A stretch of DNA of 64,000 nt, from contig CALVIH010000003.1 in the NCBI GenBank assembly GCA_944329445.1, positions 5,338 to 69,337 on the forward strand, read 5' to 3'. A program made the position numbers and the translations under genes. Positions 1 through 64,000 of this stretch are shown here, one piece after another (within the stretch, counting starts at the first letter, position 1; every line of letters starts with the position of its first letter). Origin of the DNA: an uncultured Bacilli bacterium (GTDB lineage: Bacteria; Bacillota_I; Bacilli_A; RF39; UBA660). The notes beneath the pieces are model-generated. The model had not been told where the DNA came from. It saw nothing but the letters and a program-made list of their open reading frames with translations, and ran no database searches.

Positions 1-1
1 A

Positions 2-403
2 CCTAACTTAGTAGAAACCGTAAAAGGTTATGCTAAACATGAAAAAGAAACCTTGGATGCGGTAATCGACGCAAGAAGTAAAGCAACCAGTGCTAATACT
101 AAGGAGGAAGAAATTAAGGCTGCCGGTGAAGTAACCGAAGCTTTGGGAAGATTATTTGCTTTGGCAGAAAATTATCCTGATTTAAAGGCAAACCAAAACT
201 TCTTGGATTTGCAAAACAAACTAAATGAAGTTGAAGAGAAAATACGTTTTGCAAGGCAGTTTTATAATGATTCAGTTTTAACTTATAAAAATAAACTTGA
301 AATGTTTCCGTCAAATATAGTAGCTAACATGTTCGGTTTTAAACCTGAGGCTTTCTTTGAGGCAACGGAAGAAGAAAGAAAAAACGTACAAGTTAAATTT
401 TAG
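2..403 (+). CDS. lemA: LemA family protein, C-terminal part (5' end outside window)
   Basis: Frame is open from the window edge (PNLVETVKGYAKHEKETLDAV...). LemA-like C-terminus NQNFLDLQNKLNEVEEKIRFARQFYNDSVLTYKNKLEMFPSNIVANMFGF. Followed by a DUF2207 gene, the usual partner. Confidence 0.85.
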   Translation, partial: PNLVETVKGYAKHEKETLDAVIDARSKATSANTKEEEIKAAGEVTEALGRLFALAENYPDLKANQNFLDLQNKLNEVEEKIRFARQFYNDSVLTYKNKLEMFPSNIVANMFGFKPEAFFEATEEERKNVQVKF

Positions 404-443
404 TCTACTGTTTTAGTAGGCTTTTTTCTTTAAGGAGGAGTGT

Positions 444-2153
444 ATGAGAAAATTATCTAAAGTAGTATTTTTATCGGTAATTTTATTTATTTTTCCGTTG
501 GTTGTAAAGGCTAATAGCATATCAAAAATAAATATGGATATATACCTAGATGATAACGGAACGGCGCATGTTACCGAAACCTGGAGTGCTAACTTAAACC
601 AAGGAACGGAAGGGTATAAACCTTACTACAATATTGGTAATGCAAAAATAACCAATTTTAAAGTCAGTGAAAATGGTAAAGAGTACACCTATGATGATTA
701 CTGGAATACTAACGCAAGTTTTGATGATAAGGCCTATAAAAACGGAATTAATTATATTTCAAATGGCTTAGAGTTATGTTGGGGTATTTCTGAGTATGGT
801 TATCATGATTACGTTTTAACGTATGACATTGAAGGCTTTGTTGCAAGTCTTACTGATGCTGACATGATATACTGGACACTAATTCCTTATGAATTATCCT
901 CAAAACCAGGTGATGTTCATATTAAAATATACGCCGATGATTATTTCAGTCAGGATTTAGACGTTTGGGGTTATGGTAATTACGGAGGTACCGCATACGT
1001 ATACGATGGTTATATCGAAATGAATTCAGAAGGAACACTAGATTCTAATGAGTACATGACGATACTGGTTAAATTTGATAAAGAAACTTTTAATACGCAT
1101 AATAAACTTGATCAAGACTTTAATTATTATTTAGATATGGCCGAAGAAGGAGCTGAAGAATATAAAAAAGTTACTATTGATATTGGAGCAATTATAAGTT
1201 TTATTTTTCAGATATTTTTCTGGGGCATTTTAATTATTTCTATTGTTAAAGCAGTAAAGAAGGCAAACAATAGTGTTGGTACAAGAGTGTTAGATTTTGG
1301 TCCTAATGGTAAAACGCTTCCTAAAGAAGTTCCAAACATTAGAGATATACCATTTAACAAAGATATTAACCATACGTTTTGGGTAGCAAGTGCATATAGA
1401 TTAAATAGTAAAAAGACTGATTTTTTAGGAGCTATACTCTTAAAATGGTTAATGCAAAAGAAAATCTCTATTAAAAAAATAGAGACTGGTTTATTTAAGA
1501 ACAAAGAAGAAACAGCAATAGATTTATCTAAAGAAGAAGTTTTTGATAACATTCTTGAACTAGAATTATATAAAATGATGAAAGAAGCTAGTGAAGATGG
1601 TATTTTAGAATCAAAAGAGTTTGAAAAATGGTGTAAGAAAAATTATAAAACTATTCTTTCATGGTTTGATAAAGTAATTGATGAAGAAACAGATAAGTTA
1701 ACTAATCAAGGTAAAATTACATTAACGAAGAAAACTACGATGAAGGTATTTAAATCAAATGTTTTAGCAGTTAATTCATCATTGAAAGAAGACGCAATTA
1801 AATTAAAAGGTTTAAAAAACTTTTTAGAAGAATTTTCTAGGATGGATGATAAAGAAGCAATTGAAGTAAATTTGTGGGAATATTATTTAATATATGCTCA
1901 AATTTTAGGAATTGCTGATAAAGTAGCTAAACAATTTAAAAAGTTATATCCAGAATTAATTGAAAATACTGAATATGGATATACTTATAACGATATTATA
2001 TTTATAAATATGATAAGTTTTCGTGGCATGAATATGGCAACAAGTTCGATGCAACGAGCCCAAAGCTATTCTTCTGGAGGTGGAGGATTTTCATCAGGAG
2101 GCGGAGGAGGAGGTTCCTTCGGCGGCGGAGGCGGCGGAGGCGGCTTCCGATAA
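444..2153 (+). CDS. DUF2207-family membrane protein with Gly-rich C-terminal tail
   Basis: AGGAGG RBS, signal peptide, central TM segments, C-terminal SSGGGGFSSGGGGGGSFGGGGGGGGFR. The LemA-DUF2207 pairing is common. Confidence 0.8.
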   Translation: MRKLSKVVFLSVILFIFPLVVKANSISKINMDIYLDDNGTAHVTETWSANLNQGTEGYKPYYNIGNAKITNFKVSENGKEYTYDDYWNTNASFDDKAYKNGINYISNGLELCWGISEYGYHDYVLTYDIEGFVASLTDADMIYWTLIPYELSSKPGDVHIKIYADDYFSQDLDVWGYGNYGGTAYVYDGYIEMNSEGTLDSNEYMTILVKFDKETFNTHNKLDQDFNYYLDMAEEGAEEYKKVTIDIGAIISFIFQIFFWGILIISIVKAVKKANNSVGTRVLDFGPNGKTLPKEVPNIRDIPFNKDINHTFWVASAYRLNSKKTDFLGAILLKWLMQKKISIKKIETGLFKNKEETAIDLSKEEVFDNILELELYKMMKEASEDGILESKEFEKWCKKNYKTILSWFDKVIDEETDKLTNQGKITLTKKTTMKVFKSNVLAVNSSLKEDAIKLKGLKNFLEEFSRMDDKEAIEVNLWEYYLIYAQILGIADKVAKQFKKLYPELIENTEYGYTYNDIIFINMISFRGMNMATSSMQRAQSYSSGGGGFSSGGGGGGSFGGGGGGGGFR

Positions 2154-2157
2154 GCTA

Positions 2158-2186
2158 TTGACTAAAACTTAAAATTATTATAAACT
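2158..2186 (+). promoter_or_regulatory. Candidate sigma-A promoter of the hisS-aspS leader
   Basis: TTGACT (2158-2163), 17 nt spacer, TAAACT (2181-2186). Confidence 0.4.
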
Positions 2187-2191
2187 ATAAC

Positions 2192-2330
2192 TAGTTTTAG
2201 TAAGAAGTGACATCTTACAATATAAATAAAACTAAGACAATTAAATATTTAAAACAAGAGCACTTATGTGAAATAGGGTGGCACCGTGGACTTATTTAGT
2301 TCATCCCTATAACTTAAGGCTCTTTTTATT
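2192..2330 (+). promoter_or_regulatory. Compact T-box leader upstream of hisS-aspS
   Basis: T-box motif AUAGGGUGGCACCGUGG at 2273-2289. Antiterminator-like helices AUAGGG/CCCUAU and GUGGAC/GUUCAU flank the UGGC bulge. U-tract at 2321-2327. Upstream hairpin 2192-2234 has a 7-nt loop AGUGACA containing GAC. Confidence 0.6.
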
Positions 2331-2344
2331 TAATAGGAGGAATT

Positions 2345-3694
2345 ATGATAACGAAACCAAAAGGAACGAAAGATATTTATGGAAAAGAAGCTAAAAAATG
2401 GCAATATGTAAGTAAAGTAATCGATGAAGTTATGGAAAAATATAACTATAATTACATACGTGTTCCTGTATTTGAATCAAGTGAATTATTTCATAGAGGA
2501 GTTGGAGAAACAACTGATATAGTAACAAAAGAAACTTATGATTTTACTGATCGTGGTGGAAGAAATATGACATTAAGACCAGAAGGAACTGCTGGTGTAG
2601 TTAGAAGTTATATTGAAAATAAAATGTATGGAGATGTTAATCAACCAGTAAAATTATATTATAACTGCCCAATGTATCGTTATGAAAGACCACAAGCTGG
2701 AAGGTATAGAGAACTTACTCAGTTTGGATACGAACTAATCGGAAGTGATGATCCTTTATCAGATGCAGAAGTAATAAGTCTTGCGGTTAACATTTATAAA
2801 ATCCTTGGTCTAAAAGGAATAAAAGTTAACGTTAACACTCTTGGTGATCAAGAATCAAGAGATAATTATAGAAAGGCCTTGATAAAGCACTTTAAACCAC
2901 ACGTAAATGAATTATGTGAAGATTGTAAGGAAAGATTGGAAAAAAATCCTCTTCGTATTTTAGATTGTAAGGTTGATCAAGATAAAGAAGTTATGAAAAC
3001 CGCTCCTAAAACAATTGACTATTTGAATGATGAATCTAAAGAAAGATTTGAAAAAGTAAAGGAATATCTAGAGATTATGGGCGTAGAATACGTAGTTGAT
3101 CCATCAGTTGTAAGGGGACTTGATTATTATAATCACACCGTGTTTGAAGTCGAGGCAAAAATAGAAGGTTTTGGGGCTCAAAACGTTATCGGAGGAGGCG
3201 GAAGATACAACACCTTAGTAGAACAAATAGGTGGTCCTAAAACACCTGGAATTGGTTTTGCTGCTGGGTTTGACAGACTAATGCTTGCATTAGAATATGA
3301 AAAAGTAAACATTCCGGTTCAAACAAGCGTTGACTTATTCTTGTTATACGTAAACGAAGATGAAAAAAAATACGCAGCATATCTAACTAACGAGCTTAGA
3401 ATGAATGGTTTTATCGTTGAAACTGATTATTTAAACAGGAGTTTAAAGGCAGGCTTTAAGCAAGCAGACAGGTTGAATAGTAAGTTTACCATCGTGTTAA
3501 ATAGTGAGGATTTAAAACAAAACGAAGTTAAAATAAAAAATAATAAAACAAAGGAAGAAGACGTTATTTCACTAGATGCGATTATTTATTATTTAGATGA
3601 AAACATAACCGAAGAAGACGATTGTAGCTGCGGTGCTAGTGAAGAACATAATTGTAATTGTGGTGATAAATGCAAGTGTCATAAGGAGGATTAA
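2345..3694 (+). CDS. hisS: Histidine--tRNA ligase
   Basis: HisRS motifs LRPEGTAGVVR, LDYYNHTVFEV, GGGGRYNTL. GGAGG RBS. Unusual Cys/His-rich C-terminal tail. Confidence 0.95.
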   Translation: MITKPKGTKDIYGKEAKKWQYVSKVIDEVMEKYNYNYIRVPVFESSELFHRGVGETTDIVTKETYDFTDRGGRNMTLRPEGTAGVVRSYIENKMYGDVNQPVKLYYNCPMYRYERPQAGRYRELTQFGYELIGSDDPLSDAEVISLAVNIYKILGLKGIKVNVNTLGDQESRDNYRKALIKHFKPHVNELCEDCKERLEKNPLRILDCKVDQDKEVMKTAPKTIDYLNDESKERFEKVKEYLEIMGVEYVVDPSVVRGLDYYNHTVFEVEAKIEGFGAQNVIGGGGRYNTLVEQIGGPKTPGIGFAAGFDRLMLALEYEKVNIPVQTSVDLFLLYVNEDEKKYAAYLTNELRMNGFIVETDYLNRSLKAGFKQADRLNSKFTIVLNSEDLKQNEVKIKNNKTKEEDVISLDAIIYYLDENITEEDDCSCGASEEHNCNCGDKCKCHKED

Positions 3695-3696
3695 AC

Positions 3697-4998
3697 ATGA
3701 TAGATTATAAAAAGTGTATAAATAAGAAAATAACAATATCTGGTTTTGCTGAAAAAGTTAGAAACTTACAATGGGTACAATTCATTGTACTTAGAAACGA
3801 AGGTCAAAGAATCCAGGTTACGATTGAAAAGTCCATTCCAAAAAACCAAAAAATGGTTGAAATAGTAGATAAACTAACAAACGAATCAACCATTACGGTA
3901 ACAGGAACCATAAAGGAAAATGAGAAGGTTAAAATGGGGGGTATGGAGTTAATTCCTGATTCCATTGAGGTTACTAGCTCTTCAGCACCAGAACTTCCAA
4001 TTAACATAGCAAATAAGGATGCTGCTTTAATTGATACCAGAATGGACAATCGTTTTCTTGATTTAAGAAATGACGTTAACTTTCATATATTTAAAATACA
4101 AACCGAATTTGTGCGTGCGATGAGACAGTATTTATATGATAATGATTTTACCGAGATACATACCCCAAAATTAATTGGCGCCGCATCAGAATCAGGTAGT
4201 GAAGTTTTTGAGGTTAACTATTTTGGAAACAAAGCATACCTTGCTCAATCACCGCAGTTTTATAAACAAATGGCAATTGCGGCAGGGTACGAAAGAGTCT
4301 TTGAGGTAGCTCCTTGTTTTCGTGCGGAAAACTCAAACACCAATCGTCACGCAACCGAATTTACTTCGTTTGATTTGGAGTTTGCAAACATCAATTCATA
4401 TGAAGATGTCATGAAGGTAGAAGAAGAACTTTTAGTTACAGGTCTTACCGCGGTAAAAGAAAAATATGGTGATTTGATTAAAGAATTATATGGTGTGGAC
4501 GTTGTTATTCCAACAATTCCTTTTCCAAGGATAGATTTACAAGATTTGTATAAAGAGCTAAGTGAAAGATATGGTTATAAGGTGCCTGATCATGATATTG
4601 GAGATATGAATGCCGAAGCAGAAAAACTAACTAGTAAATACGCTAATGAAGTTTATGGTCATGAGTTTATCTTTGTAACTGGTTTTAGTAAAACAAAAAG
4701 GCCTTTCTACCACATGAGAAAAGATGGTATTCCTCAAGGATACGACCTTATCTGGAGAGGTACAGAAATTACTACCGGAGCACAAAGAGAACATCGTTAT
4801 GACGTGTTAGAAGAGCAAGCTAAAGAAAAGGGTCTTGGCGAAGACATTAAGTTTTATAAAGACTTCTTTAAGTATGGTTGCCCACCACACGGAGGTTTTG
4901 CGCTTGGAATCGATAGGATGACCATGCTATTATTAGGTCTACCTTCACTTAAGGAAACCATGTTCTTATTTAGGGGACCTAATAGATTAACACCATAG
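3697..4998 (+). CDS. aspS: Aspartate--tRNA ligase, short archaeal/type-2 form (no GAD insertion)
   Basis: Class IIb motifs FRAENSNTNRHATEFTSFDLE and PPHGGFALGIDRMTMLLLGL. 433 aa. Sits directly after hisS as in the hisS-aspS operon. Confidence 0.85.
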   Translation: MIDYKKCINKKITISGFAEKVRNLQWVQFIVLRNEGQRIQVTIEKSIPKNQKMVEIVDKLTNESTITVTGTIKENEKVKMGGMELIPDSIEVTSSSAPELPINIANKDAALIDTRMDNRFLDLRNDVNFHIFKIQTEFVRAMRQYLYDNDFTEIHTPKLIGAASESGSEVFEVNYFGNKAYLAQSPQFYKQMAIAAGYERVFEVAPCFRAENSNTNRHATEFTSFDLEFANINSYEDVMKVEEELLVTGLTAVKEKYGDLIKELYGVDVVIPTIPFPRIDLQDLYKELSERYGYKVPDHDIGDMNAEAEKLTSKYANEVYGHEFIFVTGFSKTKRPFYHMRKDGIPQGYDLIWRGTEITTGAQREHRYDVLEEQAKEKGLGEDIKFYKDFFKYGCPPHGGFALGIDRMTMLLLGLPSLKETMFLFRGPNRLTP

Positions 4999-5019
4999 TT
5001 GATACATAAAGGAGGGTTT

Positions 5020-5574
5020 ATGGAAAATAAAGATTACGTTCAAAAGGCGTTTGATAAAATAAATGCAAGGAAAAAATTATACGACGAAAAAAAAGAAATA
5101 ATAAATGAAAAGATTACTTTTTTGGAAGAGTACATTAAGGAAAATGATGATAAAATAGAGAAAGAGGTAATCAATGATGGTTTTACAAGCCTACTTAAAG
5201 TTGAAATGTGGGCTTATTATGGATTAGCGTTTTTCAGTGTTCCTTTTCTTGCAAAAGAAGATGAATTATTATTTTCATTCCTTTGTTTTTTAAGTGGTGA
5301 GGTTATCCAAAATATTATAACTTCTACTTACGAGTCATCGCCTTCTTTAATAGAATTAGATAGAAAGTATAGACATTTAACAAAAGAAAAGAAAAAAGCG
5401 GAAAAAATGATTTATAAATTATATAAAAAATTAGGTGTATTTAAAAGAGGCTACGAGGAAAGTTCTTATAAGGACGTTGAAAGATTGTTTTCCGATGAAG
5501 GATTAAATTACCATGACAAAGATGAACAACATCAAAATGATTATTCTAAAATAATGACCAACAATAAGTGTTAA
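5020..5574 (+). CDS. Hypothetical membrane/coiled-coil protein
   Basis: ATG at 5020 preceded by AAGGAGGG; the track start at 5999-equivalent TTG (4999) has no RBS. Hydrophobic centre and K/E-rich flanks. Confidence 0.6.
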   Translation: MENKDYVQKAFDKINARKKLYDEKKEIINEKITFLEEYIKENDDKIEKEVINDGFTSLLKVEMWAYYGLAFFSVPFLAKEDELLFSFLCFLSGEVIQNIITSTYESSPSLIELDRKYRHLTKEKKKAEKMIYKLYKKLGVFKRGYEESSYKDVERLFSDEGLNYHDKDEQHQNDYSKIMTNNKC

Positions 5575-5576
5575 GA

Positions 5577-5610
5577 AAAGTATATTTAAGATTATAAATA
5601 TACTTTTTTA
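5577..5610 (+). terminator. Rho-independent terminator
   Basis: Perfect 12-bp stem AAAGTATATTTA/TAAATATACTTT followed by a T run. Confidence 0.7.
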
Positions 5611-5668
5611 TTGTTTTTTAGAAGAAAATAATATATAATTAACTTAGATTAAGAATAGGAGTGGGAGT

Positions 5669-6337
5669 ATGAAGGAAGAAATATTGGGTCTAGAAGCAGA
5701 CTTTGCTAATAACGAATATTTTGGTACTAACGTATGGACCGAAGAAAAGTATCGCGTTTTAAGCGGAAGCGTACCCGTACTTTTATCTGCTCCACACGCT
5801 GTTAATCAAATTCGTGGTGACGACGTAAGGGATGCTGAAAAATACACAGGTTCTTTAGTAAGGTACTTATGTAATGCAACTAGTTCTTACGGAATATTTC
5901 AACTTTTCACTCACGCTGATCCTAACACGGACGAAGAAAATGATTATAAAAACGGCGTTATTAACCTTGTAAACGCTTACAACATCAAACTACTTATTGA
6001 TGTTCATTCAAGCACATTTAAGGATGATACTGTTTTAGATATAGTAACAAACGCAAGAGAAACATTACGTGGAATGAATAATTTATATGATAAACTAAAA
6101 GAATTAGGAGCTAAATATAACGTAAAAGTAGACGAACAAAACGTTCCTAATAAAGAAAAAGAAAACGAAATAATTACCGTATCATCTTTACTATGTAACA
6201 TCCCATCGATTAGGATTGTTATTAATAACAAAAAGCTTGACGTTTTAAACGATGAAAAGACGTTTGAAAACATCATTAAGGTAATTGAAGAATTTATTTC
6301 ATACTTCAATTATTCTTACTGTAAACTTTCGCAATAA
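5669..6337 (+). CDS. Hypothetical protein, possibly an N-formylglutamate-amidohydrolase-like hydrolase
   Basis: Good RBS (GGAGTGGGAG). LLSAPHAVNQ and LLIDVHSS resemble FGase-family metal-ligand motifs; the family assignment is weak. Confidence 0.5.
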   Translation: MKEEILGLEADFANNEYFGTNVWTEEKYRVLSGSVPVLLSAPHAVNQIRGDDVRDAEKYTGSLVRYLCNATSSYGIFQLFTHADPNTDEENDYKNGVINLVNAYNIKLLIDVHSSTFKDDTVLDIVTNARETLRGMNNLYDKLKELGAKYNVKVDEQNVPNKEKENEIITVSSLLCNIPSIRIVINNKKLDVLNDEKTFENIIKVIEEFISYFNYSYCKLSQ

Positions 6338-6340
6338 ATG

Positions 6341-6370
6341 TTGAATATTATATTGCTATCGTGGTATAAT
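6341..6370 (+). promoter_or_regulatory. Sigma-A promoter with extended -10 for the 6S RNA
   Basis: TTGAAT (6341-6346), 18 nt spacer, TGgTATAAT (6362-6370). Confidence 0.55.
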
Positions 6371-6374
6371 ATAA

Positions 6375-6552
6375 TTGACCTGAAGGTATCGTGAGCTGGC
6401 ACATTTAACCCGCTAAATATTATAAGGGAATCAGAATCAATGGTGGTGTTCATGCTTAACTATGATTAAGAAGTCTAAAGCCATTGTGGGATGCCCACCT
6501 GCGAGATGTGCAGGTTTATCTTGTCAGTAAAACGACCCTTTGGGTCTTTTTT
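6375..6552 (+). ncRNA. ssrS: 6S RNA (RNA polymerase-binding regulatory RNA)
   Basis: ORF-free transcript of about 175 nt with its own promoter and terminator (GACCC-TTT-GGGTC plus T6). The 5' end UUGAC..AAGGUA pairs with the 3' end UAUCUU-GUCAG to give a long closing helix. Contains CCACCUGCG as in B. subtilis 6S-1. Same aspS/yrvM(tcdA) position as B. subtilis bsrA. Confidence 0.65.
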
Positions 6553-6600
6553 ATTTGCAAATGTTAAATAAAAAATATATAATTGTTTAGGGAGAAAAAA

Positions 6601-7278
6601 ATGGAACAATTTAGCAGAACCGAAAAAGTAATTGGAAAAGAAAAAGTTAATTTATTAAAAGGTACCTCAGTTCTTGTTGTAGGAGTTGGGGGAGTTGGTG
6701 GAATGTGTGTTGAAATGCTCGCTAGAAGCGGTATTGGAAACATAAGCTTAATTGATTATGATACGTTTGAATGTTCTAACCTTAATAGACAAATCTTAAG
6801 TACAATTGATAATATTGGTGAAAGTAAAGTAGCTATTGCAAAAAAAAGAATTAATAGTATTAATCCTAATTGTAATATAAAAACATATAACTATAAAATA
6901 GATGTAAATTTTAGTGGATTAGAAGAAAAGATAGATTATATTGTTGATGCTTGTGATGATATTAAGGCGAAAATAGTACTTATTAAGTATGCACTAAACA
7001 ATGATATAAAAATAATATCATGTTGTGGGACAGGTAATAGAATGGAGCCTCAAGCTCTTAAAATTACAAACGTTTGGAAAACTGAATACGATCCATTAGC
7101 AAAAAAACTTAGAACAGAACTTAGAAAAGAAAAAATAAATTATAAATTACCAGTTGTGTGCTCTTCGGAAAAACCTTTGGTTAAAACACAAGGAGAAATA
7201 GGATCGGTTGCAATGGTTCCTAATGCGGCTGGTATATTACTTGCAAGTTACGTAATAAATGACGTTATAGAAAGGTAG
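6601..7278 (+). CDS. tcdA: tRNA threonylcarbamoyladenosine dehydratase (ThiF/YrvM family)
   Basis: VVGVGGVGG nucleotide-binding loop, CSNLNRQ, about 225 aa. ATG at 6601 follows AGGGAG. Confidence 0.8.
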   Translation: MEQFSRTEKVIGKEKVNLLKGTSVLVVGVGGVGGMCVEMLARSGIGNISLIDYDTFECSNLNRQILSTIDNIGESKVAIAKKRINSINPNCNIKTYNYKIDVNFSGLEEKIDYIVDACDDIKAKIVLIKYALNNDIKIISCCGTGNRMEPQALKITNVWKTEYDPLAKKLRTELRKEKINYKLPVVCSSEKPLVKTQGEIGSVAMVPNAAGILLASYVINDVIER

Positions 7279-7479
7279 ATTTAGATGTATTAAAAAACTA
7301 AAATATTAGCATATAAATTTATTGATAGTAAAAAAGTAGATAACTCGCAACAACACAAGATTATCGCAACCCAAAAAAGGATATTTAAAAAATTAAAGAT
7401 AAAAAATAATTAGTTTTATTATTGTATAAATATTAATTAAATGATACAATTATTTATGTAATAATAGGGAGTTGAATTT

Positions 7480-8805
7480 ATGAGAAAGAAAAGTATATTA
7501 TTATCTTTTATTATATGTATGTTTATGTTTATAGGTAGCGTAAATGCTGAATCTAGTATTACTTGTACTCCTACTAATGCATACATAGGAGACCAAATTA
7601 CTTGTTCAATTAAAACTGATGAACCAGTTGAAGTTAGTTCTAAACTTGATGTTGTGGCGGGAGATACCACTTTAACAAAGGATGGTAACATTGTTTATAA
7701 AGCATCTGCCGAGGGGACCTATGATATCATTATAAAAACAATTGATCCTGGATACACCAACACCGTTAAAGTTCAGGTTAGAGCACAAACAACTACCACT
7801 AGAACAACAACAACGACAACTAAGGCTAAGTCGGATAATAATTATTTATCCACCATTACAATTAATGGAGAGGAAATAGATGATTTTTCTAGGGGTGCCT
7901 CAAAATATTTTGTTGAAGTTGAAAATGATGTTACGAAAGTTACTTTAAATGCTAAGGCGGAAGACGAAAATGCTAAAGTTGAAATTGATGGACCTAGTAG
8001 TTTACAGGTTGGTGATAATGAATATACCATATCAGTTACATCGGAAAATGATACAACGAAGTTTTACAAAGTAATCGTTACCAGATTAGATGAGGAAGAA
8101 TCTTCTAACACCAGAATAAAAAACATAAAAATAAAAGGGTATCGCTTTAACTTTGATAGGAATTCCAAAACGTTTTATCTAAACATTGATAAAGAGGATA
8201 CCGAACTTGATATAATGGTTACGTTAAGTGATGATAGTTCAAGCTATGAAATAGAAGGTAATGAGAACCTTGAGGATGGAAGCGTAATTAAAATAATAGT
8301 AACAGCAGAAGATGGTAACACGGATACTTATAGAATCATAATTGAAAAAAAGGACACGAATTACGTTCCGTTTATAATTGCGGGTATTATTATTTTAATA
8401 ATAGTTGGTTTGGTAATATTCTTTGTTATTAGAAAGAACAAGAAGAAAAAAGAAGAGGGTAAAAAAACCAAAGAAAAAGAAGCGAGGAGCAAAAAAACAC
8501 CTAATAAACCTGAAGTAAAAGAAAAAGATTATCAAGAAGAGAAAACCATCGAAATGCCAGCAATCAGTGGTGAAAGTACCGAATCTGACGTTACATCAGA
8601 AGATTTACCAGAAGATGAAGACGATTTTGACGTTCCTTTAATCGATAATGACGAAGAGGAGGAAACCAGAATACTTTCGTATGCTGAAAGAGAAGAATTA
8701 GAAAGAACTAAAGCTTTAAACGACGATGATATAGGAAGCGTTATCGATGAAGAATTAGAAAAGAAATTGTCATCTAACGACGATGACGAAGAAGAGTATT
8801 ATTAA
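7480..8805 (+). CDS. Membrane-anchored surface protein with two cadherin-like beta-sandwich domains and an acidic cytoplasmic tail
   Basis: Signal peptide, Thr-rich linker (TTTTRTTTTTT), two 'L..I.I.G..I..F......Y.V.V' domains, a TM helix, then a KKKKEE stop-transfer and a D/E-rich tail. Confidence 0.7.
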   Translation: MRKKSILLSFIICMFMFIGSVNAESSITCTPTNAYIGDQITCSIKTDEPVEVSSKLDVVAGDTTLTKDGNIVYKASAEGTYDIIIKTIDPGYTNTVKVQVRAQTTTTRTTTTTTKAKSDNNYLSTITINGEEIDDFSRGASKYFVEVENDVTKVTLNAKAEDENAKVEIDGPSSLQVGDNEYTISVTSENDTTKFYKVIVTRLDEEESSNTRIKNIKIKGYRFNFDRNSKTFYLNIDKEDTELDIMVTLSDDSSSYEIEGNENLEDGSVIKIIVTAEDGNTDTYRIIIEKKDTNYVPFIIAGIIILIIVGLVIFFVIRKNKKKKEEGKKTKEKEARSKKTPNKPEVKEKDYQEEKTIEMPAISGESTESDVTSEDLPEDEDDFDVPLIDNDEEEETRILSYAEREELERTKALNDDDIGSVIDEELEKKLSSNDDDEEEYY

Positions 8806-8816
8806 ATAAAGAAGAA

Positions 8817-10034
8817 TCAATTTTGATTCTTCTTTATTCTTTCTATGTTACTTAATGTTGTGGCCAATACTTTTTCATATTTATTGTTCTTGGGCTTATA
8901 ATAAACTCTATTTTTTAACTCATCTGGCAAGTATTGTTGAACCACGTAACTCCCAGGATAATCATGAGGATATTTATACCCGAATGCTTGAGCGTTAATA
9001 TGTGTTGGAACCTTTCCTATGTTACCATTTTCTACGTCTTTTAAAGCAAGGTCTAAAGCTACGTGCCCACTATTTGATTTTGGGGATAAACACAGATCAA
9101 TCACCATGTCTCCAAGAGGAATTCTAGCCTCTGGAAGCCCGATTCTTTCACATGCGTTTATGCATGCGTCAACTCTTACTCCCATGTTAGGATTTGCAAG
9201 TCCTATATCTTCGTATGCTATTACCGTCATTCTTCGGTAGATACTATCTAAATCACCGGAAGATATTAGTCTTGCTAAGTAGTGTAACGCAGCGTTTACA
9301 TCGGATCCTCTAATGGATTTTTGAAAAGCAGATAAAACGTCATAATGACCGGTTTCGTCTTCATCCATTGGGCTTGATGCTTTGCTATTTATGGTTTTTA
9401 TTATTTCTTCGTTTATCTTTTTATCGCTGGTGCTATAGTAAGCTACTTCAAGTAGGTTAAGAGCAAACCTAAAGTCTCCGTTTGATAATGACGCCATTAA
9501 ATTAAGTGATTTGTCATCTACTTTTACATCCTTTAAGAACTTTGTAGCTCTTTTTAATCCTTTTATAATTTCTTCTTTCTTTAAAGGAAGTAATTCGAAT
9601 ATTTGACATCTGCTTCTGATTGCTGGATTTATTTTGTGATAGGGATTAGAAGTAGTAAGACCTATTAGCGTAATAAGCCCGTTCTCTAACAAAGGAAGTA
9701 AAAGATCCTGTTTGTCTTTATTTAGTCTATGAATCTCATCAACGACCAAAACGATGTTTCCATAAATTTTAGTTTCTTCAAACACAATTTCAAAGTCTTT
9801 CTTATTGTTTACAACAGCGTTTAAAAAGCGGTGTTTTACATCTAGTTCACTTACTATTGCATTAGCAATGGAAGTCTTACCAACACCAGGTGGACCATAT
9901 AGAATCATTGAAAATAACTTCTTATTTTTTACTAAGTTTGTAAGTATTTTATCTTTTCCTATTAAATGTTCCTGGCCAATTACTTCTGATAGTTTTTTAG
10001 GCCTTAAAACGTTCGCTAATGGTTCGTTATTCAT
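8817..10034 (-). CDS. rarA: Replication-associated recombination protein A (AAA+ ATPase)
   Basis: GPPGVGKTS Walker A, VDEIHR Walker B, MgsA C-terminal domain (HYDVLSAFQKSIRGSDVNAALHYLARL). Confidence 0.92.
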   Translation of the reverse strand: MNNEPLANVLRPKKLSEVIGQEHLIGKDKILTNLVKNKKLFSMILYGPPGVGKTSIANAIVSELDVKHRFLNAVVNNKKDFEIVFEETKIYGNIVLVVDEIHRLNKDKQDLLLPLLENGLITLIGLTTSNPYHKINPAIRSRCQIFELLPLKKEEIIKGLKRATKFLKDVKVDDKSLNLMASLSNGDFRFALNLLEVAYYSTSDKKINEEIIKTINSKASSPMDEDETGHYDVLSAFQKSIRGSDVNAALHYLARLISSGDLDSIYRRMTVIAYEDIGLANPNMGVRVDACINACERIGLPEARIPLGDMVIDLCLSPKSNSGHVALDLALKDVENGNIGKVPTHINAQAFGYKYPHDYPGSYVVQQYLPDELKNRVYYKPKNNKYEKVLATTLSNIERIKKNQN

Positions 10035-10130
10035 TTGTATTACCTCGCTTTATAATTAATTATAACACATCATAATCGTTATTGACAAAAGAAGTAAATA
10101 ATAGTATTTTGATAATGGTAGGTGGTACAT

Positions 10131-10643
10131 ATGAACAAGAGATTATTAAATAAGTTTAAAGCTTATGTGGATGATACAATTAATAATGAAGAGTATAAAA
10201 ATAAAGTATATAATATTTTTAATGATTACATAAGTTCTAAAAAGAAAAAGTATGCCAAAACATATGAAAAAGAAATAGTAAAAGATGTATTGCTTCATTG
10301 TGTTGATGAATTTAAAAGTAGGTTGAACAAATTAATGAGTTATAAGGATAACATGCTTAAGTTTATTGATTTTATAAGAGAAAATAAATATAAGTACAAT
10401 GCATCGTACTTATCGGGTGAAGATAAAGCGTTATATAATTTAATTAATACAGATAATTTTGACGTAGATGAATATATTTTAAAAAATGATATCCTAGATG
10501 TTTTTTCTTTTTTTAGTAAAACTTATAACCTTGCCGTAAGGTTTGGTTTACCAGAGAAAAAGCAAACGCCTAATGATAATTTAGCATTCGTTGATGATGA
10601 TGTTCCTGAAACAATAAAAGATGGTATAAAAGCAGTAGAATAA
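10131..10643 (+). CDS. Hypothetical protein
   Basis: Long ORF. ATG at 10131 after GGTAGGTGG. No recognisable domain. Confidence 0.55.
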   Translation: MNKRLLNKFKAYVDDTINNEEYKNKVYNIFNDYISSKKKKYAKTYEKEIVKDVLLHCVDEFKSRLNKLMSYKDNMLKFIDFIRENKYKYNASYLSGEDKALYNLINTDNFDVDEYILKNDILDVFSFFSKTYNLAVRFGLPEKKQTPNDNLAFVDDDVPETIKDGIKAVE

Positions 10644-10658
10644 AACGTTGGTGATAAC

Positions 10659-11543
10659 ATGAAAAAAGAAATAGAAAATTACATTAATTTTGTGTACATT
10701 GAAAAAAAACTAAGTGATAATACAAAAAAAGCATATGAAAATGATTTAAATTACTTCTGTGATTATTTAAAAGACAAAGATATCAGCGCTGTTACAACAA
10801 AAGACATAAAAGGGTACATAAAGTATCTTAATGATGCTGGTGAAAAAGATAAGACGATTGCAAGAAAAATAGTAAGCATAAGAACCTTTTTCGATTATCT
10901 GATGCGCGAAAAAACAATTGATGTTAATCCTTGCGAGAAAATAGAGTCTCCTAAACTTAAAAAAACGCTTCCCAAGACTTTGAACGAAGAAGAAATAAAT
11001 AAGTTACTAGACATTAATCCTAAAACGCCGTTAGAGTGGCGAAATAAAGCTATGCTCGAGTTAATGTACGCAACTGGTCTTAGGGTATCTGAGTTAGTTG
11101 AATTGGAAGTAAATGACGTTAATTTAACGGACAACTACGTTAGAGTGTTTGGTAAAGGAAAAAAAGAAAGAATCGTGCCAATGGCTGATATAACTACTAA
11201 AGTAATGAAAACATACTTAAACGATCATAGGCAATCATTATTAAAGGGTTATTTAACTGATAAAGTTTTTATAAGTAGCTACGGAAAAGGAATGACAAGG
11301 CAAGGTTTTTTTAAAGTACTTAAGAAAATTGCAAAAGAAAAAGAAATAAAAAAAGATTTCTCACCACATACTTTAAGACACTCTTTTGCAACGCACTTAC
11401 TTGAGCATGGTGCTGATTTAAGAGCAATTGGTGAGATGTTAGGACACGAAAACATTAAGACGACACAAATATACACACATATATCTAATAATAAAATAAA
11501 AAAAGATTATGATGAATTTCATCCAAGAAATAAAATGATATAA
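10659..11543 (+). CDS. xerD: Site-specific tyrosine recombinase, XerD/XerC type
   Basis: Catalytic region HTLRHSFATHLLEHGADLRAIGEMLGHENIKTTQIYTH, ATGLRVSEL box, N-terminal SAM-like domain. Confidence 0.88.
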   Translation: MKKEIENYINFVYIEKKLSDNTKKAYENDLNYFCDYLKDKDISAVTTKDIKGYIKYLNDAGEKDKTIARKIVSIRTFFDYLMREKTIDVNPCEKIESPKLKKTLPKTLNEEEINKLLDINPKTPLEWRNKAMLELMYATGLRVSELVELEVNDVNLTDNYVRVFGKGKKERIVPMADITTKVMKTYLNDHRQSLLKGYLTDKVFISSYGKGMTRQGFFKVLKKIAKEKEIKKDFSPHTLRHSFATHLLEHGADLRAIGEMLGHENIKTTQIYTHISNNKIKKDYDEFHPRNKMI

Positions 11544-11552
11544 AGGTGAAAT

Positions 11553-12170
11553 ATGAAAGATAGGGTAATTTTATTTTTTTGTGACATATCTGGTACTTTT
11601 AGTGAGGATTTACAATTAAAAAATAATAAATCAAATTATAAACAACTAAGAGATTTATTAGAAAAAAGAAGAAAATTAGTAAATGCAGATAAGGTTATTT
11701 TTAGTATCATAACTTCTGAAAATAATACTTCAAAAATGTTTAAGTACATGGCTATTTTTGAAGAGTTTGTATCAACTAGTAGGGTTGTTTTGGGTTCTTG
11801 TTTTATGCAAGCTCAAAAAATCACATTAAAAAACAAAAAGTTCTATATTGATAATAGCGTTTCTTTTAAATTGCAAGATAAAATAATAAAAATGAAAAAA
11901 TACATAGAAAAAACACAAAATAATTATGATGTTGTCGAGATTGATGTAGCGGATGATTTTGCAAACGAAACCTGGATTGATAATTTAAAAGAATCATCAA
12001 AAAATATTAATGTTAATATTTTTATTCCATCTCATCCTAAAAGTCTTAATCCTAACGTTTACACTTCATTTTATACTGACATTACCGGTTTAGTAGATGC
12101 GATAGAAAAATCTATAGCTCCACCAACGACTTTTTATGATAAGGATGAAAAACAGGATTTAAAGAAATAA
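11553..12170 (+). CDS. Hypothetical protein (possible HAD-like fold)
   Basis: Good RBS. N-terminal FFCDISGTF resembles HAD motif I; otherwise unassigned. Confidence 0.5.
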   Translation: MKDRVILFFCDISGTFSEDLQLKNNKSNYKQLRDLLEKRRKLVNADKVIFSIITSENNTSKMFKYMAIFEEFVSTSRVVLGSCFMQAQKITLKNKKFYIDNSVSFKLQDKIIKMKKYIEKTQNNYDVVEIDVADDFANETWIDNLKESSKNINVNIFIPSHPKSLNPNVYTSFYTDITGLVDAIEKSIAPPTTFYDKDEKQDLKK

Positions 12171-12213
12171 TTTATTATGATTAAAAGCATATAAATTAAC
12201 TAGGAGGTAAATA

Positions 12214-12978
12214 ATGCCAAATAGTGTTTTATATGCTTTTATTTTATCTTTTCTAGCAGGTTTATCTACCGTTATAGGTGCATTGATAATTTTTTTTGAC
12301 AAACGTAAAAACAACAAAATAGTTACAATCTCTCTTTCGTTTGCAGCGGGTGTTATGATATGTGTTTCGTTTACTGATTTGTTGCCTAATTCATATAAGA
12401 TGATGCTTGATGGTACTAGCGTTTTTCCCAAGGTAATGTTAACTCTTATTTTTATGGTGATAGGGGTAATAATATCAATGTTAATAGATAAATATTTACC
12501 ATCGGACTATGAAAGTAAAGATAATAAAGGGTTGTATAAAATTGGAATAATAAGTATGGTTGCAATTATTTTACATAACATACCAGAAGGAATTGCAACT
12601 TTTATAACTTCATCTAACAACATAAGTCTTGGTATAACTTTAAGCTTAGCAATTGCGCTTCATAACATACCAGAAGGAATATCTATCGCGGTACCTATTT
12701 ACCACTCAACTGGAAGTAAGCTTAAAGCAATTATGTATGCATTACTTTCTGGTATGAGCGAGATGGTTGGAAGCATTTTGGCATATTTCTTTTTAGCACC
12801 ATTAATAAACGAGCATGTAATGGCCTCTTTATACGCTATTATTGCGGGCATAATGATTCATATTTCAGTTTATGAACTTATACCCGGTGCTTATAAAGAA
12901 AGTACCTTAAAGGGTGTTATAAAATACTTTTTAATTGGTTTTGCAATAATGATAGTAAGTCATTTACTTATGGGATAA
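12214..12978 (+). CDS. zupT: ZIP-family zinc transporter
   Basis: Multi-pass membrane protein with duplicated LHNIPEGIA/LHNIPEGIS metal-binding motifs. AGGAGG RBS. Confidence 0.88.
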   Translation: MPNSVLYAFILSFLAGLSTVIGALIIFFDKRKNNKIVTISLSFAAGVMICVSFTDLLPNSYKMMLDGTSVFPKVMLTLIFMVIGVIISMLIDKYLPSDYESKDNKGLYKIGIISMVAIILHNIPEGIATFITSSNNISLGITLSLAIALHNIPEGISIAVPIYHSTGSKLKAIMYALLSGMSEMVGSILAYFFLAPLINEHVMASLYAIIAGIMIHISVYELIPGAYKESTLKGVIKYFLIGFAIMIVSHLLMG

Positions 12979-13008
12979 AAGTGTGTTATTATATATCTGG
13001 TGGAAAAT

Positions 13009-13860
13009 ATGTTGGATGATATTATTTGTAAATATAATAAATATGATATAGGTTTTTATGCCGAAGATAAATACGAAAATAAATTAGAATATAATTCAAA
13101 TAAATTGTTTGAAACAGCTAGTTGTTGTAAAGTATTTATTTTAATTGAATACTATAAGCAAGTATTCTTAAAGAAAATAAAATGGGATAATATTTTTGAA
13201 TATAATAAGGAAGATAACATAATTGGTAAAAATTCAGGTGTAATAAAAGATTTTACTTATGGTATCAAATTAAGAACCGAAGATTTAGCAACACTTATGA
13301 TTTTATATAGTGATAATATTGCAACAAATAAATTAATTGATTATCTTGGTTTAGAAAATATAAATGAAACTATTAAACAGTTAGGATTAAAAAACACTAA
13401 AATATTACATAAACTTGATTTATTAAAATATAAAAAGTTTGGCGTTACAACACCTAAAGAATATGCAAGTATTTTCAAAATGATATTGCAAGGTAAAGCT
13501 TATAACAAATGGGTTTCCAAAAAGGTATTGAACCTTTTAAAGAAGCAAACCCGAAGTGATATGATAAATAAAGGCCTTCCACAATATGATCTATTATTCA
13601 AAGGTAATAAAAATGAAAGTATAATAAACTATGTAGCTTCTAAGTCTGGGAGTGTAGTGTACATTGGAACTGATATGAAAAATTGTAGAAATGATGGTGG
13701 GGTTATTGCGACTAAGTATGGTAATTATATTATTTCTATTTTTGTTTCTGACTTAGATGATTTGCAATTAAATTATGATAATAATGGTATTAATTGTGGG
13801 GCAGAAATTTCGAAATATATTTTTAACAAATTTATTAGTAATAAAGGAAGTTTAAAATGA
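13009..13860 (+). CDS. Class A beta-lactamase-like serine hydrolase
   Basis: SxxK (SCCK), SDN (YSDN) and KSG motifs in class-A order. ATG at 13009 follows GGTGGA. No signal peptide is evident. Confidence 0.7.
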   Translation: MLDDIICKYNKYDIGFYAEDKYENKLEYNSNKLFETASCCKVFILIEYYKQVFLKKIKWDNIFEYNKEDNIIGKNSGVIKDFTYGIKLRTEDLATLMILYSDNIATNKLIDYLGLENINETIKQLGLKNTKILHKLDLLKYKKFGVTTPKEYASIFKMILQGKAYNKWVSKKVLNLLKKQTRSDMINKGLPQYDLLFKGNKNESIINYVASKSGSVVYIGTDMKNCRNDGGVIATKYGNYIISIFVSDLDDLQLNYDNNGINCGAEISKYIFNKFISNKGSLK

Positions 13861-14249
13861 TTAAATATAGTAATGAAATAAGATTTAATAAAAATAGTTT
13901 AGCTGAATTATTTTTGAGTGTTGGATGGAATTCTGGCAATCACCCAGATAAAATATATGATGCTATTTTGAATAGTACCTATTACTGCTTTGCATATGAT
14001 AATGAAAATCTAATTGGATTAGTAAGTGCAATATCGGATAAAAGTATTAATCTTTTTCTTACTTACTTATTGGTTAATCCAAATTATCAAAGAAGAGGCA
14101 TTGGAACGAGATTATTAAATAACATTACTAGCGCTGGTGATTTCAACAGAATTATATTAATATCAGAAAAAGGAAAGGAAAGCTTTTATATAAAAAATAA
14201 TTTTATACCTGATGGAGTTGGAATGTTTATAATAGATTGGAATAAATAA
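13857..14249 (+). CDS. GNAT family N-acetyltransferase
   Basis: Acetyl-CoA motif YQRRGIGTRLL. ATGA overlap with the upstream gene. Confidence 0.8.
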   Translation: MIKYSNEIRFNKNSLAELFLSVGWNSGNHPDKIYDAILNSTYYCFAYDNENLIGLVSAISDKSINLFLTYLLVNPNYQRRGIGTRLLNNITSAGDFNRIILISEKGKESFYIKNNFIPDGVGMFIIDWNK

Positions 14250-14296
14250 ACTAAACCTATTTTATAGCATAATAAAATACCAAAGGAAGTACTTAC

Positions 14297-15115
14297 ATGA
14301 ACTATGAATTATTAAATAAAATAATAGATTATTTAGAAGAAAATTTAACAAATGATATAGATACTAAAAAACTAGCTAAAAGTCTGGGACTAAATGACTT
14401 TATAATGCAAAGGGTATTTAGTATTGTAACTAACATTACTATAGCTGAATACGTAAGAAAAAGAAGGTTATCTCTTGCTTTTGAGGAAATAAAGCAAACT
14501 AGTAATAAAGTAATTGACGTTGCATTAAAATATGGATATGAATCAAGTGTTTCTTTTACAAGGAGTTTTAAAAAAGAATTTGGTATTACTCCAAGTAACA
14601 TAAGAAAAAATAAAGATAATAAATATAAAACCTTTCCAAGAATAAAGTTTGGAAGCAAGTTTAATAATAAAACAATAATTAATTATGTAATTAAAAATAT
14701 AAATAGTTTTACCATTTACGGAAAAAAGGTTAGTGCTAAAACCTTTGATGATTTACATTATAAAATAAGAGAACTTTATAAAGAAATAAAAACTGATGGC
14801 ACGTATGATCTTTTTGATAAAAATAAAAGGTATGCCTTAACTTATGATAATAATAATAATAACGTTCATACTTACTTAGTAGGTAGCATTTTAAAGAATA
14901 ATAATTTGGATAGTTATGACGTAAAAAAAGGAGAGTACGCGGTTTTTGAAGTTGGAAATAAAACGCAAAAAGACATTATAAAAACAATTGAATTCATAAA
15001 TGAGATTTGGTATTATTCTTCAAAGTTAGGAGTTAAAGATGATCCATATATAGAGTGTTATACAAAAGATAATTGCTATATATTTGTCCCGCTTGATAAA
15101 AGGAAATATAAATGA
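14297..15115 (+). CDS. AraC-family transcriptional regulator with GyrI-like effector-binding domain
   Basis: N-terminal double HTH (ALKYGYESSVSFTRSFKKEFGITPS) and a C-terminal domain of about 150 aa of GyrI/SbmC type. Confidence 0.8.
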   Translation: MNYELLNKIIDYLEENLTNDIDTKKLAKSLGLNDFIMQRVFSIVTNITIAEYVRKRRLSLAFEEIKQTSNKVIDVALKYGYESSVSFTRSFKKEFGITPSNIRKNKDNKYKTFPRIKFGSKFNNKTIINYVIKNINSFTIYGKKVSAKTFDDLHYKIRELYKEIKTDGTYDLFDKNKRYALTYDNNNNNVHTYLVGSILKNNNLDSYDVKKGEYAVFEVGNKTQKDIIKTIEFINEIWYYSSKLGVKDDPYIECYTKDNCYIFVPLDKRKYK

Positions 15116-15157
15116 TACAATTAATGTATAGAAAAATATTTTTTGTTGGGGGTATTT

Positions 15158-15895
15158 ATGAATAATAAATTTATAGTCATTAAAGATAAAGTTATTGTTT
15201 TTGATGAATATTCTAATACTAAAACATTAAATTACTGTGATAATATTCAAGAAATATTAAAACAAGAAAACAATATAGAAATTATACAAAAAGTAAAAGA
15301 TGATACGGAATGGGCAATAGAAAGTTTAAATAACAAGTGTTCACATAGTAAAGTATGGTGTTTTAACCCTCTTATTGTAGAAGCTATAGGATTGGGAGCT
15401 GGTTACATTCTTTTAAGAATAGCATTAGAAAATGAAATGATAGATACCGCATTCGGTCAAATGAGTATTGAATCTCTTACAATTCTTTATGGTGGAACAG
15501 TTTTGACACCGTTTTCAACAGGATTTTCGTTATCATTGCTATCTAATAGAAAAAAAGACGAAAGAAGATTAAATGCATTAAAAACAATGAAGATTTATGT
15601 TGATGATAAATTAGAAAAAGAAAAAGAAAAACTAAAAGAATTGAAAAAACATAATAGTAGTGGACATAAAGATTTTTCCTACACAGATGGAGAAAAAGTT
15701 ATTATAGAACCAGATTATGATTTTTATATGAATTTTGATCATCAAAGAAAACTATATTATAACACTGTATATAATGAAAAGAAATATAAAAAATATCTTC
15801 AAAAAGGCAATTTAGAAAACAAATTGCCTTACTATACTGATGATGATATAGATAAAGTTAAAAAAATATTAAAAAGAAACAAAACTGATATGTAA
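15158..15895 (+). CDS. Hypothetical membrane protein with coiled-coil C-terminus
   Basis: ATG at 15158 after GGGGG. Two hydrophobic segments and a K/E-rich segment. Confidence 0.55.
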   Translation: MNNKFIVIKDKVIVFDEYSNTKTLNYCDNIQEILKQENNIEIIQKVKDDTEWAIESLNNKCSHSKVWCFNPLIVEAIGLGAGYILLRIALENEMIDTAFGQMSIESLTILYGGTVLTPFSTGFSLSLLSNRKKDERRLNALKTMKIYVDDKLEKEKEKLKELKKHNSSGHKDFSYTDGEKVIIEPDYDFYMNFDHQRKLYYNTVYNEKKYKKYLQKGNLENKLPYYTDDDIDKVKKILKRNKTDM

Positions 15896-15946
15896 AATGT
15901 TTCTTTTTTTATTTTTATTAGTATTAAAATTATATCGGTGGTATAA

Positions 15947-17635
15947 GTGATTAGGCGATATTTTAAATTATGTAAAGAAACTAGGAAAGTACTTTATTTC
16001 TTTTTATTTGTTTTATTAATACTTGGCATACTAGATCTTATAATTCCAATATTTGCATCTAATATAATCGATTATTTAACCGATAAAAACTTAAATCTTT
16101 TTATTAAAACGTTAATTATTTTATTTGTATTATATTTTACGACAAATACTTTTTCTTACTTTGCATGCAGACTTTATTCTGTATACTTTAGAGAAAGCTT
16201 TAAAAACATACATAAGAAAATTATTAATAGAATATATGATTATAACGATGATGAATTAGTTAAATTACCAAAAGGTAAAATACTATCAACGGTTAACATT
16301 GACTCTATTAACATAGCGGAAATGGCCGATTATATGTTTAACGTTTTATATAATTTTATTTTGGTAATTTGTATGCTAATTGTATTTATTAAAACTAACG
16401 TTGTTTTAGGTGTTATTCTTTTTTTCGTGATAATAATATATGCATCCCTTGCGTTTTACTTAACAAAAAAATCAAGTTACTACATGAAAGGACAAAGGTT
16501 ATATCAAGATAAGCTTACTAATTTATTAAGTCAGACGCTAAACGGACTTAAAGAAGTTAAAACGCTTAACTTAAAACAAAGTTTAAACGTAAAATATGAT
16601 GGTATGAGAAGAGGGTGGGCAAAAAAATACATGTTAAAAAGAAGGTATTATATAGCATACTCTGTTATCTTAAAATACATAAGATACATATCAAAGATAC
16701 TGTTATACGTAATATCTGGTGTACTTATATTTAATGGTAAAATAACGATTGGAACCATAATATTATTAATTACTTACTTTGATAATATATTTACTTATTT
16801 AACCACGCTTGTAAGTGATGTTGGAACCGTTAGAAACTACAATATTTCATTAGAAAGAGTTTGGGAACTTTTAAATAATAATGTTAATAACGATACATAT
16901 GGATGTGTAGATAATGATTATATTAATGGTGTGGTTACTTTTAAAAATGTATCATTTGCTTATAAAGATATTGCTACAATAAAAAACGTTAGTTTTACTG
17001 CAATGCCTAATAGAATAACCGTGATAGTGGGTAAAACGGGTAGTGGAAAAACAACCATCCTTAACATTTTGTTAAGGCTTTATAAACCAGATAAGGGTAA
17101 CGTATTAATTGATGATATAAACATAAAAGAATATACAAAAGAAGTTTATTATAACAACGTATCGGTTGTTAATCAGGAGAGTTTTTTGTTTAACATGAGT
17201 ATTAAAGATAATTTATCAATGGTAGATAAAGACGTAAATAAACAAATAGAGGTTTGTAAAAGGGTAGGTATTCATGACTTGATAACTAAATTACCAAAGG
17301 GATATAACACCATTTTAAGCGAAAATGCGGGCAATTTATCTGGTGGTCAAAAAAGATTACTATCTTTAGCTAAAACCCTTTTAAAGGGTGCAGAAATACT
17401 CTTATTTGACGAGGTAACATCATCACTTGATCCAAAAACTACAAAAGAGATAATAAACGTGTTAAAGGATTTGAAAAAAGATCATACGGTAATTGTAATT
17501 ACACATAAAGAAGAAATGATGAAAATAGCAGATGAACTTATTATTTTAAATAAAGGGTGTGTGGTTGCAAAAGGTAAATATAATAATTTAAGTAATAATA
17601 AATATTTTAATGATTTAATTAATAAGGAGAAGTAA
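15947..17635 (+). CDS. ABC exporter, fused permease/ATPase
   Basis: Six-TM N-terminal domain. Walker A GKTGSGKTT, signature LSGGQKRLLSLA, Walker B ILLFDEVTS. Confidence 0.9.
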   Translation: MIRRYFKLCKETRKVLYFFLFVLLILGILDLIIPIFASNIIDYLTDKNLNLFIKTLIILFVLYFTTNTFSYFACRLYSVYFRESFKNIHKKIINRIYDYNDDELVKLPKGKILSTVNIDSINIAEMADYMFNVLYNFILVICMLIVFIKTNVVLGVILFFVIIIYASLAFYLTKKSSYYMKGQRLYQDKLTNLLSQTLNGLKEVKTLNLKQSLNVKYDGMRRGWAKKYMLKRRYYIAYSVILKYIRYISKILLYVISGVLIFNGKITIGTIILLITYFDNIFTYLTTLVSDVGTVRNYNISLERVWELLNNNVNNDTYGCVDNDYINGVVTFKNVSFAYKDIATIKNVSFTAMPNRITVIVGKTGSGKTTILNILLRLYKPDKGNVLIDDINIKEYTKEVYYNNVSVVNQESFLFNMSIKDNLSMVDKDVNKQIEVCKRVGIHDLITKLPKGYNTILSENAGNLSGGQKRLLSLAKTLLKGAEILLFDEVTSSLDPKTTKEIINVLKDLKKDHTVIVITHKEEMMKIADELIILNKGCVVAKGKYNNLSNNKYFNDLINKEK

Positions 17636-17637
17636 AA

Positions 17638-18075
17638 ATGAATAATTTTAGTGATATAGATTTTGAAAAGATATTTAAACCGATGAGCGAGGAAGAAATA
17701 AAAAAAGAAAAAATAATGGAAGAAGAAAGAAAAAAATATTATGACAAAGTAAAAGAAAACTTTCTAAATTTAGCAAGATCTCTTCCAGGAAGAGAATTTG
17801 AAACGCCAAGTGATCCATTAACTACTATAAAAGGGGAAATAAAAGATAACAAGATAGTTAACTTAAGAGCCTTAACTAGTAATAGGGCCTTAAAAGAAGG
17901 AATAAATATGATATTTAGTAATAATGATAATAATTATTTCGAATATAGCATAAATAACAATGTTACCTTAAAAAGCGATACGATTCCTGAGAACTTTAAA
18001 GATATTATGTCTTGGATATTAAAAGTAGATGGTATTAATTATGAAAACGATTATAACAATGGAAAAAGTAAGTAA
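17638..18075 (+). CDS. Hypothetical protein
   Basis: AAGGAG RBS, tightly coupled to the ABC gene. No known domain. Confidence 0.55.
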   Translation: MNNFSDIDFEKIFKPMSEEEIKKEKIMEEERKKYYDKVKENFLNLARSLPGREFETPSDPLTTIKGEIKDNKIVNLRALTSNRALKEGINMIFSNNDNNYFEYSINNNVTLKSDTIPENFKDIMSWILKVDGINYENDYNNGKSK

Positions 18076-18098
18076 TTAATTATGAATGGGTGGAATAT

Positions 18099-18662
18099 AT
18101 GGAAGTTTTAAATGCAATAAAAACAAGATGGAGTAATTACAAATACAAAAATAAAGAAATACCAAAAGAAGTAGTAGAGGACATATTAAATTGTGGTAGA
18201 CTTGCTCCTTCTGCTAAAAATAGACAACCATGGTACTTTGTTGTTACTTCTGGAAAGACAAAAACTAATATTATAAAAGTTATGAAAGATAAAGCTAAAA
18301 ACATTACCAATAAAAGTGAGATGAAAAGAATAGGGCATTCGTGTAGTCTTTTATCAACTGCTAAGACGATTGAAAAAGTTCCGATATTAGTTTTAGTATA
18401 TAGACCTGATGATATAGCATGGGCTAAAGGTGATAGATTATCAATTGGTGCGTGCGTAGAAAACATGTGTCTAAGAGCAACTGAACTAGGTATTGGTTCT
18501 TTATGGATATTAGATACCATATACGTAGAAAAAAAAATACAAGAAATTACTCATAATGAAAACATGGAATTAGTATGTGGTCTATTATTAGGATACCCGG
18601 ATCAAAAACCTAGAAAAAAGAATAGAAAAAAATTAAGGAATATAATAAAGTGGCAAGCATAA
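18099..18662 (+). CDS. Nitroreductase family protein
   Basis: RWSNYKY...LAPSAKNRQPWYFVV FMN-binding signature. ATG at 18099 follows GGGTGG. Confidence 0.85.
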   Translation: MEVLNAIKTRWSNYKYKNKEIPKEVVEDILNCGRLAPSAKNRQPWYFVVTSGKTKTNIIKVMKDKAKNITNKSEMKRIGHSCSLLSTAKTIEKVPILVLVYRPDDIAWAKGDRLSIGACVENMCLRATELGIGSLWILDTIYVEKKIQEITHNENMELVCGLLLGYPDQKPRKKNRKKLRNIIKWQA

Positions 18663-18779
18663 TTTATAAGTAAAGTTATATAATAGAGATTTTATGAGTT
18701 TAAAAACATTAAAACTAGATTGGCAAAACGATAATAATTTGTTAGTATAAATTGCATTAAATCACTTAAGGGGGATACC

Positions 18780-19190
18780 ATGAAAATATTGAAAAAAATT
18801 CAAAACAACTTTGAAAATAATAAAACTTATAAATACATTAAAGATTGTAATATTAAAAGCGTAAATAAAAGAAAGCTTGCATCTTTAGCTTTGGTTCCAA
18901 TGATTATTTGTGGTAGTATTATTGGAACAGCAACCAATGTTAAAGCTTCACAAATGGAAGATAATTACCATAATGAAAAAGAAACTAATAGTATAATATA
19001 TGTTGATGAAAATAAAAATGAATTAACATATCAAGAAAATAAAAATAATAAAATAAATAGTAATTTACTTTTTATTGATTCTGAAGAGGATAAAGAATTA
19101 TTTGATTATATTACGCTTGGCGTAAGTTGTACAGCGCTTGGGGTAGCAGTAGCTGGTCTTGTAGATAATCCAAGTAATAGAAGAAGATAA
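18780..19190 (+). CDS. Hypothetical membrane-anchored protein
   Basis: GGGGGA RBS; N-terminal and C-terminal TM segments. Confidence 0.5.
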   Translation: MKILKKIQNNFENNKTYKYIKDCNIKSVNKRKLASLALVPMIICGSIIGTATNVKASQMEDNYHNEKETNSIIYVDENKNELTYQENKNNKINSNLLFIDSEEDKELFDYITLGVSCTALGVAVAGLVDNPSNRRR

Positions 19191-19252
19191 ATAGCTAACG
19201 TTTTGGCTATTTTTATTATACAATTATATAATCTTCTAACATAATGCTTTAA

Positions 19253-19281
19253 TTGAATTAAAACAATATCTATGCTATAAT
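19253..19281 (+). promoter_or_regulatory. Sigma-A promoter (extended -10) of the HEPN/MNT pair
   Basis: TTGAAT, 17 nt spacer, TGcTATAAT. Confidence 0.5.
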
Positions 19282-19305
19282 TTAGTCAAGAAATAAGGAG
19301 GTATT

Positions 19306-19719
19306 ATGAAAAAATTTCAAGATAAATTAGAAAAATTAAATTTAGCTTATAATTCTTTAAAAGAAATGATAGAGTTTGGAAATACTGCTAACATATCATT
19401 AGAAAAGTTTGATGAGGCACTAAGAGATTCAATAATAAAAAAATTTGAGTATACTTTTGAACTTTCTTGGAAAACAATTAAAGCATATTTAGAAGAAGAA
19501 GGCTATGAAGAAATGTCTTCTCCTAGAAAAGTTTTGAAACAAGCTTTTGAATCGAATATAATAATTGATGAAGAAGTCTGGTCTAATATGTTAGAAGCGA
19601 GAAATTCAACAGCTCATACGTATGATGAAGAAAAAGCAATTTATTATGAAGACGTAATAAAAAACAAATATGTTAAAAAGTTAGATGAACTAATAAAAAA
19701 ACTAAACGAGGTAAAATAA
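19306..19719 (+). CDS. HEPN-domain protein (HI0074-type nucleotidyltransferase substrate-binding protein), putative RNase toxin
   Basis: KFEYTFELSWKTIKAYL core and an intact Rx4H motif (RNSTAH). Confidence 0.8.
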   Translation: MKKFQDKLEKLNLAYNSLKEMIEFGNTANISLEKFDEALRDSIIKKFEYTFELSWKTIKAYLEEEGYEEMSSPRKVLKQAFESNIIIDEEVWSNMLEARNSTAHTYDEEKAIYYEDVIKNKYVKKLDELIKKLNEVK

Positions 19720-19720
19720 A

Positions 19721-20023
19721 ATGTATGGTATTAGAGATAATTTATATAATGATATGATATCTGTTATAAAAAACTTCGGTGTTAAAAAAGCGATTCTTTT
19801 TGGAAGTAGGGCAAGAGGAGATTATAAAAATAACTCTGACATAGACTTGGCTTTTATTTTTAATAATAACGATAAAGATAATTTTATTAAAATGCAAGCT
19901 AAACTAGAAGAGTTAAACACTTTATATAAATTTGATGTTATTGATTTTAACGCTTTAAAAAATGATAAATTTAAAGAAGAAATATTAAAAGACGGAATAG
20001 TTATATTTGAAAAAAATAGCTAA
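19721..20023 (+). CDS. Minimal nucleotidyltransferase (MNT), putative antitoxin
   Basis: LFGSRARGDYKNNSDIDLA (GSx10-12DxD). Begins 1 nt after the HEPN stop codon. Confidence 0.85.
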   Translation: MYGIRDNLYNDMISVIKNFGVKKAILFGSRARGDYKNNSDIDLAFIFNNNDKDNFIKMQAKLEELNTLYKFDVIDFNALKNDKFKEEILKDGIVIFEKNS

Positions 20024-20042
20024 ACATTTTAGCTATTTTTAT
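20013..20042 (+). terminator. Rho-independent terminator
   Basis: Perfect 10-bp stem AATAGCTAAA/TTTAGCTATT enclosing the MNT stop codon, followed by a T run. Confidence 0.7.
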
Positions 20043-20066
20043 TGTATAATTGTTATGGTGATATAA

Positions 20067-20612
20067 ATGAAGTTAAAGAATTTTTTTGGACATTTAAAAA
20101 CTGTAAATAAACATAGATTTTTAGTATTCAAGCTATCTATTAAAGCTGGAATTCCTATAAGAGGCTTATTGCACGATTTATCTAAATATTCACCTGCAGA
20201 GTTTTTTGAAAGTGTTAAATACTATAATGGTAAAATAAGCCCTATTAAAATAAGTAAACAAGAAAATGGTTATTCAAAAGCATGGCTCCATCACAAAGGA
20301 AGAAATAAACATCATTTTGAATACTGGTATGATTTTAATACACCAGATAAAACACCAATGATTCCGTATAAATACTTAGTAGAATTGATATGTGATAATA
20401 TAGCTGCTTCAATGATATATAAAGGTAAAGATTGGAACCCAAAATTGCAACTAGAATATTTTAAAAATAGAAAAGATTTGGAATATATAAATAGTGATGT
20501 TAAGAAAATATTAATAGAAGTATATTCAGAAATTATTAAAAAAGGTATAGATAAAGTAATTAATAAAAAGAACTTAATAAGAATATATAATAAATATGCA
20601 AGTAAAAAATAA
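20067..20612 (+). CDS. DUF5662-family protein
   Basis: HDLSKYSPAEF...WLHHKGRNKHHFEYW is characteristic of this family. Confidence 0.7.
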   Translation: MKLKNFFGHLKTVNKHRFLVFKLSIKAGIPIRGLLHDLSKYSPAEFFESVKYYNGKISPIKISKQENGYSKAWLHHKGRNKHHFEYWYDFNTPDKTPMIPYKYLVELICDNIAASMIYKGKDWNPKLQLEYFKNRKDLEYINSDVKKILIEVYSEIIKKGIDKVINKKNLIRIYNKYASKK

Positions 20613-20633
20613 TAGGTTATAAAGCCTATTATT

Positions 20634-21572
20634 TTATTTTGTTTTAGGTATAGCAAATAAAATAGTTTCAGTAGGGTAGATACAGTTTCCATAACACCTT
20701 AAATAATAATTATAATTATTATTTGTTTGATTTATTAGTTTAGGTATTTTCCACAAATGATCATTATTATGATAAACTGAAATTAATAATTTTGGACTAT
20801 CATTTTTTATATGATTTAAACTTCCTAATAAAGCATTTTCTTCAGAACCTTCTATATCCATTTTTATCATAGTTATTTTATCTTTAATATCTATATCCAA
20901 TGTAGTTGTATTAAGTAAAATATCACCTTTTTTGCTAACTTTATTAGCAGATGCTGATATATTATTTACGTCTAGATATAAATTATCTATTTTATTACTT
21001 ACGGCTTTTTTATTATATATAATATTATTATATTTAGATAGATTATCTTTTAATTTAGAAAAAGTATCATCTGTTATATCATAACAATATATTTTTTTAT
21101 ACGAGTCTTCTCCATAAGTATATATATAATCTATTATACTATCACCTGTATAAGCTCCTAAATCTACCACTATTTCATCTTTACAGTATGGAATTATATC
21201 TAAATCAAAATAATGCTTAAAAGGTGTATCTAAGCATGTTTTAACCGTACTAAAATCATAACAATACCAATTATTTAAAATACCATATAATAATTTCTTA
21301 GATTTATAATCTTTAAGATTTTTATATAACCAAACAAAATCATCTATATGTTCTTTTAACGTACTAGCTTTTAGATACAATGCATCATAATTATTGTTTT
21401 CTATATCAATCTTTCCCCAATAGTTAAATTTATTAAAGAAACTTTCTATAGATTTTCTAGTATCTTGATGTACTTTAGAAAAACTATTTTTTATATTTAA
21501 ATAAATCTCATCTGTTGACATTAAATTAATTTTTTTAACTAATTCATAAAAACCTATATCTATATTATTCAT
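20634..21572 (-). CDS. FkbM-family SAM-dependent methyltransferase
   Basis: VVDLGAYTGDS and MIKMDIEGSE motifs. GGAGGA RBS. Extremely AT-rich. Confidence 0.8.
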   Translation of the reverse strand: MNNIDIGFYELVKKINLMSTDEIYLNIKNSFSKVHQDTRKSIESFFNKFNYWGKIDIENNNYDALYLKASTLKEHIDDFVWLYKNLKDYKSKKLLYGILNNWYCYDFSTVKTCLDTPFKHYFDLDIIPYCKDEIVVDLGAYTGDSIIDYIYTYGEDSYKKIYCYDITDDTFSKLKDNLSKYNNIIYNKKAVSNKIDNLYLDVNNISASANKVSKKGDILLNTTTLDIDIKDKITMIKMDIEGSEENALLGSLNHIKNDSPKLLISVYHNNDHLWKIPKLINQTNNNYNYYLRCYGNCIYPTETILFAIPKTK

Positions 21573-21721
21573 ATTAACATCCTCCTATATAAAATATATA
21601 TTAATATTAGTAAAAAATGATTTATCTTTTTTATAAAATAATTTTTTCTTCAATTATTTACAAATGAAAAATATATGATATAATAATAGCCAATTAAAAT
21701 TTTATTTATATGGAGGAAATT

Positions 21722-22549
21722 ATGAATGATAATGTAAGAGATGAATTAGTAAAGAGTATTGAAAATTTATATTCAAGTGTAGGAGAAAATGGTTATTTTA
21801 TATGTAAATTATATGAAGAAAAAATATTGAAAATTAATGATCTAGACTTAAGTTATTGGTTTGCTAAAAATATATATGGAGCTGATATAAAAGCTCATGG
21901 TATGGTTGTATTAGATAGTAAAGATCCAGAATGGAATTATATTTTTGCTAGAGATGTAAAAGGAGCTGATATAAAAGCTCATGGTATGGTTGTATTAGAT
22001 AGTAAAGATCCAGAATGGAACTTTAAGTTTGCTTGCCTCGTAAAAGATGCTGATATAAAAGCTCATGCACAAGTAGTATTAGATAGTAAAGATCCAGAAT
22101 GGAACTTTAAGTTTGCTAGAGATATAAAAGATGCTGATATAAAAGCTCATGCACAAGTAGTATTAGATAGTAAAAATCCAGAATGGAACTGTAATTTTGC
22201 TGAATATGTAAAAGATGCTGATATAAAAGCTCATGCACAAGTAGTATTAGATAGTAAAGATCCAGAATGGAACTGTAATTTTGCTTGCCTAGTAAAAGAT
22301 GCTGATATAAAAGTTCATGCACAAGTAGTATTAGATAGTAAAGATCTAAAATGGAACTGTAATTTTGCTGAATATGTAAAAGATGCTGATATTAATGCCC
22401 ACGAGCAAATTATAATAGAATCTAACGATATAAAATTATATTATAACTTTCTTAGAGAGGTAAAACATATGGATTTAAATGGTATATACTGTAATTATAT
22501 AGGTGAACAAGCTGATAAAGTTGATTCTATATTAAAAAAATTAAAATAA
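21722..22549 (+). CDS. Repeat protein made of seven 28-aa tandem repeats
   Basis: ATG at 21722 after GGAGGA. Repeats have the form (G/D)ADIKAH(A/G)(Q/M)VVLDSKDPEWN(F/C/Y)xFAxxVK. Confidence 0.7.
   Translation: MNDNVRDELVKSIENLYSSVGENGYFICKLYEEKILKINDLDLSYWFAKNIYGADIKAHGMVVLDSKDPEWNYIFARDVKGADIKAHGMVVLDSKDPEWNFKFACLVKDADIKAHAQVVLDSKDPEWNFKFARDIKDADIKAHAQVVLDSKNPEWNCNFAEYVKDADIKAHAQVVLDSKDPEWNCNFACLVKDADIKVHAQVVLDSKDLKWNCNFAEYVKDADINAHEQIIIESNDIKLYYNFLREVKHMDLNGIYCNYIGEQADKVDSILKKLK
21878..22465 (+). repeat. 84-bp tandem repeat, 7 copies (6 near-identical, last degenerate), in frame within the CDS
   Basis: Period 84 nt starting at 21878. Exact stretches of about 60 nt are shared between units 3 to 6. 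Confidence 0.9.
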
Positions 22550-22663
22550 TGTTTTAAAAATGACTTCTAATAGTCTTTTTTTTATTAAAAATATTAATAA
22601 TTTTTAATTAATATATAATTGTTTTTTTAATATTTTATAATATAATTAATAAAGGTGACTGAA

Positions 22664-23095
22664 ATGAAAAATAAGTTAGAAAATTTTATGAAAAATAGAT
22701 ATGGTATAGATCATTTATATATGTTTTTATTTACTTTATATTTTATATTAATAATTATAAACTTATTTATTAATTCCATTGTTATTACTATATTAGAATT
22801 AATAATTGTAATAATAATGTTTTATAGAATGTTTTCTAAAAATAAATATAAAAGAAGTAGGGAAGAGATGATTTATTTAAGATTAAAAGATAATATTATA
22901 AATTTATTTAAAAATTTTAAAGTCAAGGATAAAGACCATGTTTATAGAAAATGTAAAAAATGCAAAACAAAAATAAGACTACCACTACCTAGTACAATAG
23001 GTTTTAAATATATAACTTGCCCTAAATGTAAAAATAAGTTTAAGACTTTGGTTTTAAAAAAACAAAAAATAGAAATAATAAGAAAAAAGAATTAA
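22664..23095 (+). CDS. Small membrane protein with C-terminal CxxC...CxxC zinc ribbon
   Basis: ATG at 22664 after AAAGGTGA. Two TM helices, then CKKCKTK...CPKCKNK. Confidence 0.6.
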   Translation: MKNKLENFMKNRYGIDHLYMFLFTLYFILIIINLFINSIVITILELIIVIIMFYRMFSKNKYKRSREEMIYLRLKDNIINLFKNFKVKDKDHVYRKCKKCKTKIRLPLPSTIGFKYITCPKCKNKFKTLVLKKQKIEIIRKKN

Positions 23096-23196
23096 GTCCC
23101 CTATTATAATTAATGATAAAAAGTAGGGGGATATAAGATTTATTTTAACGATACATATTTAATCATTTATAAAAAACATTATGTATTAATTATTAA

Positions 23197-23230
23197 AACA
23201 CTTAGAGTTATTCTAACGTGTTTTTTATTT
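23197..23230 (+). terminator. Candidate rho-independent terminator
   Basis: AACACTTAG/CTAA(C)GTGTT stem (one bulge) followed by T6. Confidence 0.4.
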
Positions 23231-23500
23231 AAAAGACGCATAGTTATTCATCTCGATTCATTCTACGATGTTATATTTTTGTATATACTTACCTTATTTT
23301 TTATTATTATATAATGTTAGGGTAGAAAAAAGGTAATATATGTATTTTTAACATAACATAATACACAGATAAGTATTTATATTTAATTATTAAAAAATTA
23401 CTTAGAATGACTAAATAGCTTATAGAATAAATATTTATTATTTAAATATATTTACGTAAAAATGATAATAAAAAATGGTTATCTACCAGTTAGAGTAGTA

Positions 23501-23534
23501 TAAAAAAATAGTCATACATTATAGTAAGACTATT
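23501..23534 (-). terminator. Rho-independent terminator of the HTH regulator gene
   Basis: Minus-strand AATAGTC-N14-GACTATT followed by TTTTT. Confidence 0.55.
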
Positions 23535-23551
23535 TTAAATAAAAAAGCAAA

Positions 23552-23579
23552 TGTTAACATAATATGTATTATATGAACT
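23552..23579. other. dif: Candidate dif site (XerCD chromosome-dimer resolution site)
   Basis: The minus-strand reading AGTTCATATAA-TACATA-TTATGTTAACA matches 22 of 28 positions of B. subtilis dif (ACTTCCTAGAA-TATATA-TTATGTAAACT, from memory). It lies exactly at the gene-orientation switch. Confidence 0.6.
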
Positions 23580-23596
23580 AAGATATAGTAGTTAAG

Positions 23597-24364
23597 TTAA
23601 ACGTCACGGGATTGTATTTCGGCAATCTTAGCAAGTACTTCTGATGCGTTAGATTGGTTAATCTCAGTGTATCCAAGTTCGTGTAATGCTTGTATTTTAG
23701 CAGAATTAATCTCTTGGGTTCTACTTAATTTTTCTTCGTTTTTGTGTTCTATTTCTGCAACAAACTTCTTGTGTTGTTCTGCTAACTTTGTTTTGGAAGC
23801 CCCTCCGTTACGGTATAACACCATTGCGGAATGCATAATACTTTCGAATACAAATTGCTCATCTTCGTTAAAAGCATATTCTTCCGGATTAACAAAACCT
23901 AATAATTTGACAATATAACCCATCATATACTTTAATTCTTTTACGTTTTCTAACCCTTGAATAAAATGAAGCAAGTATTTATAAGTTACGTAAGAGTCAT
24001 TAGAATTCTCAATAAAACGCTCTTTAATCATAAATATAATATCATTTAGAAGTTCTTGCTCTCTTGGTTTTAATTCCTTAAATTCAATGCTTTCAGAGTG
24101 TGTTACTGTTATGTTTGAAACTTCACCATTTAAAACCATGTCCACCTTGTTAATGAATTCTGCATCAACTTTTATATTATCTATTTCAGAAGCTTCTTTA
24201 ATATCTAACAAATTAAATAATTTCATCTTTTTATCCTTAGGCCATCTAGAAACATCATTCATTTCTAAATAATTGTAGATCATTTGCCTTGAAACTCCTA
24301 GATATTTTGCTAACTTTACCTTTGAAATTCCAAGTTCTTGTAAAATTTCGTTAAGTTTATCCAT
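23597..24364 (-). CDS. Helix-turn-helix (XRE-like) transcriptional regulator
   Basis: N-terminal HTH LGISKVKLAKYLGVSRQMIYNYLE; the C-terminal 180 aa are unassigned. Confidence 0.7.
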   Translation of the reverse strand: MDKLNEILQELGISKVKLAKYLGVSRQMIYNYLEMNDVSRWPKDKKMKLFNLLDIKEASEIDNIKVDAEFINKVDMVLNGEVSNITVTHSESIEFKELKPREQELLNDIIFMIKERFIENSNDSYVTYKYLLHFIQGLENVKELKYMMGYIVKLLGFVNPEEYAFNEDEQFVFESIMHSAMVLYRNGGASKTKLAEQHKKFVAEIEHKNEEKLSRTQEINSAKIQALHELGYTEINQSNASEVLAKIAEIQSRDV

Positions 24365-24401
24365 GTTATATCTCTCCTCTACTCTATCTACTATAACTAT
24401 A

Positions 24402-24429
24402 ATTTTACACTTTTTTACAAATTTGTCAA
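24402..24429 (-). promoter_or_regulatory. Candidate sigma-A promoter of the HTH gene
   Basis: Minus strand: TTGACA, 16 nt spacer, TAAAAT. Confidence 0.45.
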
Positions 24430-24448
24430 TAATGTTACATTATAATAA

Positions 24449-24480
24449 AAGCAAGAAGAAAGGTTAATTTCTCTTGCTTT
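24449..24480 (-). terminator. Rho-independent terminator after spoIIM
   Basis: AAGCAAGAGAAA/TTTCT(T)CTTGCTT stem followed by a T-rich tail. Confidence 0.65.
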
Positions 24481-24498
24481 TGTTGATTCAATATTATA

Positions 24499-25134
24499 CT
24501 AAATGATGAACGTAAATAATTTTAGTAAAAGTGGCGTTAAATACGCATCTAGCACGCAACATATAACCATTAAAACAACGGATAACATAAATGATAACAT
24601 GTATTTTCCTAAAAAACTCTTAAAGTTTAAATTATCCTTTTTCAATAATGCTTTTAAAAATTTAATTGATGCATGAACCGCGAAAAAAGAGATGAAAACG
24701 TAGATTAAGATGTTTAATATCATACAAGGGAAAACGTATAAAAAACACCCTACTACTCCCTTTAATTGGTATTTTAATATGATTGTCGCAAGGGTAACTC
24801 CTAAAGTAAATCCTTTAAAAAACATTATAAAAATTACCGCTATTATTCCAATCATAGATATTCCTAAAACAAAAATAGTTATTATTTGAATAATATTATT
24901 TATCGTATTAGACGCGAAAACGGAAGTTCCAAATACTTCTTTAGAAAGCTTCTTTATTGCGTCAAAAAACGTTGTAACTTGATTGGTTAATAGGGCCTTG
25001 TCATCGCTGTTTATAAAATTTATAAAAAGTGATCCAAAAACTAAACCAACTATAAAAGTAATGATTATAAACAATAGTAAAACTTTTTGCTTCTTCATGG
25101 TTTCAGTTAAGTAGTTTATTATTTTCTTCATCAT
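24499..25134 (-). CDS. spoIIM: Stage II sporulation protein M
   Basis: Multi-pass membrane protein of about 210 aa. FFKGFTLGVTLA and DAYLTPLLLKLF parallel B. subtilis SpoIIM (FLKGVVVGFTVG, EAYLSPVLMEKL). Confidence 0.75.
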   Translation of the reverse strand: MMKKIINYLTETMKKQKVLLLFIIITFIVGLVFGSLFINFINSDDKALLTNQVTTFFDAIKKLSKEVFGTSVFASNTINNIIQIITIFVLGISMIGIIAVIFIMFFKGFTLGVTLATIILKYQLKGVVGCFLYVFPCMILNILIYVFISFFAVHASIKFLKALLKKDNLNFKSFLGKYMLSFMLSVVLMVICCVLDAYLTPLLLKLFTFII

Positions 25135-25228
25135 AAGTCTCCCTACTTAACTATATTAACGAATATTACTTTTATTACTTTTATTTTTCTACAAATTATA
25201 TTATAATTAAAGCGAGGTGAATATATAC

Positions 25229-25357
25229 ATGTCTAAAGAAAAGAAGAAAAAGAAGAAATTCAAAATAAATTGGACAAAGGTCTTTGTATGGGTTGCCCTT
25301 ATTGCGATGGTAGGTTCTGCGTTTGCAGCGGTACTATCCCCTTTATTTTATAGTTAG
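25229..25357 (+). CDS. Small membrane protein (42 aa), DUF4044-like; absent from the ORF track
   Basis: GAGGTGA RBS 8 nt upstream. MSKEKKKKKKFKINWTKVFVWVALIAMVGSAFAAVLSPLFYS. A strong terminator follows directly. Confidence 0.6.
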   Translation: MSKEKKKKKKFKINWTKVFVWVALIAMVGSAFAAVLSPLFYS

Positions 25358-25385
25358 GATGCTTAAAATAAGCATTCTTTTTTGT
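25357..25385 (+). terminator. Rho-independent terminator
   Basis: GGATGCTTA/TAAGCATTC stem followed by T7. Confidence 0.7.
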
Positions 25386-25407
25386 TTTGTAAAAAATATA
25401 ATTTAAT

Positions 25408-25812
25408 ATGATGAATGAAAAAGAGAAAGTTAATAAAGATAAAATAAAGTTTTTAAATTTACAACTAATTGCTACTATTGGGTTTATTACGGCTTTATTA
25501 ATTTCTTTTTTTCTTACCTTAGATAAAAGATTATCATTAGAAGGTAAAAGAAAGTTATTTACCGAAAAAGAAGCACAAAATCTTGCACTTTTTCAAACTA
25601 TATTAGTATTTATCATCGCATCGTGTTTTTTATACGTAAACTATAAACAATATAAACTTGCGAAAAAAACAAAGGATACTAGCGAGGAAGATTTACTTCT
25701 TCAAATAGAAACTTCTATTTTCGCAATAATATCGGCGATAATAGGACTTTATATTATATTTAAAAATTATAGAAATAGAAATCTTACGATACCTGAAACA
25801 GAACTCTTTTAA
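25408..25812 (+). CDS. Hypothetical membrane protein (three TM segments)
   Basis: ORF with three hydrophobic helices; RBS weak. Confidence 0.5.
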   Translation: MMNEKEKVNKDKIKFLNLQLIATIGFITALLISFFLTLDKRLSLEGKRKLFTEKEAQNLALFQTILVFIIASCFLYVNYKQYKLAKKTKDTSEEDLLLQIETSIFAIISAIIGLYIIFKNYRNRNLTIPETELF

Positions 25813-26354
25813 AAATCCTTTTTTAGAAGACAATTGCCTTTTAATGCATTAACATCATCAACGTAAAATGTATTTGGAATTAATAAAATACCTGTTTTTA
25901 AAAAATTATCAGTAATACCATATTGAAGATCATAAGCTAAAAGATAAGAAATATCATCACTTTCATTTAGTTTATCATATTCATATGATAATATTTTCTT
26001 TTTCGTATTATGACTTAAATAAAGTTCAGCATATATCTTAACAAGTGATAAAGGAAGTATTTCATCAGTAATTTCTTCATTATAAACTTTATTTATTTTT
26101 TTATACAGGATTATTGCTTTAGCAAATAAATATATACTTTTTAACATATCTTCATTATTTTTAATAACTGGTGCGTTTATTGTAAAGCCTATTAATTTAT
26201 TATCTTTATAATAATCTTTATCTAAGTATATAGCTTCGCTTTTATTTTTAATATTGACTATATGATTATATATATAGTTAAAGACATCTTCATCATATAC
26301 TCCAACCAGTTTAAAATAATTAATTAAATCTTTATCTTTCTTTTTTAATTTCAT
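25809..26354 (-). CDS. Hypothetical protein
   Basis: ATG at 26354 after GAGGTG (the track's upstream GTG has no RBS). No known domain. Confidence 0.5.
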   Translation of the reverse strand: MKLKKKDKDLINYFKLVGVYDEDVFNYIYNHIVNIKNKSEAIYLDKDYYKDNKLIGFTINAPVIKNNEDMLKSIYLFAKAIILYKKINKVYNEEITDEILPLSLVKIYAELYLSHNTKKKILSYEYDKLNESDDISYLLAYDLQYGITDNFLKTGILLIPNTFYVDDVNALKGNCLLKKDF

Positions 26355-26408
26355 AAAGTACACCTCTAATATAGACTTTATATTATCATAAATATATTAA
26401 AAAGTATA

Positions 26409-26431
26409 GAAAAAAAGGAACCAAGGTTCCT
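26409..26431 (-). terminator. Rho-independent terminator after spoIVB
   Basis: AGGAACC/GGTTCCT hairpin overlapping the stop codon, then T6-7 on the minus strand. Confidence 0.6.
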
Positions 26432-27419
26432 AATTTTCCGCTTCTTCTAACATAGACGTTATAAGTATTCCGTATCCTTTAGTAGGATTATTAACAACCA
26501 CGTTTGTTACCGCACCAATTATTTTATCACCTTGTATAATTGGTGATCCACTCATTCCTTGAACAATACCGCCAGTTTTTTTAATTAATTCTTCATCTGT
26601 TACCTTAAATAAAATATTCTTGTTACTATTCTCATCATTATTAACTTTTAATATGTTTATGTTATATTCTTTTTTTTCACTTGCTTCTAGTACGGTGATA
26701 ATCTTAGCATCACCTGTTTTTATATCTTTATATTCTGCTACTTCGTATAACTTTTCTTGGTTTATTCCTTTTGTATAATTTCCAAATATACCTGATATGG
26801 TATTTTCTTTTATGGTACCATAGATATCATTAGCATTTGTGTCTGCACTTTTAGCACCAGGTTCACCCCTGGTTGACTTTTCTATTCCGGTTACTTCTGA
26901 ATTATATATTTTACCGTCTTTTACGTCTAGCATCGTACCTGAGGTAGATTCTATAACTTCGTGTCCTAACGCACCATATAATTTAGTATTAGGATCAATG
27001 AACGTAAGTGTCCCGATTCCAGATACCATATCTTTTACGTATAGACCCGTTTTAATTACACCATTATCATTTATTAAATTTAAAGTCGTGGTCTCTTCTT
27101 TATTATTTCTTAGATAAACCAGTTTTAAACTATTTCCATCGCTATTTTTAATTGATGTAATAAAATCGTCAATCGTTTTAACGTCCGAGTCATTTGCTTT
27201 AATAATAGTATCTCCTTTTGTTAGGTTTGCGTCATGTCCCGGATACGTTTCACCTACTTTATAAAAACCAGCTATTATTATTCCATCATTATTAATTTGG
27301 AGTCCTATGTTTTCTCCACCTGCAACTATATATTTAGAATAAGCAAAAACACTTTGTGGCATAATAAATGTAGCAACTATAAAAATTGCTATAAAACTTT
27401 TAAATTTTTTAAAAAACAT
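26430..27419 (-). CDS. spoIVB: SpoIVB peptidase (S55) with PDZ domain
   Basis: GTLTFIDPNTKLYGALGH and GMSGSPIIQGDKIIGAVTNV catalytic regions, N-terminal signal anchor, PDZ (GDTIIKANDSDV). Confidence 0.88.
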   Translation of the reverse strand: MFFKKFKSFIAIFIVATFIMPQSVFAYSKYIVAGGENIGLQINNDGIIIAGFYKVGETYPGHDANLTKGDTIIKANDSDVKTIDDFITSIKNSDGNSLKLVYLRNNKEETTTLNLINDNGVIKTGLYVKDMVSGIGTLTFIDPNTKLYGALGHEVIESTSGTMLDVKDGKIYNSEVTGIEKSTRGEPGAKSADTNANDIYGTIKENTISGIFGNYTKGINQEKLYEVAEYKDIKTGDAKIITVLEASEKKEYNINILKVNNDENSNKNILFKVTDEELIKKTGGIVQGMSGSPIIQGDKIIGAVTNVVVNNPTKGYGILITSMLEEAEN

Positions 27420-27528
27420 TTTTATGCTCCTTTTGTAATCCGAATTACATTATTATTATGTAACAAAGTGTTTTATTAATAAGTGATAAAAAATGGGAAT
27501 TATCGTTTACATTTTTTACCAATTTTAT

Positions 27529-27556
27529 AAAAAAAGAACTAGTTATTACTAGTTCC
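27529..27556 (-). terminator. Rho-independent terminator
   Basis: GAACTAGT/ACTAGTTC perfect stem including the stop codon, then T7 on the minus strand. Confidence 0.65.
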
Positions 27557-28451
27557 ATAAATCTTTTGGATATTTACCTTCCTCTATCATTTTATTAATG
27601 GCATCAACCAAATCTTTTTTATCTTCTTTATATGTAACACCATACCATTTTTCGTCGGTGTCTAAAACCTTAACCTTTATCTTCCCTTCGTCGATTCTTT
27701 TAAACACGCTGGTTGGAATTAAGAACTCACACTTATCTAAATCATCTTTATGCTTTTCAAAGAACTCGTTCATTTCATCTTCTAAGTATTCAAAAATTGA
27801 TGGATTAAATCCAAAAAAATTCATTGATACAAGCGTATCTTCTTCAACTTCAAATGAATTATCTTCATCTTCTAATGGAGTTGCGATTATTTTTCCTTCT
27901 TTTTTCTCAATTGAAGATTCAACCAAGTTAGTTAAAAAGTCATTTTCATCCTTAGAGCATACTCCACGTTTAACTGATCCGTTTTCACTCATTGTGTTTT
28001 TAGTTTTATAACCAATCATTGCATAAGTGTTTGCATCCGTGTTTTTATCAAAAAAACATTTCATTTTTGCATATGGATCAAACCCATAAAAGTCATCGGC
28101 ATTAATAACCGTAAATGGTTCATTTACGTATTTTCTAGCGGATAAAATAGCGTGTGATGTTCCCCATGGTTTAACTCTTCCTTCCGGAATGGTAACGCCT
28201 TTTGGTACGTCTTCTATTTTCTGAAATGCATATTCAACCTTTATTTTAGATTCGATTCTTTTTCCTATTGTTTCTCTAAACAAATCATAGTTTTCTTCCT
28301 TTATGATAAAAACTACTTTTTCATATCCTGCTTTAATTGCATCATAAACAGAATAATCCAAGATGAATTCTCCATTCGGTCCAACTGGTTCTACTTGTTT
28401 TAAACCACCGAACCTAGAACCCATTCCGGCAGCCATAATCACTAACGTCAT
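27549..28451 (-). CDS. Sugar-phosphate nucleotidyltransferase family protein
   Basis: N-terminal MAAGMGSRFGGLKQ signature of the NTP-transferase fold. Confidence 0.75.
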   Translation of the reverse strand: MTLVIMAAGMGSRFGGLKQVEPVGPNGEFILDYSVYDAIKAGYEKVVFIIKEENYDLFRETIGKRIESKIKVEYAFQKIEDVPKGVTIPEGRVKPWGTSHAILSARKYVNEPFTVINADDFYGFDPYAKMKCFFDKNTDANTYAMIGYKTKNTMSENGSVKRGVCSKDENDFLTNLVESSIEKKEGKIIATPLEDEDNSFEVEEDTLVSMNFFGFNPSIFEYLEDEMNEFFEKHKDDLDKCEFLIPTSVFKRIDEGKIKVKVLDTDEKWYGVTYKEDKKDLVDAINKMIEEGKYPKDLWN

Positions 28452-28463
28452 ATTAATTTCCTC

Positions 28464-28691
28464 CTATTCAACGTTAAAGTCTTCTTCTTTGTTATTTTCC
28501 GTTAATATTTTATTTACGTTTTCTTCTGCGTTCTTTAACTTATCAGAACACTCTTTAGCAAGTTTCATGGCGGTGGTGTACTTTTCTATTGCATCATCTA
28601 AACTAACATCACCACGCTCTAACTCGCTAACCATTTTCTCAAGTTCGTTTAACTTGTCTTCAAACTTAACATCTTCTTTTTCTTTAGCCAT
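28464..28691 (-). CDS. xseB: Exodeoxyribonuclease VII small subunit
   Basis: 75 aa; FEDKLNELEKMVSELERGDVSLDDAIEKY. Overlaps the end of xseA. Confidence 0.92.
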   Translation of the reverse strand: MAKEKEDVKFEDKLNELEKMVSELERGDVSLDDAIEKYTTAMKLAKECSDKLKNAEENVNKILTENNKEEDFNVE

Positions 28692-29952
28692 TATTTACCT
28701 CCGTTATTTTTGCATTTATATTTCCATCTTTTATCATTATACTAATATTATCATTTATTTTTACATCCTTAATACTTGTTATGCATTTATCATCTTTTTT
28801 AGTCACCGAGTAACCTCTTTTTAAAGCGTTTAAAGGATTTAGTATTTCTAATTTTTCAATTAGATGATTCGTTTTCTTTAGTTTATCTTGGTATAAAACT
28901 TTTGGATCTTTAAATATAATACTATTTTCTATTATTTCTAACTTAGATTTATTAGTATATATAATAGTATTCATTAAAGTATTTAATTTATCTATTATGT
29001 TATCTAATTTTTGTTCTTTTATTTCATATAAACTAAGTGGATTTTTTAATACGTAACTATCAGATAGCTTTTTTAAGCGTAACTTATTATTATCTAAAAT
29101 CATTTTAATGTTATTTGTTAGCCTCGTTTTATAATTATTTATTTCTAAAAGTAAATCGCTTAGTTTTGGTACCGCACGTTCTGCTGCTCCCGTTGGTGTT
29201 TCCGCCCTTACGTCCGCGACGAAATCACATATTGTAAAGTCTATTTGGTGCCCTACTCCGCTTATTATAGGTGTTTTACACGAAAAGACCTTTCTTGCTA
29301 CCACCTCTTCGTTAAACGGCCATAAATCTTCTATCGAACCACCGCCACGACCTAGTATTATTACGTCTAAATCATAATTATCCGCGATGTTCAACTTTTT
29401 TACGATGTCATCTTTGGCAAGTTCGCCCTGCACTAAACATGGGAACAAAATCGTTTTACATATTGGAAACCGTCTTTTAATCGTTGATAATATGTCCTTT
29501 ATGGCTGCCCCCGTTGGTGCCGTAATTATTCCAACGCGCATTGGTATTTTGGGTATTTCTTTTTTGTGTTTAGCATCAAATAATCCTTCGTCACCTAGTT
29601 TCTTCTTTAACTGTTCAAACGCTATATGCAAATTACCAACACCATCTTCTAACATTTCCTCTACGTATATTTGGTAATTGCCAGTTGATTCAAAAACACT
29701 TACTTTACCTTTAACTAGAACTTTCATACCATCCTCTGGCATAAACTTAATTTTTGAGGCATTAAAACTAAACATAATGGCGCTAATTCTTGCGTTTTCA
29801 TCTTTTATGGTGAAGTAGTAATGTCCTCTTGTATGGGCCTTAAAATTAGATATCTCACCTTTTAAATATACTTCTTGTAAATGATGATCATTATCAATTT
29901 TAAACTTAATATATCTAGTAAGTGCGGTTACACTTAAATATTTATCGTTCAT
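28684..29952 (-). CDS. xseA: Exodeoxyribonuclease VII large subunit
   Basis: N-terminal OB fold (VYLKGEISNFKAHTRGHYYFTIKD), catalytic core (RGGGSIEDLWPFNEE, GVGHQIDFT). Confidence 0.93.
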   Translation of the reverse strand: MNDKYLSVTALTRYIKFKIDNDHHLQEVYLKGEISNFKAHTRGHYYFTIKDENARISAIMFSFNASKIKFMPEDGMKVLVKGKVSVFESTGNYQIYVEEMLEDGVGNLHIAFEQLKKKLGDEGLFDAKHKKEIPKIPMRVGIITAPTGAAIKDILSTIKRRFPICKTILFPCLVQGELAKDDIVKKLNIADNYDLDVIILGRGGGSIEDLWPFNEEVVARKVFSCKTPIISGVGHQIDFTICDFVADVRAETPTGAAERAVPKLSDLLLEINNYKTRLTNNIKMILDNNKLRLKKLSDSYVLKNPLSLYEIKEQKLDNIIDKLNTLMNTIIYTNKSKLEIIENSIIFKDPKVLYQDKLKKTNHLIEKLEILNPLNALKRGYSVTKKDDKCITSIKDVKINDNISIMIKDGNINAKITEVNNG

Positions 29953-30030
29953 AATTTCACCTATTTTCTTATATAATCATTGTAACATTTTTATAAGTGG
30001 TTAACAAGGAAAAATTAGTTGCTGTTTTTA

Positions 30031-30282
30031 TTACTTGGTTTTATATTTTTTGTTCCATCCTTTTGAATACGAACATTCATATAATATTTTTATTTTTCTT
30101 TTAGTGAAATAATCATACGTGTATTCTAGCATTTCTCTTGCGATTCCCTTACCTCTGTGTTTCTCTTTTACATATACCTTATCAATACTTATCATGTTAT
30201 TATCCTTTTTAGAAAAAAGTACGTAACCTACTTCTTCGTTATTTATTTTATAGATTACTTTGTCATTTAATATTTCAAACAT
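30031..30282 (-). CDS. Small GNAT-like acetyltransferase (YjdJ type)
   Basis: 83 aa; VYVKEKHRGKGIAREML...CSY. Confidence 0.7.
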   Translation of the reverse strand: MFEILNDKVIYKINNEEVGYVLFSKKDNNMISIDKVYVKEKHRGKGIAREMLEYTYDYFTKRKIKILYECSYSKGWNKKYKTK

Positions 30283-30378
30283 AACTCCTCCATTTAAAAT
30301 AATTATAACTTTAAATTAATGTTATATCAACAATTGATTAAATTAAAATTATGTTTTATTATATTGGTGGTGATATAA

Positions 30379-31155
30379 ATGAACATTAATAATTTAATTG
30401 ATTATTATAATAAATTTAACGAGGATAAAAGAATAACGCACAGACATACCATCGTTGAGTATACTACCGCGATGAAATACATACACGAATATTTATATAA
30501 GATAAATAAACCTAAAATATTGGACGTTGGAGCTGGTACCGGAGCGTACAGTATTAAACTTGCGAATGAAGGTTATGATGTTACCGCAGTAGAACTTATA
30601 AAACATAATTTAATGACGTTAAAAGCCAAAAATAGCCCTGTTAAGGCGTATTTAGGGAATGCAACCGATCTTTCTATGTTTAAAGATAACTCTTTTGATA
30701 TGGTGCTTTTATTTGGGCCTCTTTATCACTTAATTAGTAAAGAAGACAAATTAAAGGCGCTAATGGAAGCTAAAAGAGTTGTTAAAGATGGTGGTTACAT
30801 TCTTGTAAGTTATTACATGAATGAATATGCTATAATTACTCACGGCTTTAAGGATAATAATATCTTAGAAGCTATAAAAAATAATGAGATTGATGAGTCC
30901 TTTCACATAACACCAAAAGAAACTGACCTTTATAGCATGGTAAGATTAGATGATATCAACGAATTAAATAGCTTATCTGATCTTAAAAGAATAAAAATAC
31001 TTGCACAAGATGGACCATCGGATTACATAAGACCAACACTTAATAAAATGGATGAAGAAACATTTAAAACGTACGTAAAATATCACATATCAACCTGTGA
31101 AAGGCCAGAACTTTTAGGAGCATCTAGTCATGTTTTGGACATATTAAGAAAATAA
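30379..31155 (+). CDS. Class I SAM-dependent methyltransferase
   Basis: Motif I ILDVGAGTGAYSIKLA; post-I acidic VTAVEL. Confidence 0.85.
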   Translation: MNINNLIDYYNKFNEDKRITHRHTIVEYTTAMKYIHEYLYKINKPKILDVGAGTGAYSIKLANEGYDVTAVELIKHNLMTLKAKNSPVKAYLGNATDLSMFKDNSFDMVLLFGPLYHLISKEDKLKALMEAKRVVKDGGYILVSYYMNEYAIITHGFKDNNILEAIKNNEIDESFHITPKETDLYSMVRLDDINELNSLSDLKRIKILAQDGPSDYIRPTLNKMDEETFKTYVKYHISTCERPELLGASSHVLDILRK

Positions 31156-31197
31156 GTTTACATATTTTAAATGGTATTGTATAATTTAAATGGTGAA

Positions 31198-31228
31198 AGA
31201 ACCTAACTTTAAGGTTAGTAGCTTTCCA
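31198..31228 (+). repeat. Left arm of a 30-nt imperfect inverted repeat
   Basis: AGAACCTAActttaaGGTtagTAGCTTTCCA; partner at 31394-31423. Confidence 0.75.
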
Positions 31229-31242
31229 TTAAACACTAATGG

Positions 31243-31278
31243 AAAAAGCGTACACCCCACTTGGGTACGCTTTTTCTT
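31243..31278. terminator. Bidirectional rho-independent terminator
   Basis: AGCGTAC/GTACGCT stem flanked by A5 and T5. Confidence 0.65.
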
Positions 31279-31359
31279 TTATATTTTAAATATTAGCAAG
31301 GCTAACAATAAAATCAAAAGGATAATTATTACTCTTTGAAACTTAGTTTCATTTTTCAT
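31279..31359 (-). CDS. 26-aa hydrophobic peptide; absent from the ORF track
   Basis: GGGTGGTGA RBS 5 nt upstream of the ATG. MKNETKFQRVIIILLILLLALLIFKI. The stop codon abuts the bidirectional terminator. Confidence 0.45.
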   Translation of the reverse strand: MKNETKFQRVIIILLILLLALLIFKI

Positions 31360-31393
31360 AAGTATCACCACCCTTCTATTCTTCATAAAAAAG

Positions 31394-31423
31394 TGGAAAG
31401 CTAATACCCAATAATTAGGTTCT
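31394..31423 (-). repeat. Right arm of the 30-nt imperfect inverted repeat
   Basis: Minus-strand reading AGAACCTAAttattgGGTatTAGCTTTCCA. Confidence 0.75.
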
Positions 31424-31472
31424 CTCATATTAATTGTTAGACATTTATCTTATAATTCCCCTTAAAAAAATA

Positions 31473-31507
31473 AAAAGACGCAAGTTTTTCCCTTACGTCT
31501 TTTTAAC
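31473..31507 (-). terminator. Rho-independent terminator
   Basis: AGACGTAAG/CTTGCGTCT stem (one G-U pair) followed by a T-rich tail on the minus strand. Confidence 0.6.
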
Positions 31508-31513
31508 ATGTGC

Positions 31514-32080
31514 TTACATTTGTTTTACCAAACGCGCGTTAGTCTTTTTTTCCGGACTTTTAACAGATATCTCATAATCTTCATCACCAAATACGTGTTC
31601 TTGTAATATTGTTTCCTCATAACCATTAGAAAGTGGTACATCAATATATTTATATTGCTTTAATCTTGGAAGTTTTATATTTCCATCAGTAAAGACTATT
31701 TTATAACTAGTTTGGTTTAGTTTTGATTTTTTTAATAACTCTAAGTCAGTTCTAACTTCTAAGTTATATAACTGAGTTACTAATCTTTGTAACTCATCGT
31801 CCGCTTCTTTCGTAACTTTAATTTTTCCTTTTTTTGAAAATAAATCACATAAGCCATATATTAATGAATGTCCTCCTATATTAATAGCAATAATAATTAA
31901 ATTGTCTTTAACTTCTTCGTTTCTAACTACATCAGCTATACTATAAGCAAGAAATATCAGATTACCTATACTAAGAGCCGGGCTATTTTTTAAAGTATTT
32001 ATGAAATATTCATTTGCTTTAATTCCTTCTTTGGAGTGTTCTATTTCTTTTAAAAGGTCATAATCTGTTTTAATCTTCAT
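31514..32080 (-). CDS. Hypothetical protein
   Basis: ATG at 32080 after AAGGGAG. One central hydrophobic region. Confidence 0.5.
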   Translation of the reverse strand: MKIKTDYDLLKEIEHSKEGIKANEYFINTLKNSPALSIGNLIFLAYSIADVVRNEEVKDNLIIIAINIGGHSLIYGLCDLFSKKGKIKVTKEADDELQRLVTQLYNLEVRTDLELLKKSKLNQTSYKIVFTDGNIKLPRLKQYKYIDVPLSNGYEETILQEHVFGDEDYEISVKSPEKKTNARLVKQM

Positions 32081-32121
32081 GTGTATCAAACTCCCTTAAA
32101 TATGCCTATTATAACATATAT

Positions 32122-32771
32122 TTAAAGATTTAAGAATTTATTTACGCTTTCTTTAATTAGATTTAAGTCATTACTGGTTGCAAGGCACGTTTTCCAACCT
32201 CTTTTTTTAGCACTTTCTATATTTTCTTTAGTATCGTCTATAAGCATGATGTTTTCTGGTTTAGTTTTTAAAGTTTCTTCTACGAATGAATACACTTTAT
32301 CATCTGGCTTTCTTAATCCCATTTCAAAAGAAAGAAACACGTAATCAAAATCAGACAGACCCATGTGTTTATCTATTCTTTCTTTATCAATAAGCATTAT
32401 GTTAGACAAGATACAAATCTTACATTTGTCCTTAACACTTTTAATAAACTTAACAACGTCACTATATGAATGTATTAAATCATGAGTTATTTTATAATCT
32501 TCAATAAATTTATCATAAGAAACATCTATTTTAAAACTTGCTTTTATTCTGTCAATCCAAGCATAAATGTCATTTATAGTCCCTAACTCACCAATTTTTT
32601 ACCATTTTTGTTTAATGAACACTCATTTAGTTTTTTTAGTATCTCGTCATCGGTATAATCTTTAGTGTATAATTTGATTTGATTGATTGATGCTTGAAAA
32701 ACTGAGTAAACGTCATTATGACTTTCTACTACCCCACCCCAATCACATATAACGTATTTTATATCTTTCAT
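32122..32771 (-). pseudogene. HAD-superfamily hydrolase interrupted by a single frameshift in an A6 run
   Basis: The N-terminal fragment carries motif I (DWGGV). The extended frame of the C-terminal fragment carries motif II (CILSN), RKPD and LIDD. Inserting one A in the run at 32595-32600 fuses the two frames. Confidence 0.75.
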
Positions 32772-32780
32772 AACTCCTCC

Positions 32781-32805
32781 AAATAAAAAGCGCCATAAAG
32801 GTGCT
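32781..32805 (-). terminator. Candidate terminator after nusB
   Basis: AGCACC/GGCGCT stem followed by TTTTTATTT on the minus strand. Confidence 0.5.
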
Positions 32806-32806
32806 A

Positions 32807-33205
32807 TTAATCAATTTTTTCATGATAAACTTTATCTAAAACGCCATTTATCATGTTTTTTACTTTATCATCTGAGTATTTTTTTGCGAGTTCAACCGCT
32901 TCGTTTATCGCTACTACATCTGGTGTATCGGTGTATAAAAGTTCATATAAGCCAATACATAAGATTGCTTGATCAGTAAGACCTAATCTTCCCATTTTCC
33001 AATCTTTTAGGTTTTTATTAGCTAGTTCATATAATTCTTCTTTTTTACTTAACACACCATTTACCGTATCTTTAACAAATTCGTTATCGATGCTTAAATT
33101 CTCGTTAATAACGTCAGTTACATCATAATCGATGTTATCCCTTTGATACAAGAATATCTGGTATAAAATGGTCATTATTACTTTTCTAGCTTCATTTCTA
33201 TTCAT
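32807..33205 (-). CDS. nusB: Transcription antitermination factor NusB
   Basis: 132 aa; NRNEARKVIMTILYQ, AINEAVELAKKYSDDKVKNMINGVLDK. Confidence 0.92.
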   Translation of the reverse strand: MNRNEARKVIMTILYQIFLYQRDNIDYDVTDVINENLSIDNEFVKDTVNGVLSKKEELYELANKNLKDWKMGRLGLTDQAILCIGLYELLYTDTPDVVAINEAVELAKKYSDDKVKNMINGVLDKVYHEKID

Positions 33206-33222
33206 AACTTCACCACCATTAT

Positions 33223-34086
33223 TTATAACTTACTATCAAATTTTTTCATGCATTTTTGTCTTAGTTCGTCCGTTGTAATTAAGGCACAAAAAGCAAAGTA
33301 GTTTTGGTCCATCTTAGTAAACATATCATTTACTATTATTTGGTATTTATCCAAAAGGGTCTTTTCGCTAGGATTAGTTTGATTCATCGCCCTTCTTTGA
33401 ATGTACATAATACATAACTTATCAAGCACGTCTAATAGTAATTTTGAATTATCATCAAACGAAAGTTTATTAATAACATTTTCATAACCTTCAAAGTACA
33501 TGTCATGCAAAACTCTGTTTTCATTGATCCCTTTACAAATAAACAATTGCTTTAGAAGGGAAATAACTAAATTATAGTTGGTGTATCCCGCACGTATTTG
33601 AATTTGTTCATTGCCAATCATTTCGTTATCAGTTCTTGGCATTATTATTCTAGAACCATTGGTATCCATGTTATAGATTTTTTCAGCTGCCATGTTAGTA
33701 AGTGCGTTAGATAAACCGATGTGTGAGTCATTTGCACCAAATACTACCTCAGTAACCGCTTTATAATAGTTTATTTCATAAAACATTGGGTTTTCGTCCT
33801 TTAATGCTCCGTTAATGTATAAAACACCATTGTTTATAACGTAGTAATCCATTTTGTTTGTGTTGGTGTAATTTAAAACGATTATTTTAATCTTCTGTGC
33901 GAACTTATTAACCATTGGAACTAAGTCTTTAGGTTCCATGTAACCCAAGTTTAAACACGCGATAAAGTATTTTCTTAATAAGTTAAACTCATCTTCCTCA
34001 TACCTTGCACCATTCGTGGTCATGGCGTGTTCTACGATTGCTTTAATCGGAATTTTAATATCCTTAGATTGTTGTTCTTCGTTCAT
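33223..34086 (-). CDS. Hypothetical protein occupying the position usually taken by mutL
   Basis: ATG at 34086 after AGGTGA, immediately downstream of mutS. No GHKL or other known motif. Confidence 0.55.
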   Translation of the reverse strand: MNEEQQSKDIKIPIKAIVEHAMTTNGARYEEDEFNLLRKYFIACLNLGYMEPKDLVPMVNKFAQKIKIIVLNYTNTNKMDYYVINNGVLYINGALKDENPMFYEINYYKAVTEVVFGANDSHIGLSNALTNMAAEKIYNMDTNGSRIIMPRTDNEMIGNEQIQIRAGYTNYNLVISLLKQLFICKGINENRVLHDMYFEGYENVINKLSFDDNSKLLLDVLDKLCIMYIQRRAMNQTNPSEKTLLDKYQIIVNDMFTKMDQNYFAFCALITTDELRQKCMKKFDSKL

Positions 34087-34095
34087 CTTAATCAC

Positions 34096-36651
34096 CTAAT
34101 CCTTTTTATCCATTTCTTTTTTTAAATCATATAAAATGTTTAAAGCTTCCATTGGTGATGTTTCAAGCGGGTTAACATCATCAAGCTTCTTTTTTATTAT
34201 ATCATATTTATCGTTAGTTTCTATCGTTTCTTCTAAATTCATGCTAATTTGACTTATTACCTCGTGAGTTTCCGCATTATTTTCATACGTTTTTAATATT
34301 TCGTCCGCCCTTTTTATTAATGATTCTGGCAAGGAAGCTAACCTAGCAACGTGAATTCCGTAACTCTTGTCAACACTACCATCTTTTACCTTATGTAAAA
34401 ACGTTATGTTACCATTTTCTTCATAAGCTGATACGTGTACGTTTTTTATGTGCTTTTTTGTTTCCTCTAACTTGGTTAGCTCATGATAATGCGTAGAAAA
34501 TAAGGTAATTGCTTTTATGTTATCATGGATGTATTCAATTATTGCTTGTGCTAGTGATATTCCGTCGTAAGTAGCGGTTCCACGACCTAACTCATCGAAC
34601 AGGATTAAGCTTTTTTCGGTTGCCCCTTCAATTGCCCTGTTCGCTTCCTTCATTTCAACCATGAAGGTAGATTCTCCAGAAACTAAATCATCGGAAGCAC
34701 CTATACGGGTAAATATTTTATCAAAAACCGGTAAAACGGCTTCTTTTGCGGGTACAAAGCAACCGATTTGAGCCATTATAACAATCATTGCCATTTGTCT
34801 CATGTACGTTGATTTACCTGCCATGTTTGGCCCAGTAATAAGTTTTAAGTAAATACCATCATCAAAAACAATGTCATTTGATACGAATTCACCATCTAAA
34901 ACTTTTTCAACAACCGGGTGTCTTCCATCTATTATTCTTACTTCTTTTTTATCGGTAAGGATTGGTCTTACGTAATTATTATTTTCTGTTACGGTTGCAA
35001 ACGACTGCATTACGTCTAGTTTTGCTATCATTTTAGCCGTTAACTGAATAGAAGGAATAACTTCTTTTACTTTGTTTCTAACGTCCGTAAAAAGAGCATA
35101 TTCTAAGTTAATTATTTTCTCTTCGGCACCCAGAATCATTGCTTCTTTTTCTTTTAATTCAGGAGTTATAAACCTTTCGTTGTTTGCAAGAGTTTGCTTT
35201 CTTTCCCAACCAAACTCTTCCTTAACTTGTTTACTATTTCCCTTTGACACTTCTATATAATAACCAAAAACACGGTTATATCCAACCCTTAGATTTTTTA
35301 TACCAGTTCTTTCTTTTTCAACGTTTTCTAGTTTAGCGATGAAGTCTTTACCACCACGTCTTGCCTCTTTTAACTCGTCAAGCTCACTATTATATCCATC
35401 TTTTATTAAGTATCCTTCCTTTAATCCAATCGGAGGATTTTCATATATACTTTTATCTAGCAATTCTTCTAGATCAGTTAAATCATCAATTGATAATTTA
35501 AAGTCTAATTCACTTACGATTTCCTTTAATCTTGGCAAAACTTTAAGCGAGTTTTTAAGTTGTAATAAATCCCTGGCATTAGCGTTACCAAATGATATTC
35601 TACCCGCTAACCTTTCAAGATCATATACTTCATCAAGTAATTCTTTTATTTCATCCTTGATTAAAAATTGTTCCAAAAGCTTAGATACCATATCGTATCT
35701 TTCAGTTATTTCTTCCTTATCTATTAGTGGGTTTTCAATCATCGTTTTTAACATTCTTGATCCCATTGCGGTTTTGGTCTTATCAAGTAACCATAAAAGT
35801 GAGTACGTTCTTTCTTTTAACCTTAAGCTTTCTGTTAACTCCAGGTTTCTTTTGGTATGAATATCCATCTTAAGATAGGTTTTATAATCTTTTTGTACGA
35901 CGTTTTGGAGGTGATCTAGACTCCGCTTTTGACTATTATTTAGATAGTTAAGTAAAACGGTAACTGAAGATATTACCCTAACGTCTTTTATTTCCTCGTA
36001 AAGATGCTTGTATTCATTAATTTCTTTGTCTTCCTTTTCGTATGAAATACTTATGTTATATCTATTTTTTAAAGTATCCGTTATCCTTGGGTCAACGCTA
36101 CCGTTTATTACCAATTCACTTATGTTATCATTAACTACTTCCGTAATTAATTTATCAAGTTCGTATTCTACTAAAACAGCGTTAAATTCACCGGTCGATA
36201 AATCAGCGTAAGCTAAAGAAAAACAATGTCCTAAATCCTTTAGGGCTCCTATAAAGTTATTACTTTTTGCATCTAACATCTCATCAGACATTATGGTACC
36301 TTTAGATACGATTCTAATAACCTCTCTTTTTACTATTCCCTTAGCTTCTTTTGGATCTTCTACTTGCTCACAAATGGCCACCTTATATCCTTTTTCAATT
36401 AATTTATCCAAATACATGTTAGCAGCATGATGAGGAACTCCACACATTGGCACCTTTTCATCTAATCCTGCATTTTTCCCCGTTAACGTAAGCTCTAATT
36501 CACGTGATACTTTTATTGCGTCATCAAAAAACATTTCATAAAAGTCACCTAATCTATAAAATAAAATAACGTCTTCGTAGTTGTCTTTTGTTTCTAAGTA
36601 CTGCCTCATCATTGGGCTTACTTTTTTTCTATCTACTTCATTTCTATTCAA
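34096..36651 (-). CDS. mutS: DNA mismatch repair protein MutS
   Basis: N-terminal mismatch-binding domain (SPMMRQYL...GDFYEMF), Walker A GPNMAGKST, STFMVEM, DELGRGT. Confidence 0.97.
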   Translation of the reverse strand: MNRNEVDRKKVSPMMRQYLETKDNYEDVILFYRLGDFYEMFFDDAIKVSRELELTLTGKNAGLDEKVPMCGVPHHAANMYLDKLIEKGYKVAICEQVEDPKEAKGIVKREVIRIVSKGTIMSDEMLDAKSNNFIGALKDLGHCFSLAYADLSTGEFNAVLVEYELDKLITEVVNDNISELVINGSVDPRITDTLKNRYNISISYEKEDKEINEYKHLYEEIKDVRVISSVTVLLNYLNNSQKRSLDHLQNVVQKDYKTYLKMDIHTKRNLELTESLRLKERTYSLLWLLDKTKTAMGSRMLKTMIENPLIDKEEITERYDMVSKLLEQFLIKDEIKELLDEVYDLERLAGRISFGNANARDLLQLKNSLKVLPRLKEIVSELDFKLSIDDLTDLEELLDKSIYENPPIGLKEGYLIKDGYNSELDELKEARRGGKDFIAKLENVEKERTGIKNLRVGYNRVFGYYIEVSKGNSKQVKEEFGWERKQTLANNERFITPELKEKEAMILGAEEKIINLEYALFTDVRNKVKEVIPSIQLTAKMIAKLDVMQSFATVTENNNYVRPILTDKKEVRIIDGRHPVVEKVLDGEFVSNDIVFDDGIYLKLITGPNMAGKSTYMRQMAMIVIMAQIGCFVPAKEAVLPVFDKIFTRIGASDDLVSGESTFMVEMKEANRAIEGATEKSLILFDELGRGTATYDGISLAQAIIEYIHDNIKAITLFSTHYHELTKLEETKKHIKNVHVSAYEENGNITFLHKVKDGSVDKSYGIHVARLASLPESLIKRADEILKTYENNAETHEVISQISMNLEETIETNDKYDIIKKKLDDVNPLETSPMEALNILYDLKKEMDKKD

Positions 36652-36757
36652 CTTAAATCACCTACCTATAATTATATAATAAAACAAGAGAAAAAGCCAG
36701 TTGCCATTTTTAATAAAAGACCATAAAAAATCATATTCTTAAAACGGGAGACTAATT

Positions 36758-37633
36758 ATGAGTAACAAAAAAGATTTACTTATTATTTATTTTTTTATTG
36801 TAATCGAAGTAATGATATTAATAAATTCGCACGAGGTAATAGATAGTGTTAAATCATCATCCGTAATGTTTATAACAAAAGTTTTTCCCTCATTATTTCC
36901 AACCATGGTAGTAGGAAACATTCTAACTAAGCAAGGATTTTATAAAGTAATACCAAATTTTATTAAAAAAATATTTCATAAACTATTTAACTTTAATGAC
37001 GTAATGACTGGTGTGTTTATAACTGCTATGATTACAGGAAGTCCAAGCAACGCAATTTATATAGATGAATTGCTAGAAAAAAAATTATTAAATGAAAAAG
37101 AGGCAGAACTACTTTTATGTACCACTCACTTTGTTAATCCTCTTTTTGTCATTGGTGGTGTTGGTATATACGTTTTTAACAGCGTGAAAATTGGCGTGCT
37201 TTTGCTTCTTACGTTATGGATAAGTAACTTTATAAAAGTATTTATTAATAGAAAAAAATTTATAAGCAGTTACACGCATAAGAAAGAATATAAGCACTAC
37301 AACATCATAAACGATGTAACCGATTCAATTAAAAGTTCGGTTAACTCATCACTTTTAATTTTTGGAATAATAATAATGTTTAGTTTATTAGTATCACTTA
37401 TAGGATTTGTGTTTAATCTTAGCAACACAGTGCAAACAGTAGTCGGAGGACTACTTGAGATGACCGGTGGAATTATGAAATTATCAAACCTACCATTAAA
37501 TTTCATTGTAAAGTTTATTTTATCATATTACTTTTTAAATTTTGGGGGTCTATGTATTCAAATGCAAACGTTTGGTATGATAAAAAACAAAAAAATAAGA
37601 TATTTAAAATACCTTATTTTCAGATTAATTTAG
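36758..37633 (+). CDS. Integral membrane protein, YlbJ-like (nucleoside-recognition/Gate domain)
   Basis: Multi-pass protein; N-terminal FITKVFPSLFPTMVVGNIL resembles the YlbJ family. Confidence 0.45.
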   Translation: MSNKKDLLIIYFFIVIEVMILINSHEVIDSVKSSSVMFITKVFPSLFPTMVVGNILTKQGFYKVIPNFIKKIFHKLFNFNDVMTGVFITAMITGSPSNAIYIDELLEKKLLNEKEAELLLCTTHFVNPLFVIGGVGIYVFNSVKIGVLLLLTLWISNFIKVFINRKKFISSYTHKKEYKHYNIINDVTDSIKSSVNSSLLIFGIIIMFSLLVSLIGFVFNLSNTVQTVVGGLLEMTGGIMKLSNLPLNFIVKFILSYYFLNFGGLCIQMQTFGMIKNKKIRYLKYLIFRLI

Positions 37634-38019
37634 TAACAAACCAAAACGTCGTATTTATTTATGTTATAGTTATAATATGAATAATATGGAACAATTACTG
37701 ATTCTTTATTTCCACAAGGATTTGATGTATTTTTTGAAACGATATCATGTAATTGAGGGTCACCATCATAATATACCATAAAATAATTATTTTCGCTGTC
37801 AATAGAAGTACGATTATCTGAATTATCGTTCAAATATTCATCTATAATTCGTAATCCATAATCTTTAGCAACAAATATATCGGTTTGGTTTTGAGCAGTT
37901 TGATAAATTGTTTTAACGGTGTATAAAGTCTGAAAAAAGTATATTATCGCAACCCCAACTATCGCAAAACTAACGATTAATTCAACTAAGGTTACACCTT
38001 TTTTATTAAGTTTGTTCAT
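37630..38019 (-). CDS. Prepilin-type N-terminal cleavage/methylation domain protein (minor pseudopilin)
   Basis: Class III signal KKG|VTLVELIVSFAIVGVAIIYF with Glu at +5. Confidence 0.8.
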   Translation of the reverse strand: MNKLNKKGVTLVELIVSFAIVGVAIIYFFQTLYTVKTIYQTAQNQTDIFVAKDYGLRIIDEYLNDNSDNRTSIDSENNYFMVYYDGDPQLHDIVSKNTSNPCGNKESVIVPYYSYYNYNINKYDVLVCY

Positions 38020-38025
38020 TATAAA

Positions 38026-38658
38026 TTACTCCCCTCCTAAATTACAATTTCTATCAGGATTTGGATTATCTATCTTAATTGATGCATATCTTACTTCTGT
38101 CGGATTTCCTTCGTTGTCTTCTTCTTCAAACACCCCTATTAAACGGTATGAAGAACTATCATACGTTGTTTTTTTCATTCTTTTTAAATACCTGTTAAAA
38201 TTATAATTATTACTAGAAGGGCTTGCCATATAACCGGTTATATAAACCTCTTTAAGCCCGGATTCTTCTAGATCTTTAGAAACATCAACGCATGAAGAAC
38301 CCTCACCAGAATCACATAATGTTTCCGTTTGTCCATTGTCACCCGTTTTATAAAAGTGCCCGGATTTTCCGATATTAATATTTACATCAAAAAACATTTT
38401 TAAATTATCAATCTCACTACATCCTTTATCAGTTAGTTCATAAAGCATCATGTTTCCGTCATCGCTTTTCCTATCAAAGTAATCTCTTATGGCAATCAAA
38501 ACGTATAAATCCTCTGTTTGATCATAATATTTTGTTCTGTTAACGTAATTATCATATAATTTTGTAACGTTTGGATAAACAAAGGCCATAACGGTCGTTA
38601 CAAGGGCAATTACAACAATCGTCTCTGCTAAAAAGAACCCTTTATTATTCTTTTTCAT
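38026..38658 (-). CDS. Prepilin-type N-terminal cleavage/methylation domain protein (pseudopilin)
   Basis: NKG|FFLAETIVVIALVTTV with Glu at +5. ATG at 38658 after AAAGGTGA. Confidence 0.8.
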   Translation of the reverse strand: MKKNNKGFFLAETIVVIALVTTVMAFVYPNVTKLYDNYVNRTKYYDQTEDLYVLIAIRDYFDRKSDDGNMMLYELTDKGCSEIDNLKMFFDVNINIGKSGHFYKTGDNGQTETLCDSGEGSSCVDVSKDLEESGLKEVYITGYMASPSSNNYNFNRYLKRMKKTTYDSSSYRLIGVFEEEDNEGNPTEVRYASIKIDNPNPDRNCNLGGE

Positions 38659-38790
38659 TTTTATCACCTTTTCTTTATTGCTATCTTCTAAAATATATTA
38701 TATAATATTATTATAATAAAATCTAGGGTAAAGATAAGAATATTAAATAGATTATAAAGAATAAAAAGAATATTAAGGGAGCGATTTTGA

Positions 38791-40116
38791 ATGTTAAAAC
38801 AAATAGATTTTACTAAATTACCAATAACAGAAATAGTAAATGAAATTATATTTACCGCTGCTCAAGCAGGGGCAAGTGACATACACTTTGATCCCGCTGA
38901 AAAAGGTATTAAAGTTAGATTTAGGATCGACGGTGTTTTAATTGACTACACAATAGTTCCCGAAAGCATTAGAAAAAACTTGATCGCTAGGCTTAAAATA
39001 ATTTCTGGTATGGATATTACCGAATCAAGATTACCACAAGATGGTGCAATCAAAATGACGATAAAAAACATTAATCTTGACATGCGTGTTTCTTCCCTAC
39101 CTACTAATGAAGGTGAAAAGATTGTTATTCGTATTCTTGACTACACTGCTTCTTTAAAAGGCCTTGATAGTCTTGGATTTTCTCCGGTTAACTTAAAAAA
39201 GGTAAAAGAATTAATAAAAGAACCAAATGGAATCATACTTGTTACCGGAGCAACTGGAACTGGTAAATCAACCACCGTTTATTCTATTTTACAAACGCTT
39301 AATACTCCGGAGGTTAATTTAGTAACGGTTGAAGACCCAGTTGAGATGAACATTGAGAACATAAATCAGATACAGGTTAATAGTGAAATTGGACTTACCT
39401 TCGCAGAAGTACTACGTTCTATTTTGCGTCAGGACCCAGACATTATAATGATTGGAGAAATACGTGATGATGAAACTGCAAAAATAGCTGTTAGGGCCTC
39501 TATTACTGGACACTTGGTACTATCTACGATACATACGAATAACGCTTTAAATACAATTGAACGTTTAACTGACATGGACGTTGAAACTTACCTTTTAGCT
39601 TCTTCTTTAAACGGAATCATTTCTCAAAAGCTAGCTAGAAAAATATGTCCACATTGCATGAAAAAACGTCCTGCAATTGATTATGAAAAAAAGTTAATTA
39701 AAGCCAACTTAGGAGTTGATATAACAGAACTTGCATACGCTGAAGGATGCTCAGAGTGTGTTGGTGGTTACAAAGGAAGAATTGCGATTCATGAAGTACT
39801 TGTTATCTCACAAGATATAAGGGATGCTATTGCAAACGGTATGCCTAAAGAGGAGCTAAGAAAACTAGTTTATCAAGGTGATACCAAGACTCTTTTACAA
39901 GATGGTTTAACCAAAGTATTGGAAAACATTACAACGATTGAAGAAATATTAAGATTAGTTGAGCTTGATGATGAATCTGTTAAAATAGTAACTGCTAAAG
40001 ACAACGTAAACCAACAGCAACCACTAACAAGTAATCAATCAGAAACGATTAATAATAGCGCTCAAAGTGTTCCTATCCCACCGGTTAATAATGACGTGGA
40101 GATGCTTGACGTATAA
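38791..40116 (+). CDS. pilB: Type IV pilus/competence assembly ATPase (GspE/PilB/ComGA family)
   Basis: Walker A GATGTGKST, Asp box, His box GHLVLSTIHTNNA, tetracysteine CPHC...CSEC. Confidence 0.9.
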   Translation: MLKQIDFTKLPITEIVNEIIFTAAQAGASDIHFDPAEKGIKVRFRIDGVLIDYTIVPESIRKNLIARLKIISGMDITESRLPQDGAIKMTIKNINLDMRVSSLPTNEGEKIVIRILDYTASLKGLDSLGFSPVNLKKVKELIKEPNGIILVTGATGTGKSTTVYSILQTLNTPEVNLVTVEDPVEMNIENINQIQVNSEIGLTFAEVLRSILRQDPDIIMIGEIRDDETAKIAVRASITGHLVLSTIHTNNALNTIERLTDMDVETYLLASSLNGIISQKLARKICPHCMKKRPAIDYEKKLIKANLGVDITELAYAEGCSECVGGYKGRIAIHEVLVISQDIRDAIANGMPKEELRKLVYQGDTKTLLQDGLTKVLENITTIEEILRLVELDDESVKIVTAKDNVNQQQPLTSNQSETINNSAQSVPIPPVNNDVEMLDV

Positions 40117-40129
40117 AAAAGAACTAAGG

Positions 40130-40618
40130 TTATCTTAGTTCTTTTTTGTTATATTTCTTTGACGAACCAATATCATCGCTTTGATTTTTACAAAAGGCAC
40201 TTAAAACTTCTGATAGTTCCTCTATTTTATCTTTGTAATTTACGTTGTCAATAAGTGTTCCATAAAGCTTTTCATTATGAATTTCATTAAGGTCGCTATC
40301 TTGTAATACTGAGATTACATCCACCCATACTTTCTCATCAGCGTTATTCGGAATAAAAGTAGTTAAATAGTTAATTATAGAATTAATACGTTCTATTGGT
40401 ATACGTCGTTTAAAACCACTACTTGCCTTACGAATTCCAATTGGAATATGAGCTCTTGTTTCGTCGGCATCTTCCCCATTTGGGGATACCCTTCTTCTTG
40501 AGGTACTATAAATTTGAACGTTTATGTAATCCGTAATTCTGTCAGTATTGTTATAGCATTTATTCCCACCTACCAGTGAGTTAGTAATATCATCAATGTA
40601 TTTGGTATTTAATTTCAT
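40130..40618 (-). CDS. Hypothetical protein within the pilus cluster
   Basis: ATG at 40618 after GGAGATGGAG. No known domain. Confidence 0.5.
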   Translation of the reverse strand: MKLNTKYIDDITNSLVGGNKCYNNTDRITDYINVQIYSTSRRRVSPNGEDADETRAHIPIGIRKASSGFKRRIPIERINSIINYLTTFIPNNADEKVWVDVISVLQDSDLNEIHNEKLYGTLIDNVNYKDKIEELSEVLSAFCKNQSDDIGSSKKYNKKELR

Positions 40619-40695
40619 TTTGCTCCATCTCCTATAAATATTCTTTATCTTATCACATTCTATTATAAAATACAAATAAAAATAGCATATTTATG

Positions 40696-41484
40696 CTATT
40701 TTGTAAAAAAATTAAGAATCATGTTTAAATTAAGCCCAGTTAACATTATGATGGTTGCCGCAACAGATAAATATGGGCCAAAAGGTAGTATGTTATTATT
40801 ATTTTTTATCAAGCTAACAATTGATAAAGGAAGCGCAATAAATGACGCAATAAAGATTGTAACAATCGACATGTCAAATCCTAATACCAACCCGATAAAG
40901 AATAATAATTTAATATCACCACCACCGAGGCTTTCGGTCTTAAATATTAAATCTCCAAGTGCTTTAAACAAATAAAGAATCGCAAAAGCTCCAAGACCAT
41001 TTAATATTGGCATTACAAGACCATTGAACACTGATATGTTATTAACGACTACATTAGCTATTAATTCTACTATAATTAATAGCGTACCAACGATTAAAAC
41101 CTCGTCTGGTATTATGAAGTACTTAACATCACTAATACTTATTATAATTAAAACCGAAATAAACGTTATTGCTATTAAAAATTCAAGCGTTAAACCAAAT
41201 TTTAAATAAGATAGTAAAAAGAGTATTCCGGTTAGAAGTTCAAAGAAAGGATAAAAAATTGATATCCTTTCTTTACACACCTTACATTTACCACCTAGAA
41301 ATATATAAGATATTACTGGTATTAATTCATAAAACTTAAGTTTATGTTTACAATTTGTACAGTGAGACGCTGGGAATACAATTGACATATTATTTGGTAA
41401 ACGATAACCTACTACGTTGTAAAAAGAACCAAATATCAAACCGACGATAAATATCATAACTCCATTAAATATTTCTAAATTCAT
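40696..41484 (-). CDS. pilD: Prepilin peptidase (A24 family; PilD/ComC)
   Basis: N-terminal CxxC...CxxC, catalytic Asp motifs (ISDVKYFIIPD, GGGDIKLL), multi-pass membrane protein. Confidence 0.9.
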   Translation of the reverse strand: MNLEIFNGVMIFIVGLIFGSFYNVVGYRLPNNMSIVFPASHCTNCKHKLKFYELIPVISYIFLGGKCKVCKERISIFYPFFELLTGILFLLSYLKFGLTLEFLIAITFISVLIIISISDVKYFIIPDEVLIVGTLLIIVELIANVVVNNISVFNGLVMPILNGLGAFAILYLFKALGDLIFKTESLGGGDIKLLFFIGLVLGFDMSIVTIFIASFIALPLSIVSLIKNNNNILPFGPYLSVAATIIMLTGLNLNMILNFFTK

Positions 41485-41495
41485 AATTACTCCTT

Positions 41496-43319
41496 TTATA
41501 ATGCGTCATACATACCATACATAGGTAAGATTACAGCAAGTAAAATACCACCTACTAAAACAGCTAGAACAACGATCATAATTGGCTCTATCAAAGATTT
41601 CATTTGGTTTATAATCGTTCGGTGCTGTTCTTGATAATAATCAGAAACCCTCTCCATCATCGGTCCTAACCTACCGGTTTTTTCACCTGTAATAAGCATT
41701 TGATAGGCAATGTTAGGAAAGGCCCAATGATCTTTAAAAGCCGTTGAAATGGCCTCACCCTTGGTTAGGTTTTTAGCCGTATCAAAAATAAGTTTTTTAT
41801 ATACTTCATTTTCAGTTATTTTACTTAAAACGTCCATCGAATCAGTAATAAATACGTTATGGTTAATAAGATTTGCAAATGTTTTAGCAAAAATAGTAAC
41901 CTCGTTGTATATTATAATATTACCGAATACAGGTAAGTGCATCGCAAACTCTTGCATGCTTCTTCTAAATGCTTTAACATTTTTAAATAAATATATATAT
42001 ATTAATATTACAACAATTAACACCAACAAAATGTACATTAAATAGTCTTTCAAGAAATCACTTATGGCAATTACTACCTTAGTTATCGTTGGTATATCGC
42101 TACCTAAATCAGCATATATATCAACGAACTGTGGAACTACCCACATCAAAATAAACGTAACTACTACAGCGGCAAAAATCGTAACGATAACCGGATACAT
42201 CATCGCGGATTTCATCTGTCTTTTCGTGCTCTCAGATTCAGTATAATAATCTACCATGTCATCTAATGTTTCTGGTAAATTACCAGTCATTTCAGCCGTC
42301 TTTATCATGTTTATTAAAAGTCTAGGAAACGTATCCCTTCTTTTTTCCATGGCAACTGATAGTACGTCACCCATTGATAAGTCATAATAAACGGCGCGCC
42401 AAGCTTTCTTTTCATTAATGGCTTTAGCTTGATCTTCTAGTATTTTTACAGCTTCCGCCAATGCAATACCTGATTTTAAATAAGCGGATAACTGTGATAA
42501 ATAAAAAATCAAACGGTTTCTTTTCATCTTATAAGTAAATATGTTAGGTTTCGCTTTTGCAGCGGTTATTTCGTAAACCTCATACCCTTCTGCTAACAAA
42601 AACGAATGTACATCTACCCTAGATAATGCCTCTATTTCACCTTTTTCTAATTCACCCTTTGAATTACGAGCTGTGTAAGTAAATAATAAAGGTTTGGTCA
42701 AACGTGATGCTTCTTTGCTTTTATCCTTAAATTGTTCGTCTAATACGCTTTTTTTAGCTTCTAATTCAAGTTCTTCCTTTTTGTTATACGTAAGCTTTTT
42801 ATAAAAAGACTTTAATTTATCAGAAAAAGTAACTGGTACACCTTTAGCTTTTAACGCTGCTTCCTTCTTTTCTTTCGCAGCCTCCCATGCTTCTTCCTTT
42901 TTCTTACGTTCTAATTCACGTGCTTGTCTTTCTTTTTCTTTCTTTTCGTTTTCGAGTCTAATTCTTTCTTGTTCTTTTACTCTTCGAGCTTCCTCGGCCC
43001 TTGCCTTTGCAACTAAACGTTCGAACTCCTTTTGTCTTTTTATTTTATTTTTTTCTTTCTCTTTAGAAATCTTAACCGGATCAGTTTCTTTTACTGGCGC
43101 TTTCGGAGTTTCATATGCTGATCGTTTTTCTTTGACAACCTTAACCGTTTCTCCTGGTTTAACCTCAGGCATTACGTGTGCTTTTTCTTCTTTTTTATTT
43201 TTACCTATTCCAAAAACCTTTCCAATACCAATGACGAAATAATAAGGTAATAATAACACCGTTATAAAACCTCTGTATATAAAAACGAATGGTAACAAAA
43301 TAATATCTAACGCGCTCAT
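41496..43319 (-). CDS. pilC: Type IV pilus platform protein (GspF/PilC/ComGB family) with N-terminal extension of about 205 aa
   Basis: Two T2SSF repeats (FPRLLINMIKTAEMTGNL, FPNIAYQMLITGEKTGRL). The canonical N-terminus starts near FTYTARNSKGE; a TM segment and a K/E-rich helix precede it. Confidence 0.88.
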   Translation of the reverse strand: MSALDIILLPFVFIYRGFITVLLLPYYFVIGIGKVFGIGKNKKEEKAHVMPEVKPGETVKVVKEKRSAYETPKAPVKETDPVKISKEKEKNKIKRQKEFERLVAKARAEEARRVKEQERIRLENEKKEKERQARELERKKKEEAWEAAKEKKEAALKAKGVPVTFSDKLKSFYKKLTYNKKEELELEAKKSVLDEQFKDKSKEASRLTKPLLFTYTARNSKGELEKGEIEALSRVDVHSFLLAEGYEVYEITAAKAKPNIFTYKMKRNRLIFYLSQLSAYLKSGIALAEAVKILEDQAKAINEKKAWRAVYYDLSMGDVLSVAMEKRRDTFPRLLINMIKTAEMTGNLPETLDDMVDYYTESESTKRQMKSAMMYPVIVTIFAAVVVTFILMWVVPQFVDIYADLGSDIPTITKVVIAISDFLKDYLMYILLVLIVVILIYIYLFKNVKAFRRSMQEFAMHLPVFGNIIIYNEVTIFAKTFANLINHNVFITDSMDVLSKITENEVYKKLIFDTAKNLTKGEAISTAFKDHWAFPNIAYQMLITGEKTGRLGPMMERVSDYYQEQHRTIINQMKSLIEPIMIVVLAVLVGGILLAVILPMYGMYDAL

Positions 43320-43448
43320 AACACACCTTCCTATTCTATTGAATATTATAACATAAATTTTTATATTTTAAATAATAAATAGTTATTTTTATCACATTAA
43401 ATAGGCCATTTATAAATTTTTATCATATATTAATATAGAGGTGATTAT

Positions 43449-43847
43449 ATGTATGGCAGTATTCCATATATGATTCCTAACGTCGGAATGTCAGCTGCAC
43501 CAGTTGCAAACGGGCTATCAAGCGCTGCTAATTTAAGTAACGCAGCTAACACGACCGGAATTTTAGGCAGGGCTGGTTCCTTATTCAGCAAAATAAATTG
43601 GGGATCACTACTTTCAAATGCACAAAAAACACTAAACGTTGTTAATCAGGCGATACCATTGTACTACCAAGTTAAACCAGTTTTCAAAAACATTAAAACG
43701 CTCGGACGAATTGGTAAAGAATTTACTAAAATTGGAAATTCTAATACGGAGGTTTCAACAAGTAACACAAATGCCGAGCAAAGTAATATAAGCGCCGAAA
43801 CAACTAATAATACCCAAACCATTCCTGAACCAACCTTTTTCTTATAA
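43449..43847 (+). CDS. YqfQ-like protein
   Basis: LLSNAQKTLNVVNQAIPLYYQVKPVFKNIKTL resembles the YqfQ family. It neighbours trmK (yqfN), as yqfQ does in B. subtilis. Confidence 0.5.
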   Translation: MYGSIPYMIPNVGMSAAPVANGLSSAANLSNAANTTGILGRAGSLFSKINWGSLLSNAQKTLNVVNQAIPLYYQVKPVFKNIKTLGRIGKEFTKIGNSNTEVSTSNTNAEQSNISAETTNNTQTIPEPTFFL

Positions 43848-43867
43848 AAAAGAAATGAATAAAAACA

Positions 43868-44557
43868 CTAATCCGTTTTCTTACTCATTTCTTTTTTTAT
43901 TTTAATATTTTTTATAAATAATTTTAACTTTTTCCATACCATAGTGTTAGGCAAACTGCTAATTATTTTTTTGTTTTTATTGATAATATTTAACAATAAT
44001 TCGTTAAATAATTCATTTTTGTTCATAAGAAGAACAGGACCGAAATACATTTGTTTTGAGCTGTATTTTCTTATTCCCTTTTTAAACTTTATCACCGTGT
44101 AAATAATGCCTTTTTCTTTAACTAGAGTCTCGTCTTTAATAAAATATCCTAGTTTAACAACGTTAATACGCACCTTATCAATTCCGGTGTTAGACTGAAC
44201 AATAATCGTATGTATATTTTTTAATTTATTCTTTTCGTTATTTAATATACTTATAATTTTTTGATCTCCAAGACCTGATATAACTAAAGTATCAACGTTA
44301 TCATTATCTTTTATTTTCGAAAGGCCATCCGCAAGTCTTACCTCAACGTTTTTCACGTTACTTTCTTTTATATTCTTTCTTGCACCTTGTAAAGCACCTT
44401 CTGTTATGTCGCATGCTATTGCTTTTTTTATTATATTATTTTGAGAAAGATAAATGTCTAATAACGCGTGATCACATCCAACGTCGGCAACCGTCGATCC
44501 TTGCTCTACCATTTTAGCAATAGAAAATAACCTTTTTGATAATTTAATGTTAGTCAC
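43868..44557 (-). CDS. trmK: tRNA (adenine22-N1)-methyltransferase
   Basis: [18 protein letters not shown] motif. Position directly after sigA, as for B. subtilis yqfN. GTG start overlaps the sigA end. Confidence 0.85.
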
Positions 44558-45638
44558 TTAAATAATCCTTTAATTTCCTTGACCTTGAGGGATGTCTTAA
44601 TTTTCTTAGTGCTTTTGCCTCTATTTGCCTTATTCTTTCACGGGTAACACCAAACATGTTACCAACCTCTTCTAGGGTATGACAAGTTCCTCCATGAAGT
44701 CCAAAACGTAATTTTAAAACCTCTTCTTCACGAGGAGTTAAGGTACATAAAACCTCTTCAATTTCGTCTTTTAAAACTTCGTTTATGGCATATTCTTCCG
44801 GGCTCATTGAACTTTCATCCTTTAAGAAATCACCAAGGTGAGAATCATCTTCTTCGCCAATTGGGGTTTCAAGAGATAATGGATCTTGAGAAATTTTAAA
44901 GATTTCCCTTACTTTATCTTCGGTTGTTCCCATTTTTTTAGCTAATTCTTCTTCGGTCGGTTCACGGTTTAATTCAAGGGTAAGTTGTCTTTGAATTCTT
45001 TTTAATTTATTAATGGTCTCTACCATGTGTACCGGAACACGAATCGTTTTGGCTTGGTCTGCAATTGCACGGGTTATGGCTTGTCTAATCCACCACGTAG
45101 CATAAGTTGAGAATTTATATCCTTTTGATGCATCAAACTTATCTACCGCTTTCATAAGTCCGATGTTTCCCTCTTGAATTAGGTCTAAGAAAGATAAATT
45201 TCTTCCAACGTAACGTTTAGCAATAGATACAACAAGTCTTAAATTTGATTCGGCAAGTATTCTTTTTGCTTCCTCATCGCCTTCTTCAACGCGTTTAGAC
45301 AAAGCAAGTTCTTCATCCAAACTAAGCAAGCTTATTTTACCAATTTCCTTTAGATACATTCTAACCGGATCGTTTATGTTTGCATTTTTAGGTAATGATA
45401 CGTCTTCTATGGTAAGAGCATCGCCCTCATCTTCATCATTACTATCATCTTCAAAATTTTCTGAAATTATTTCAATATTATTGTCATGAAAAGCATTGTA
45501 TAATTCATCTAATGAGTCTGCGTCTAACTCTAAACCTTTTAGACTTTCAGCTAACTCTTCATAAGTTAATACACCTTTTTCTTTACCTTTTTTTAATAAT
45601 TCTTTTTTTCTTTCTTCAAACGTTTTTATTTCTTTCAT
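44550..45638 (-). CDS. sigA: Primary RNA polymerase sigma factor
   Basis: Regions 1.2 to 4.2 ([62 protein letters not shown]). Confidence 0.97.
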
Positions 45639-47383
45639 TATTTACACTCCTTCTTTTTTAAACTTCTAAGCCTTTCTAATAAAGCAACTTTTTTACCAAC
45701 GTTTTCTTCATTTTTTATTTTAGTTTTAAGTTTATCAATTTCACTTTTTAATACGCCCTCATCAATGGTTTTTATATAATCGTTTATAACGTCATTTGAA
45801 ACATCATTTGGAAGGTTTAAGTCATCAATTCTTAATACCTCGTTGATAAGATTTGTTTTATCTTCTAAAAATATAGTAAAGTCAGTTACGTTAATATATT
45901 TATTTCGCTCATAAAATTCCAATATTTCCATTGCAATCCTAGAAAGCTGTTTATCTTGCAAATACGAAACCTTGTTTTGATATAACAAGATAGCATCTAC
46001 GTTTCTCAACATATAATATATTAAATATTCTTCTGCTTTTACATACTTGTCTTTACCAGTTGTTATTCTTTTGTTAATTATATTAACATTAGTTTTTGGT
46101 TTATTGGATACCATATCGTTTATGGTATTTACGTCAACACCAGTTTCTTTAGCGAGCTTTTTAACCGTTAATTCATAAACTATTTTATCATTTATTTTTT
46201 CGAGTTCTTTTACGGCAGAATCCAAGTATTTCGATACCTCTTTATAATCGTTAAAATTAATATCTTTTTTATTTATATCCAATTTAAACATAATACTTGA
46301 AAGAGGGTTGTCAAGGTGCGTTAAAAAAGCATCAACTCCTTTTTTTATTACGTAATCATCTGGATCTAAATCATCTTCTAACCTTATTATTTTTGGATTA
46401 ATGCCCACTTTTTCCAAGGCATCCAAAGCGCTTAAAGTTGCCTTTTCTCCGGCTTTATCACCATCGAAACACAACACAACGTTTTTAGCCATTTTTTTAA
46501 TTAGATTTGCATGTTCCTTGGTTATTGCCGTCCCCATCGTTGCAACAACGTTTTTAATACCAACACTGTATAATCTAATGACATCCATAAAGCCTTCAAC
46601 AATTATTATTTGGTGCTTTTCTCTAGCTACGTTAATCGCTCGGTGATAATTATATAAAACCGTTCCCTTTTTAAAAATAACGGATTCTTTAGAATTAACG
46701 TATTTGCTTTCATCTGTCTCACCATTATATATTCTTCCGGAAAAGCCAATAACTTGTCCAGTTAAGTTGTACAAAGGAAACATTATTCTGTTTCTAAAAA
46801 CATCATAAGTGTACTTATCCTTCCTGCCGCATAGTCCAACGTCTATTAATTCATTAAGATCGTATCCCTTATTTGATAATAATTTACTTAAATTATTATC
46901 GTTCATTGATAAGCCAATTTCAAATTCTTTTATTATATCATCGTTTAAGTTTCTTTTACTTAGATAATCAACTGCTTTCTTACCATAGACACTTCTAATG
47001 TTATTTTGATAATATTTACATGCTATATCAAACAGCTTATAATACTTTTCATATTTCTCATTAGTGGCAACTTTTTTTGGAGCGTCTTGATAATCAATAC
47101 TTATTCCTACGCTTTTAGCAACTTTACTTACCGCCTGGACAAAACTGATGTTTTCATAATTCATAACAAAGTTAAAAACGTTCCCAGACGCGCCACAAAC
47201 AAAGCAGGTATATATTTGCTTTTCAGGAGATATACTCATACTAGGATTATGATCATCATGAAATGGGCATATCGCAAAATAATTTTTTCCCTTTTGTTCC
47301 AATGGAAGATATTCACTAATAACGTCCACGATGTTTACTTTACGCTGAATATCTAAAATTAAATCATATGGTATTTTCTCCAT
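45638..47383 (-). CDS. dnaG: DNA primase
   Basis: Zinc finger [36 protein letters not shown] (VEGFMDV...DGDKAG). TAATG overlap with sigA. Confidence 0.96.
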
Positions 47384-47486
47384 AAAAAGGTCCTCCTAAT
47401 TTAATTATTCTCCACTTTTTTAAAAATTCCCCTAATTTTTTTAAAAAAATAAAAAAAATAGCAAAAAAACGCCATTTTCGCTATTT

Positions 47487-49184
47487 TTATTCACCATCCA
47501 TGATATCTTCTATCCTAGATAATGCATCGTATAAAGAGACCTCTTCAAAATCATCTTTTTTTCTTTGTTTTATTTCCACTATCTGATCTTTAATTTTGTT
47601 ACCAACCGTAATCCTAATTGGAATTCCAATTAAGTCCATGTCGTTAAATTTAACCCCAACCCTTTCTTCCCGATCGTCTAATATGGTAGATATTTTTGAG
47701 TTTCTTAAAGCATCGTATAAATAATTAGCGGCATCCGTTTGCGCTTCATCATTAGTAGATACAACAACTATCGAAACCTTAAACGGGGCGATTTCCATCG
47801 GCCAAATTATTCCTTTATCATCGTGATGTTGTTCGACAACCGCAGCCATGCACCTACCTATTCCTATGCCATAGCATCCCATCCAAACAGGAAGACTCTC
47901 GTTTTCTTTACTAAGGTAATTAAGGCCTAAATTCTCTGAGTACTTGGTTCCAAGTTTAAACGTGTTACCAATTTCGATACCGTTTTTAAAATTTAAACTC
48001 TTACCACAATTCGGGCAACGGTCATTTTCGGTTATGTTTCTTATGTCTCCAGTTAAAACGTAATTAAAATCTTCTAAATTTACGTTTTTAAAATGATAAT
48101 CGGTTTTATTTGCTCCAACGATAAAATTTCGCATGTTCATAACTTCGTTATCCATTATTACCGGAACACTAAGTCCAACTGGCCCAGCAAATCCTATAGC
48201 CGCTCCGGTTACATCTTCAACTTCTTCGACACTAGCTAGACATACTTCGCTAGCATTTAAAAGTTTTTTTAACTTTGATTCGTTTACTTCCATGTTACCT
48301 TTTACTAACACACCATAAAATTGGCCATCAATTTTGTAAATTAACGTTTTAACAAAACGATCTTTGTCCTCTTCTAAATACTTAGATACTTCTTCTATCG
48401 TACCTGCTGAAGGGGTTTTAACTAACTCCCTTATTTTTAGTTCTTCATCACTTTTTTCGGTTAATAAAGTGCATTTAGCAACATCACTGTTAGCAGCGTA
48501 ACCACAATGATCACAAATAACCAATTTATCTTCACCAATATCAGTTATCGCTTGAAATTCCTCAGATAAAAGTCCACCCATAGCACCAGTATCCGATTTA
48601 ACAATTTTATAATCAATACCAAGCCTAGTAAAGATTTTTTTATATGCGTTATACATATCATTATACGAGTCATTAAGGCCTTTTTCATCCATATCAAATG
48701 AATATGCATCTTTCATTAAAAATTCCCTTACCCTAATAAGTCCATAACGGCACCTTGGTTCATCTCTAAATTTATCTTGAATTTGGTAAATACTAAAAGG
48801 AAGATCTTTATATGATTTAACCTTTGCCTGGGCTGCAATGGTAAATAACTCTTCATGGGTAGGAGCTAAAACATAATCTTTATCAAAACGATCTTTTAGA
48901 GAAAACATATCCTTACCAAATGCATCTCTTCTACCAGAAGTTTCATATATTTCTTCTGGGATTAACGCCGGCATTAATAACTCACCAGCATCAATACTTT
49001 CCATTTCTTCTCTTATTATTTTTTCTATGTTTTTCATAACTTTATATCCAAGTGGAAGATACATGTACACACCTGATGAACTTTTCTTTATCATTCCACA
49101 CCTGGTTAGTAAGTTCCCGCTTGACGACTCTTCGTCTTTGGCATCTTCTCTTAAAGTATAAAAATAACTATGTTTAAGTTTCAT
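47487..49184 (-). CDS. proS: Proline--tRNA ligase (bacterial type with INS editing domain)
   Basis: 565 aa. Class II motifs (FRDEPRCRYGLIRVREF, GCYGIGIGR); insertion domain present. Confidence 0.95.
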   Translation of the reverse strand: MKLKHSYFYTLREDAKDEESSSGNLLTRCGMIKKSSSGVYMYLPLGYKVMKNIEKIIREEMESIDAGELLMPALIPEEIYETSGRRDAFGKDMFSLKDRFDKDYVLAPTHEELFTIAAQAKVKSYKDLPFSIYQIQDKFRDEPRCRYGLIRVREFLMKDAYSFDMDEKGLNDSYNDMYNAYKKIFTRLGIDYKIVKSDTGAMGGLLSEEFQAITDIGEDKLVICDHCGYAANSDVAKCTLLTEKSDEELKIRELVKTPSAGTIEEVSKYLEEDKDRFVKTLIYKIDGQFYGVLVKGNMEVNESKLKKLLNASEVCLASVEEVEDVTGAAIGFAGPVGLSVPVIMDNEVMNMRNFIVGANKTDYHFKNVNLEDFNYVLTGDIRNITENDRCPNCGKSLNFKNGIEIGNTFKLGTKYSENLGLNYLSKENESLPVWMGCYGIGIGRCMAAVVEQHHDDKGIIWPMEIAPFKVSIVVVSTNDEAQTDAANYLYDALRNSKISTILDDREERVGVKFNDMDLIGIPIRITVGNKIKDQIVEIKQRKKDDFEEVSLYDALSRIEDIMDGE

Positions 49185-49253
49185 ATTACTACTCCTTTTT
49201 CAAAATAAAGTATATATCAAATTTTGATTTTATGCAATAAAAAAGGATACACT

Positions 49254-49661
49254 TTAGTGTTCCTTTTTCTTCGCAATACCAGTAACTGGTATTGGTGCAT
49301 CCTCATCCTTCATAGAAATAGCTGGATATTTTTCTCTAAATGCATTATAATTTGATACCCAAACTAATAATTTAACTCCCTCATTAGTTGGACAATACCT
49401 AACTACCATTGGGTTAAGTGTTATTAAAAACGAGATCGTGTTTTTAACATCAAACAATTCTACTCCCTTTTCAACGGCTGATGTTTCTATTCCAGCATAA
49501 TCAATTAAAACCTTACTATCAGATACTAAACTTATTTCATCATCAATAAGTTCCATAACCGCTTCATCAGGTCCAAACTTCTTTGATGGTGAAACCATAT
49601 TATTAAGAGTCTTTTGTTTTCCTTGAGTTCCTGAAATAGTTTTTATACAATCCATTATCAT
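49254..49661 (-). CDS. Hypothetical protein downstream of valS
   Basis: AGGTGG RBS. No known domain. Confidence 0.5.
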   Translation of the reverse strand: MIMDCIKTISGTQGKQKTLNNMVSPSKKFGPDEAVMELIDDEISLVSDSKVLIDYAGIETSAVEKGVELFDVKNTISFLITLNPMVVRYCPTNEGVKLLVWVSNYNAFREKYPAISMKDEDAPIPVTGIAKKKEH

Positions 49662-49682
49662 CCAAAACCACCTGTCCTTTTT

Positions 49683-52241
49683 CTATTTTAATTTATCTAA
49701 AACAATTTTTAATTTACTTTCTTCATCCGCAAGTTTTTCTCTTTCCTGCTTAACAACCATTTGCGGAGCATTATTTACGTATCTTTCGTTAGACAAAAGT
49801 TTTTTTCTTCTTTCAATGCTTTCCTCCAACTGTTTACGCTCTTTTTCTAAGCTTTCTATGTCTTCTTTTGAATTTTCTTTAGCTTCGTAACATAAGGTTA
49901 CTTTACCATACGAGAATACCACATCAAACATAGTAGCTCCTTCAAAGGAAGATAGTATGATATCACATTTTAAAAGTCTTGTCAACACATCTTTATTATT
50001 ATCTATTATGTATTTATTATCCTCACCTAAATCATTAATTATACCAAATCCCTTTGGCACGTTATTTTCAGCCTTAGCATTACGAATTCCTTTTATAATT
50101 TCAGTTAATGCATCTATTTCTTTTTCTGCATCAACATAAATACCATTAACATCATATACCGGATAACCAGATAAAATTATGCTTTTTGCGTCTTTAATCG
50201 GAAGGGAATCATATATCTCATCGGTTACGTAAGGCATGAACGGATGAAGCATTTTAATTATATTAGTTAAAACCAATGTTAAAGTAGATTTGGTGGATAC
50301 ATTATCAATTGAAACCTTACTATATTCTATGTAGACATCACAAAAATCTTCCCAAATAAATTTATATAATTCATTGCCAACCAGGTTGAAGTCATATTTG
50401 TCCATGTTTGTTCTTACGTTTTTAATGGTCTTATTAAGCTTGGTTAAAATCCATTTATCACTAGAAGTTAAACCGCTTAAATTAATTTCTTTTAGATCTT
50501 CAGTATTCATTAAAACATACCTGGATGCATTCCATATCTTATTAATAAAGTTCCAAGTTGCTTTAACTTTATCTTCATCATATCTTAAGTCTTGTCCTGG
50601 TGCTGAATTAGTCGTTAAAAACCAACGTAAGGAATCTGCTCCATACGTATCTATAACATTCATAGGATCAACACCATTACCTAGGGATTTAGACATTTTT
50701 CTTCCTTCTTTATCACGAATAAGCCCGTGTATTAAGCAATCTTTAAAAGGTCTTTTTCCAGTAAACTCTAAAGATTGGAACACCATTCTACATACCCAGA
50801 AGAAAATGATATCATAACCCGTAACTAGCACGTCATTAGGAAAATATCTTTCTAAATCTGGTGTCTTATCTGGCCAACCTAAAGTACTAAACGGCCATAA
50901 GGCACTTGAAAACCAAGTGTCTAAAACATCTTCATCTTGTTTCCAACCATCACCTTTTGGTGGTTCCACTCCTACATATACCTCATCATTTTTATACCAC
51001 GCTGGAATTCTGTGCCCCCACCATAGTTGTCTTGAAATACACCAATCATGACAATCACTCATCCAGTTTATAAGTATTTTTTCAAATCTTTCCGGTATAA
51101 AGTTAACCTTCTTATTATTATCTTTTTGATTTTCTAAAACATGTTTAGATAGTTCTTTCATATTAACGAACCATTGTTTAGATAAATATGGTTCAACCAT
51201 AACACCAGTTCTTTCGGAATGCCCAACGTTATGAGTCATCTTTTCTATTTTAATTAATAAATCAGCCTCTTTTAAGTCTTTAATTAAAGCTTGTCTACAC
51301 TCATACCTATCCATACCATTATACTTACCGGCATTTTCATTCATGGTAGCATCTTCGTTCATGACAACTACCCTTTGTAAGTTATGACGATTACCTACTT
51401 CAAAGTCGTTAGGATCATGAGCCGGAGTTATTTTAACAACTCCTGTACCAAACTCTGGATCAGCGTGTTCATCACCAACAATTGGAATCGGCTTATTAAC
51501 AATCGGCAAAATAACGTTTTTACCAATTAACTTGTTATATCTTTCATCGTTTTGATTAACCGCAACCGCAGTATCACCAAACAATGTTTCAGGCCTTGTT
51601 GTAGCGACCTCTAAATAATCATCAGTGCCTTCAATAAAGTACTTAATGTGATAGAAGGCTCCCTCTACGTCTTTATAGATAACCTCTTCGTTTGATAAAG
51701 CGGTTTTCTGGACAGGATCCCAGTTAATTATACGTTCTCCCCGATAAATCCATCCTTTGTTATATAAATCAACGAAGACCTTCGTAACGGCTTTATTAAG
51801 ACCTTCATCAAGAGTAAATCTTTCCCTTGAATAATCTAATGCAAGCCCAAGTTTTCCCCATTGCTCTCTTATTGTCTTGGCATATTCTTCTTTCCATTCC
51901 CAAGCTTTTTCTAAGAAACCATCACGACCTAAATCTCTTTTGTTAATACCTTGAGATTTTAATCTATCAACAACTTTAACCTCGGTTGCTATCGCGGCAT
52001 GATCCATACCAGGAAGCCACAAAGCATCATATCCATCCATTTTTTTATAACGAATTATGATATCTTGTAAGGTGGTATCCCATGCGTGTCCTAAGTGAAG
52101 TTTACCAGTTACGTTAGGTGGTGGTATAACTATTGAGAAAGCTTCCTTCGTTAAATCTCCAGCCTTAAAATAGTTATGTTTTAACCATTTTTCATATTTT
52201 CCTTCTTCTACCTCTTTATGATTATATTTCTTTTCCAACAT
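49683..52241 (-). CDS. valS: Valine--tRNA ligase
   Basis: HIGH ([10 protein letters not shown]), KMSKS, C-terminal coiled coil. Confidence 0.97.
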
Positions 52242-52755
52242 TTTTATTTTCTCCCTTCTTTAAATCTATATCATTATCTTTATAAAACTTATAATTACTA
52301 AAATAATCTTTTAGGATTTTGGTTCTTTCTTCAACACTCGATGAAAAAGTATCAACACCATCATAGTCTCCCGTTTCGTCAACCTTAATTAAACTATATT
52401 TTTCTTTAAAAATGTTTGCTAAATCCTTCTTGTTTTTCTTTAGCCAATTAATTTGGTCAGGGGTAATTTTTAATACGTCCTTTGGTACATAAAATGATGT
52501 ATAACAATCACCACCAGTAGTTATTTCTATAATAATACAACCTTGTGATACCAGCTCTAATGCGTAATTAAACGACATTTCATCTTTAAAAACAGATTTA
52601 CTAACCTTAAAATCTTTATATTTATTACAAAAATTCCTAATTCCGTAAATATGAAATTGGTTCAAATCTTTATCAAGCGGAAAAACACTTTCTATTTCAC
52701 CATTTATTTCTTTTGGCATAACAATTATACTAGATCCAAGACTTCCTATTAACAT
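52222..52755 (-). CDS. Hypothetical protein, first gene of the T-box-controlled valS operon
   Basis: AAAGGAAGTGA RBS. Its 3' end overlaps the valS start by 20 nt. No known domain. Confidence 0.55.
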
Positions 52756-52799
52756 ACAATCACTTCCTTTCTTATAGTTATGGTGCTTTCTTCTTTAAA

Positions 52800-53048
52800 T
52801 ATGTTATTTCGTAAATAAAAACGCTCATCCAAACAAAGGATGAACGTTCGTCCACGGTACCACCTTAATTCATATCAAAAAGATATGCAACTTATTACCT
52901 TAACGCGGTACACGCAATTACTTACTATCATTTCAATAATTGAGCTCCAAAGCTACCTTCAACCATCCTTCACGCAAACTTACACCAACCATCTGCTCTC
53001 TATGGTAAATAAATGATTTACTCCTCTTTTTCATCGCTTTAAAAAGTA
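52800..53048 (-). promoter_or_regulatory. T-box leader (Val)
   Basis: Minus strand: GA/K-turn region (GCGAUGA), AGAGAG box, distal GGUUGGUG, and Val codons GUG-A and GUA-G on the 3' side of Stem I. T-box AAGGUGGUACCGUGG at 52852-52866. Terminator AACGUUCAUCC/GGAUGAGCGUU plus U5 at 52812-52848. Confidence 0.85.
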
Positions 53049-53055
53049 TATTTGT

Positions 53056-53084
53056 AGTATATCAAAAAAATTATTAATAATCAA
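53056..53084 (-). promoter_or_regulatory. Sigma-A promoter of the Val T-box leader
   Basis: Minus strand: TTGATT, 17 nt spacer, TATACT. Confidence 0.5.
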
Positions 53085-53088
53085 TAAA

Positions 53089-53532
53089 TTATTCATAAGC
53101 GTTAAAAAGTTGTATCCTATCTAAAGAATCTTCGGTAATAGTATCCGTTACGTCTATTCCTATCGAATCATTAATCACGATACCATCACAACTATTTCCA
53201 TTACACCTAACCCTAATGTTATTGTTATCATCCTTACAAGATGATAAAGTGCCATTATCGTTATTACAAAAATCTTTAGGCCAATACATTGTTCCGTACC
53301 TACTATTTATTTTTACTATTATGTCCAACGTATTCCAGTTATTTGCATCTCCACCTTCAACTTTTACTAATTTTGCATCTAATTTGGTCCCGTTTATTAA
53401 ATCGTCGTTAGCTTTCCCAATCAAACTACTAGATGATGAAAACTGTGCTAGTGCTGCTCCTAAAAACATTAAAAACGCTATTAAAAGTGTATATAAAACA
53501 GTTGTTACCGCAAACCCCTTATTATTAAGCAT
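53089..53532 (-). CDS. ComGG-like pseudopilin lacking Glu+5, Cys-rich C-terminus
   Basis: ATG at 53532 after AGGAGTGA. NKG|FAVTTVLYTLLIAFLMFLGAALAQF resembles B. subtilis ComGG (RG|FIYPAVLFV...VAAQY). Confidence 0.6.
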   Translation of the reverse strand: MLNNKGFAVTTVLYTLLIAFLMFLGAALAQFSSSSSLIGKANDDLINGTKLDAKLVKVEGGDANNWNTLDIIVKINSRYGTMYWPKDFCNNDNGTLSSCKDDNNNIRVRCNGNSCDGIVINDSIGIDVTDTITEDSLDRIQLFNAYE

Positions 53533-53652
53533 AAGAATCACTCCTATTCTTAATATATAATAACATCTTTTAGTTAAAAAAACCATATTTTTATAAAAAT
53601 ATGGTTAGCAAATTAACTTTTATATACATATAATAAAGTAAAGGTGATTATC

Positions 53653-53841
53653 ATGCGTCCAAACAATTTCTTTTTTGGTGGTTTAACTAAATATGTTATT
53701 CTTGTGGTTGTTTTCTGTGTAATTACTTTTTATCAAGCCATCCTTGCGTTAATTCTTTGTGCTCGCTTTCACGTGTTTTTGTTATTCGTAGACCTTGTCA
53801 TTTTGTTCTTTGGTATTTTTTGCCTCATTTTCCATAAATAA
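53653..53841 (+). CDS. Possible 62-aa two-TM peptide (uncertain)
   Basis: AAAGGTGA RBS 5 nt before the ATG at 53653. The last 60 nt overlap the convergent CotS-family gene. Confidence 0.25.
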   Translation: MRPNNFFFGGLTKYVILVVVFCVITFYQAILALILCARFHVFLLFVDLVILFFGIFCLIFHK

Positions 53842-54705
53842 TATATCCGTAGTTACTAAGTAATTACAAAGTTTAGATACATTAATAGTTTGTTTCATCT
53901 CTGATGTATTAAAATCAAGTTTAGGTGGTATAAAAAGAATAATAAATAAGAGTTTTCTTTCTTCTTTGGTAAGTGGAAACCTTTTTGTGTATTCTTTATA
54001 TAGATGATTGAAATCATACTTGTCATAATTATTTTTATATAATCTTATAAAATCATAAATCGGTAGATCCCTAACCGATTTATCCCAACTTATAAGCACG
54101 TTCTCATCAGACCTTATTAAATGTTCGGGTGATAAATCATTATGTAATAAAACCACCCTTTTTTTTAACTTATTCTTCATAATATCATACCACTCATCTA
54201 ACTGCCTTTTACAAAAATTAAGACAAGAAAAAATTTGAGAGCAATTTCTTGCTAACATATAATTACTAGGAGACATATATATTTCTCCTTCTATCATGGT
54301 AATGATATCATCATAATAACTATACGTATTATCGATTTTAAAGCCTAAGTTTTCGTACACCTCTTTAATTTCATCAAGGGTGATATCCTTGTAATAAACC
54401 GTCTTATTATGAAGAAGAGCATCCATTTTTACAAGGTCGCTCATCTTTTGTTCTTTTGGTGTTGGGTTGTCGTTAACATATTCATAAACATAAACATCGT
54501 CATCGGCATATGCTAATCTAGGTAAGTACCCAAACCCTCTCGAGTTTAAATAATTATAGGTTTGTAATATGTTGCAATTATTTTGTTTAACTACGTATTT
54601 TTTATTCTTATTATCCATGTAAATAATTGCTTTTTTATAAAATTCATATCTTCTAACGCAAGGGCATAAATCCTTTACTTTCTTTTTTAATCTACTATTA
54701 TTCAT
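53782..54705 (-). CDS. CotS/YsxE-family spore coat kinase-like protein
   Basis: Phosphotransferase-fold motif LLHNDLSPEHLI. ATGA coupling to the upstream spoVID-like gene, as in B. subtilis spoVID-ysxE. Confidence 0.7.
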   Translation of the reverse strand: MNNSRLKKKVKDLCPCVRRYEFYKKAIIYMDNKNKKYVVKQNNCNILQTYNYLNSRGFGYLPRLAYADDDVYVYEYVNDNPTPKEQKMSDLVKMDALLHNKTVYYKDITLDEIKEVYENLGFKIDNTYSYYDDIITMIEGEIYMSPSNYMLARNCSQIFSCLNFCKRQLDEWYDIMKNKLKKRVVLLHNDLSPEHLIRSDENVLISWDKSVRDLPIYDFIRLYKNNYDKYDFNHLYKEYTKRFPLTKEERKLLFIILFIPPKLDFNTSEMKQTINVSKLCNYLVTTDILFMENEAKNTKEQNDKVYE

Positions 54706-55445
54706 TTATTAGACGGAATTATTAACTTGGTCCCTAAAACTATATTTTCAAGATCGTTATACTTTGCTAGTTCTTCATCGGTTACTTCGTACTTCTCTTT
54801 TATTTGTTCAACGGTTTCGTTATCCCTTACGATATGAACTTTATAACACACATATTTTTCTTCACTGTTAAGAAAACCAGAAGATAAATTGTTTACCAAG
54901 TTTTGATTTCTCTCAGAGTCAACATCAGTTGCGTTCTCTTCTTTGTTTTCTATATCTTCAGTTACCGTTACCTCTTTTTCCTCTTTATTCATTTCGCGTT
55001 CATCACCTCTATTAATATTTTCTTTTGAAATAGGTTCATCCTTTATTTTATCAGCAAAAACAACGTTAGTTATTTCTTCTGTTTCTAATTCTTCTTTAGG
55101 CTTTTCAGTTTCTTTTTTTAAATAAACTAAATTATTTACCATAACATCAATATGAACCCTTAAATATTCATCATTTATTATTTCATAATAAAAATCATCT
55201 ATATCTATTTGCACCTTGCTAGCATCATACTTATCATCCAAAGTTATATCAAAAGGTACAACCTTTTCAAACACCTCTTCATTTACACTAATATCATTGA
55301 TTTTGTATTTTCCACTAATGGTAAAACTACCAACGATGGAATCGTCATTTTCCATCGAAAGATTATGTTCTAGCGCAATACTTGTTATCTCTGATATTTT
55401 AGTTGATAAACTTAGATCTTTAACAAAAGGAATTATTTGTTTCAT
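54702..55445 (-). CDS. spoVID: SpoVID-like spore coat morphogenetic protein with C-terminal LysM domain
   Basis: N-terminal domain (IPFVKDLSL...ISEITSIALEHNLS...VGSFTISGKY), acidic centre, LysM (YKVHIVRDNETVEQIKEKYEVTDEELAKYNDL...GTKLIIP). Confidence 0.65.
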   Translation of the reverse strand: MKQIIPFVKDLSLSTKISEITSIALEHNLSMENDDSIVGSFTISGKYKINDISVNEEVFEKVVPFDITLDDKYDASKVQIDIDDFYYEIINDEYLRVHIDVMVNNLVYLKKETEKPKEELETEEITNVVFADKIKDEPISKENINRGDEREMNKEEKEVTVTEDIENKEENATDVDSERNQNLVNNLSSGFLNSEEKYVCYKVHIVRDNETVEQIKEKYEVTDEELAKYNDLENIVLGTKLIIPSNK

Positions 55446-55494
55446 ATACTCATCTCCATTCTGTTAAAATCTATGCAAAAAAAATAAGAAAATG

Positions 55495-57831
55495 TTAATT
55501 TTTCTTATTTTTTTTAAATATTTCATCATATATTTCACCATAGTTATCAACCATTATTATATTTAGTTTATTTCTTACTTCTTTTGGTATGTCATCTATG
55601 TCCGGTTCATTTTTCTTAGGTATTATTATGGTTTTTACGCCAGCGGCATATGCACCGATGGATTTTTCCTTTAAACCACCGATAGGAAGTACTTTACCAG
55701 TTAAAGTCATCTCACCGGTCATGGCATAACTTTCAGGAACTACCTTGTTAGTTAAACTACTTATTATTGCGGTAGTAAGTGCCGTTCCAGCAGAAGGACC
55801 ATCTTTTTTTATTGCCGTTTCGATAGCGTTGATGTGAATACACGTGTTTTCAAGCTTTGTTAAATCTATTTTGTATTTTTTAGCATTACTTTTTATATGA
55901 CCTAACGCTATCATGGCACTTTCTTTCATTACGTCTCCTAAGTTTCCTGTTAACTTAACATTATCACTAGATTCATAAGTTACCACTTCAATAGGTAAAA
56001 TATCCCCGCCAAAACTAGTATACGCAAGGCCATTTACAACTCCAGGTACCCCGCATGTAAGAAAACTATTATTTTCAAATTTCGGTTTACCCAAATAATC
56101 CAAAAGCTTTTTGTCAGTTACCTTTACGTTGATGGTATCCTTCTTATCTTCAATCATCTTTTTTACATATTTTCTAACAACTTTATTAATAACCCTCTCA
56201 AGTTCACGTACGCCAGCTTCTTTTGTGTAATTCCTAATCATTGTTAAAATAATATCATCAGAAAACCTTATGTTTTCCTTTTCTAAGGCGTATTCTTTAC
56301 ATGCAAGTGGAATTAAATGTTCTTTTGCAATAAATAACTTCTCATACTCGGTGTAACTAGATAAATTAATTATTTCTAATCTATCTTTTAGTTCGGTTGG
56401 TATTTGATCAGCGTAGTTAGCTGTTAAAATAAACATGATCTTTGATAAATCATATGGTTCTTCAACGTAATTATCATAAAACTTATCATTTTGTTCTGGG
56501 TCTAATACCTCTAGCAAGCTACTTGCTGGATCTCCTTTAATATCCTTGGTCATTTTATCTACTTCATCAATCAAAAAGACCGGGTTGTTAGATCCACATT
56601 TCTTAAGGGCATTTATTATTCTACCTGGATTAGCACCCATGTAAGTTCTTCGGTGTCCAATTATCTCAGCTGGATCATTTACCCCACCAACCGATATTTT
56701 AACAAACTTTCTGTTCATTGCGTCCGCGATTGATTTAGCAAGTGATGTTTTTCCGACTCCGGGAGGACCTACCAAACAAATTATAGGGGCCTTATTTGAA
56801 ACGCTTCTTTTCTTTACCGCTAGATATTCAATTATTCTTTCTTTTATGTCATCAAGCCCGTAATGAGACGAGTCCAAAACGCTTTTCACATTATTTAAGT
56901 CGGTGTTATCTTTGGTAGTATTATTCCATGGTAAACTTATTAATACGTCAATGTAGTTTCTAATTATTCCAACTTCAGGTGAAGCAGATGGAGTTGCTTC
57001 ATATTTTTTTAATTCTTTTTCTAACTTTTTAGTAATACTTTTTGGACATTTTAATTTCTTTATTTTTTCTTTTAATTCTTCTACTTCATCATCCTTAGAA
57101 GATATATCCCCGAGCTCTTCTTTAATAAGTCTTATTTTTTCTCTTAATATAAACTCGGTTTGAGTTTTATCCATTTCGTTTTTTAATTTTATATCTAACC
57201 TTTTTTCTATTTCAAAAACATCTAGTTCCTTTTGAATATCCTCAAGGTTCATCATTACCCTTGTATGTGGGTTGACCATCATTAAAAACTCATATTTTCT
57301 TTCAAAACTTATTGGCAAATAATTTGCAACTACGTCCGCTAAACGACTAACGGTCTTTATATCATCAATAACTGATAAAATGCTATTAGATGCGTAAGGA
57401 ACCGTTGTTATATAATTTTCAAGCTCATTTTTTAGCTTTCTAACCAATGCTTCCTCATCTGATGCATCTATTGCGTATCTCGTTGGAGAAGATATGTTAC
57501 CCGCGAAAATACCTTCCTCGTTGTCATATGGCAAAAACTTATTTATAACGGCACGTTTTTGACCTTCAATGGTAACTCTAGTACATCCGTTTGGCAAAAT
57601 GGTTTTCTTAGTTATCTTACCAACAACTCCAAGATTAGGAAGCTTTTTTATCTCAATTCTTTCTTCTAAATAATCAAGGGGAGATACCAAAAGTACGTAT
57701 CCATCATGATTATTAGTCGCAATATCTATAATTTTTGTATCTAATTCATCCATTAAATCTATCTTAAGTTCTGCATAAGGAAGAACGATAATTCCTCTTA
57801 AAAGTATCACTGGTAAATCTGTTTTAGTCAT
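55495..57831 (-). CDS. lon: ATP-dependent Lon protease (LonA)
   Basis: LON N-domain, GPPGVGKTS, protease Ser (KDGPSAGTA). ATG at 57831 after AAGGAG. Confidence 0.96.
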   Translation of the reverse strand: MTKTDLPVILLRGIIVLPYAELKIDLMDELDTKIIDIATNNHDGYVLLVSPLDYLEERIEIKKLPNLGVVGKITKKTILPNGCTRVTIEGQKRAVINKFLPYDNEEGIFAGNISSPTRYAIDASDEEALVRKLKNELENYITTVPYASNSILSVIDDIKTVSRLADVVANYLPISFERKYEFLMMVNPHTRVMMNLEDIQKELDVFEIEKRLDIKLKNEMDKTQTEFILREKIRLIKEELGDISSKDDEVEELKEKIKKLKCPKSITKKLEKELKKYEATPSASPEVGIIRNYIDVLISLPWNNTTKDNTDLNNVKSVLDSSHYGLDDIKERIIEYLAVKKRSVSNKAPIICLVGPPGVGKTSLAKSIADAMNRKFVKISVGGVNDPAEIIGHRRTYMGANPGRIINALKKCGSNNPVFLIDEVDKMTKDIKGDPASSLLEVLDPEQNDKFYDNYVEEPYDLSKIMFILTANYADQIPTELKDRLEIINLSSYTEYEKLFIAKEHLIPLACKEYALEKENIRFSDDIILTMIRNYTKEAGVRELERVINKVVRKYVKKMIEDKKDTINVKVTDKKLLDYLGKPKFENNSFLTCGVPGVVNGLAYTSFGGDILPIEVVTYESSDNVKLTGNLGDVMKESAMIALGHIKSNAKKYKIDLTKLENTCIHINAIETAIKKDGPSAGTALTTAIISSLTNKVVPESYAMTGEMTLTGKVLPIGGLKEKSIGAYAAGVKTIIIPKKNEPDIDDIPKEVRNKLNIIMVDNYGEIYDEIFKKNKKN

Positions 57832-57872
57832 AAAAAAACTCCTTCCATAAGCAAACATAAATTTTACCTTTT

Positions 57873-57900
57873 ATTATAAACTAAGCTCCGTAAAAGTCAA
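57873..57900 (-). promoter_or_regulatory. Near-consensus sigma-A promoter of lon
   Basis: Minus strand: TTGACT, 16 nt spacer, TATAAT. Confidence 0.5.
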
Positions 57901-57981
57901 GATGCTAACATAATTTAGTGGCATAATTTTGTTCATGATTAAATAATAAAAGAATGCCTCATAGCACTCTTTGATAATCAC

Positions 57982-58563
57982 TTAATTCTTTTTAAAAATT
58001 CTATATATTTTACTAACAGCTTCATTCAATTCTAACGTTTCCTCGTGCTTATCTTTGTTATAATCCGTATAGTACAACAAAGTTTTACTATCATAATCAT
58101 ACGAGAAAAAATCATGAGTAACTTTATCTTTAAACGTTTTTTCTACCAATCCTTTATTACCATCAATGATAGCTTCGCTTTTTATTAATGAATCATCTGG
58201 TTGGTTACCAGATATTTGTGTTAGTGTAAGTATTCCTAGATTTAGTACTTCATTTTCTGCATTACAATTTTTACTACGCGGAACTAATAGCAGTCCTCTA
58301 CTTTCACAATCTCCAACTTGATTAACATTAATAGAATTATCATTTTTTATGTTAACCTCAAGCGTACTAGTTTGGCGGTTGTTGTCAAAACAAGAATACG
58401 TTTTGTTATATTTTCCTTCTTTTAAAACCCGATTCCTTTTTGGGTCAATCACACAACACTTACTATAAAAGTCTTTTAAAATTTTTTCATAATAATCACT
58501 TATTTTATTTATCCCCGCACATTTTATTCCCTCGTTTAATACTTCTAATACCGTCCTTGACAT
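57982..58563 (-). CDS. Hypothetical protein between tig and lon
   Basis: GAGGTAG RBS. No known domain. clpX, found between tig and lon in B. subtilis, is not here. Confidence 0.5.
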   Translation of the reverse strand: MSRTVLEVLNEGIKCAGINKISDYYEKILKDFYSKCCVIDPKRNRVLKEGKYNKTYSCFDNNRQTSTLEVNIKNDNSINVNQVGDCESRGLLLVPRSKNCNAENEVLNLGILTLTQISGNQPDDSLIKSEAIIDGNKGLVEKTFKDKVTHDFFSYDYDSKTLLYYTDYNKDKHEETLELNEAVSKIYRIFKKN

Positions 58564-58577
58564 AACTACCTCACAAT

Positions 58578-58602
58578 AAAAGGCAAACGATCGTTGCCTT
58601 TT
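58578..58602. terminator. Rho-independent (bidirectional-looking) terminator after tig
   Basis: AAAAGGCAA/TTGCCTTTT stem around ACGATCG. Confidence 0.6.
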
Positions 58603-58607
58603 TTAAT

Positions 58608-59873
58608 TTATTTTTTTAAGATTTCCAAAACTTTTTGTACTTTTATATCATATTTTAACATTTCAAGGCCACCAAACGCTTTAATGTATTCATCTTTATC
58701 CATACCATGTTTTTTTGATTTTTGTTCTGCATCTTCTTCTGCTTCTTTATCAGTAGCATCGATTTTTTCACGTTCAATAATTTCATCAATTGCGAAACGA
58801 AGCTTAATTCTTTTTTCAGCCTCATCATGCATTTGTGATTTTAACTGTTCTTCTGAAGAATTAGTAAACTTATAAAATTGTTCTAATGTAATACCTTGCA
58901 TTTTTAATCTTTCTTCATATTGAGCTACCATTCTATCTAATTCTTCGTGAATCATCTCATGTGGTACTTCTACTTCCGTTTGGTTAAGTAACGCTTCAAA
59001 TAATTCATCTACGTATTTATTTTCTGCTTGATACTCCCTTTGTTCGATCATTGACTCTTTAACCGTCTTTTCTAAGTCTTCCTTGGTTTTAACATCTTCC
59101 AAACCTAAATCCAAGAAAAATTCTTCGTCTAATTCAGGATAAACCTTTGATTTAACCTCGTGAACGGTTACTTTAAAAACAACTGGCTTTCCTTTTAATT
59201 CCTCTGCGTGATAATCTTCTGGGAAAGTTACGTTAACATCTTTTTTGTCACCGGCTTTAACACCAATAAGTGCTTCTTCAAAACCAGGTATAAAAGAATG
59301 ACTGCCTAATTCTAACGAATAGTTCTCTGCTTTTCCACCCTCGAAGGCTTTATCTCCGTCAAAACCTTCAAAGTCAATTATAATGGTATCTCCTTCTTCT
59401 GCTTTTCCTTCTTTTACTTGTAAGTCTGCATATTCTTTTCTCATTTTTTCAATTTCGCTATCAACGTCTTTTTTAGTTACTTTAATGGTGTCCTTCTTTA
59501 CTCCCAAATCAGTGTATTTCTTAATTTTAACTTCTGGTTTAGTAGTGAACACAAATTTATAAATAACACCAGTCTCATCGGCTTTATCAATCGCAACGGT
59601 AGGCTGCACTATTGGTTCACCTTTAAACTTTTCTAAAGCTTTTTTATATGCATCCTGCATACAAGAATCAACTGCCTCAACAACTAAAGCTTGTTTACCA
59701 TACTTTTTTTCATAAATATTTCTTGGTGCTTTACCTTGTCTAAAACCATCTATTTTAACGGTCTTAATAACCTTTTTAAATGTTTCGTCTAATTTTTGTT
59801 GCCATTCATCACCAGTTATTTCAATGGTTACTTCATGAATGTTTTTAGCTTTCTTTTCTTTTTTTTCTGCCAT
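58608..59873 (-). CDS. tig: Trigger factor
   Basis: Ribosome-binding GFRQGKAPR, FKBP-type PPIase (IIDFEGFDGDKAFEGG), C-terminal arm domain. Confidence 0.96.
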   Translation of the reverse strand: MAEKKEKKAKNIHEVTIEITGDEWQQKLDETFKKVIKTVKIDGFRQGKAPRNIYEKKYGKQALVVEAVDSCMQDAYKKALEKFKGEPIVQPTVAIDKADETGVIYKFVFTTKPEVKIKKYTDLGVKKDTIKVTKKDVDSEIEKMRKEYADLQVKEGKAEEGDTIIIDFEGFDGDKAFEGGKAENYSLELGSHSFIPGFEEALIGVKAGDKKDVNVTFPEDYHAEELKGKPVVFKVTVHEVKSKVYPELDEEFFLDLGLEDVKTKEDLEKTVKESMIEQREYQAENKYVDELFEALLNQTEVEVPHEMIHEELDRMVAQYEERLKMQGITLEQFYKFTNSSEEQLKSQMHDEAEKRIKLRFAIDEIIEREKIDATDKEAEEDAEQKSKKHGMDKDEYIKAFGGLEMLKYDIKVQKVLEILKK

Positions 59874-59901
59874 AAATATAATTCCTCCTAAATCACTTAG
59901 T

Positions 59902-59930
59902 ATTATAACTTATTTATTTCCCTTTATCAA
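59902..59930 (-). promoter_or_regulatory. Sigma-A promoter of tig
   Basis: Minus strand: TTGATA, 17 nt spacer, TATAAT. Confidence 0.5.
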
Positions 59931-59967
59931 GTGTTTGTTAAGGTAAGAGGTAAGAAAAAAGACAGCC

Positions 59968-60441
59968 TTAGGCTACCTTAACGATTTTTATATCAAAGCT
60001 TCCGTTAGGAGATTCAACCGATACGGTGTCCCCTTCCTTTTTTCCCATTACGGCTATCGCAATTGGTGATTCGTTTGAAATCTTATTAGCAAACGGATCA
60101 GCCTCGTTAGTTCCAACGATGGTGTATTCCTCTTCTTCGTCGTCATCATCATATTTTATGGTAACAACAGAACCAACTTTTACTTTACCATCATTGTTGT
60201 TTTCAATTATAATTGCATGCTCTAAAGTATATTCAAGTTCTTTTATTCTAGCTTCTAGTTTTGCTTGATTTTCTCTTGCAGATGAATATTCTGCGTTTTC
60301 AGATAAATCACCTAATGCCCTAGCTTCTTTTATCGCTTGAATAATTTCTGGTCTTTTAACTTGTTTAGCTTCGTTAAGCTCCTCTTCTAATTTTAAAAAA
60401 CCCTCACTAGTTAAATAAATTTCTTTTGTATCTTTTTTCAT
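59968..60441 (-). CDS. greA: Transcription elongation factor GreA
   Basis: GDLSENAEYSSARE coiled-coil tip. ATG at 60441 after GAGGTGG. Confidence 0.95.
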   Translation of the reverse strand: MKKDTKEIYLTSEGFLKLEEELNEAKQVKRPEIIQAIKEARALGDLSENAEYSSARENQAKLEARIKELEYTLEHAIIIENNNDGKVKVGSVVTIKYDDDDEEEEYTIVGTNEADPFANKISNESPIAIAVMGKKEGDTVSVESPNGSFDIKIVKVA

Positions 60442-60498
60442 AATATCCACCTCAAATATTAAACATGGCTACCATGTTACTACATTTTTTTTGTTTTG

Positions 60499-61710
60499 TC
60501 AATCTAAAAAGTTGACACGCATCAAATCGTTTTTATTAACTCTTTTATCACAATTAATTTTTATTATTTGTTTCGGATGTCTAGCTGCATCAAGCACGTT
60601 TCCTTCCTCATCCTTTAAAGTTTGTATAACAAACGAATAATCTTCTTTACTCGGACCAAAAATGGTTACTTTATCGCCTGGTTTAAAAAAGTTTCTTTGT
60701 TCTATTACTGCTTCTTTGTTTATTTCATCATAATCTAATACTATGCCTAAAAAATCCTGATTAGAATCTTCTTGCCTAGTACCATAATATTGCTCTTTTT
60801 CACCAGGTTTTTTGTCAAAAAACTGTGGCGTGACATCACGGTTTGCGCACCTATATAAAATTCTCTTTGCCCTATTAATATATTCTTTATCTACCTTGTT
60901 GTTACTATACATATCAATTAACCTTCGGTATACCGATACGATGGTTGCAACATAATAAACAGACCTCATCCTACCTTCTAACTTAAACGATGAAACACCG
61001 ATATTAATCATGTCCTTAATATAATCCACCAACGATAAATCCTTTGGGGCGATTGAGAAATTATCTTCGCTAGATAATTGTTTTTTATCTTCATCATATA
61101 AATTAAAATTAAACCTACATACCTGACAGCATCCTCCACGATTTGCATCACGGTTTGTAAAGTAATTAGATAATACGCATCTTCCGGATATATTAGTACA
61201 CATAGCTCCATGAATAAAACATTCTACTTCGGCTCCTGTTTCACGGATGATGTTTTCTATGTCTTTTTTAGAGCATTCTCGTGCCAAAACTATTCTTGAA
61301 ACGCCTTGATTTACGTAATAAAGGGCAGCATCTTTATTTAAAATGGACGCTTGGGTACTTAAGTGAAGTTCAAAATTAAAGTTATTTTTCTTAGCGATGT
61401 CAATTATTAGTGGATCGCTAAAGATTATTGCATCTACGTTCGCATCATCAAGGTTGCTAAGATACTCCTCTAACCCGTTTACATCGTCATTATGGAAAAC
61501 AATGTTAATCGTTACGTAAACTTTAGCATTATGTTCATGAGCAAACTTTACACCTTCTTTGATTTCATTTAACGTAAAGTTTTTAGCGTTAGCTCGTAAA
61601 CTATAATCAGTTCCGCCTAAATACACCGCGTCTGCACCATACGTAATCGCCCATTTTAACTTTTCGAGTGAACCCGCTGGTGCCAACAATTCTATTTTTT
61701 TATCATTCAT
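60499..61710 (-). CDS. Peptidase U32 family protein (YrrO type; tRNA 5-hydroxyuridine pathway)
   Basis: U32 signature region (ELLAPAGS...GADAVYLGG, ARECS, EGRMRS). Synteny yrrM-yrrN-yrrO. Confidence 0.85.
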   Translation of the reverse strand: MNDKKIELLAPAGSLEKLKWAITYGADAVYLGGTDYSLRANAKNFTLNEIKEGVKFAHEHNAKVYVTINIVFHNDDVNGLEEYLSNLDDANVDAIIFSDPLIIDIAKKNNFNFELHLSTQASILNKDAALYYVNQGVSRIVLARECSKKDIENIIRETGAEVECFIHGAMCTNISGRCVLSNYFTNRDANRGGCCQVCRFNFNLYDEDKKQLSSEDNFSIAPKDLSLVDYIKDMINIGVSSFKLEGRMRSVYYVATIVSVYRRLIDMYSNNKVDKEYINRAKRILYRCANRDVTPQFFDKKPGEKEQYYGTRQEDSNQDFLGIVLDYDEINKEAVIEQRNFFKPGDKVTIFGPSKEDYSFVIQTLKDEEGNVLDAARHPKQIIKINCDKRVNKNDLMRVNFLD

Positions 61711-62533
61711 TTTTCTTCACCTTATATATTGTTTTTTTATTAATAAAGCCTTCACTTGTCTCGTACTTATTCTTTATAATCTCATTTACTTTATGATTAT
61801 CATTAATATTTTCTAAAACGTTTAAAAGTATTTCCTCATCCATTAAATAACCATCTATCACCTCATAATCAACCGGTAAATTATAACCAAGTAAGTTAAG
61901 TAGTTTACCATCTAATATGTGTGTTCCAAAATCATCTTCGGTTATTTTATAATAATCATTACCTTTGTTTTCTTTTATTTCGTAATGTTTCTTACCCATT
62001 TTCGGAATGTTAAAATGTTCCATATAATTGGTAACAAGATTTCTGGCAGACGTGGATAAATGAGAAAAACCAAAAACGTTTTTAAAAAGCAAGGCATCCG
62101 TATTTTGCTTGATTTCTTCTATTTCAGCACCTGTAATATCATCAGTTAATAAGACGCCCTTAACTCCGTTTTTAAAATAGTGATTAATGGTGTAGTAACT
62201 ATTGTTTAAATGAAATTGATCCAAAATAACATCAGTTTTTAAATCATAAGTAAGCGCTGCTACATCACCAACTATTATTCCTTTTACACCAAGTTTATCT
62301 ACATCTAGCAGCGTTTTTTTATACTCGCTTAACTCGTCATTGTAAATAATTTTATTAAATGATACAAAAATTTCTTTATCCTTGTTATCATCGATAATTT
62401 TTTTTATGTCTAATACATTAAAGGTTTTTTCAAATAGATAAGAAAATTTATCAATACCTAAAATATACCCATCAACGTTAAATGGGTATTTTAATTCTTG
62501 CAAAGAGTTAATTTTTAATATTCTTTTTGCCAC
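61703..62533 (-). CDS. Peptidase U32 family protein (YrrN type)
   Basis: U32-like TIM-barrel half. The likely start is the GTG at 62533 after AAGGAAG, just past the yrrM stop, rather than the track's overlapping ATG at 62572. Confidence 0.75.
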   Translation of the reverse strand: MAKRILKINSLQELKYPFNVDGYILGIDKFSYLFEKTFNVLDIKKIIDDNKDKEIFVSFNKIIYNDELSEYKKTLLDVDKLGVKGIIVGDVAALTYDLKTDVILDQFHLNNSYYTINHYFKNGVKGVLLTDDITGAEIEEIKQNTDALLFKNVFGFSHLSTSARNLVTNYMEHFNIPKMGKKHYEIKENKGNDYYKITEDDFGTHILDGKLLNLLGYNLPVDYEVIDGYLMDEEILLNVLENINDNHKVNEIIKNKYETSEGFINKKTIYKVKKNE

Positions 62534-62534
62534 G

Positions 62535-63128
62535 TTATTTTTTCTTCCTTCTTGAAATAGCAACTCCATCACCTACCTCAAAGAACCTTGTTTTAAACTC
62601 ATCATTATCCTTAAGAAAGTTTATGTATCTTTCTAACTTTGTTATAAGTTGTCTTAAGTTTCTAGACATTTTACTTTTATCAGAATTAGTTAATCCATGA
62701 AAATTTATATTATCGGTTACTATGTAGCCTTTAGGCTTTAAATTTTCTTTAAATTTATTAAAGAACTTAATGTACTGACTTTTAGCAGCGTCAATGAAAA
62801 TAAGATCATATTCCTCAGAAGTATTAAATGATAAGGCATCTGCTAATATAAGTGTTATTCTGGAATCTAATCCTAACTTTTTTACATTTTTAACCGCTTC
62901 AATGTATCTATCCTTATCACGCTCAATAGTAGTTACCATGACGTCTTCGCCTGCTAAAGCCATGTTTATCGCAGAATATCCTATTGCGCTACCTATTTCT
63001 AAAATGTTTTTAACTTTATTTAGTTTAATAAACTCCGTTAAAAACTCCATGCCATCCTTTTCCATGATAGGCACGCCTTTTTCATCAGCGTATTTTTCTA
63101 TTTTTCTAATAAGAAATTCTTGATCCAT
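62535..63128 (-). CDS. trmR: Class I O-methyltransferase (YrrM/TrmR type)
   Basis: ILEIGSAIGYSAINMA SAM motif, DLIFIDAAK. Position upstream of the U32 pair. Confidence 0.8.
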   Translation of the reverse strand: MDQEFLIRKIEKYADEKGVPIMEKDGMEFLTEFIKLNKVKNILEIGSAIGYSAINMALAGEDVMVTTIERDKDRYIEAVKNVKKLGLDSRITLILADALSFNTSEEYDLIFIDAAKSQYIKFFNKFKENLKPKGYIVTDNINFHGLTNSDKSKMSRNLRQLITKLERYINFLKDNDEFKTRFFEVGDGVAISRRKKK

Positions 63129-63201
63129 AATTGCACCACCTAAATCTAAAAATAATTATAATAAAAAAAGAAATAAAAATCAATTTATTACGAAATAAAT
63201 T

Positions 63202-63230
63202 AAAAAAACAACAGATGTTACTCTGCTGTT
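63202..63230 (-). terminator. Candidate terminator after the DUF1292 gene
   Basis: AACAG/CTGTT stem spanning the stop codon, followed by T7 on the minus strand. Confidence 0.4.
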
Positions 63231-63520
63231 TCGTTTTCATCTTCAGGTTGTGAAAGTGATGACAAAATACCTTCAATAAGTTTCCATTCCTCATCAGTTT
63301 CAATTGGAAGAAGAACAGGATTTTCCTCTTCAGGATTAAAGATCGATGCATATACTTTGGTATTTCCTTCGTCATCAGTTGTATTATCGGTGTAAGCTAT
63401 ATAGTTTTTCTTGGTTTTTTCATCTTCGTAAGTAAATAAAATTTCGCATTTTATTTCTTTTCCCTCATCGTTTACAATTGTAAACGTATTATCTTGCTTT
63501 ACTTCATTTTTGTTATCCAT
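63218..63520 (-). CDS. DUF1292 family protein (YrzB type)
   Basis: 100 aa, acidic. TIVNDEGKEIKCEILFTYEDEKTKKNYIAYTD pattern. Position after ruvX. Confidence 0.8.
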   Translation of the reverse strand: MDNKNEVKQDNTFTIVNDEGKEIKCEILFTYEDEKTKKNYIAYTDNTTDDEGNTKVYASIFNPEEENPVLLPIETDEEWKLIEGILSSLSQPEDENETAE

Positions 63521-63522
63521 TT

Positions 63523-63945
63523 TTATTTTCCCTTTCTTATATCTAAATAATTTTGCAAAATTATTGTTGCCGCTAGTTCATCTACCTTGGACTTTCTTTT
63601 TTTTCTTGAAACGTCAGCTTGTAACAAAACGTTGTTTGCACTGACCGAAGATAGTCGTTCATCTTGTTCTACAATTGGTATATTAAACTTATCATTTAAA
63701 ATACTCGAGAAATTTCTTGTCCTTTGAACCGCATGTCCAAGTGTATTATTCATGTTTTTTGGTAATCCAATCACAATAAGCTTAGCATCATAATCATCAA
63801 TTATTTTTTTTAAATCGGTCAAACACTCAACTGGTTTATTTTCGGTAAACCGAAGCGTAGTAAGTCCACTTGCTATTGTCTCAGTTGCGTCACTTATTGC
63901 AACACCAAGCGTTTTGGTACCTAAATCAAGTCCTACTATTCGCAT
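63523..63945 (-). CDS. ruvX: Holliday junction resolvase-like nuclease RuvX (YqgF)
   Basis: MRIVGLDLGTKTLGVAISD, DERLSS. Confidence 0.93.
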   Translation of the reverse strand: MRIVGLDLGTKTLGVAISDATETIASGLTTLRFTENKPVECLTDLKKIIDDYDAKLIVIGLPKNMNNTLGHAVQRTRNFSSILNDKFNIPIVEQDERLSSVSANNVLLQADVSRKKRKSKVDELAATIILQNYLDIRKGK

Positions 63946-64000
63946 TAATTCAAGTATTCCTTTATTAATATCTCAAGAATCTTACTTCTGTCTATCTTAA
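63945..64000 (-). CDS. ireB: IreB/UPF0297 (YrzL) family protein, C-terminal fragment (rest outside window)
   Basis: The reading frame ends KIDRSKILEILIKEYLN*, compared with B. subtilis YrzL ...KLERDELIEELVKSYLEQ. TAATG overlap with ruvX. Confidence 0.6.
   Translation of the reverse strand, partial: KIDRSKILEILIKEYLN

Follow-up and report, generated by a model that had tools for sequence, protein, structure and literature searches.

Two long runs of genes face each other across a short intergenic gap (positions 23096 to 23596) in a 64-kb stretch of DNA from an uncultured low-G+C Bacillota bacterium, the whole of which is referred to here as the window. The question raised by this locus is whether the two runs meet where the replication forks meet, as proposed by the original prediction from gene orientation, or whether they merely happen to converge at some other kind of boundary. 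The data presented below support the former: the gap very probably belongs to the replication-terminus and dimer-resolution region of the chromosome, the GC skew flip and the convergent genes being joined by a dif site and a xerD gene, neither of which figured in the original prediction. The architecture is of the expected, standard kind, and nothing already known is changed by it.

Converging gene blocks and an AT-rich gap

In a greedy set of non-overlapping open reading frames (ORFs), 25 of the 27 genes left of the gap (53 to 23095) are on the + strand, while 38 of the 43 genes right of it (23597 to 63945) are on the - strand. Previous counts of 26 of 28 and 37 of 43 therefore stand to within about one gene. 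Expressed as coding DNA, the left block has 19.3 kb on + and 2.2 kb on -, and the right block 33.7 kb on - and 3.8 kb on +. The two exceptions in the left block encode a rarA-like AAA ATPase (8817 to 10034) and a FkbM-family methyltransferase (20634 to 21572). Only one large-scale orientation switch was found in the 64 kb, at the gap, and in the terminus interpretation the left block, with its positive GC skew, would be the end of one replichore and the right block, with negative skew, the end of the other. The gene names on which the original prediction relied were also confirmed (LemA, hisS, aspS, rarA, FkbM, spoIIM, spoIVB, mutS, sigA [rpoD], dnaG, proS, valS, lon, tig, and IreB), the aspS of the window being of the non-discriminating type.

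The gap had been described as ORF-free and very AT-rich. Its G+C content is 19.0%, compared to 22 to 34% in 2-kb windows across the 64 kb, and it contains no ORF of at least 60 amino acids (aa), with three of 20 to 32 aa overlapping it. Rfam and tRNA scans gave no match inside the gap, and a promoter/terminator scan and a repeat search of the gap returned nothing beyond chance. Directly 3′ of the Zn-ribbon gene, a hairpin read from the sequence, GTCCCCTA...TAGGGGGA (23097 to 23131, + strand), is probably the terminator of the left block; its arms (CCCCT...AGGGG) are kept in relatives.

The original prediction hinged on a sign change of the GC skew at this place, and the skew does change from + to - within the window. 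In 2-kb windows it ranges from +0.06 to +0.29 up to 24 kb and from -0.02 to -0.29 thereafter, the sign change falling in the 22- to 25-kb windows. A skew that passes from + to - implies that the leading strands converge, hence a terminus and not an origin, as had been proposed. DnaA boxes, consistent with this, were not enriched in the window (16 found versus 20 expected).

A dif site in the gap and a nearby xerD gene

Inside the gap lies a 28-bp XerC/D-type chromosome dimer resolution site, dif, at 23552 to 23579 (- strand), with the sequence AGTTCATATAA-TACATA-TTATGTTAACA. It consists of an XerC-type arm (AGTTCATATAA) and an XerD-type arm (TTATGTTAACA), each of 11 bp and related by partial dyad symmetry, on either side of the 6-bp spacer TACATA, i.e., the architecture of the dif family, and like other members of the family it is located at the GC skew shift point, where the replichores join. 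The same 28 bp are the window's best match to both the B. subtilis and the E. coli dif. Hamming distance to such distant sites is not significant in AT-rich DNA, with 25 of 200 simulations giving an equally good match, and the comparison was therefore replaced by a position weight matrix built from 16 distinct Firmicutes dif sequences, taken from those that Kono et al. (2011; PMC3025954, supplement 2) list near skew shift points. The site scored 24.6 bits with this matrix, while the next independent site in the window scored 3.2 and the best scores of 300 Markov-simulated windows had a maximum of 18.8 (mean, 7.1; standard deviation, 3.2). One dif was found in the 64-kb window and one in each strain locus. 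It is only the position-weighted profile and the comparative data (see below) that are decisive for the identification of dif. According to Kono et al., dif lies near, not necessarily at, the point of fork fusion (PMC3025954); in the window, the maximum of the cumulative G-C count (23,718) is ~140 bp from dif.

The dif sites of B. subtilis and other Firmicutes, the substrates of CodV (XerC) and RipX (XerD), are likewise 28 bp long, with a 6-bp spacer flanked by 11-bp arms that are partly palindromic, and the core of the window's site, ATAA-N6-TTATGT(A/T)AAC, matches published Firmicutes sites exactly. Its arms have 4 mismatches to the dif of B. anthracis and S. aureus, and the spacer, TACATA, is the same as in L. 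delbrueckii. The site differs from the Firmicutes sites in its outer arm bases (AGTTCA... and ...AACA) and in the predicted location of dif within the 3′ untranslated region of a conserved helix-turn-helix (HTH) gene. The likeness to E. coli extends to the XerD arm (TTATGTTAAAT), the first 9 bases of which are identical to the window's TTATGTTAA. The latter nonamer occurs three times in the window, including a lone XerD half-site at 23348 to 23356 (- strand), 200 bp from dif on the same strand, that is not paired with a matching XerC arm. The sole dif polymorphism seen was in strain L002 (10786 to 10813), where a T-to-C change in the XerC-type arm (AGTTCACATAA...) makes the site more palindromic.

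The gene for the tyrosine recombinase of dif, xerD, is at 10659 to 11543 (+ strand), 12 kb from the site. Its product scored 359.7 bits against the NCBIfam XerD equivalog TIGR02225 (cutoff, 329.6) and has Pfam matches to Phage_integrase and Phage_int_SAM_1. A XerC gene was not found within the 64-kb window.

Downstream of dif there is a terminator-like hairpin with a U-run (23498 to 23536, - strand; predicted RNA fold, -15.4 kcal/mol; z = -3.2), left unlabeled by a simple terminator scan because its stem is G+C poor. A hairpin occupies the same place 3′ of dif in 13 relatives, with different stem sequences. The presence of hairpin and T-run beyond dif places dif after the HTH gene's stop codon but ahead of the predicted terminator of that gene.

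Conservation of the junction across strains and species

The species of the window is represented by metagenome contigs of up to 200 kb, and the same junction was found in six of them. In a sister species (~90% protein identity) it was present in eight contigs, in the interior of contigs of 110 to 418 kb, with xerD 5 to 8 kb from dif. The convergent junction keeps the same flanking genes in all of these, i.e., the six strain contigs and the eight sister-species contigs.

A wider scan for the dif arms, TTCATATAA-N6-TTATGTTAAC, in species-representative genomes (one genome per GTDB species) identified 107 contig stretches, with one match per contig. They are mostly from uncultured gut Bacilli, Candidatus Aphodocola, and "Clostridium sp." CAG:594 and CAG:451, and also include metagenome-assembled genomes labeled as Erysipelotrichaceae or Tenericutes; the nearest named relatives of the window are Candidatus Aphodocola and "Clostridium sp. 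CAG:594." Among the 58 testable stretches, those with at least 1.5 kb on both sides of the arms, 45 had convergent ORF majorities and 40 had a + to - skew, so that the layout recurs in dozens of related species. In 32 related loci, a xerD homologue was encoded inside the 8-kb locus around dif. Many of the stretches carry a full 28-mer (ACTTCATATAATATATATTATGTTAACT) that is two bases off the S. aureus dif, which links the window's site to an experimentally defined family. Complete genomes with the same dif arms are OW818670.1 and NZ_CP168077.1, for which the 8-kb loci were read, and contigs of >1 Mb with 90%-identical homologues exist.

The degree of conservation within the site was determined on 13 aligned loci, twelve of them from genomes of other species and one from L003, a divergent strain contig. 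Bases 3 to 27 of the 28-mer (GTTCATATAATACATATTATGTTAAC, spacer included) were identical in 13 of 13, and the rest of the gap (~450 bp) was unalignable among them, dif thus standing out as an island of identity.

These data weigh heavily against a local inversion or rearrangement boundary away from the true terminus, in which an inverted segment would carry its genes and its skew along and so mimic a terminus. Such a boundary would likewise produce a switch of both orientation and skew within 64 kb, but we consider it very unlikely given the presence of dif, the proximity of xerD, and the stability of the junction across species: the junction holds the window's only dif-type site, the same junction and flanking genes are found in related species at 70 to 97% protein identity, and the HTH-to-dif arrangement reaches down to 45% identity. 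An inversion would moreover leave valS, lon, tig, sigA, and dnaG, all essential and highly expressed, head-on to replication over at least 40 kb. A further argument of the original prediction, based on the B. subtilis map, fared less well. On that map hisS-aspS shares one replichore and strand with sigA-dnaG, valS, and lon-tig, and that it faces them here indicates rearrangement between replichores, but not a terminus as such.

Strain mosaic and accessory DNA at the dif edge

Alignment of the window to two strain contigs, L003 and L006, gives 96 to 100% identity over the interval that runs from the HTH gene to the far end of dif, and identity falls to ~50% at the XerD arm's outer edge (23551/23552; 9609 to 9640 in L003 and 7716 to 7750 in L006). 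Beyond the drop, the Zn-ribbon gene is 82% identical between window and strain, and the L003 copy is closer to that of L068, from another species (89%). The drop in identity and the closeness of the L003 Zn-ribbon gene to L068 together show that the left flank was exchanged between lineages with a breakpoint at dif. That the drop records a swap of one chromosome arm's end by Xer is conceivable, although we regard it as rather unlikely.

The DNA on the divergent side is an accessory stretch of low G+C content (21 to 26%; 13000 to 23095) that adjoins dif and varies in gene content between strains and species. Between 13 and 23 kb it encodes a nucleotidyltransferase/substrate-binding pair (19306 to 20023), a DUF5662 protein, the FkbM protein, an ABC exporter, and an AraC/Cass2 regulator. 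Assemblies break in this stretch beside dif. It also contains an 84-bp tandem repeat (6.1 copies, 89% matches; 21881 to 22392, + strand) inside an ORF at 21710 to 22549, each unit encoding a 28-aa repeat of a 279-aa protein of unknown function; strain L002 is missing ~270 bp of the array. The variability of the stretch fits the usual plasticity of terminus-proximal DNA.

A pattern of this kind could also arise if the 28-mer served for attachment or resolution of a mobile element or secondary replicon (as at IMEX junctions, on plasmids, or in pdif-type sites) and were not the chromosomal dif. The near identity of the strains on one side (98 to 100%) and their divergence on the other (~50% identity), the low-G+C accessory sequence on the divergent side, and the lone XerD half-site 200 bp away would all be in keeping with this. 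Yet the window and the six strain loci have no second dif-like site within 4 to 10 kb, the site is flanked by housekeeping genes and occupies the same place in 78 species, and IMEX activity at a genuine dif would be equally compatible with a terminus, making this alternative highly improbable. As to an IMEX integrated at dif itself, no dif-like site of at least 6 bits other than dif was detected in the window or in L001 to L006, and no phage or IMEX genes were recognized; with only the lone XerD half-site and no second dif-like site to bound an element, an IMEX is not supported. The window shares with CTX-phi, TLC-phi, and the gonococcal genetic island that strain-variable DNA starts exactly at the dif edge, and differs from them in having neither a second dif-like junction site nor recognizable phage/IMEX genes.

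The skew follows the side of the gap, not the gene strand

The coding strand of low-G+C Firmicutes is itself purine-rich, and replication-associated and coding-strand skew were therefore separated by codon position. Skew at codon position 1 is tied to the coding strand (about +0.56/-0.55) and accounts for the bulk of the raw skew. At codon position 3 (GC3), the skew of the + strand on the left was +0.074 in + genes and +0.070 in - genes, and on the right -0.072 in - genes and -0.081 in + genes; intergenic skew was +0.17 left of the gap and -0.16 right of it. Having the same sign whatever the strand of the gene, GC3 and intergenic skew follow the side of the gap and not gene strand, which is how a replication-associated bias should behave. 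The cumulative maximum computed with only codon position 3 and intergenic bases is at 23,744. That the gap is an ordinary convergent operon boundary, at which a purine-rich coding strand simply switches sides, is exceedingly improbable, since, although most raw skew does come from codon position 1, GC3 skew keeps one sign on either side of the gap, whether genes are co- or counter-oriented, and reverses across it, as does intergenic skew, excluding a pure coding-strand artifact, and since the blocks run for 23 to 40 kb or more and dif is present.

Strand-polar motifs had also been expected to change strand at this position. GAAGAAG, the FtsK-orienting motif of Lactococcus, has a +:- ratio of 13:0 left of the gap and 2:24 right of it; the flip is there, but it is confounded with the coding strand. 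As GAAGAAG doubles as a Glu-Glu codon pair and replication is co-directional with 90% of the genes, it does not constitute independent evidence. The B. subtilis SRS (GAGAAGGG) and E. coli KOPS (GGGNAGGG) motifs were absent from the window. The locus has in common with the E. coli terminus (dif, XerCD, FtsK, KOPS) the convergent replichores and the dif at their junction, and a G-rich polar motif, GAAGAAG in place of KOPS, that switches strand at dif, a feature inseparable from coding bias at the scale of 64 kb. No fork trap of the Tus/Ter or RTP kind was recognized among the features identified in the window.

Proposed role of the locus

Taking the region to be the chromosomal terminus, two forks would arrive from left and right, each moving co-directionally with most genes along a G-rich leading strand, and the region where they meet would be marked by the single 28-bp dif. 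After replication, chromosome dimers would be resolved through recombination between the sister dif sites, carried out by XerD and probably a XerC partner whose gene lies outside the window. On the model of B. subtilis and E. coli, this recombination may be activated by an FtsK/SpoIIIE-type translocase reading strand-polar motifs. We infer fork fusion at this locus, action of Xer on dif, and a position opposite oriC.

For annotation, these results would fix the terminus and dif in an uncultured gut Bacillota lineage, and the 28-bp dif could serve as a landmark to orient and scaffold metagenome-assembled genomes of the clade. The points that might repay further work are the clade-wide linkage between the HTH gene and dif, described next, and the strain mosaic boundary at dif.

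An HTH gene kept beside dif

The last gene before dif (23597 to 24364, - strand) encodes a 255-aa XRE-type HTH protein with an N-terminal HTH (HTH_3, 23.2 bits) and ends 17 nucleotides (nt) from the site. Of the 107 loci, 78 have a homologue beside dif, with protein identities from 97% down to 45%, and in 78 of 78 its 3′ end is towards dif. The distance from stop codon to dif is at most 45 nt in 26 loci and 190 to 700 nt in 44, and dif occurs in either orientation relative to the gene (XerC arm proximal in 51, XerD arm in 27). With 7 sequence clusters for the upstream neighbor of the HTH gene and 14 for the DNA beyond dif, the HTH-dif adjacency is the most stable of the local adjacencies. General synteny is also substantial in the clade of the HTH-dif loci.

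Among 1.8 billion representatives, the HTH family accounts for 296 clusters (50% identity), making it a small one. An AlphaFold2 model of the protein is all-helical (pLDDT, 80), and its structural matches are restricted to the HTH domain, all PDB neighbors having E values of >0.3; a fold search of the model returned no structural relatives for the C-terminal helical domain. An ArgR-like C terminus (E = 0.38 to 1aoy and a weak NCBIfam ArgR match) was considered and dropped; neither family profile nor fold search confirmed it.

All 60 distinct promoter sequences of the HTH genes contain a perfect TTGACA box, and 52 of the 60 contain repeated TGTAAA motifs, a pattern suggestive of autoregulation. 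The operator-like TGTAAA motifs were not enriched around dif, and a search for repeated candidate binding sites flanking dif found none, nor any notable repeats in or around the gap.

Other systems offer two precedents for a gene kept at such a site. In xerS-difSL of streptococci and xerH-difH of Helicobacter, a gene is likewise kept immediately adjacent to dif in many species. In those cases it is the recombinase, whereas here it is an XRE-type HTH gene, with the recombinase gene 2 to 12 kb away on the other arm, and in contrast to the 31-bp difSL the window's site is of the 28-bp XerC/D type. The genes rtp, by TerI in B. subtilis, and tus, by TerB in E. coli, similarly encode DNA-binding proteins at the terminus beside a cis-acting site, but the HTH protein resembles neither RTP nor Tus in sequence or fold, the XRE HTH alone being recognized. 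By analogy with these systems, the protein could be a lineage-specific accessory or regulatory factor of Xer, or a terminus-binding protein. The protein may be functionally tied to dif or the terminus, but we think this rather unlikely compared with its being a syntenic bystander.

Other features of the window

A 6S RNA was identified at 6374 to 6550 (+ strand; Rfam RF00013, 78.3 bits) and a T-box leader at 52833 to 53043 (- strand; RF00230, 145.8 bits), the latter upstream of a 177-aa ORF and valS. The sporulation genes spoIIM (24499 to 25134, - strand), spoIVB (26430 to 27419, - strand), and ylbJ (36758 to 37633, + strand) are present although the nearest named relatives (Candidatus Aphodocola) are placed in "Bacilli incertae sedis." The right arm also encodes a type IV pilus/competence-type ATPase of the GspE/PilB family (38791 to 40116, + strand), one of its few counter-oriented genes, and a platform protein of the PilC/GspF family (41496 to 43319, - strand).

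Follow-up and report, generated by a model that had tools for sequence, protein, structure and literature searches.

A 28-bp sequence at positions 23552–23579 (minus strand) of the 64-kb stretch of DNA analysed here (hereafter the window) is, with high probability, the chromosomal dif site of the bacterium from which the DNA was derived. The host is an uncultured, spore-forming gut member of the Bacillota with ~29% GC, belonging to Bacilli incertae sedis and close to 'Candidatus Aphodocola'. Homologous proteins are listed under 'Bacilli bacterium' and 'Candidatus Aphodocola excrementigallinarum' (Bacilli incertae sedis), and the SpoIIM of the window organism was present on metagenome scaffolds, the sequence being found in chicken-gut runs. 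The original prediction of a dif site at the replication terminus is supported by the architecture of the site, its agreement with the consensus, its position relative to the skew and to gene orientation, the single match within the window and the presence of an XerD gene. The site and its parts are as follows:

23552..23579, minus strand: probable dif site, identified from its exact sequence, its position weight matrix (PWM) score and its conservation in 8 independently found relatives
23569..23579, minus strand: XerC-side arm AGTTCATATAA, matching the left arm of Firmicutes dif
23563..23568, minus strand: 6-bp central region TACATA, invariant in the clade and identical in phage attP
23552..23562, minus strand: XerD-side arm TTATGTTAACA, invariant in the clade

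Read directly from the minus strand, the site is AGTTCATATAATACATATTATGTTAACA, that is AGTTCATATAA-TACATA-TTATGTTAACA, exactly as it had first been read. The two arms form an imperfect inverted repeat about the 6-bp centre, in the canonical 11-6-11 form, and the Firmicutes consensus is matched. Strand exchange would be expected in the central region TACATA, by analogy with known sites of this form. The XerD-side arm is identical to the B. subtilis arm TTATGTAAACT at 9/11 positions, and it also matches the E. coli XerD arm, TTATGTTAAAT, at 9/11. The nearest listed dif sites are those of Desulfotomaculum reducens (GGTTCCGATAATACATATTATGTTAACT, 24/28) and of the Bacillus cereus group (ACTGCCTATAATATATATTATGTTAACT). 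The complete B. subtilis dif of the first comparison, ACTTCCTAGAATATATATTATGTAAACT, proved to be the entry for strain 168 in supplement 2 of Kono et al. 2011 (PMC3025954), and a recount against it returned the same 22/28 identities (8/11 in the XerC arm, 5/6 in the centre and 9/11 in the XerD arm).

We scored the window with a PWM built from 45 distinct Firmicutes dif predictions in the table of Kono et al. 2011 (PMC3025954). The Clostridium botulinum entries were left out of it, being evident errors located 137–175 degrees from the skew shift point. The site reached 22.3 bits, while the next independent site in the window had 4.4 bits, the reverse complement of the site itself 6.1 bits and the best match in 60 simulated 64-kb sequences 14.0 bits. 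The exact tail probability is 7.7e-9 per position, which gives 0.001 expected matches per window and 0.02–0.05 per genome of 1.2–3 Mb. Three positions in the outer part of the XerC arm, together with the last base, bring the score just under that of the weakest site used for building the matrix (24.05 bits); the window's own variant has G at position 2, A at position 6 and A at position 28. No second dif-like site was found in the 64-kb window by sequence or PWM scans.

The site lies where the two replichores meet. On the plus strand, the GC skew is positive up to ~23 kb and negative afterwards, with the sign change between 22 and 25 kb, and the cumulative G-C has its maximum at 23718, 139 bp from the site. 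Gene orientation follows the same pattern, with 24 long ORFs on the plus and 2 on the minus strand to the left of the site, against 5 on the plus and 34 on the minus strand to its right, so the predicted switch of orientation at the site was recovered by skew and gene counts alike. Leading strands and genes thus run towards the site from both sides, as is typical of a terminus and not of an origin. The genes on the left side (hisS, aspS, 6S RNA, an mgsA-like gene and xerD) and on the right side (spoIIM, spoIVB, xseA, mutS, dnaG, proS, valS and lon) are ordinary chromosomal genes. The xerD gene is 12 kb away from the site and spoIIM only 0.9 kb, and this xerD-spoIIM neighbourhood presumably resembles the ripX-spoIIM neighbourhood of B. 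subtilis.

The interval between xerD and dif (11553–23100) has a GC content of 21–27%, and its gene content varies among the relatives, as seen by comparison with contigs L028–L035. It includes an ABC exporter, an AraC-type regulator, GNAT acetyltransferases, a nitroreductase and a DUF5662 protein, together with a class-A beta-lactamase-like protein at 13000–13860 and a HepT/MNT-like pair at 19306–20023, and it has the look of a plastic region of accessory genes at the terminus. Tandem repeats of ~84 bp at 21860–22392, within a 279-aa ORF (21710–22549, plus strand), were seen as staggered self-matches in the BLAST comparison of metagenome scaffold L001 with the window. Elsewhere in the window, the 6S RNA gene (6374–6550, plus strand) and a T-box leader (52833–53043, minus strand) were both above the Rfam gathering threshold.

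The word GAAGAAG was found 37 times on the leading strand vs 2 times on the lagging strand, a bias that reverses at the site and is shared by many purine-rich words. It was rejected as a specific FtsK/SpoIIIE orienting motif, since it is indistinguishable from the general purine/coding-strand skew. The orienting motifs GAGAAGGG and GGGNAGGG were absent from the window.

One gene for a tyrosine recombinase was identified in the window:

10659..11543, plus strand: xerD tyrosine recombinase gene, 294 aa (Pfam Phage_integrase and SAM-like N-domain; NCBIfam TIGR02225)

The prediction had named this gene as an XerD-type recombinase 12 kb away from the site, and its product indeed scores 359.7 bits with the NCBIfam XerD model TIGR02225, above the equivalog cut-off of 329.6. 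It stays below the cut-off of the XerC model (321 bits, cut-off 335) and far below that of the XerS model (126.9 bits, cut-off 267). The gene is syntenic in the relatives. No second tyrosine recombinase, hence no XerC, was found in the 64-kb window or in the 20-kb related loci, and no FtsK/SpoIIIE-type translocase gene was seen among the large ORFs of the window.

By analogy with XerCD-dif, the XerD encoded at 10659–11543 would bind the TTATGTTAACA arm, and an XerC/CodV-type partner, which would be encoded outside the window, would bind the AGTTCATATAA arm. An odd number of crossovers would join the replicated sister chromosomes into a dimer, and a translocase of the FtsK/SpoIIIE type would then bring the two dif copies together at the septum. 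Exchange of strands by XerC and XerD at the borders of TACATA would restore the monomers.

Next to the site, on the same strand, the following features were identified:

23597..24364, minus strand: gene encoding a 255-aa protein with an N-terminal XRE-type HTH (weak HTH_3 match); stop codon at 23597–23599
23498..23536 (approximately), minus strand: hairpin followed by a U-run, likely an intrinsic terminator (RNA fold, z = -2.6)

A gap of 17 bp separates the HTH-gene stop codon from the XerC arm of dif, and the hairpin follows the site, in keeping with the predicted placement between stop codon and terminator. With the likely terminator beyond it, dif would be in the 3′ UTR of the HTH gene. The hairpin was missed by a simple terminator scan because it has too few G-C pairs; a comparable hairpin and T-run come after the site in the relatives. 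The orthologues of the HTH gene precede dif in all relatives, with intervening genes or several hundred bp in L031, L032 and L063. The protein is 84–93% identical across more than 100 clusters (5977 matches, E <= 0.001), whereas the SpoIIM proteins of the same genomes are only 61–78% identical.

Pfam and NCBIfam gave only weak HTH matches for this 255-aa protein, and no sequence relative of it was found in the PDB. Its AlphaFold model was poor (pLDDT 68, pTM 0.42), and Foldseek returned nothing at E < 0.4. In phage TLCphi, XafT consists of an XRE HTH and an unknown domain and is encoded beside the XerC arm of attP (PMC6744903). The XafT-type domain DUF3653 was absent from the 255-aa protein, for which a Pfam scan up to E = 10 showed HTH families only. 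By analogy with XafT, there is perhaps a slim chance that the protein acts as a chromosomal partner of dif and Xer, either as a Xer activation factor or as a terminus-organising protein; the adjacency, the conservation and the architectural parallel to XafT are the basis for this suggestion.

To follow the site in other genomes, eight related contigs were fetched through their SpoIIM homologues only (61–78% amino acid identity), independently of the site. All eight share the order mutS, xseA, spoIVB, spoIIM, the 255-aa HTH gene, the orientation switch, variable accessory genes, Zip and xerD. Each locus has exactly one strong PWM match (18–30 bits), located in 8/8 cases 11–116 bp from the locus's own cumulative skew maximum. 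Among the nine sequences, which were thus chosen independently of the site, 25/28 positions are invariant, and the mean pairwise identity is 0.95 within the site vs 0.68 in the 100 bp on each side. The clade consensus is [A/T][G/C]TTC[A/G]TATAA-TACATA-TTATGTTAACA (equal to [A/T][G/C]TTC[A/G]TATAATACATATTATGTTAACA), with all three variable positions falling in the XerC-side arm; the relatives with G at position 6 score 24–30 bits. In L031 and L032, another gene intervenes between the HTH gene and the site, yet the site keeps both its sequence and its place at the skew peak.

A metagenome scan with a pattern verified on the window recovered 23 contigs, each with one site in the same context and none with a second match, even among those of 111–329 kb. 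As these contigs were selected by the pattern, they support the single-copy occurrence and the context of the site and not its conservation. The metagenome scaffold L001 is 99.97% identical to the window and is thus uninformative for conservation. Another pattern, TTCATATAAT-N6-TTATGTTAA, has one base too many between the arms and does not match the window site, so it served as a rough background control only; with this 7-bp spacer, 25 matches were found in 596 Gb of genome contigs. One of the 7-bp-spacer matches, ACTTCATATAA-TAAATTT-TTATGTTAACT, occurs in Bacillus, Cytobacillus, Metabacillus and Peribacillus with nearly identical flanks (L005:3000-3024, L013:3165-3189, L018:2185-2209 and L020:6964-6988). 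Owing to the conserved flanks, this match in four genera of Bacillaceae may represent an Xer site belonging to a mobile element that they share.

In Logan assemblies of chicken-gut runs, contigs are interrupted at the dif 28-mer, with a 34-bp unitig of higher depth at 23550–23583 and contigs starting at 23554 and 23556. Such breaks are expected for a word common to co-occurring strains or phages, and this sharing of words at dif may systematically fragment metagenome-assembled genomes (MAGs) at the terminus. No phage-chromosome junctions were found for this species in the Logan contigs of four chicken-gut runs.

In three related hosts (L028, L061/L062 and L063), integrase-less inovirus-like elements of ~4.7 kb were found inserted exactly in dif. 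The loci of these elements are:

L028:11525-16256, integrated element
L061:5878-10811, integrated element
L063:6059-15624, tandem pair of elements
L059, whole contig (4575 bp), free circular form

In L028, the attL AGTTCGTATAATACATA-CAATGTTAAAA comes directly after the HTH gene and an intact dif, AGTTCGTATAATACATATTATGTTAACA, is found 4704 bp further. The element between them (4676 bp) encodes an XRE repressor, small ORFs, a 339-aa protein, a Zot-like ATPase and a rolling-circle Rep, which matches PF23343 and phrog_3419, and no integrase. Beyond the second site, contig L035 matches L028 at 95% identity, and its site is empty, so the insertion can be delimited with single-base precision. The Rep family has numerous members, many of them on contigs of 4.4–5.3 kb; a search for the Rep protein and the dif pattern in viral contigs gave no matches. 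L059 is taken to be circular due to its 30-bp terminal repeat, and its single attP, AGTTCGCATAA-TACATA-GAATGTTAAAA, is in the 3′ end of rep.

The phage in L061/L062 is of the L059 type and is integrated in another host. Its attL in L061, GGTTCGTATAATACATA-CAAGGTTAATA, is composed of the host XerC arm and the phage right arm, while attR, AGTTCGCATAATACATA-TTATGTTAACA, is composed of the phage XerC arm (with C at position 7) and the host XerD arm. From these hybrid sites, the crossover can be mapped to the interval bounded by position 7 of the XerC arm and by position 1 of the XerD arm, i.e. in or at the central region, which is where Xer recombinases exchange strands (PMC6744903). L063 represents a more distant host with the same synteny, whose dif, ACTTCCCATAA-TTGATA-TTATGTTGCCT (29.8 bits), lies at the skew maximum. 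A related phage is present there in two tandem copies, bounded by ACTTCCCATAA-TTGATA-TTATGAATGAG. Together, the dif and the prophage sites of L063 indicate that attP follows the XerC arm and the central region of its host and that its XerD-side arm is degenerate; a degenerate arm likewise replaces the XerD-side arm in the phage-derived attL sites of the relatives.

The attP is located within the last codons of rep (L059:4380-4470, L028:11525-11570 and L061:5878-5925), so integration would swap the C-terminal residues of Rep. Additional copies resembling the XerC arm flank attP in the arrangement TTATACGAACT-ATT-[attP]-ATT-AGTTCGTATAA, inverted upstream and direct downstream, and could be accessory binding sites or part of a single-strand fold.

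Type IV pili are common receptors of filamentous phages. The window encodes type IV pilus/competence-type genes at 38791–40116 (plus strand) and 41496–43319 (minus strand), namely for an ATPase resembling PilB/GspE and a membrane protein resembling PilC/GspF, and relatives of this organism are infected by filamentous phages.

The three independent insertions, the hybrid attL and attR, the empty site for comparison and the free circular attP document recombination at the site in the relatives. Although indirect, the insertions in relatives are the strongest support obtained for the 28-mer working as a recombination site on the chromosome. The window itself does not carry such an element, as its single dif is unoccupied and no phage-like genes are present beside it.

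We weighed the dif reading against other explanations. That the 28-mer resembles dif by chance, in intergenic DNA rich in AT, or is an att scar left by a mobile element in place of a functional dif, is hardly conceivable. The genome is AT-rich (~23% GC locally), the core ATAA-N6-TTAT is of low complexity and the 25 matches of the 7-bp-spacer pattern in 596 Gb show that similar words arise by chance or in other roles; on the other hand, only 0.001 matches are expected by chance per window, and the 25 invariant positions are kept in relatives whose flanks have diverged. As for a scar, the attL scars of the relatives have a degenerate XerD arm, whereas the window site has an intact one, with neither a second dif-like site in the window nor adjoining phage-like genes. 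It is also very improbable that the 28-mer is mainly a regulatory or 3′-UTR element of the HTH gene, such as an operator or an RNA element, with a coincidental likeness to dif. In favour of such a role, the 28-mer is placed between the HTH-gene stop codon and the terminator and is therefore transcribed, it follows the orthologous HTH gene in most relatives, promoter-like hexamers overlap it, and its inner palindrome can form a small hairpin according to the RNA fold. However, promoter-like hexamers are no more frequent in the region than expected from shuffling (18 vs 17.6), and in L031, L032 and L063 the site stays at the skew maximum even when separated from the HTH gene. Moreover, in L063 the HTH gene is conserved while the site is a different dif variant, and the phage attP sites copy the 28-mer and recombine with it.

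The remaining explanation accepts a working Xer site but assigns it to a non-canonical set of recombinases, either XerD alone or XerD with a partner other than a CodV/XerC orthologue. The presence of only one tyrosine recombinase, both in the window and in each of the 20-kb related loci, would fit with this, as would its score on the XerC model (321 bits), which is near the cut-off of 335, and single-recombinase Xer systems do exist in Firmicutes, namely XerS/difSL (PMC1914069). Nevertheless, xerC is normally encoded elsewhere in the genome, the two arms clearly differ in their outer halves and the left arm fits the CodV/XerC arm of Bacilli. The recombinase also passes the XerD equivalog cut-off and is far below that of XerS (126.9 vs 267 bits). 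The single recombinase gene adjoins difSL, which is a longer and different site, whereas the recombinase gene here is 12 kb from the site. We thus consider a non-canonical set unlikely, and a dif site of the XerCD type is the preferred reading.

Compared with known systems, the site resembles the B. subtilis dif, which is used by CodV (XerC) and RipX (XerD), in its 28-bp length, its 11-6-11 form, its location at the skew shift point and the presence of an XerD equivalog. It differs in that the lineage of the window has its own clade consensus and in that dif is only 12 kb from xerD. With the Firmicutes predictions of Kono et al. 2011 (PMC3025954) it shares the same profile and the same relation to the skew shift point. 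That survey did not include this uncultured lineage; it holds no prediction for C. perfringens 13 or C. beijerinckii, and its C. botulinum predictions are 137–175 degrees off (PMC3025954), so in that resource at least, the dif sites of clostridia with very low GC were left unsolved. The likeness to the XerS/difSL system of streptococci and lactococci (PMC1914069) is limited to a dimer-resolution site at the terminus in Firmicutes, as the window site has the canonical 11-6-11 form and its recombinase is an XerD equivalog, 12 kb off, that fails the XerS model.

The elements in the relatives can be compared with the IMEX, mobile elements that integrate by means of the host Xer recombinases and for which an integrase-less filamentous phage at dif is a hallmark (PMC6744903). 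In the relatives, attP shares the XerC arm and the entire central region with dif, as in the IMEX of the TLCphi/gonococcal-genetic-island type (PMC6744903, PMC9226527), and tandem arrays are common to both. Unlike those IMEX, the hosts here are Gram-positive Bacilli and not Proteobacteria, in which Xer-exploiting integration has mainly been characterised (PMC6744903), and attP is inside the 3′ end of rep. No DUF3653/XafT-like protein was found in the elements of the relatives or beside dif. A precedent for the integration of mobile elements revealing a dif system is reported in Legionellales (PMC9765430).

The site is an ordinary member of the XerCD-dif family and is new only as the first described dif of this uncultured lineage. 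The more notable by-product is that inovirus-like elements lacking an integrase occupy dif in Gram-positive Bacilli of the gut, with an attP that tracks the dif of the host. Assigning dif fixes the terminus and the dimer-resolution site of a gut lineage abundant in chicken-gut metagenomes, and a fixed terminus helps in orienting and closing MAGs and in replichore-aware analyses. A clade-specific dif consensus is also gained for a lineage outside the 2011 survey (PMC3025954), and the loci of the relatives offer natural sets of attP, attB, attL and attR for Xer-exploiting integration in Bacillota.
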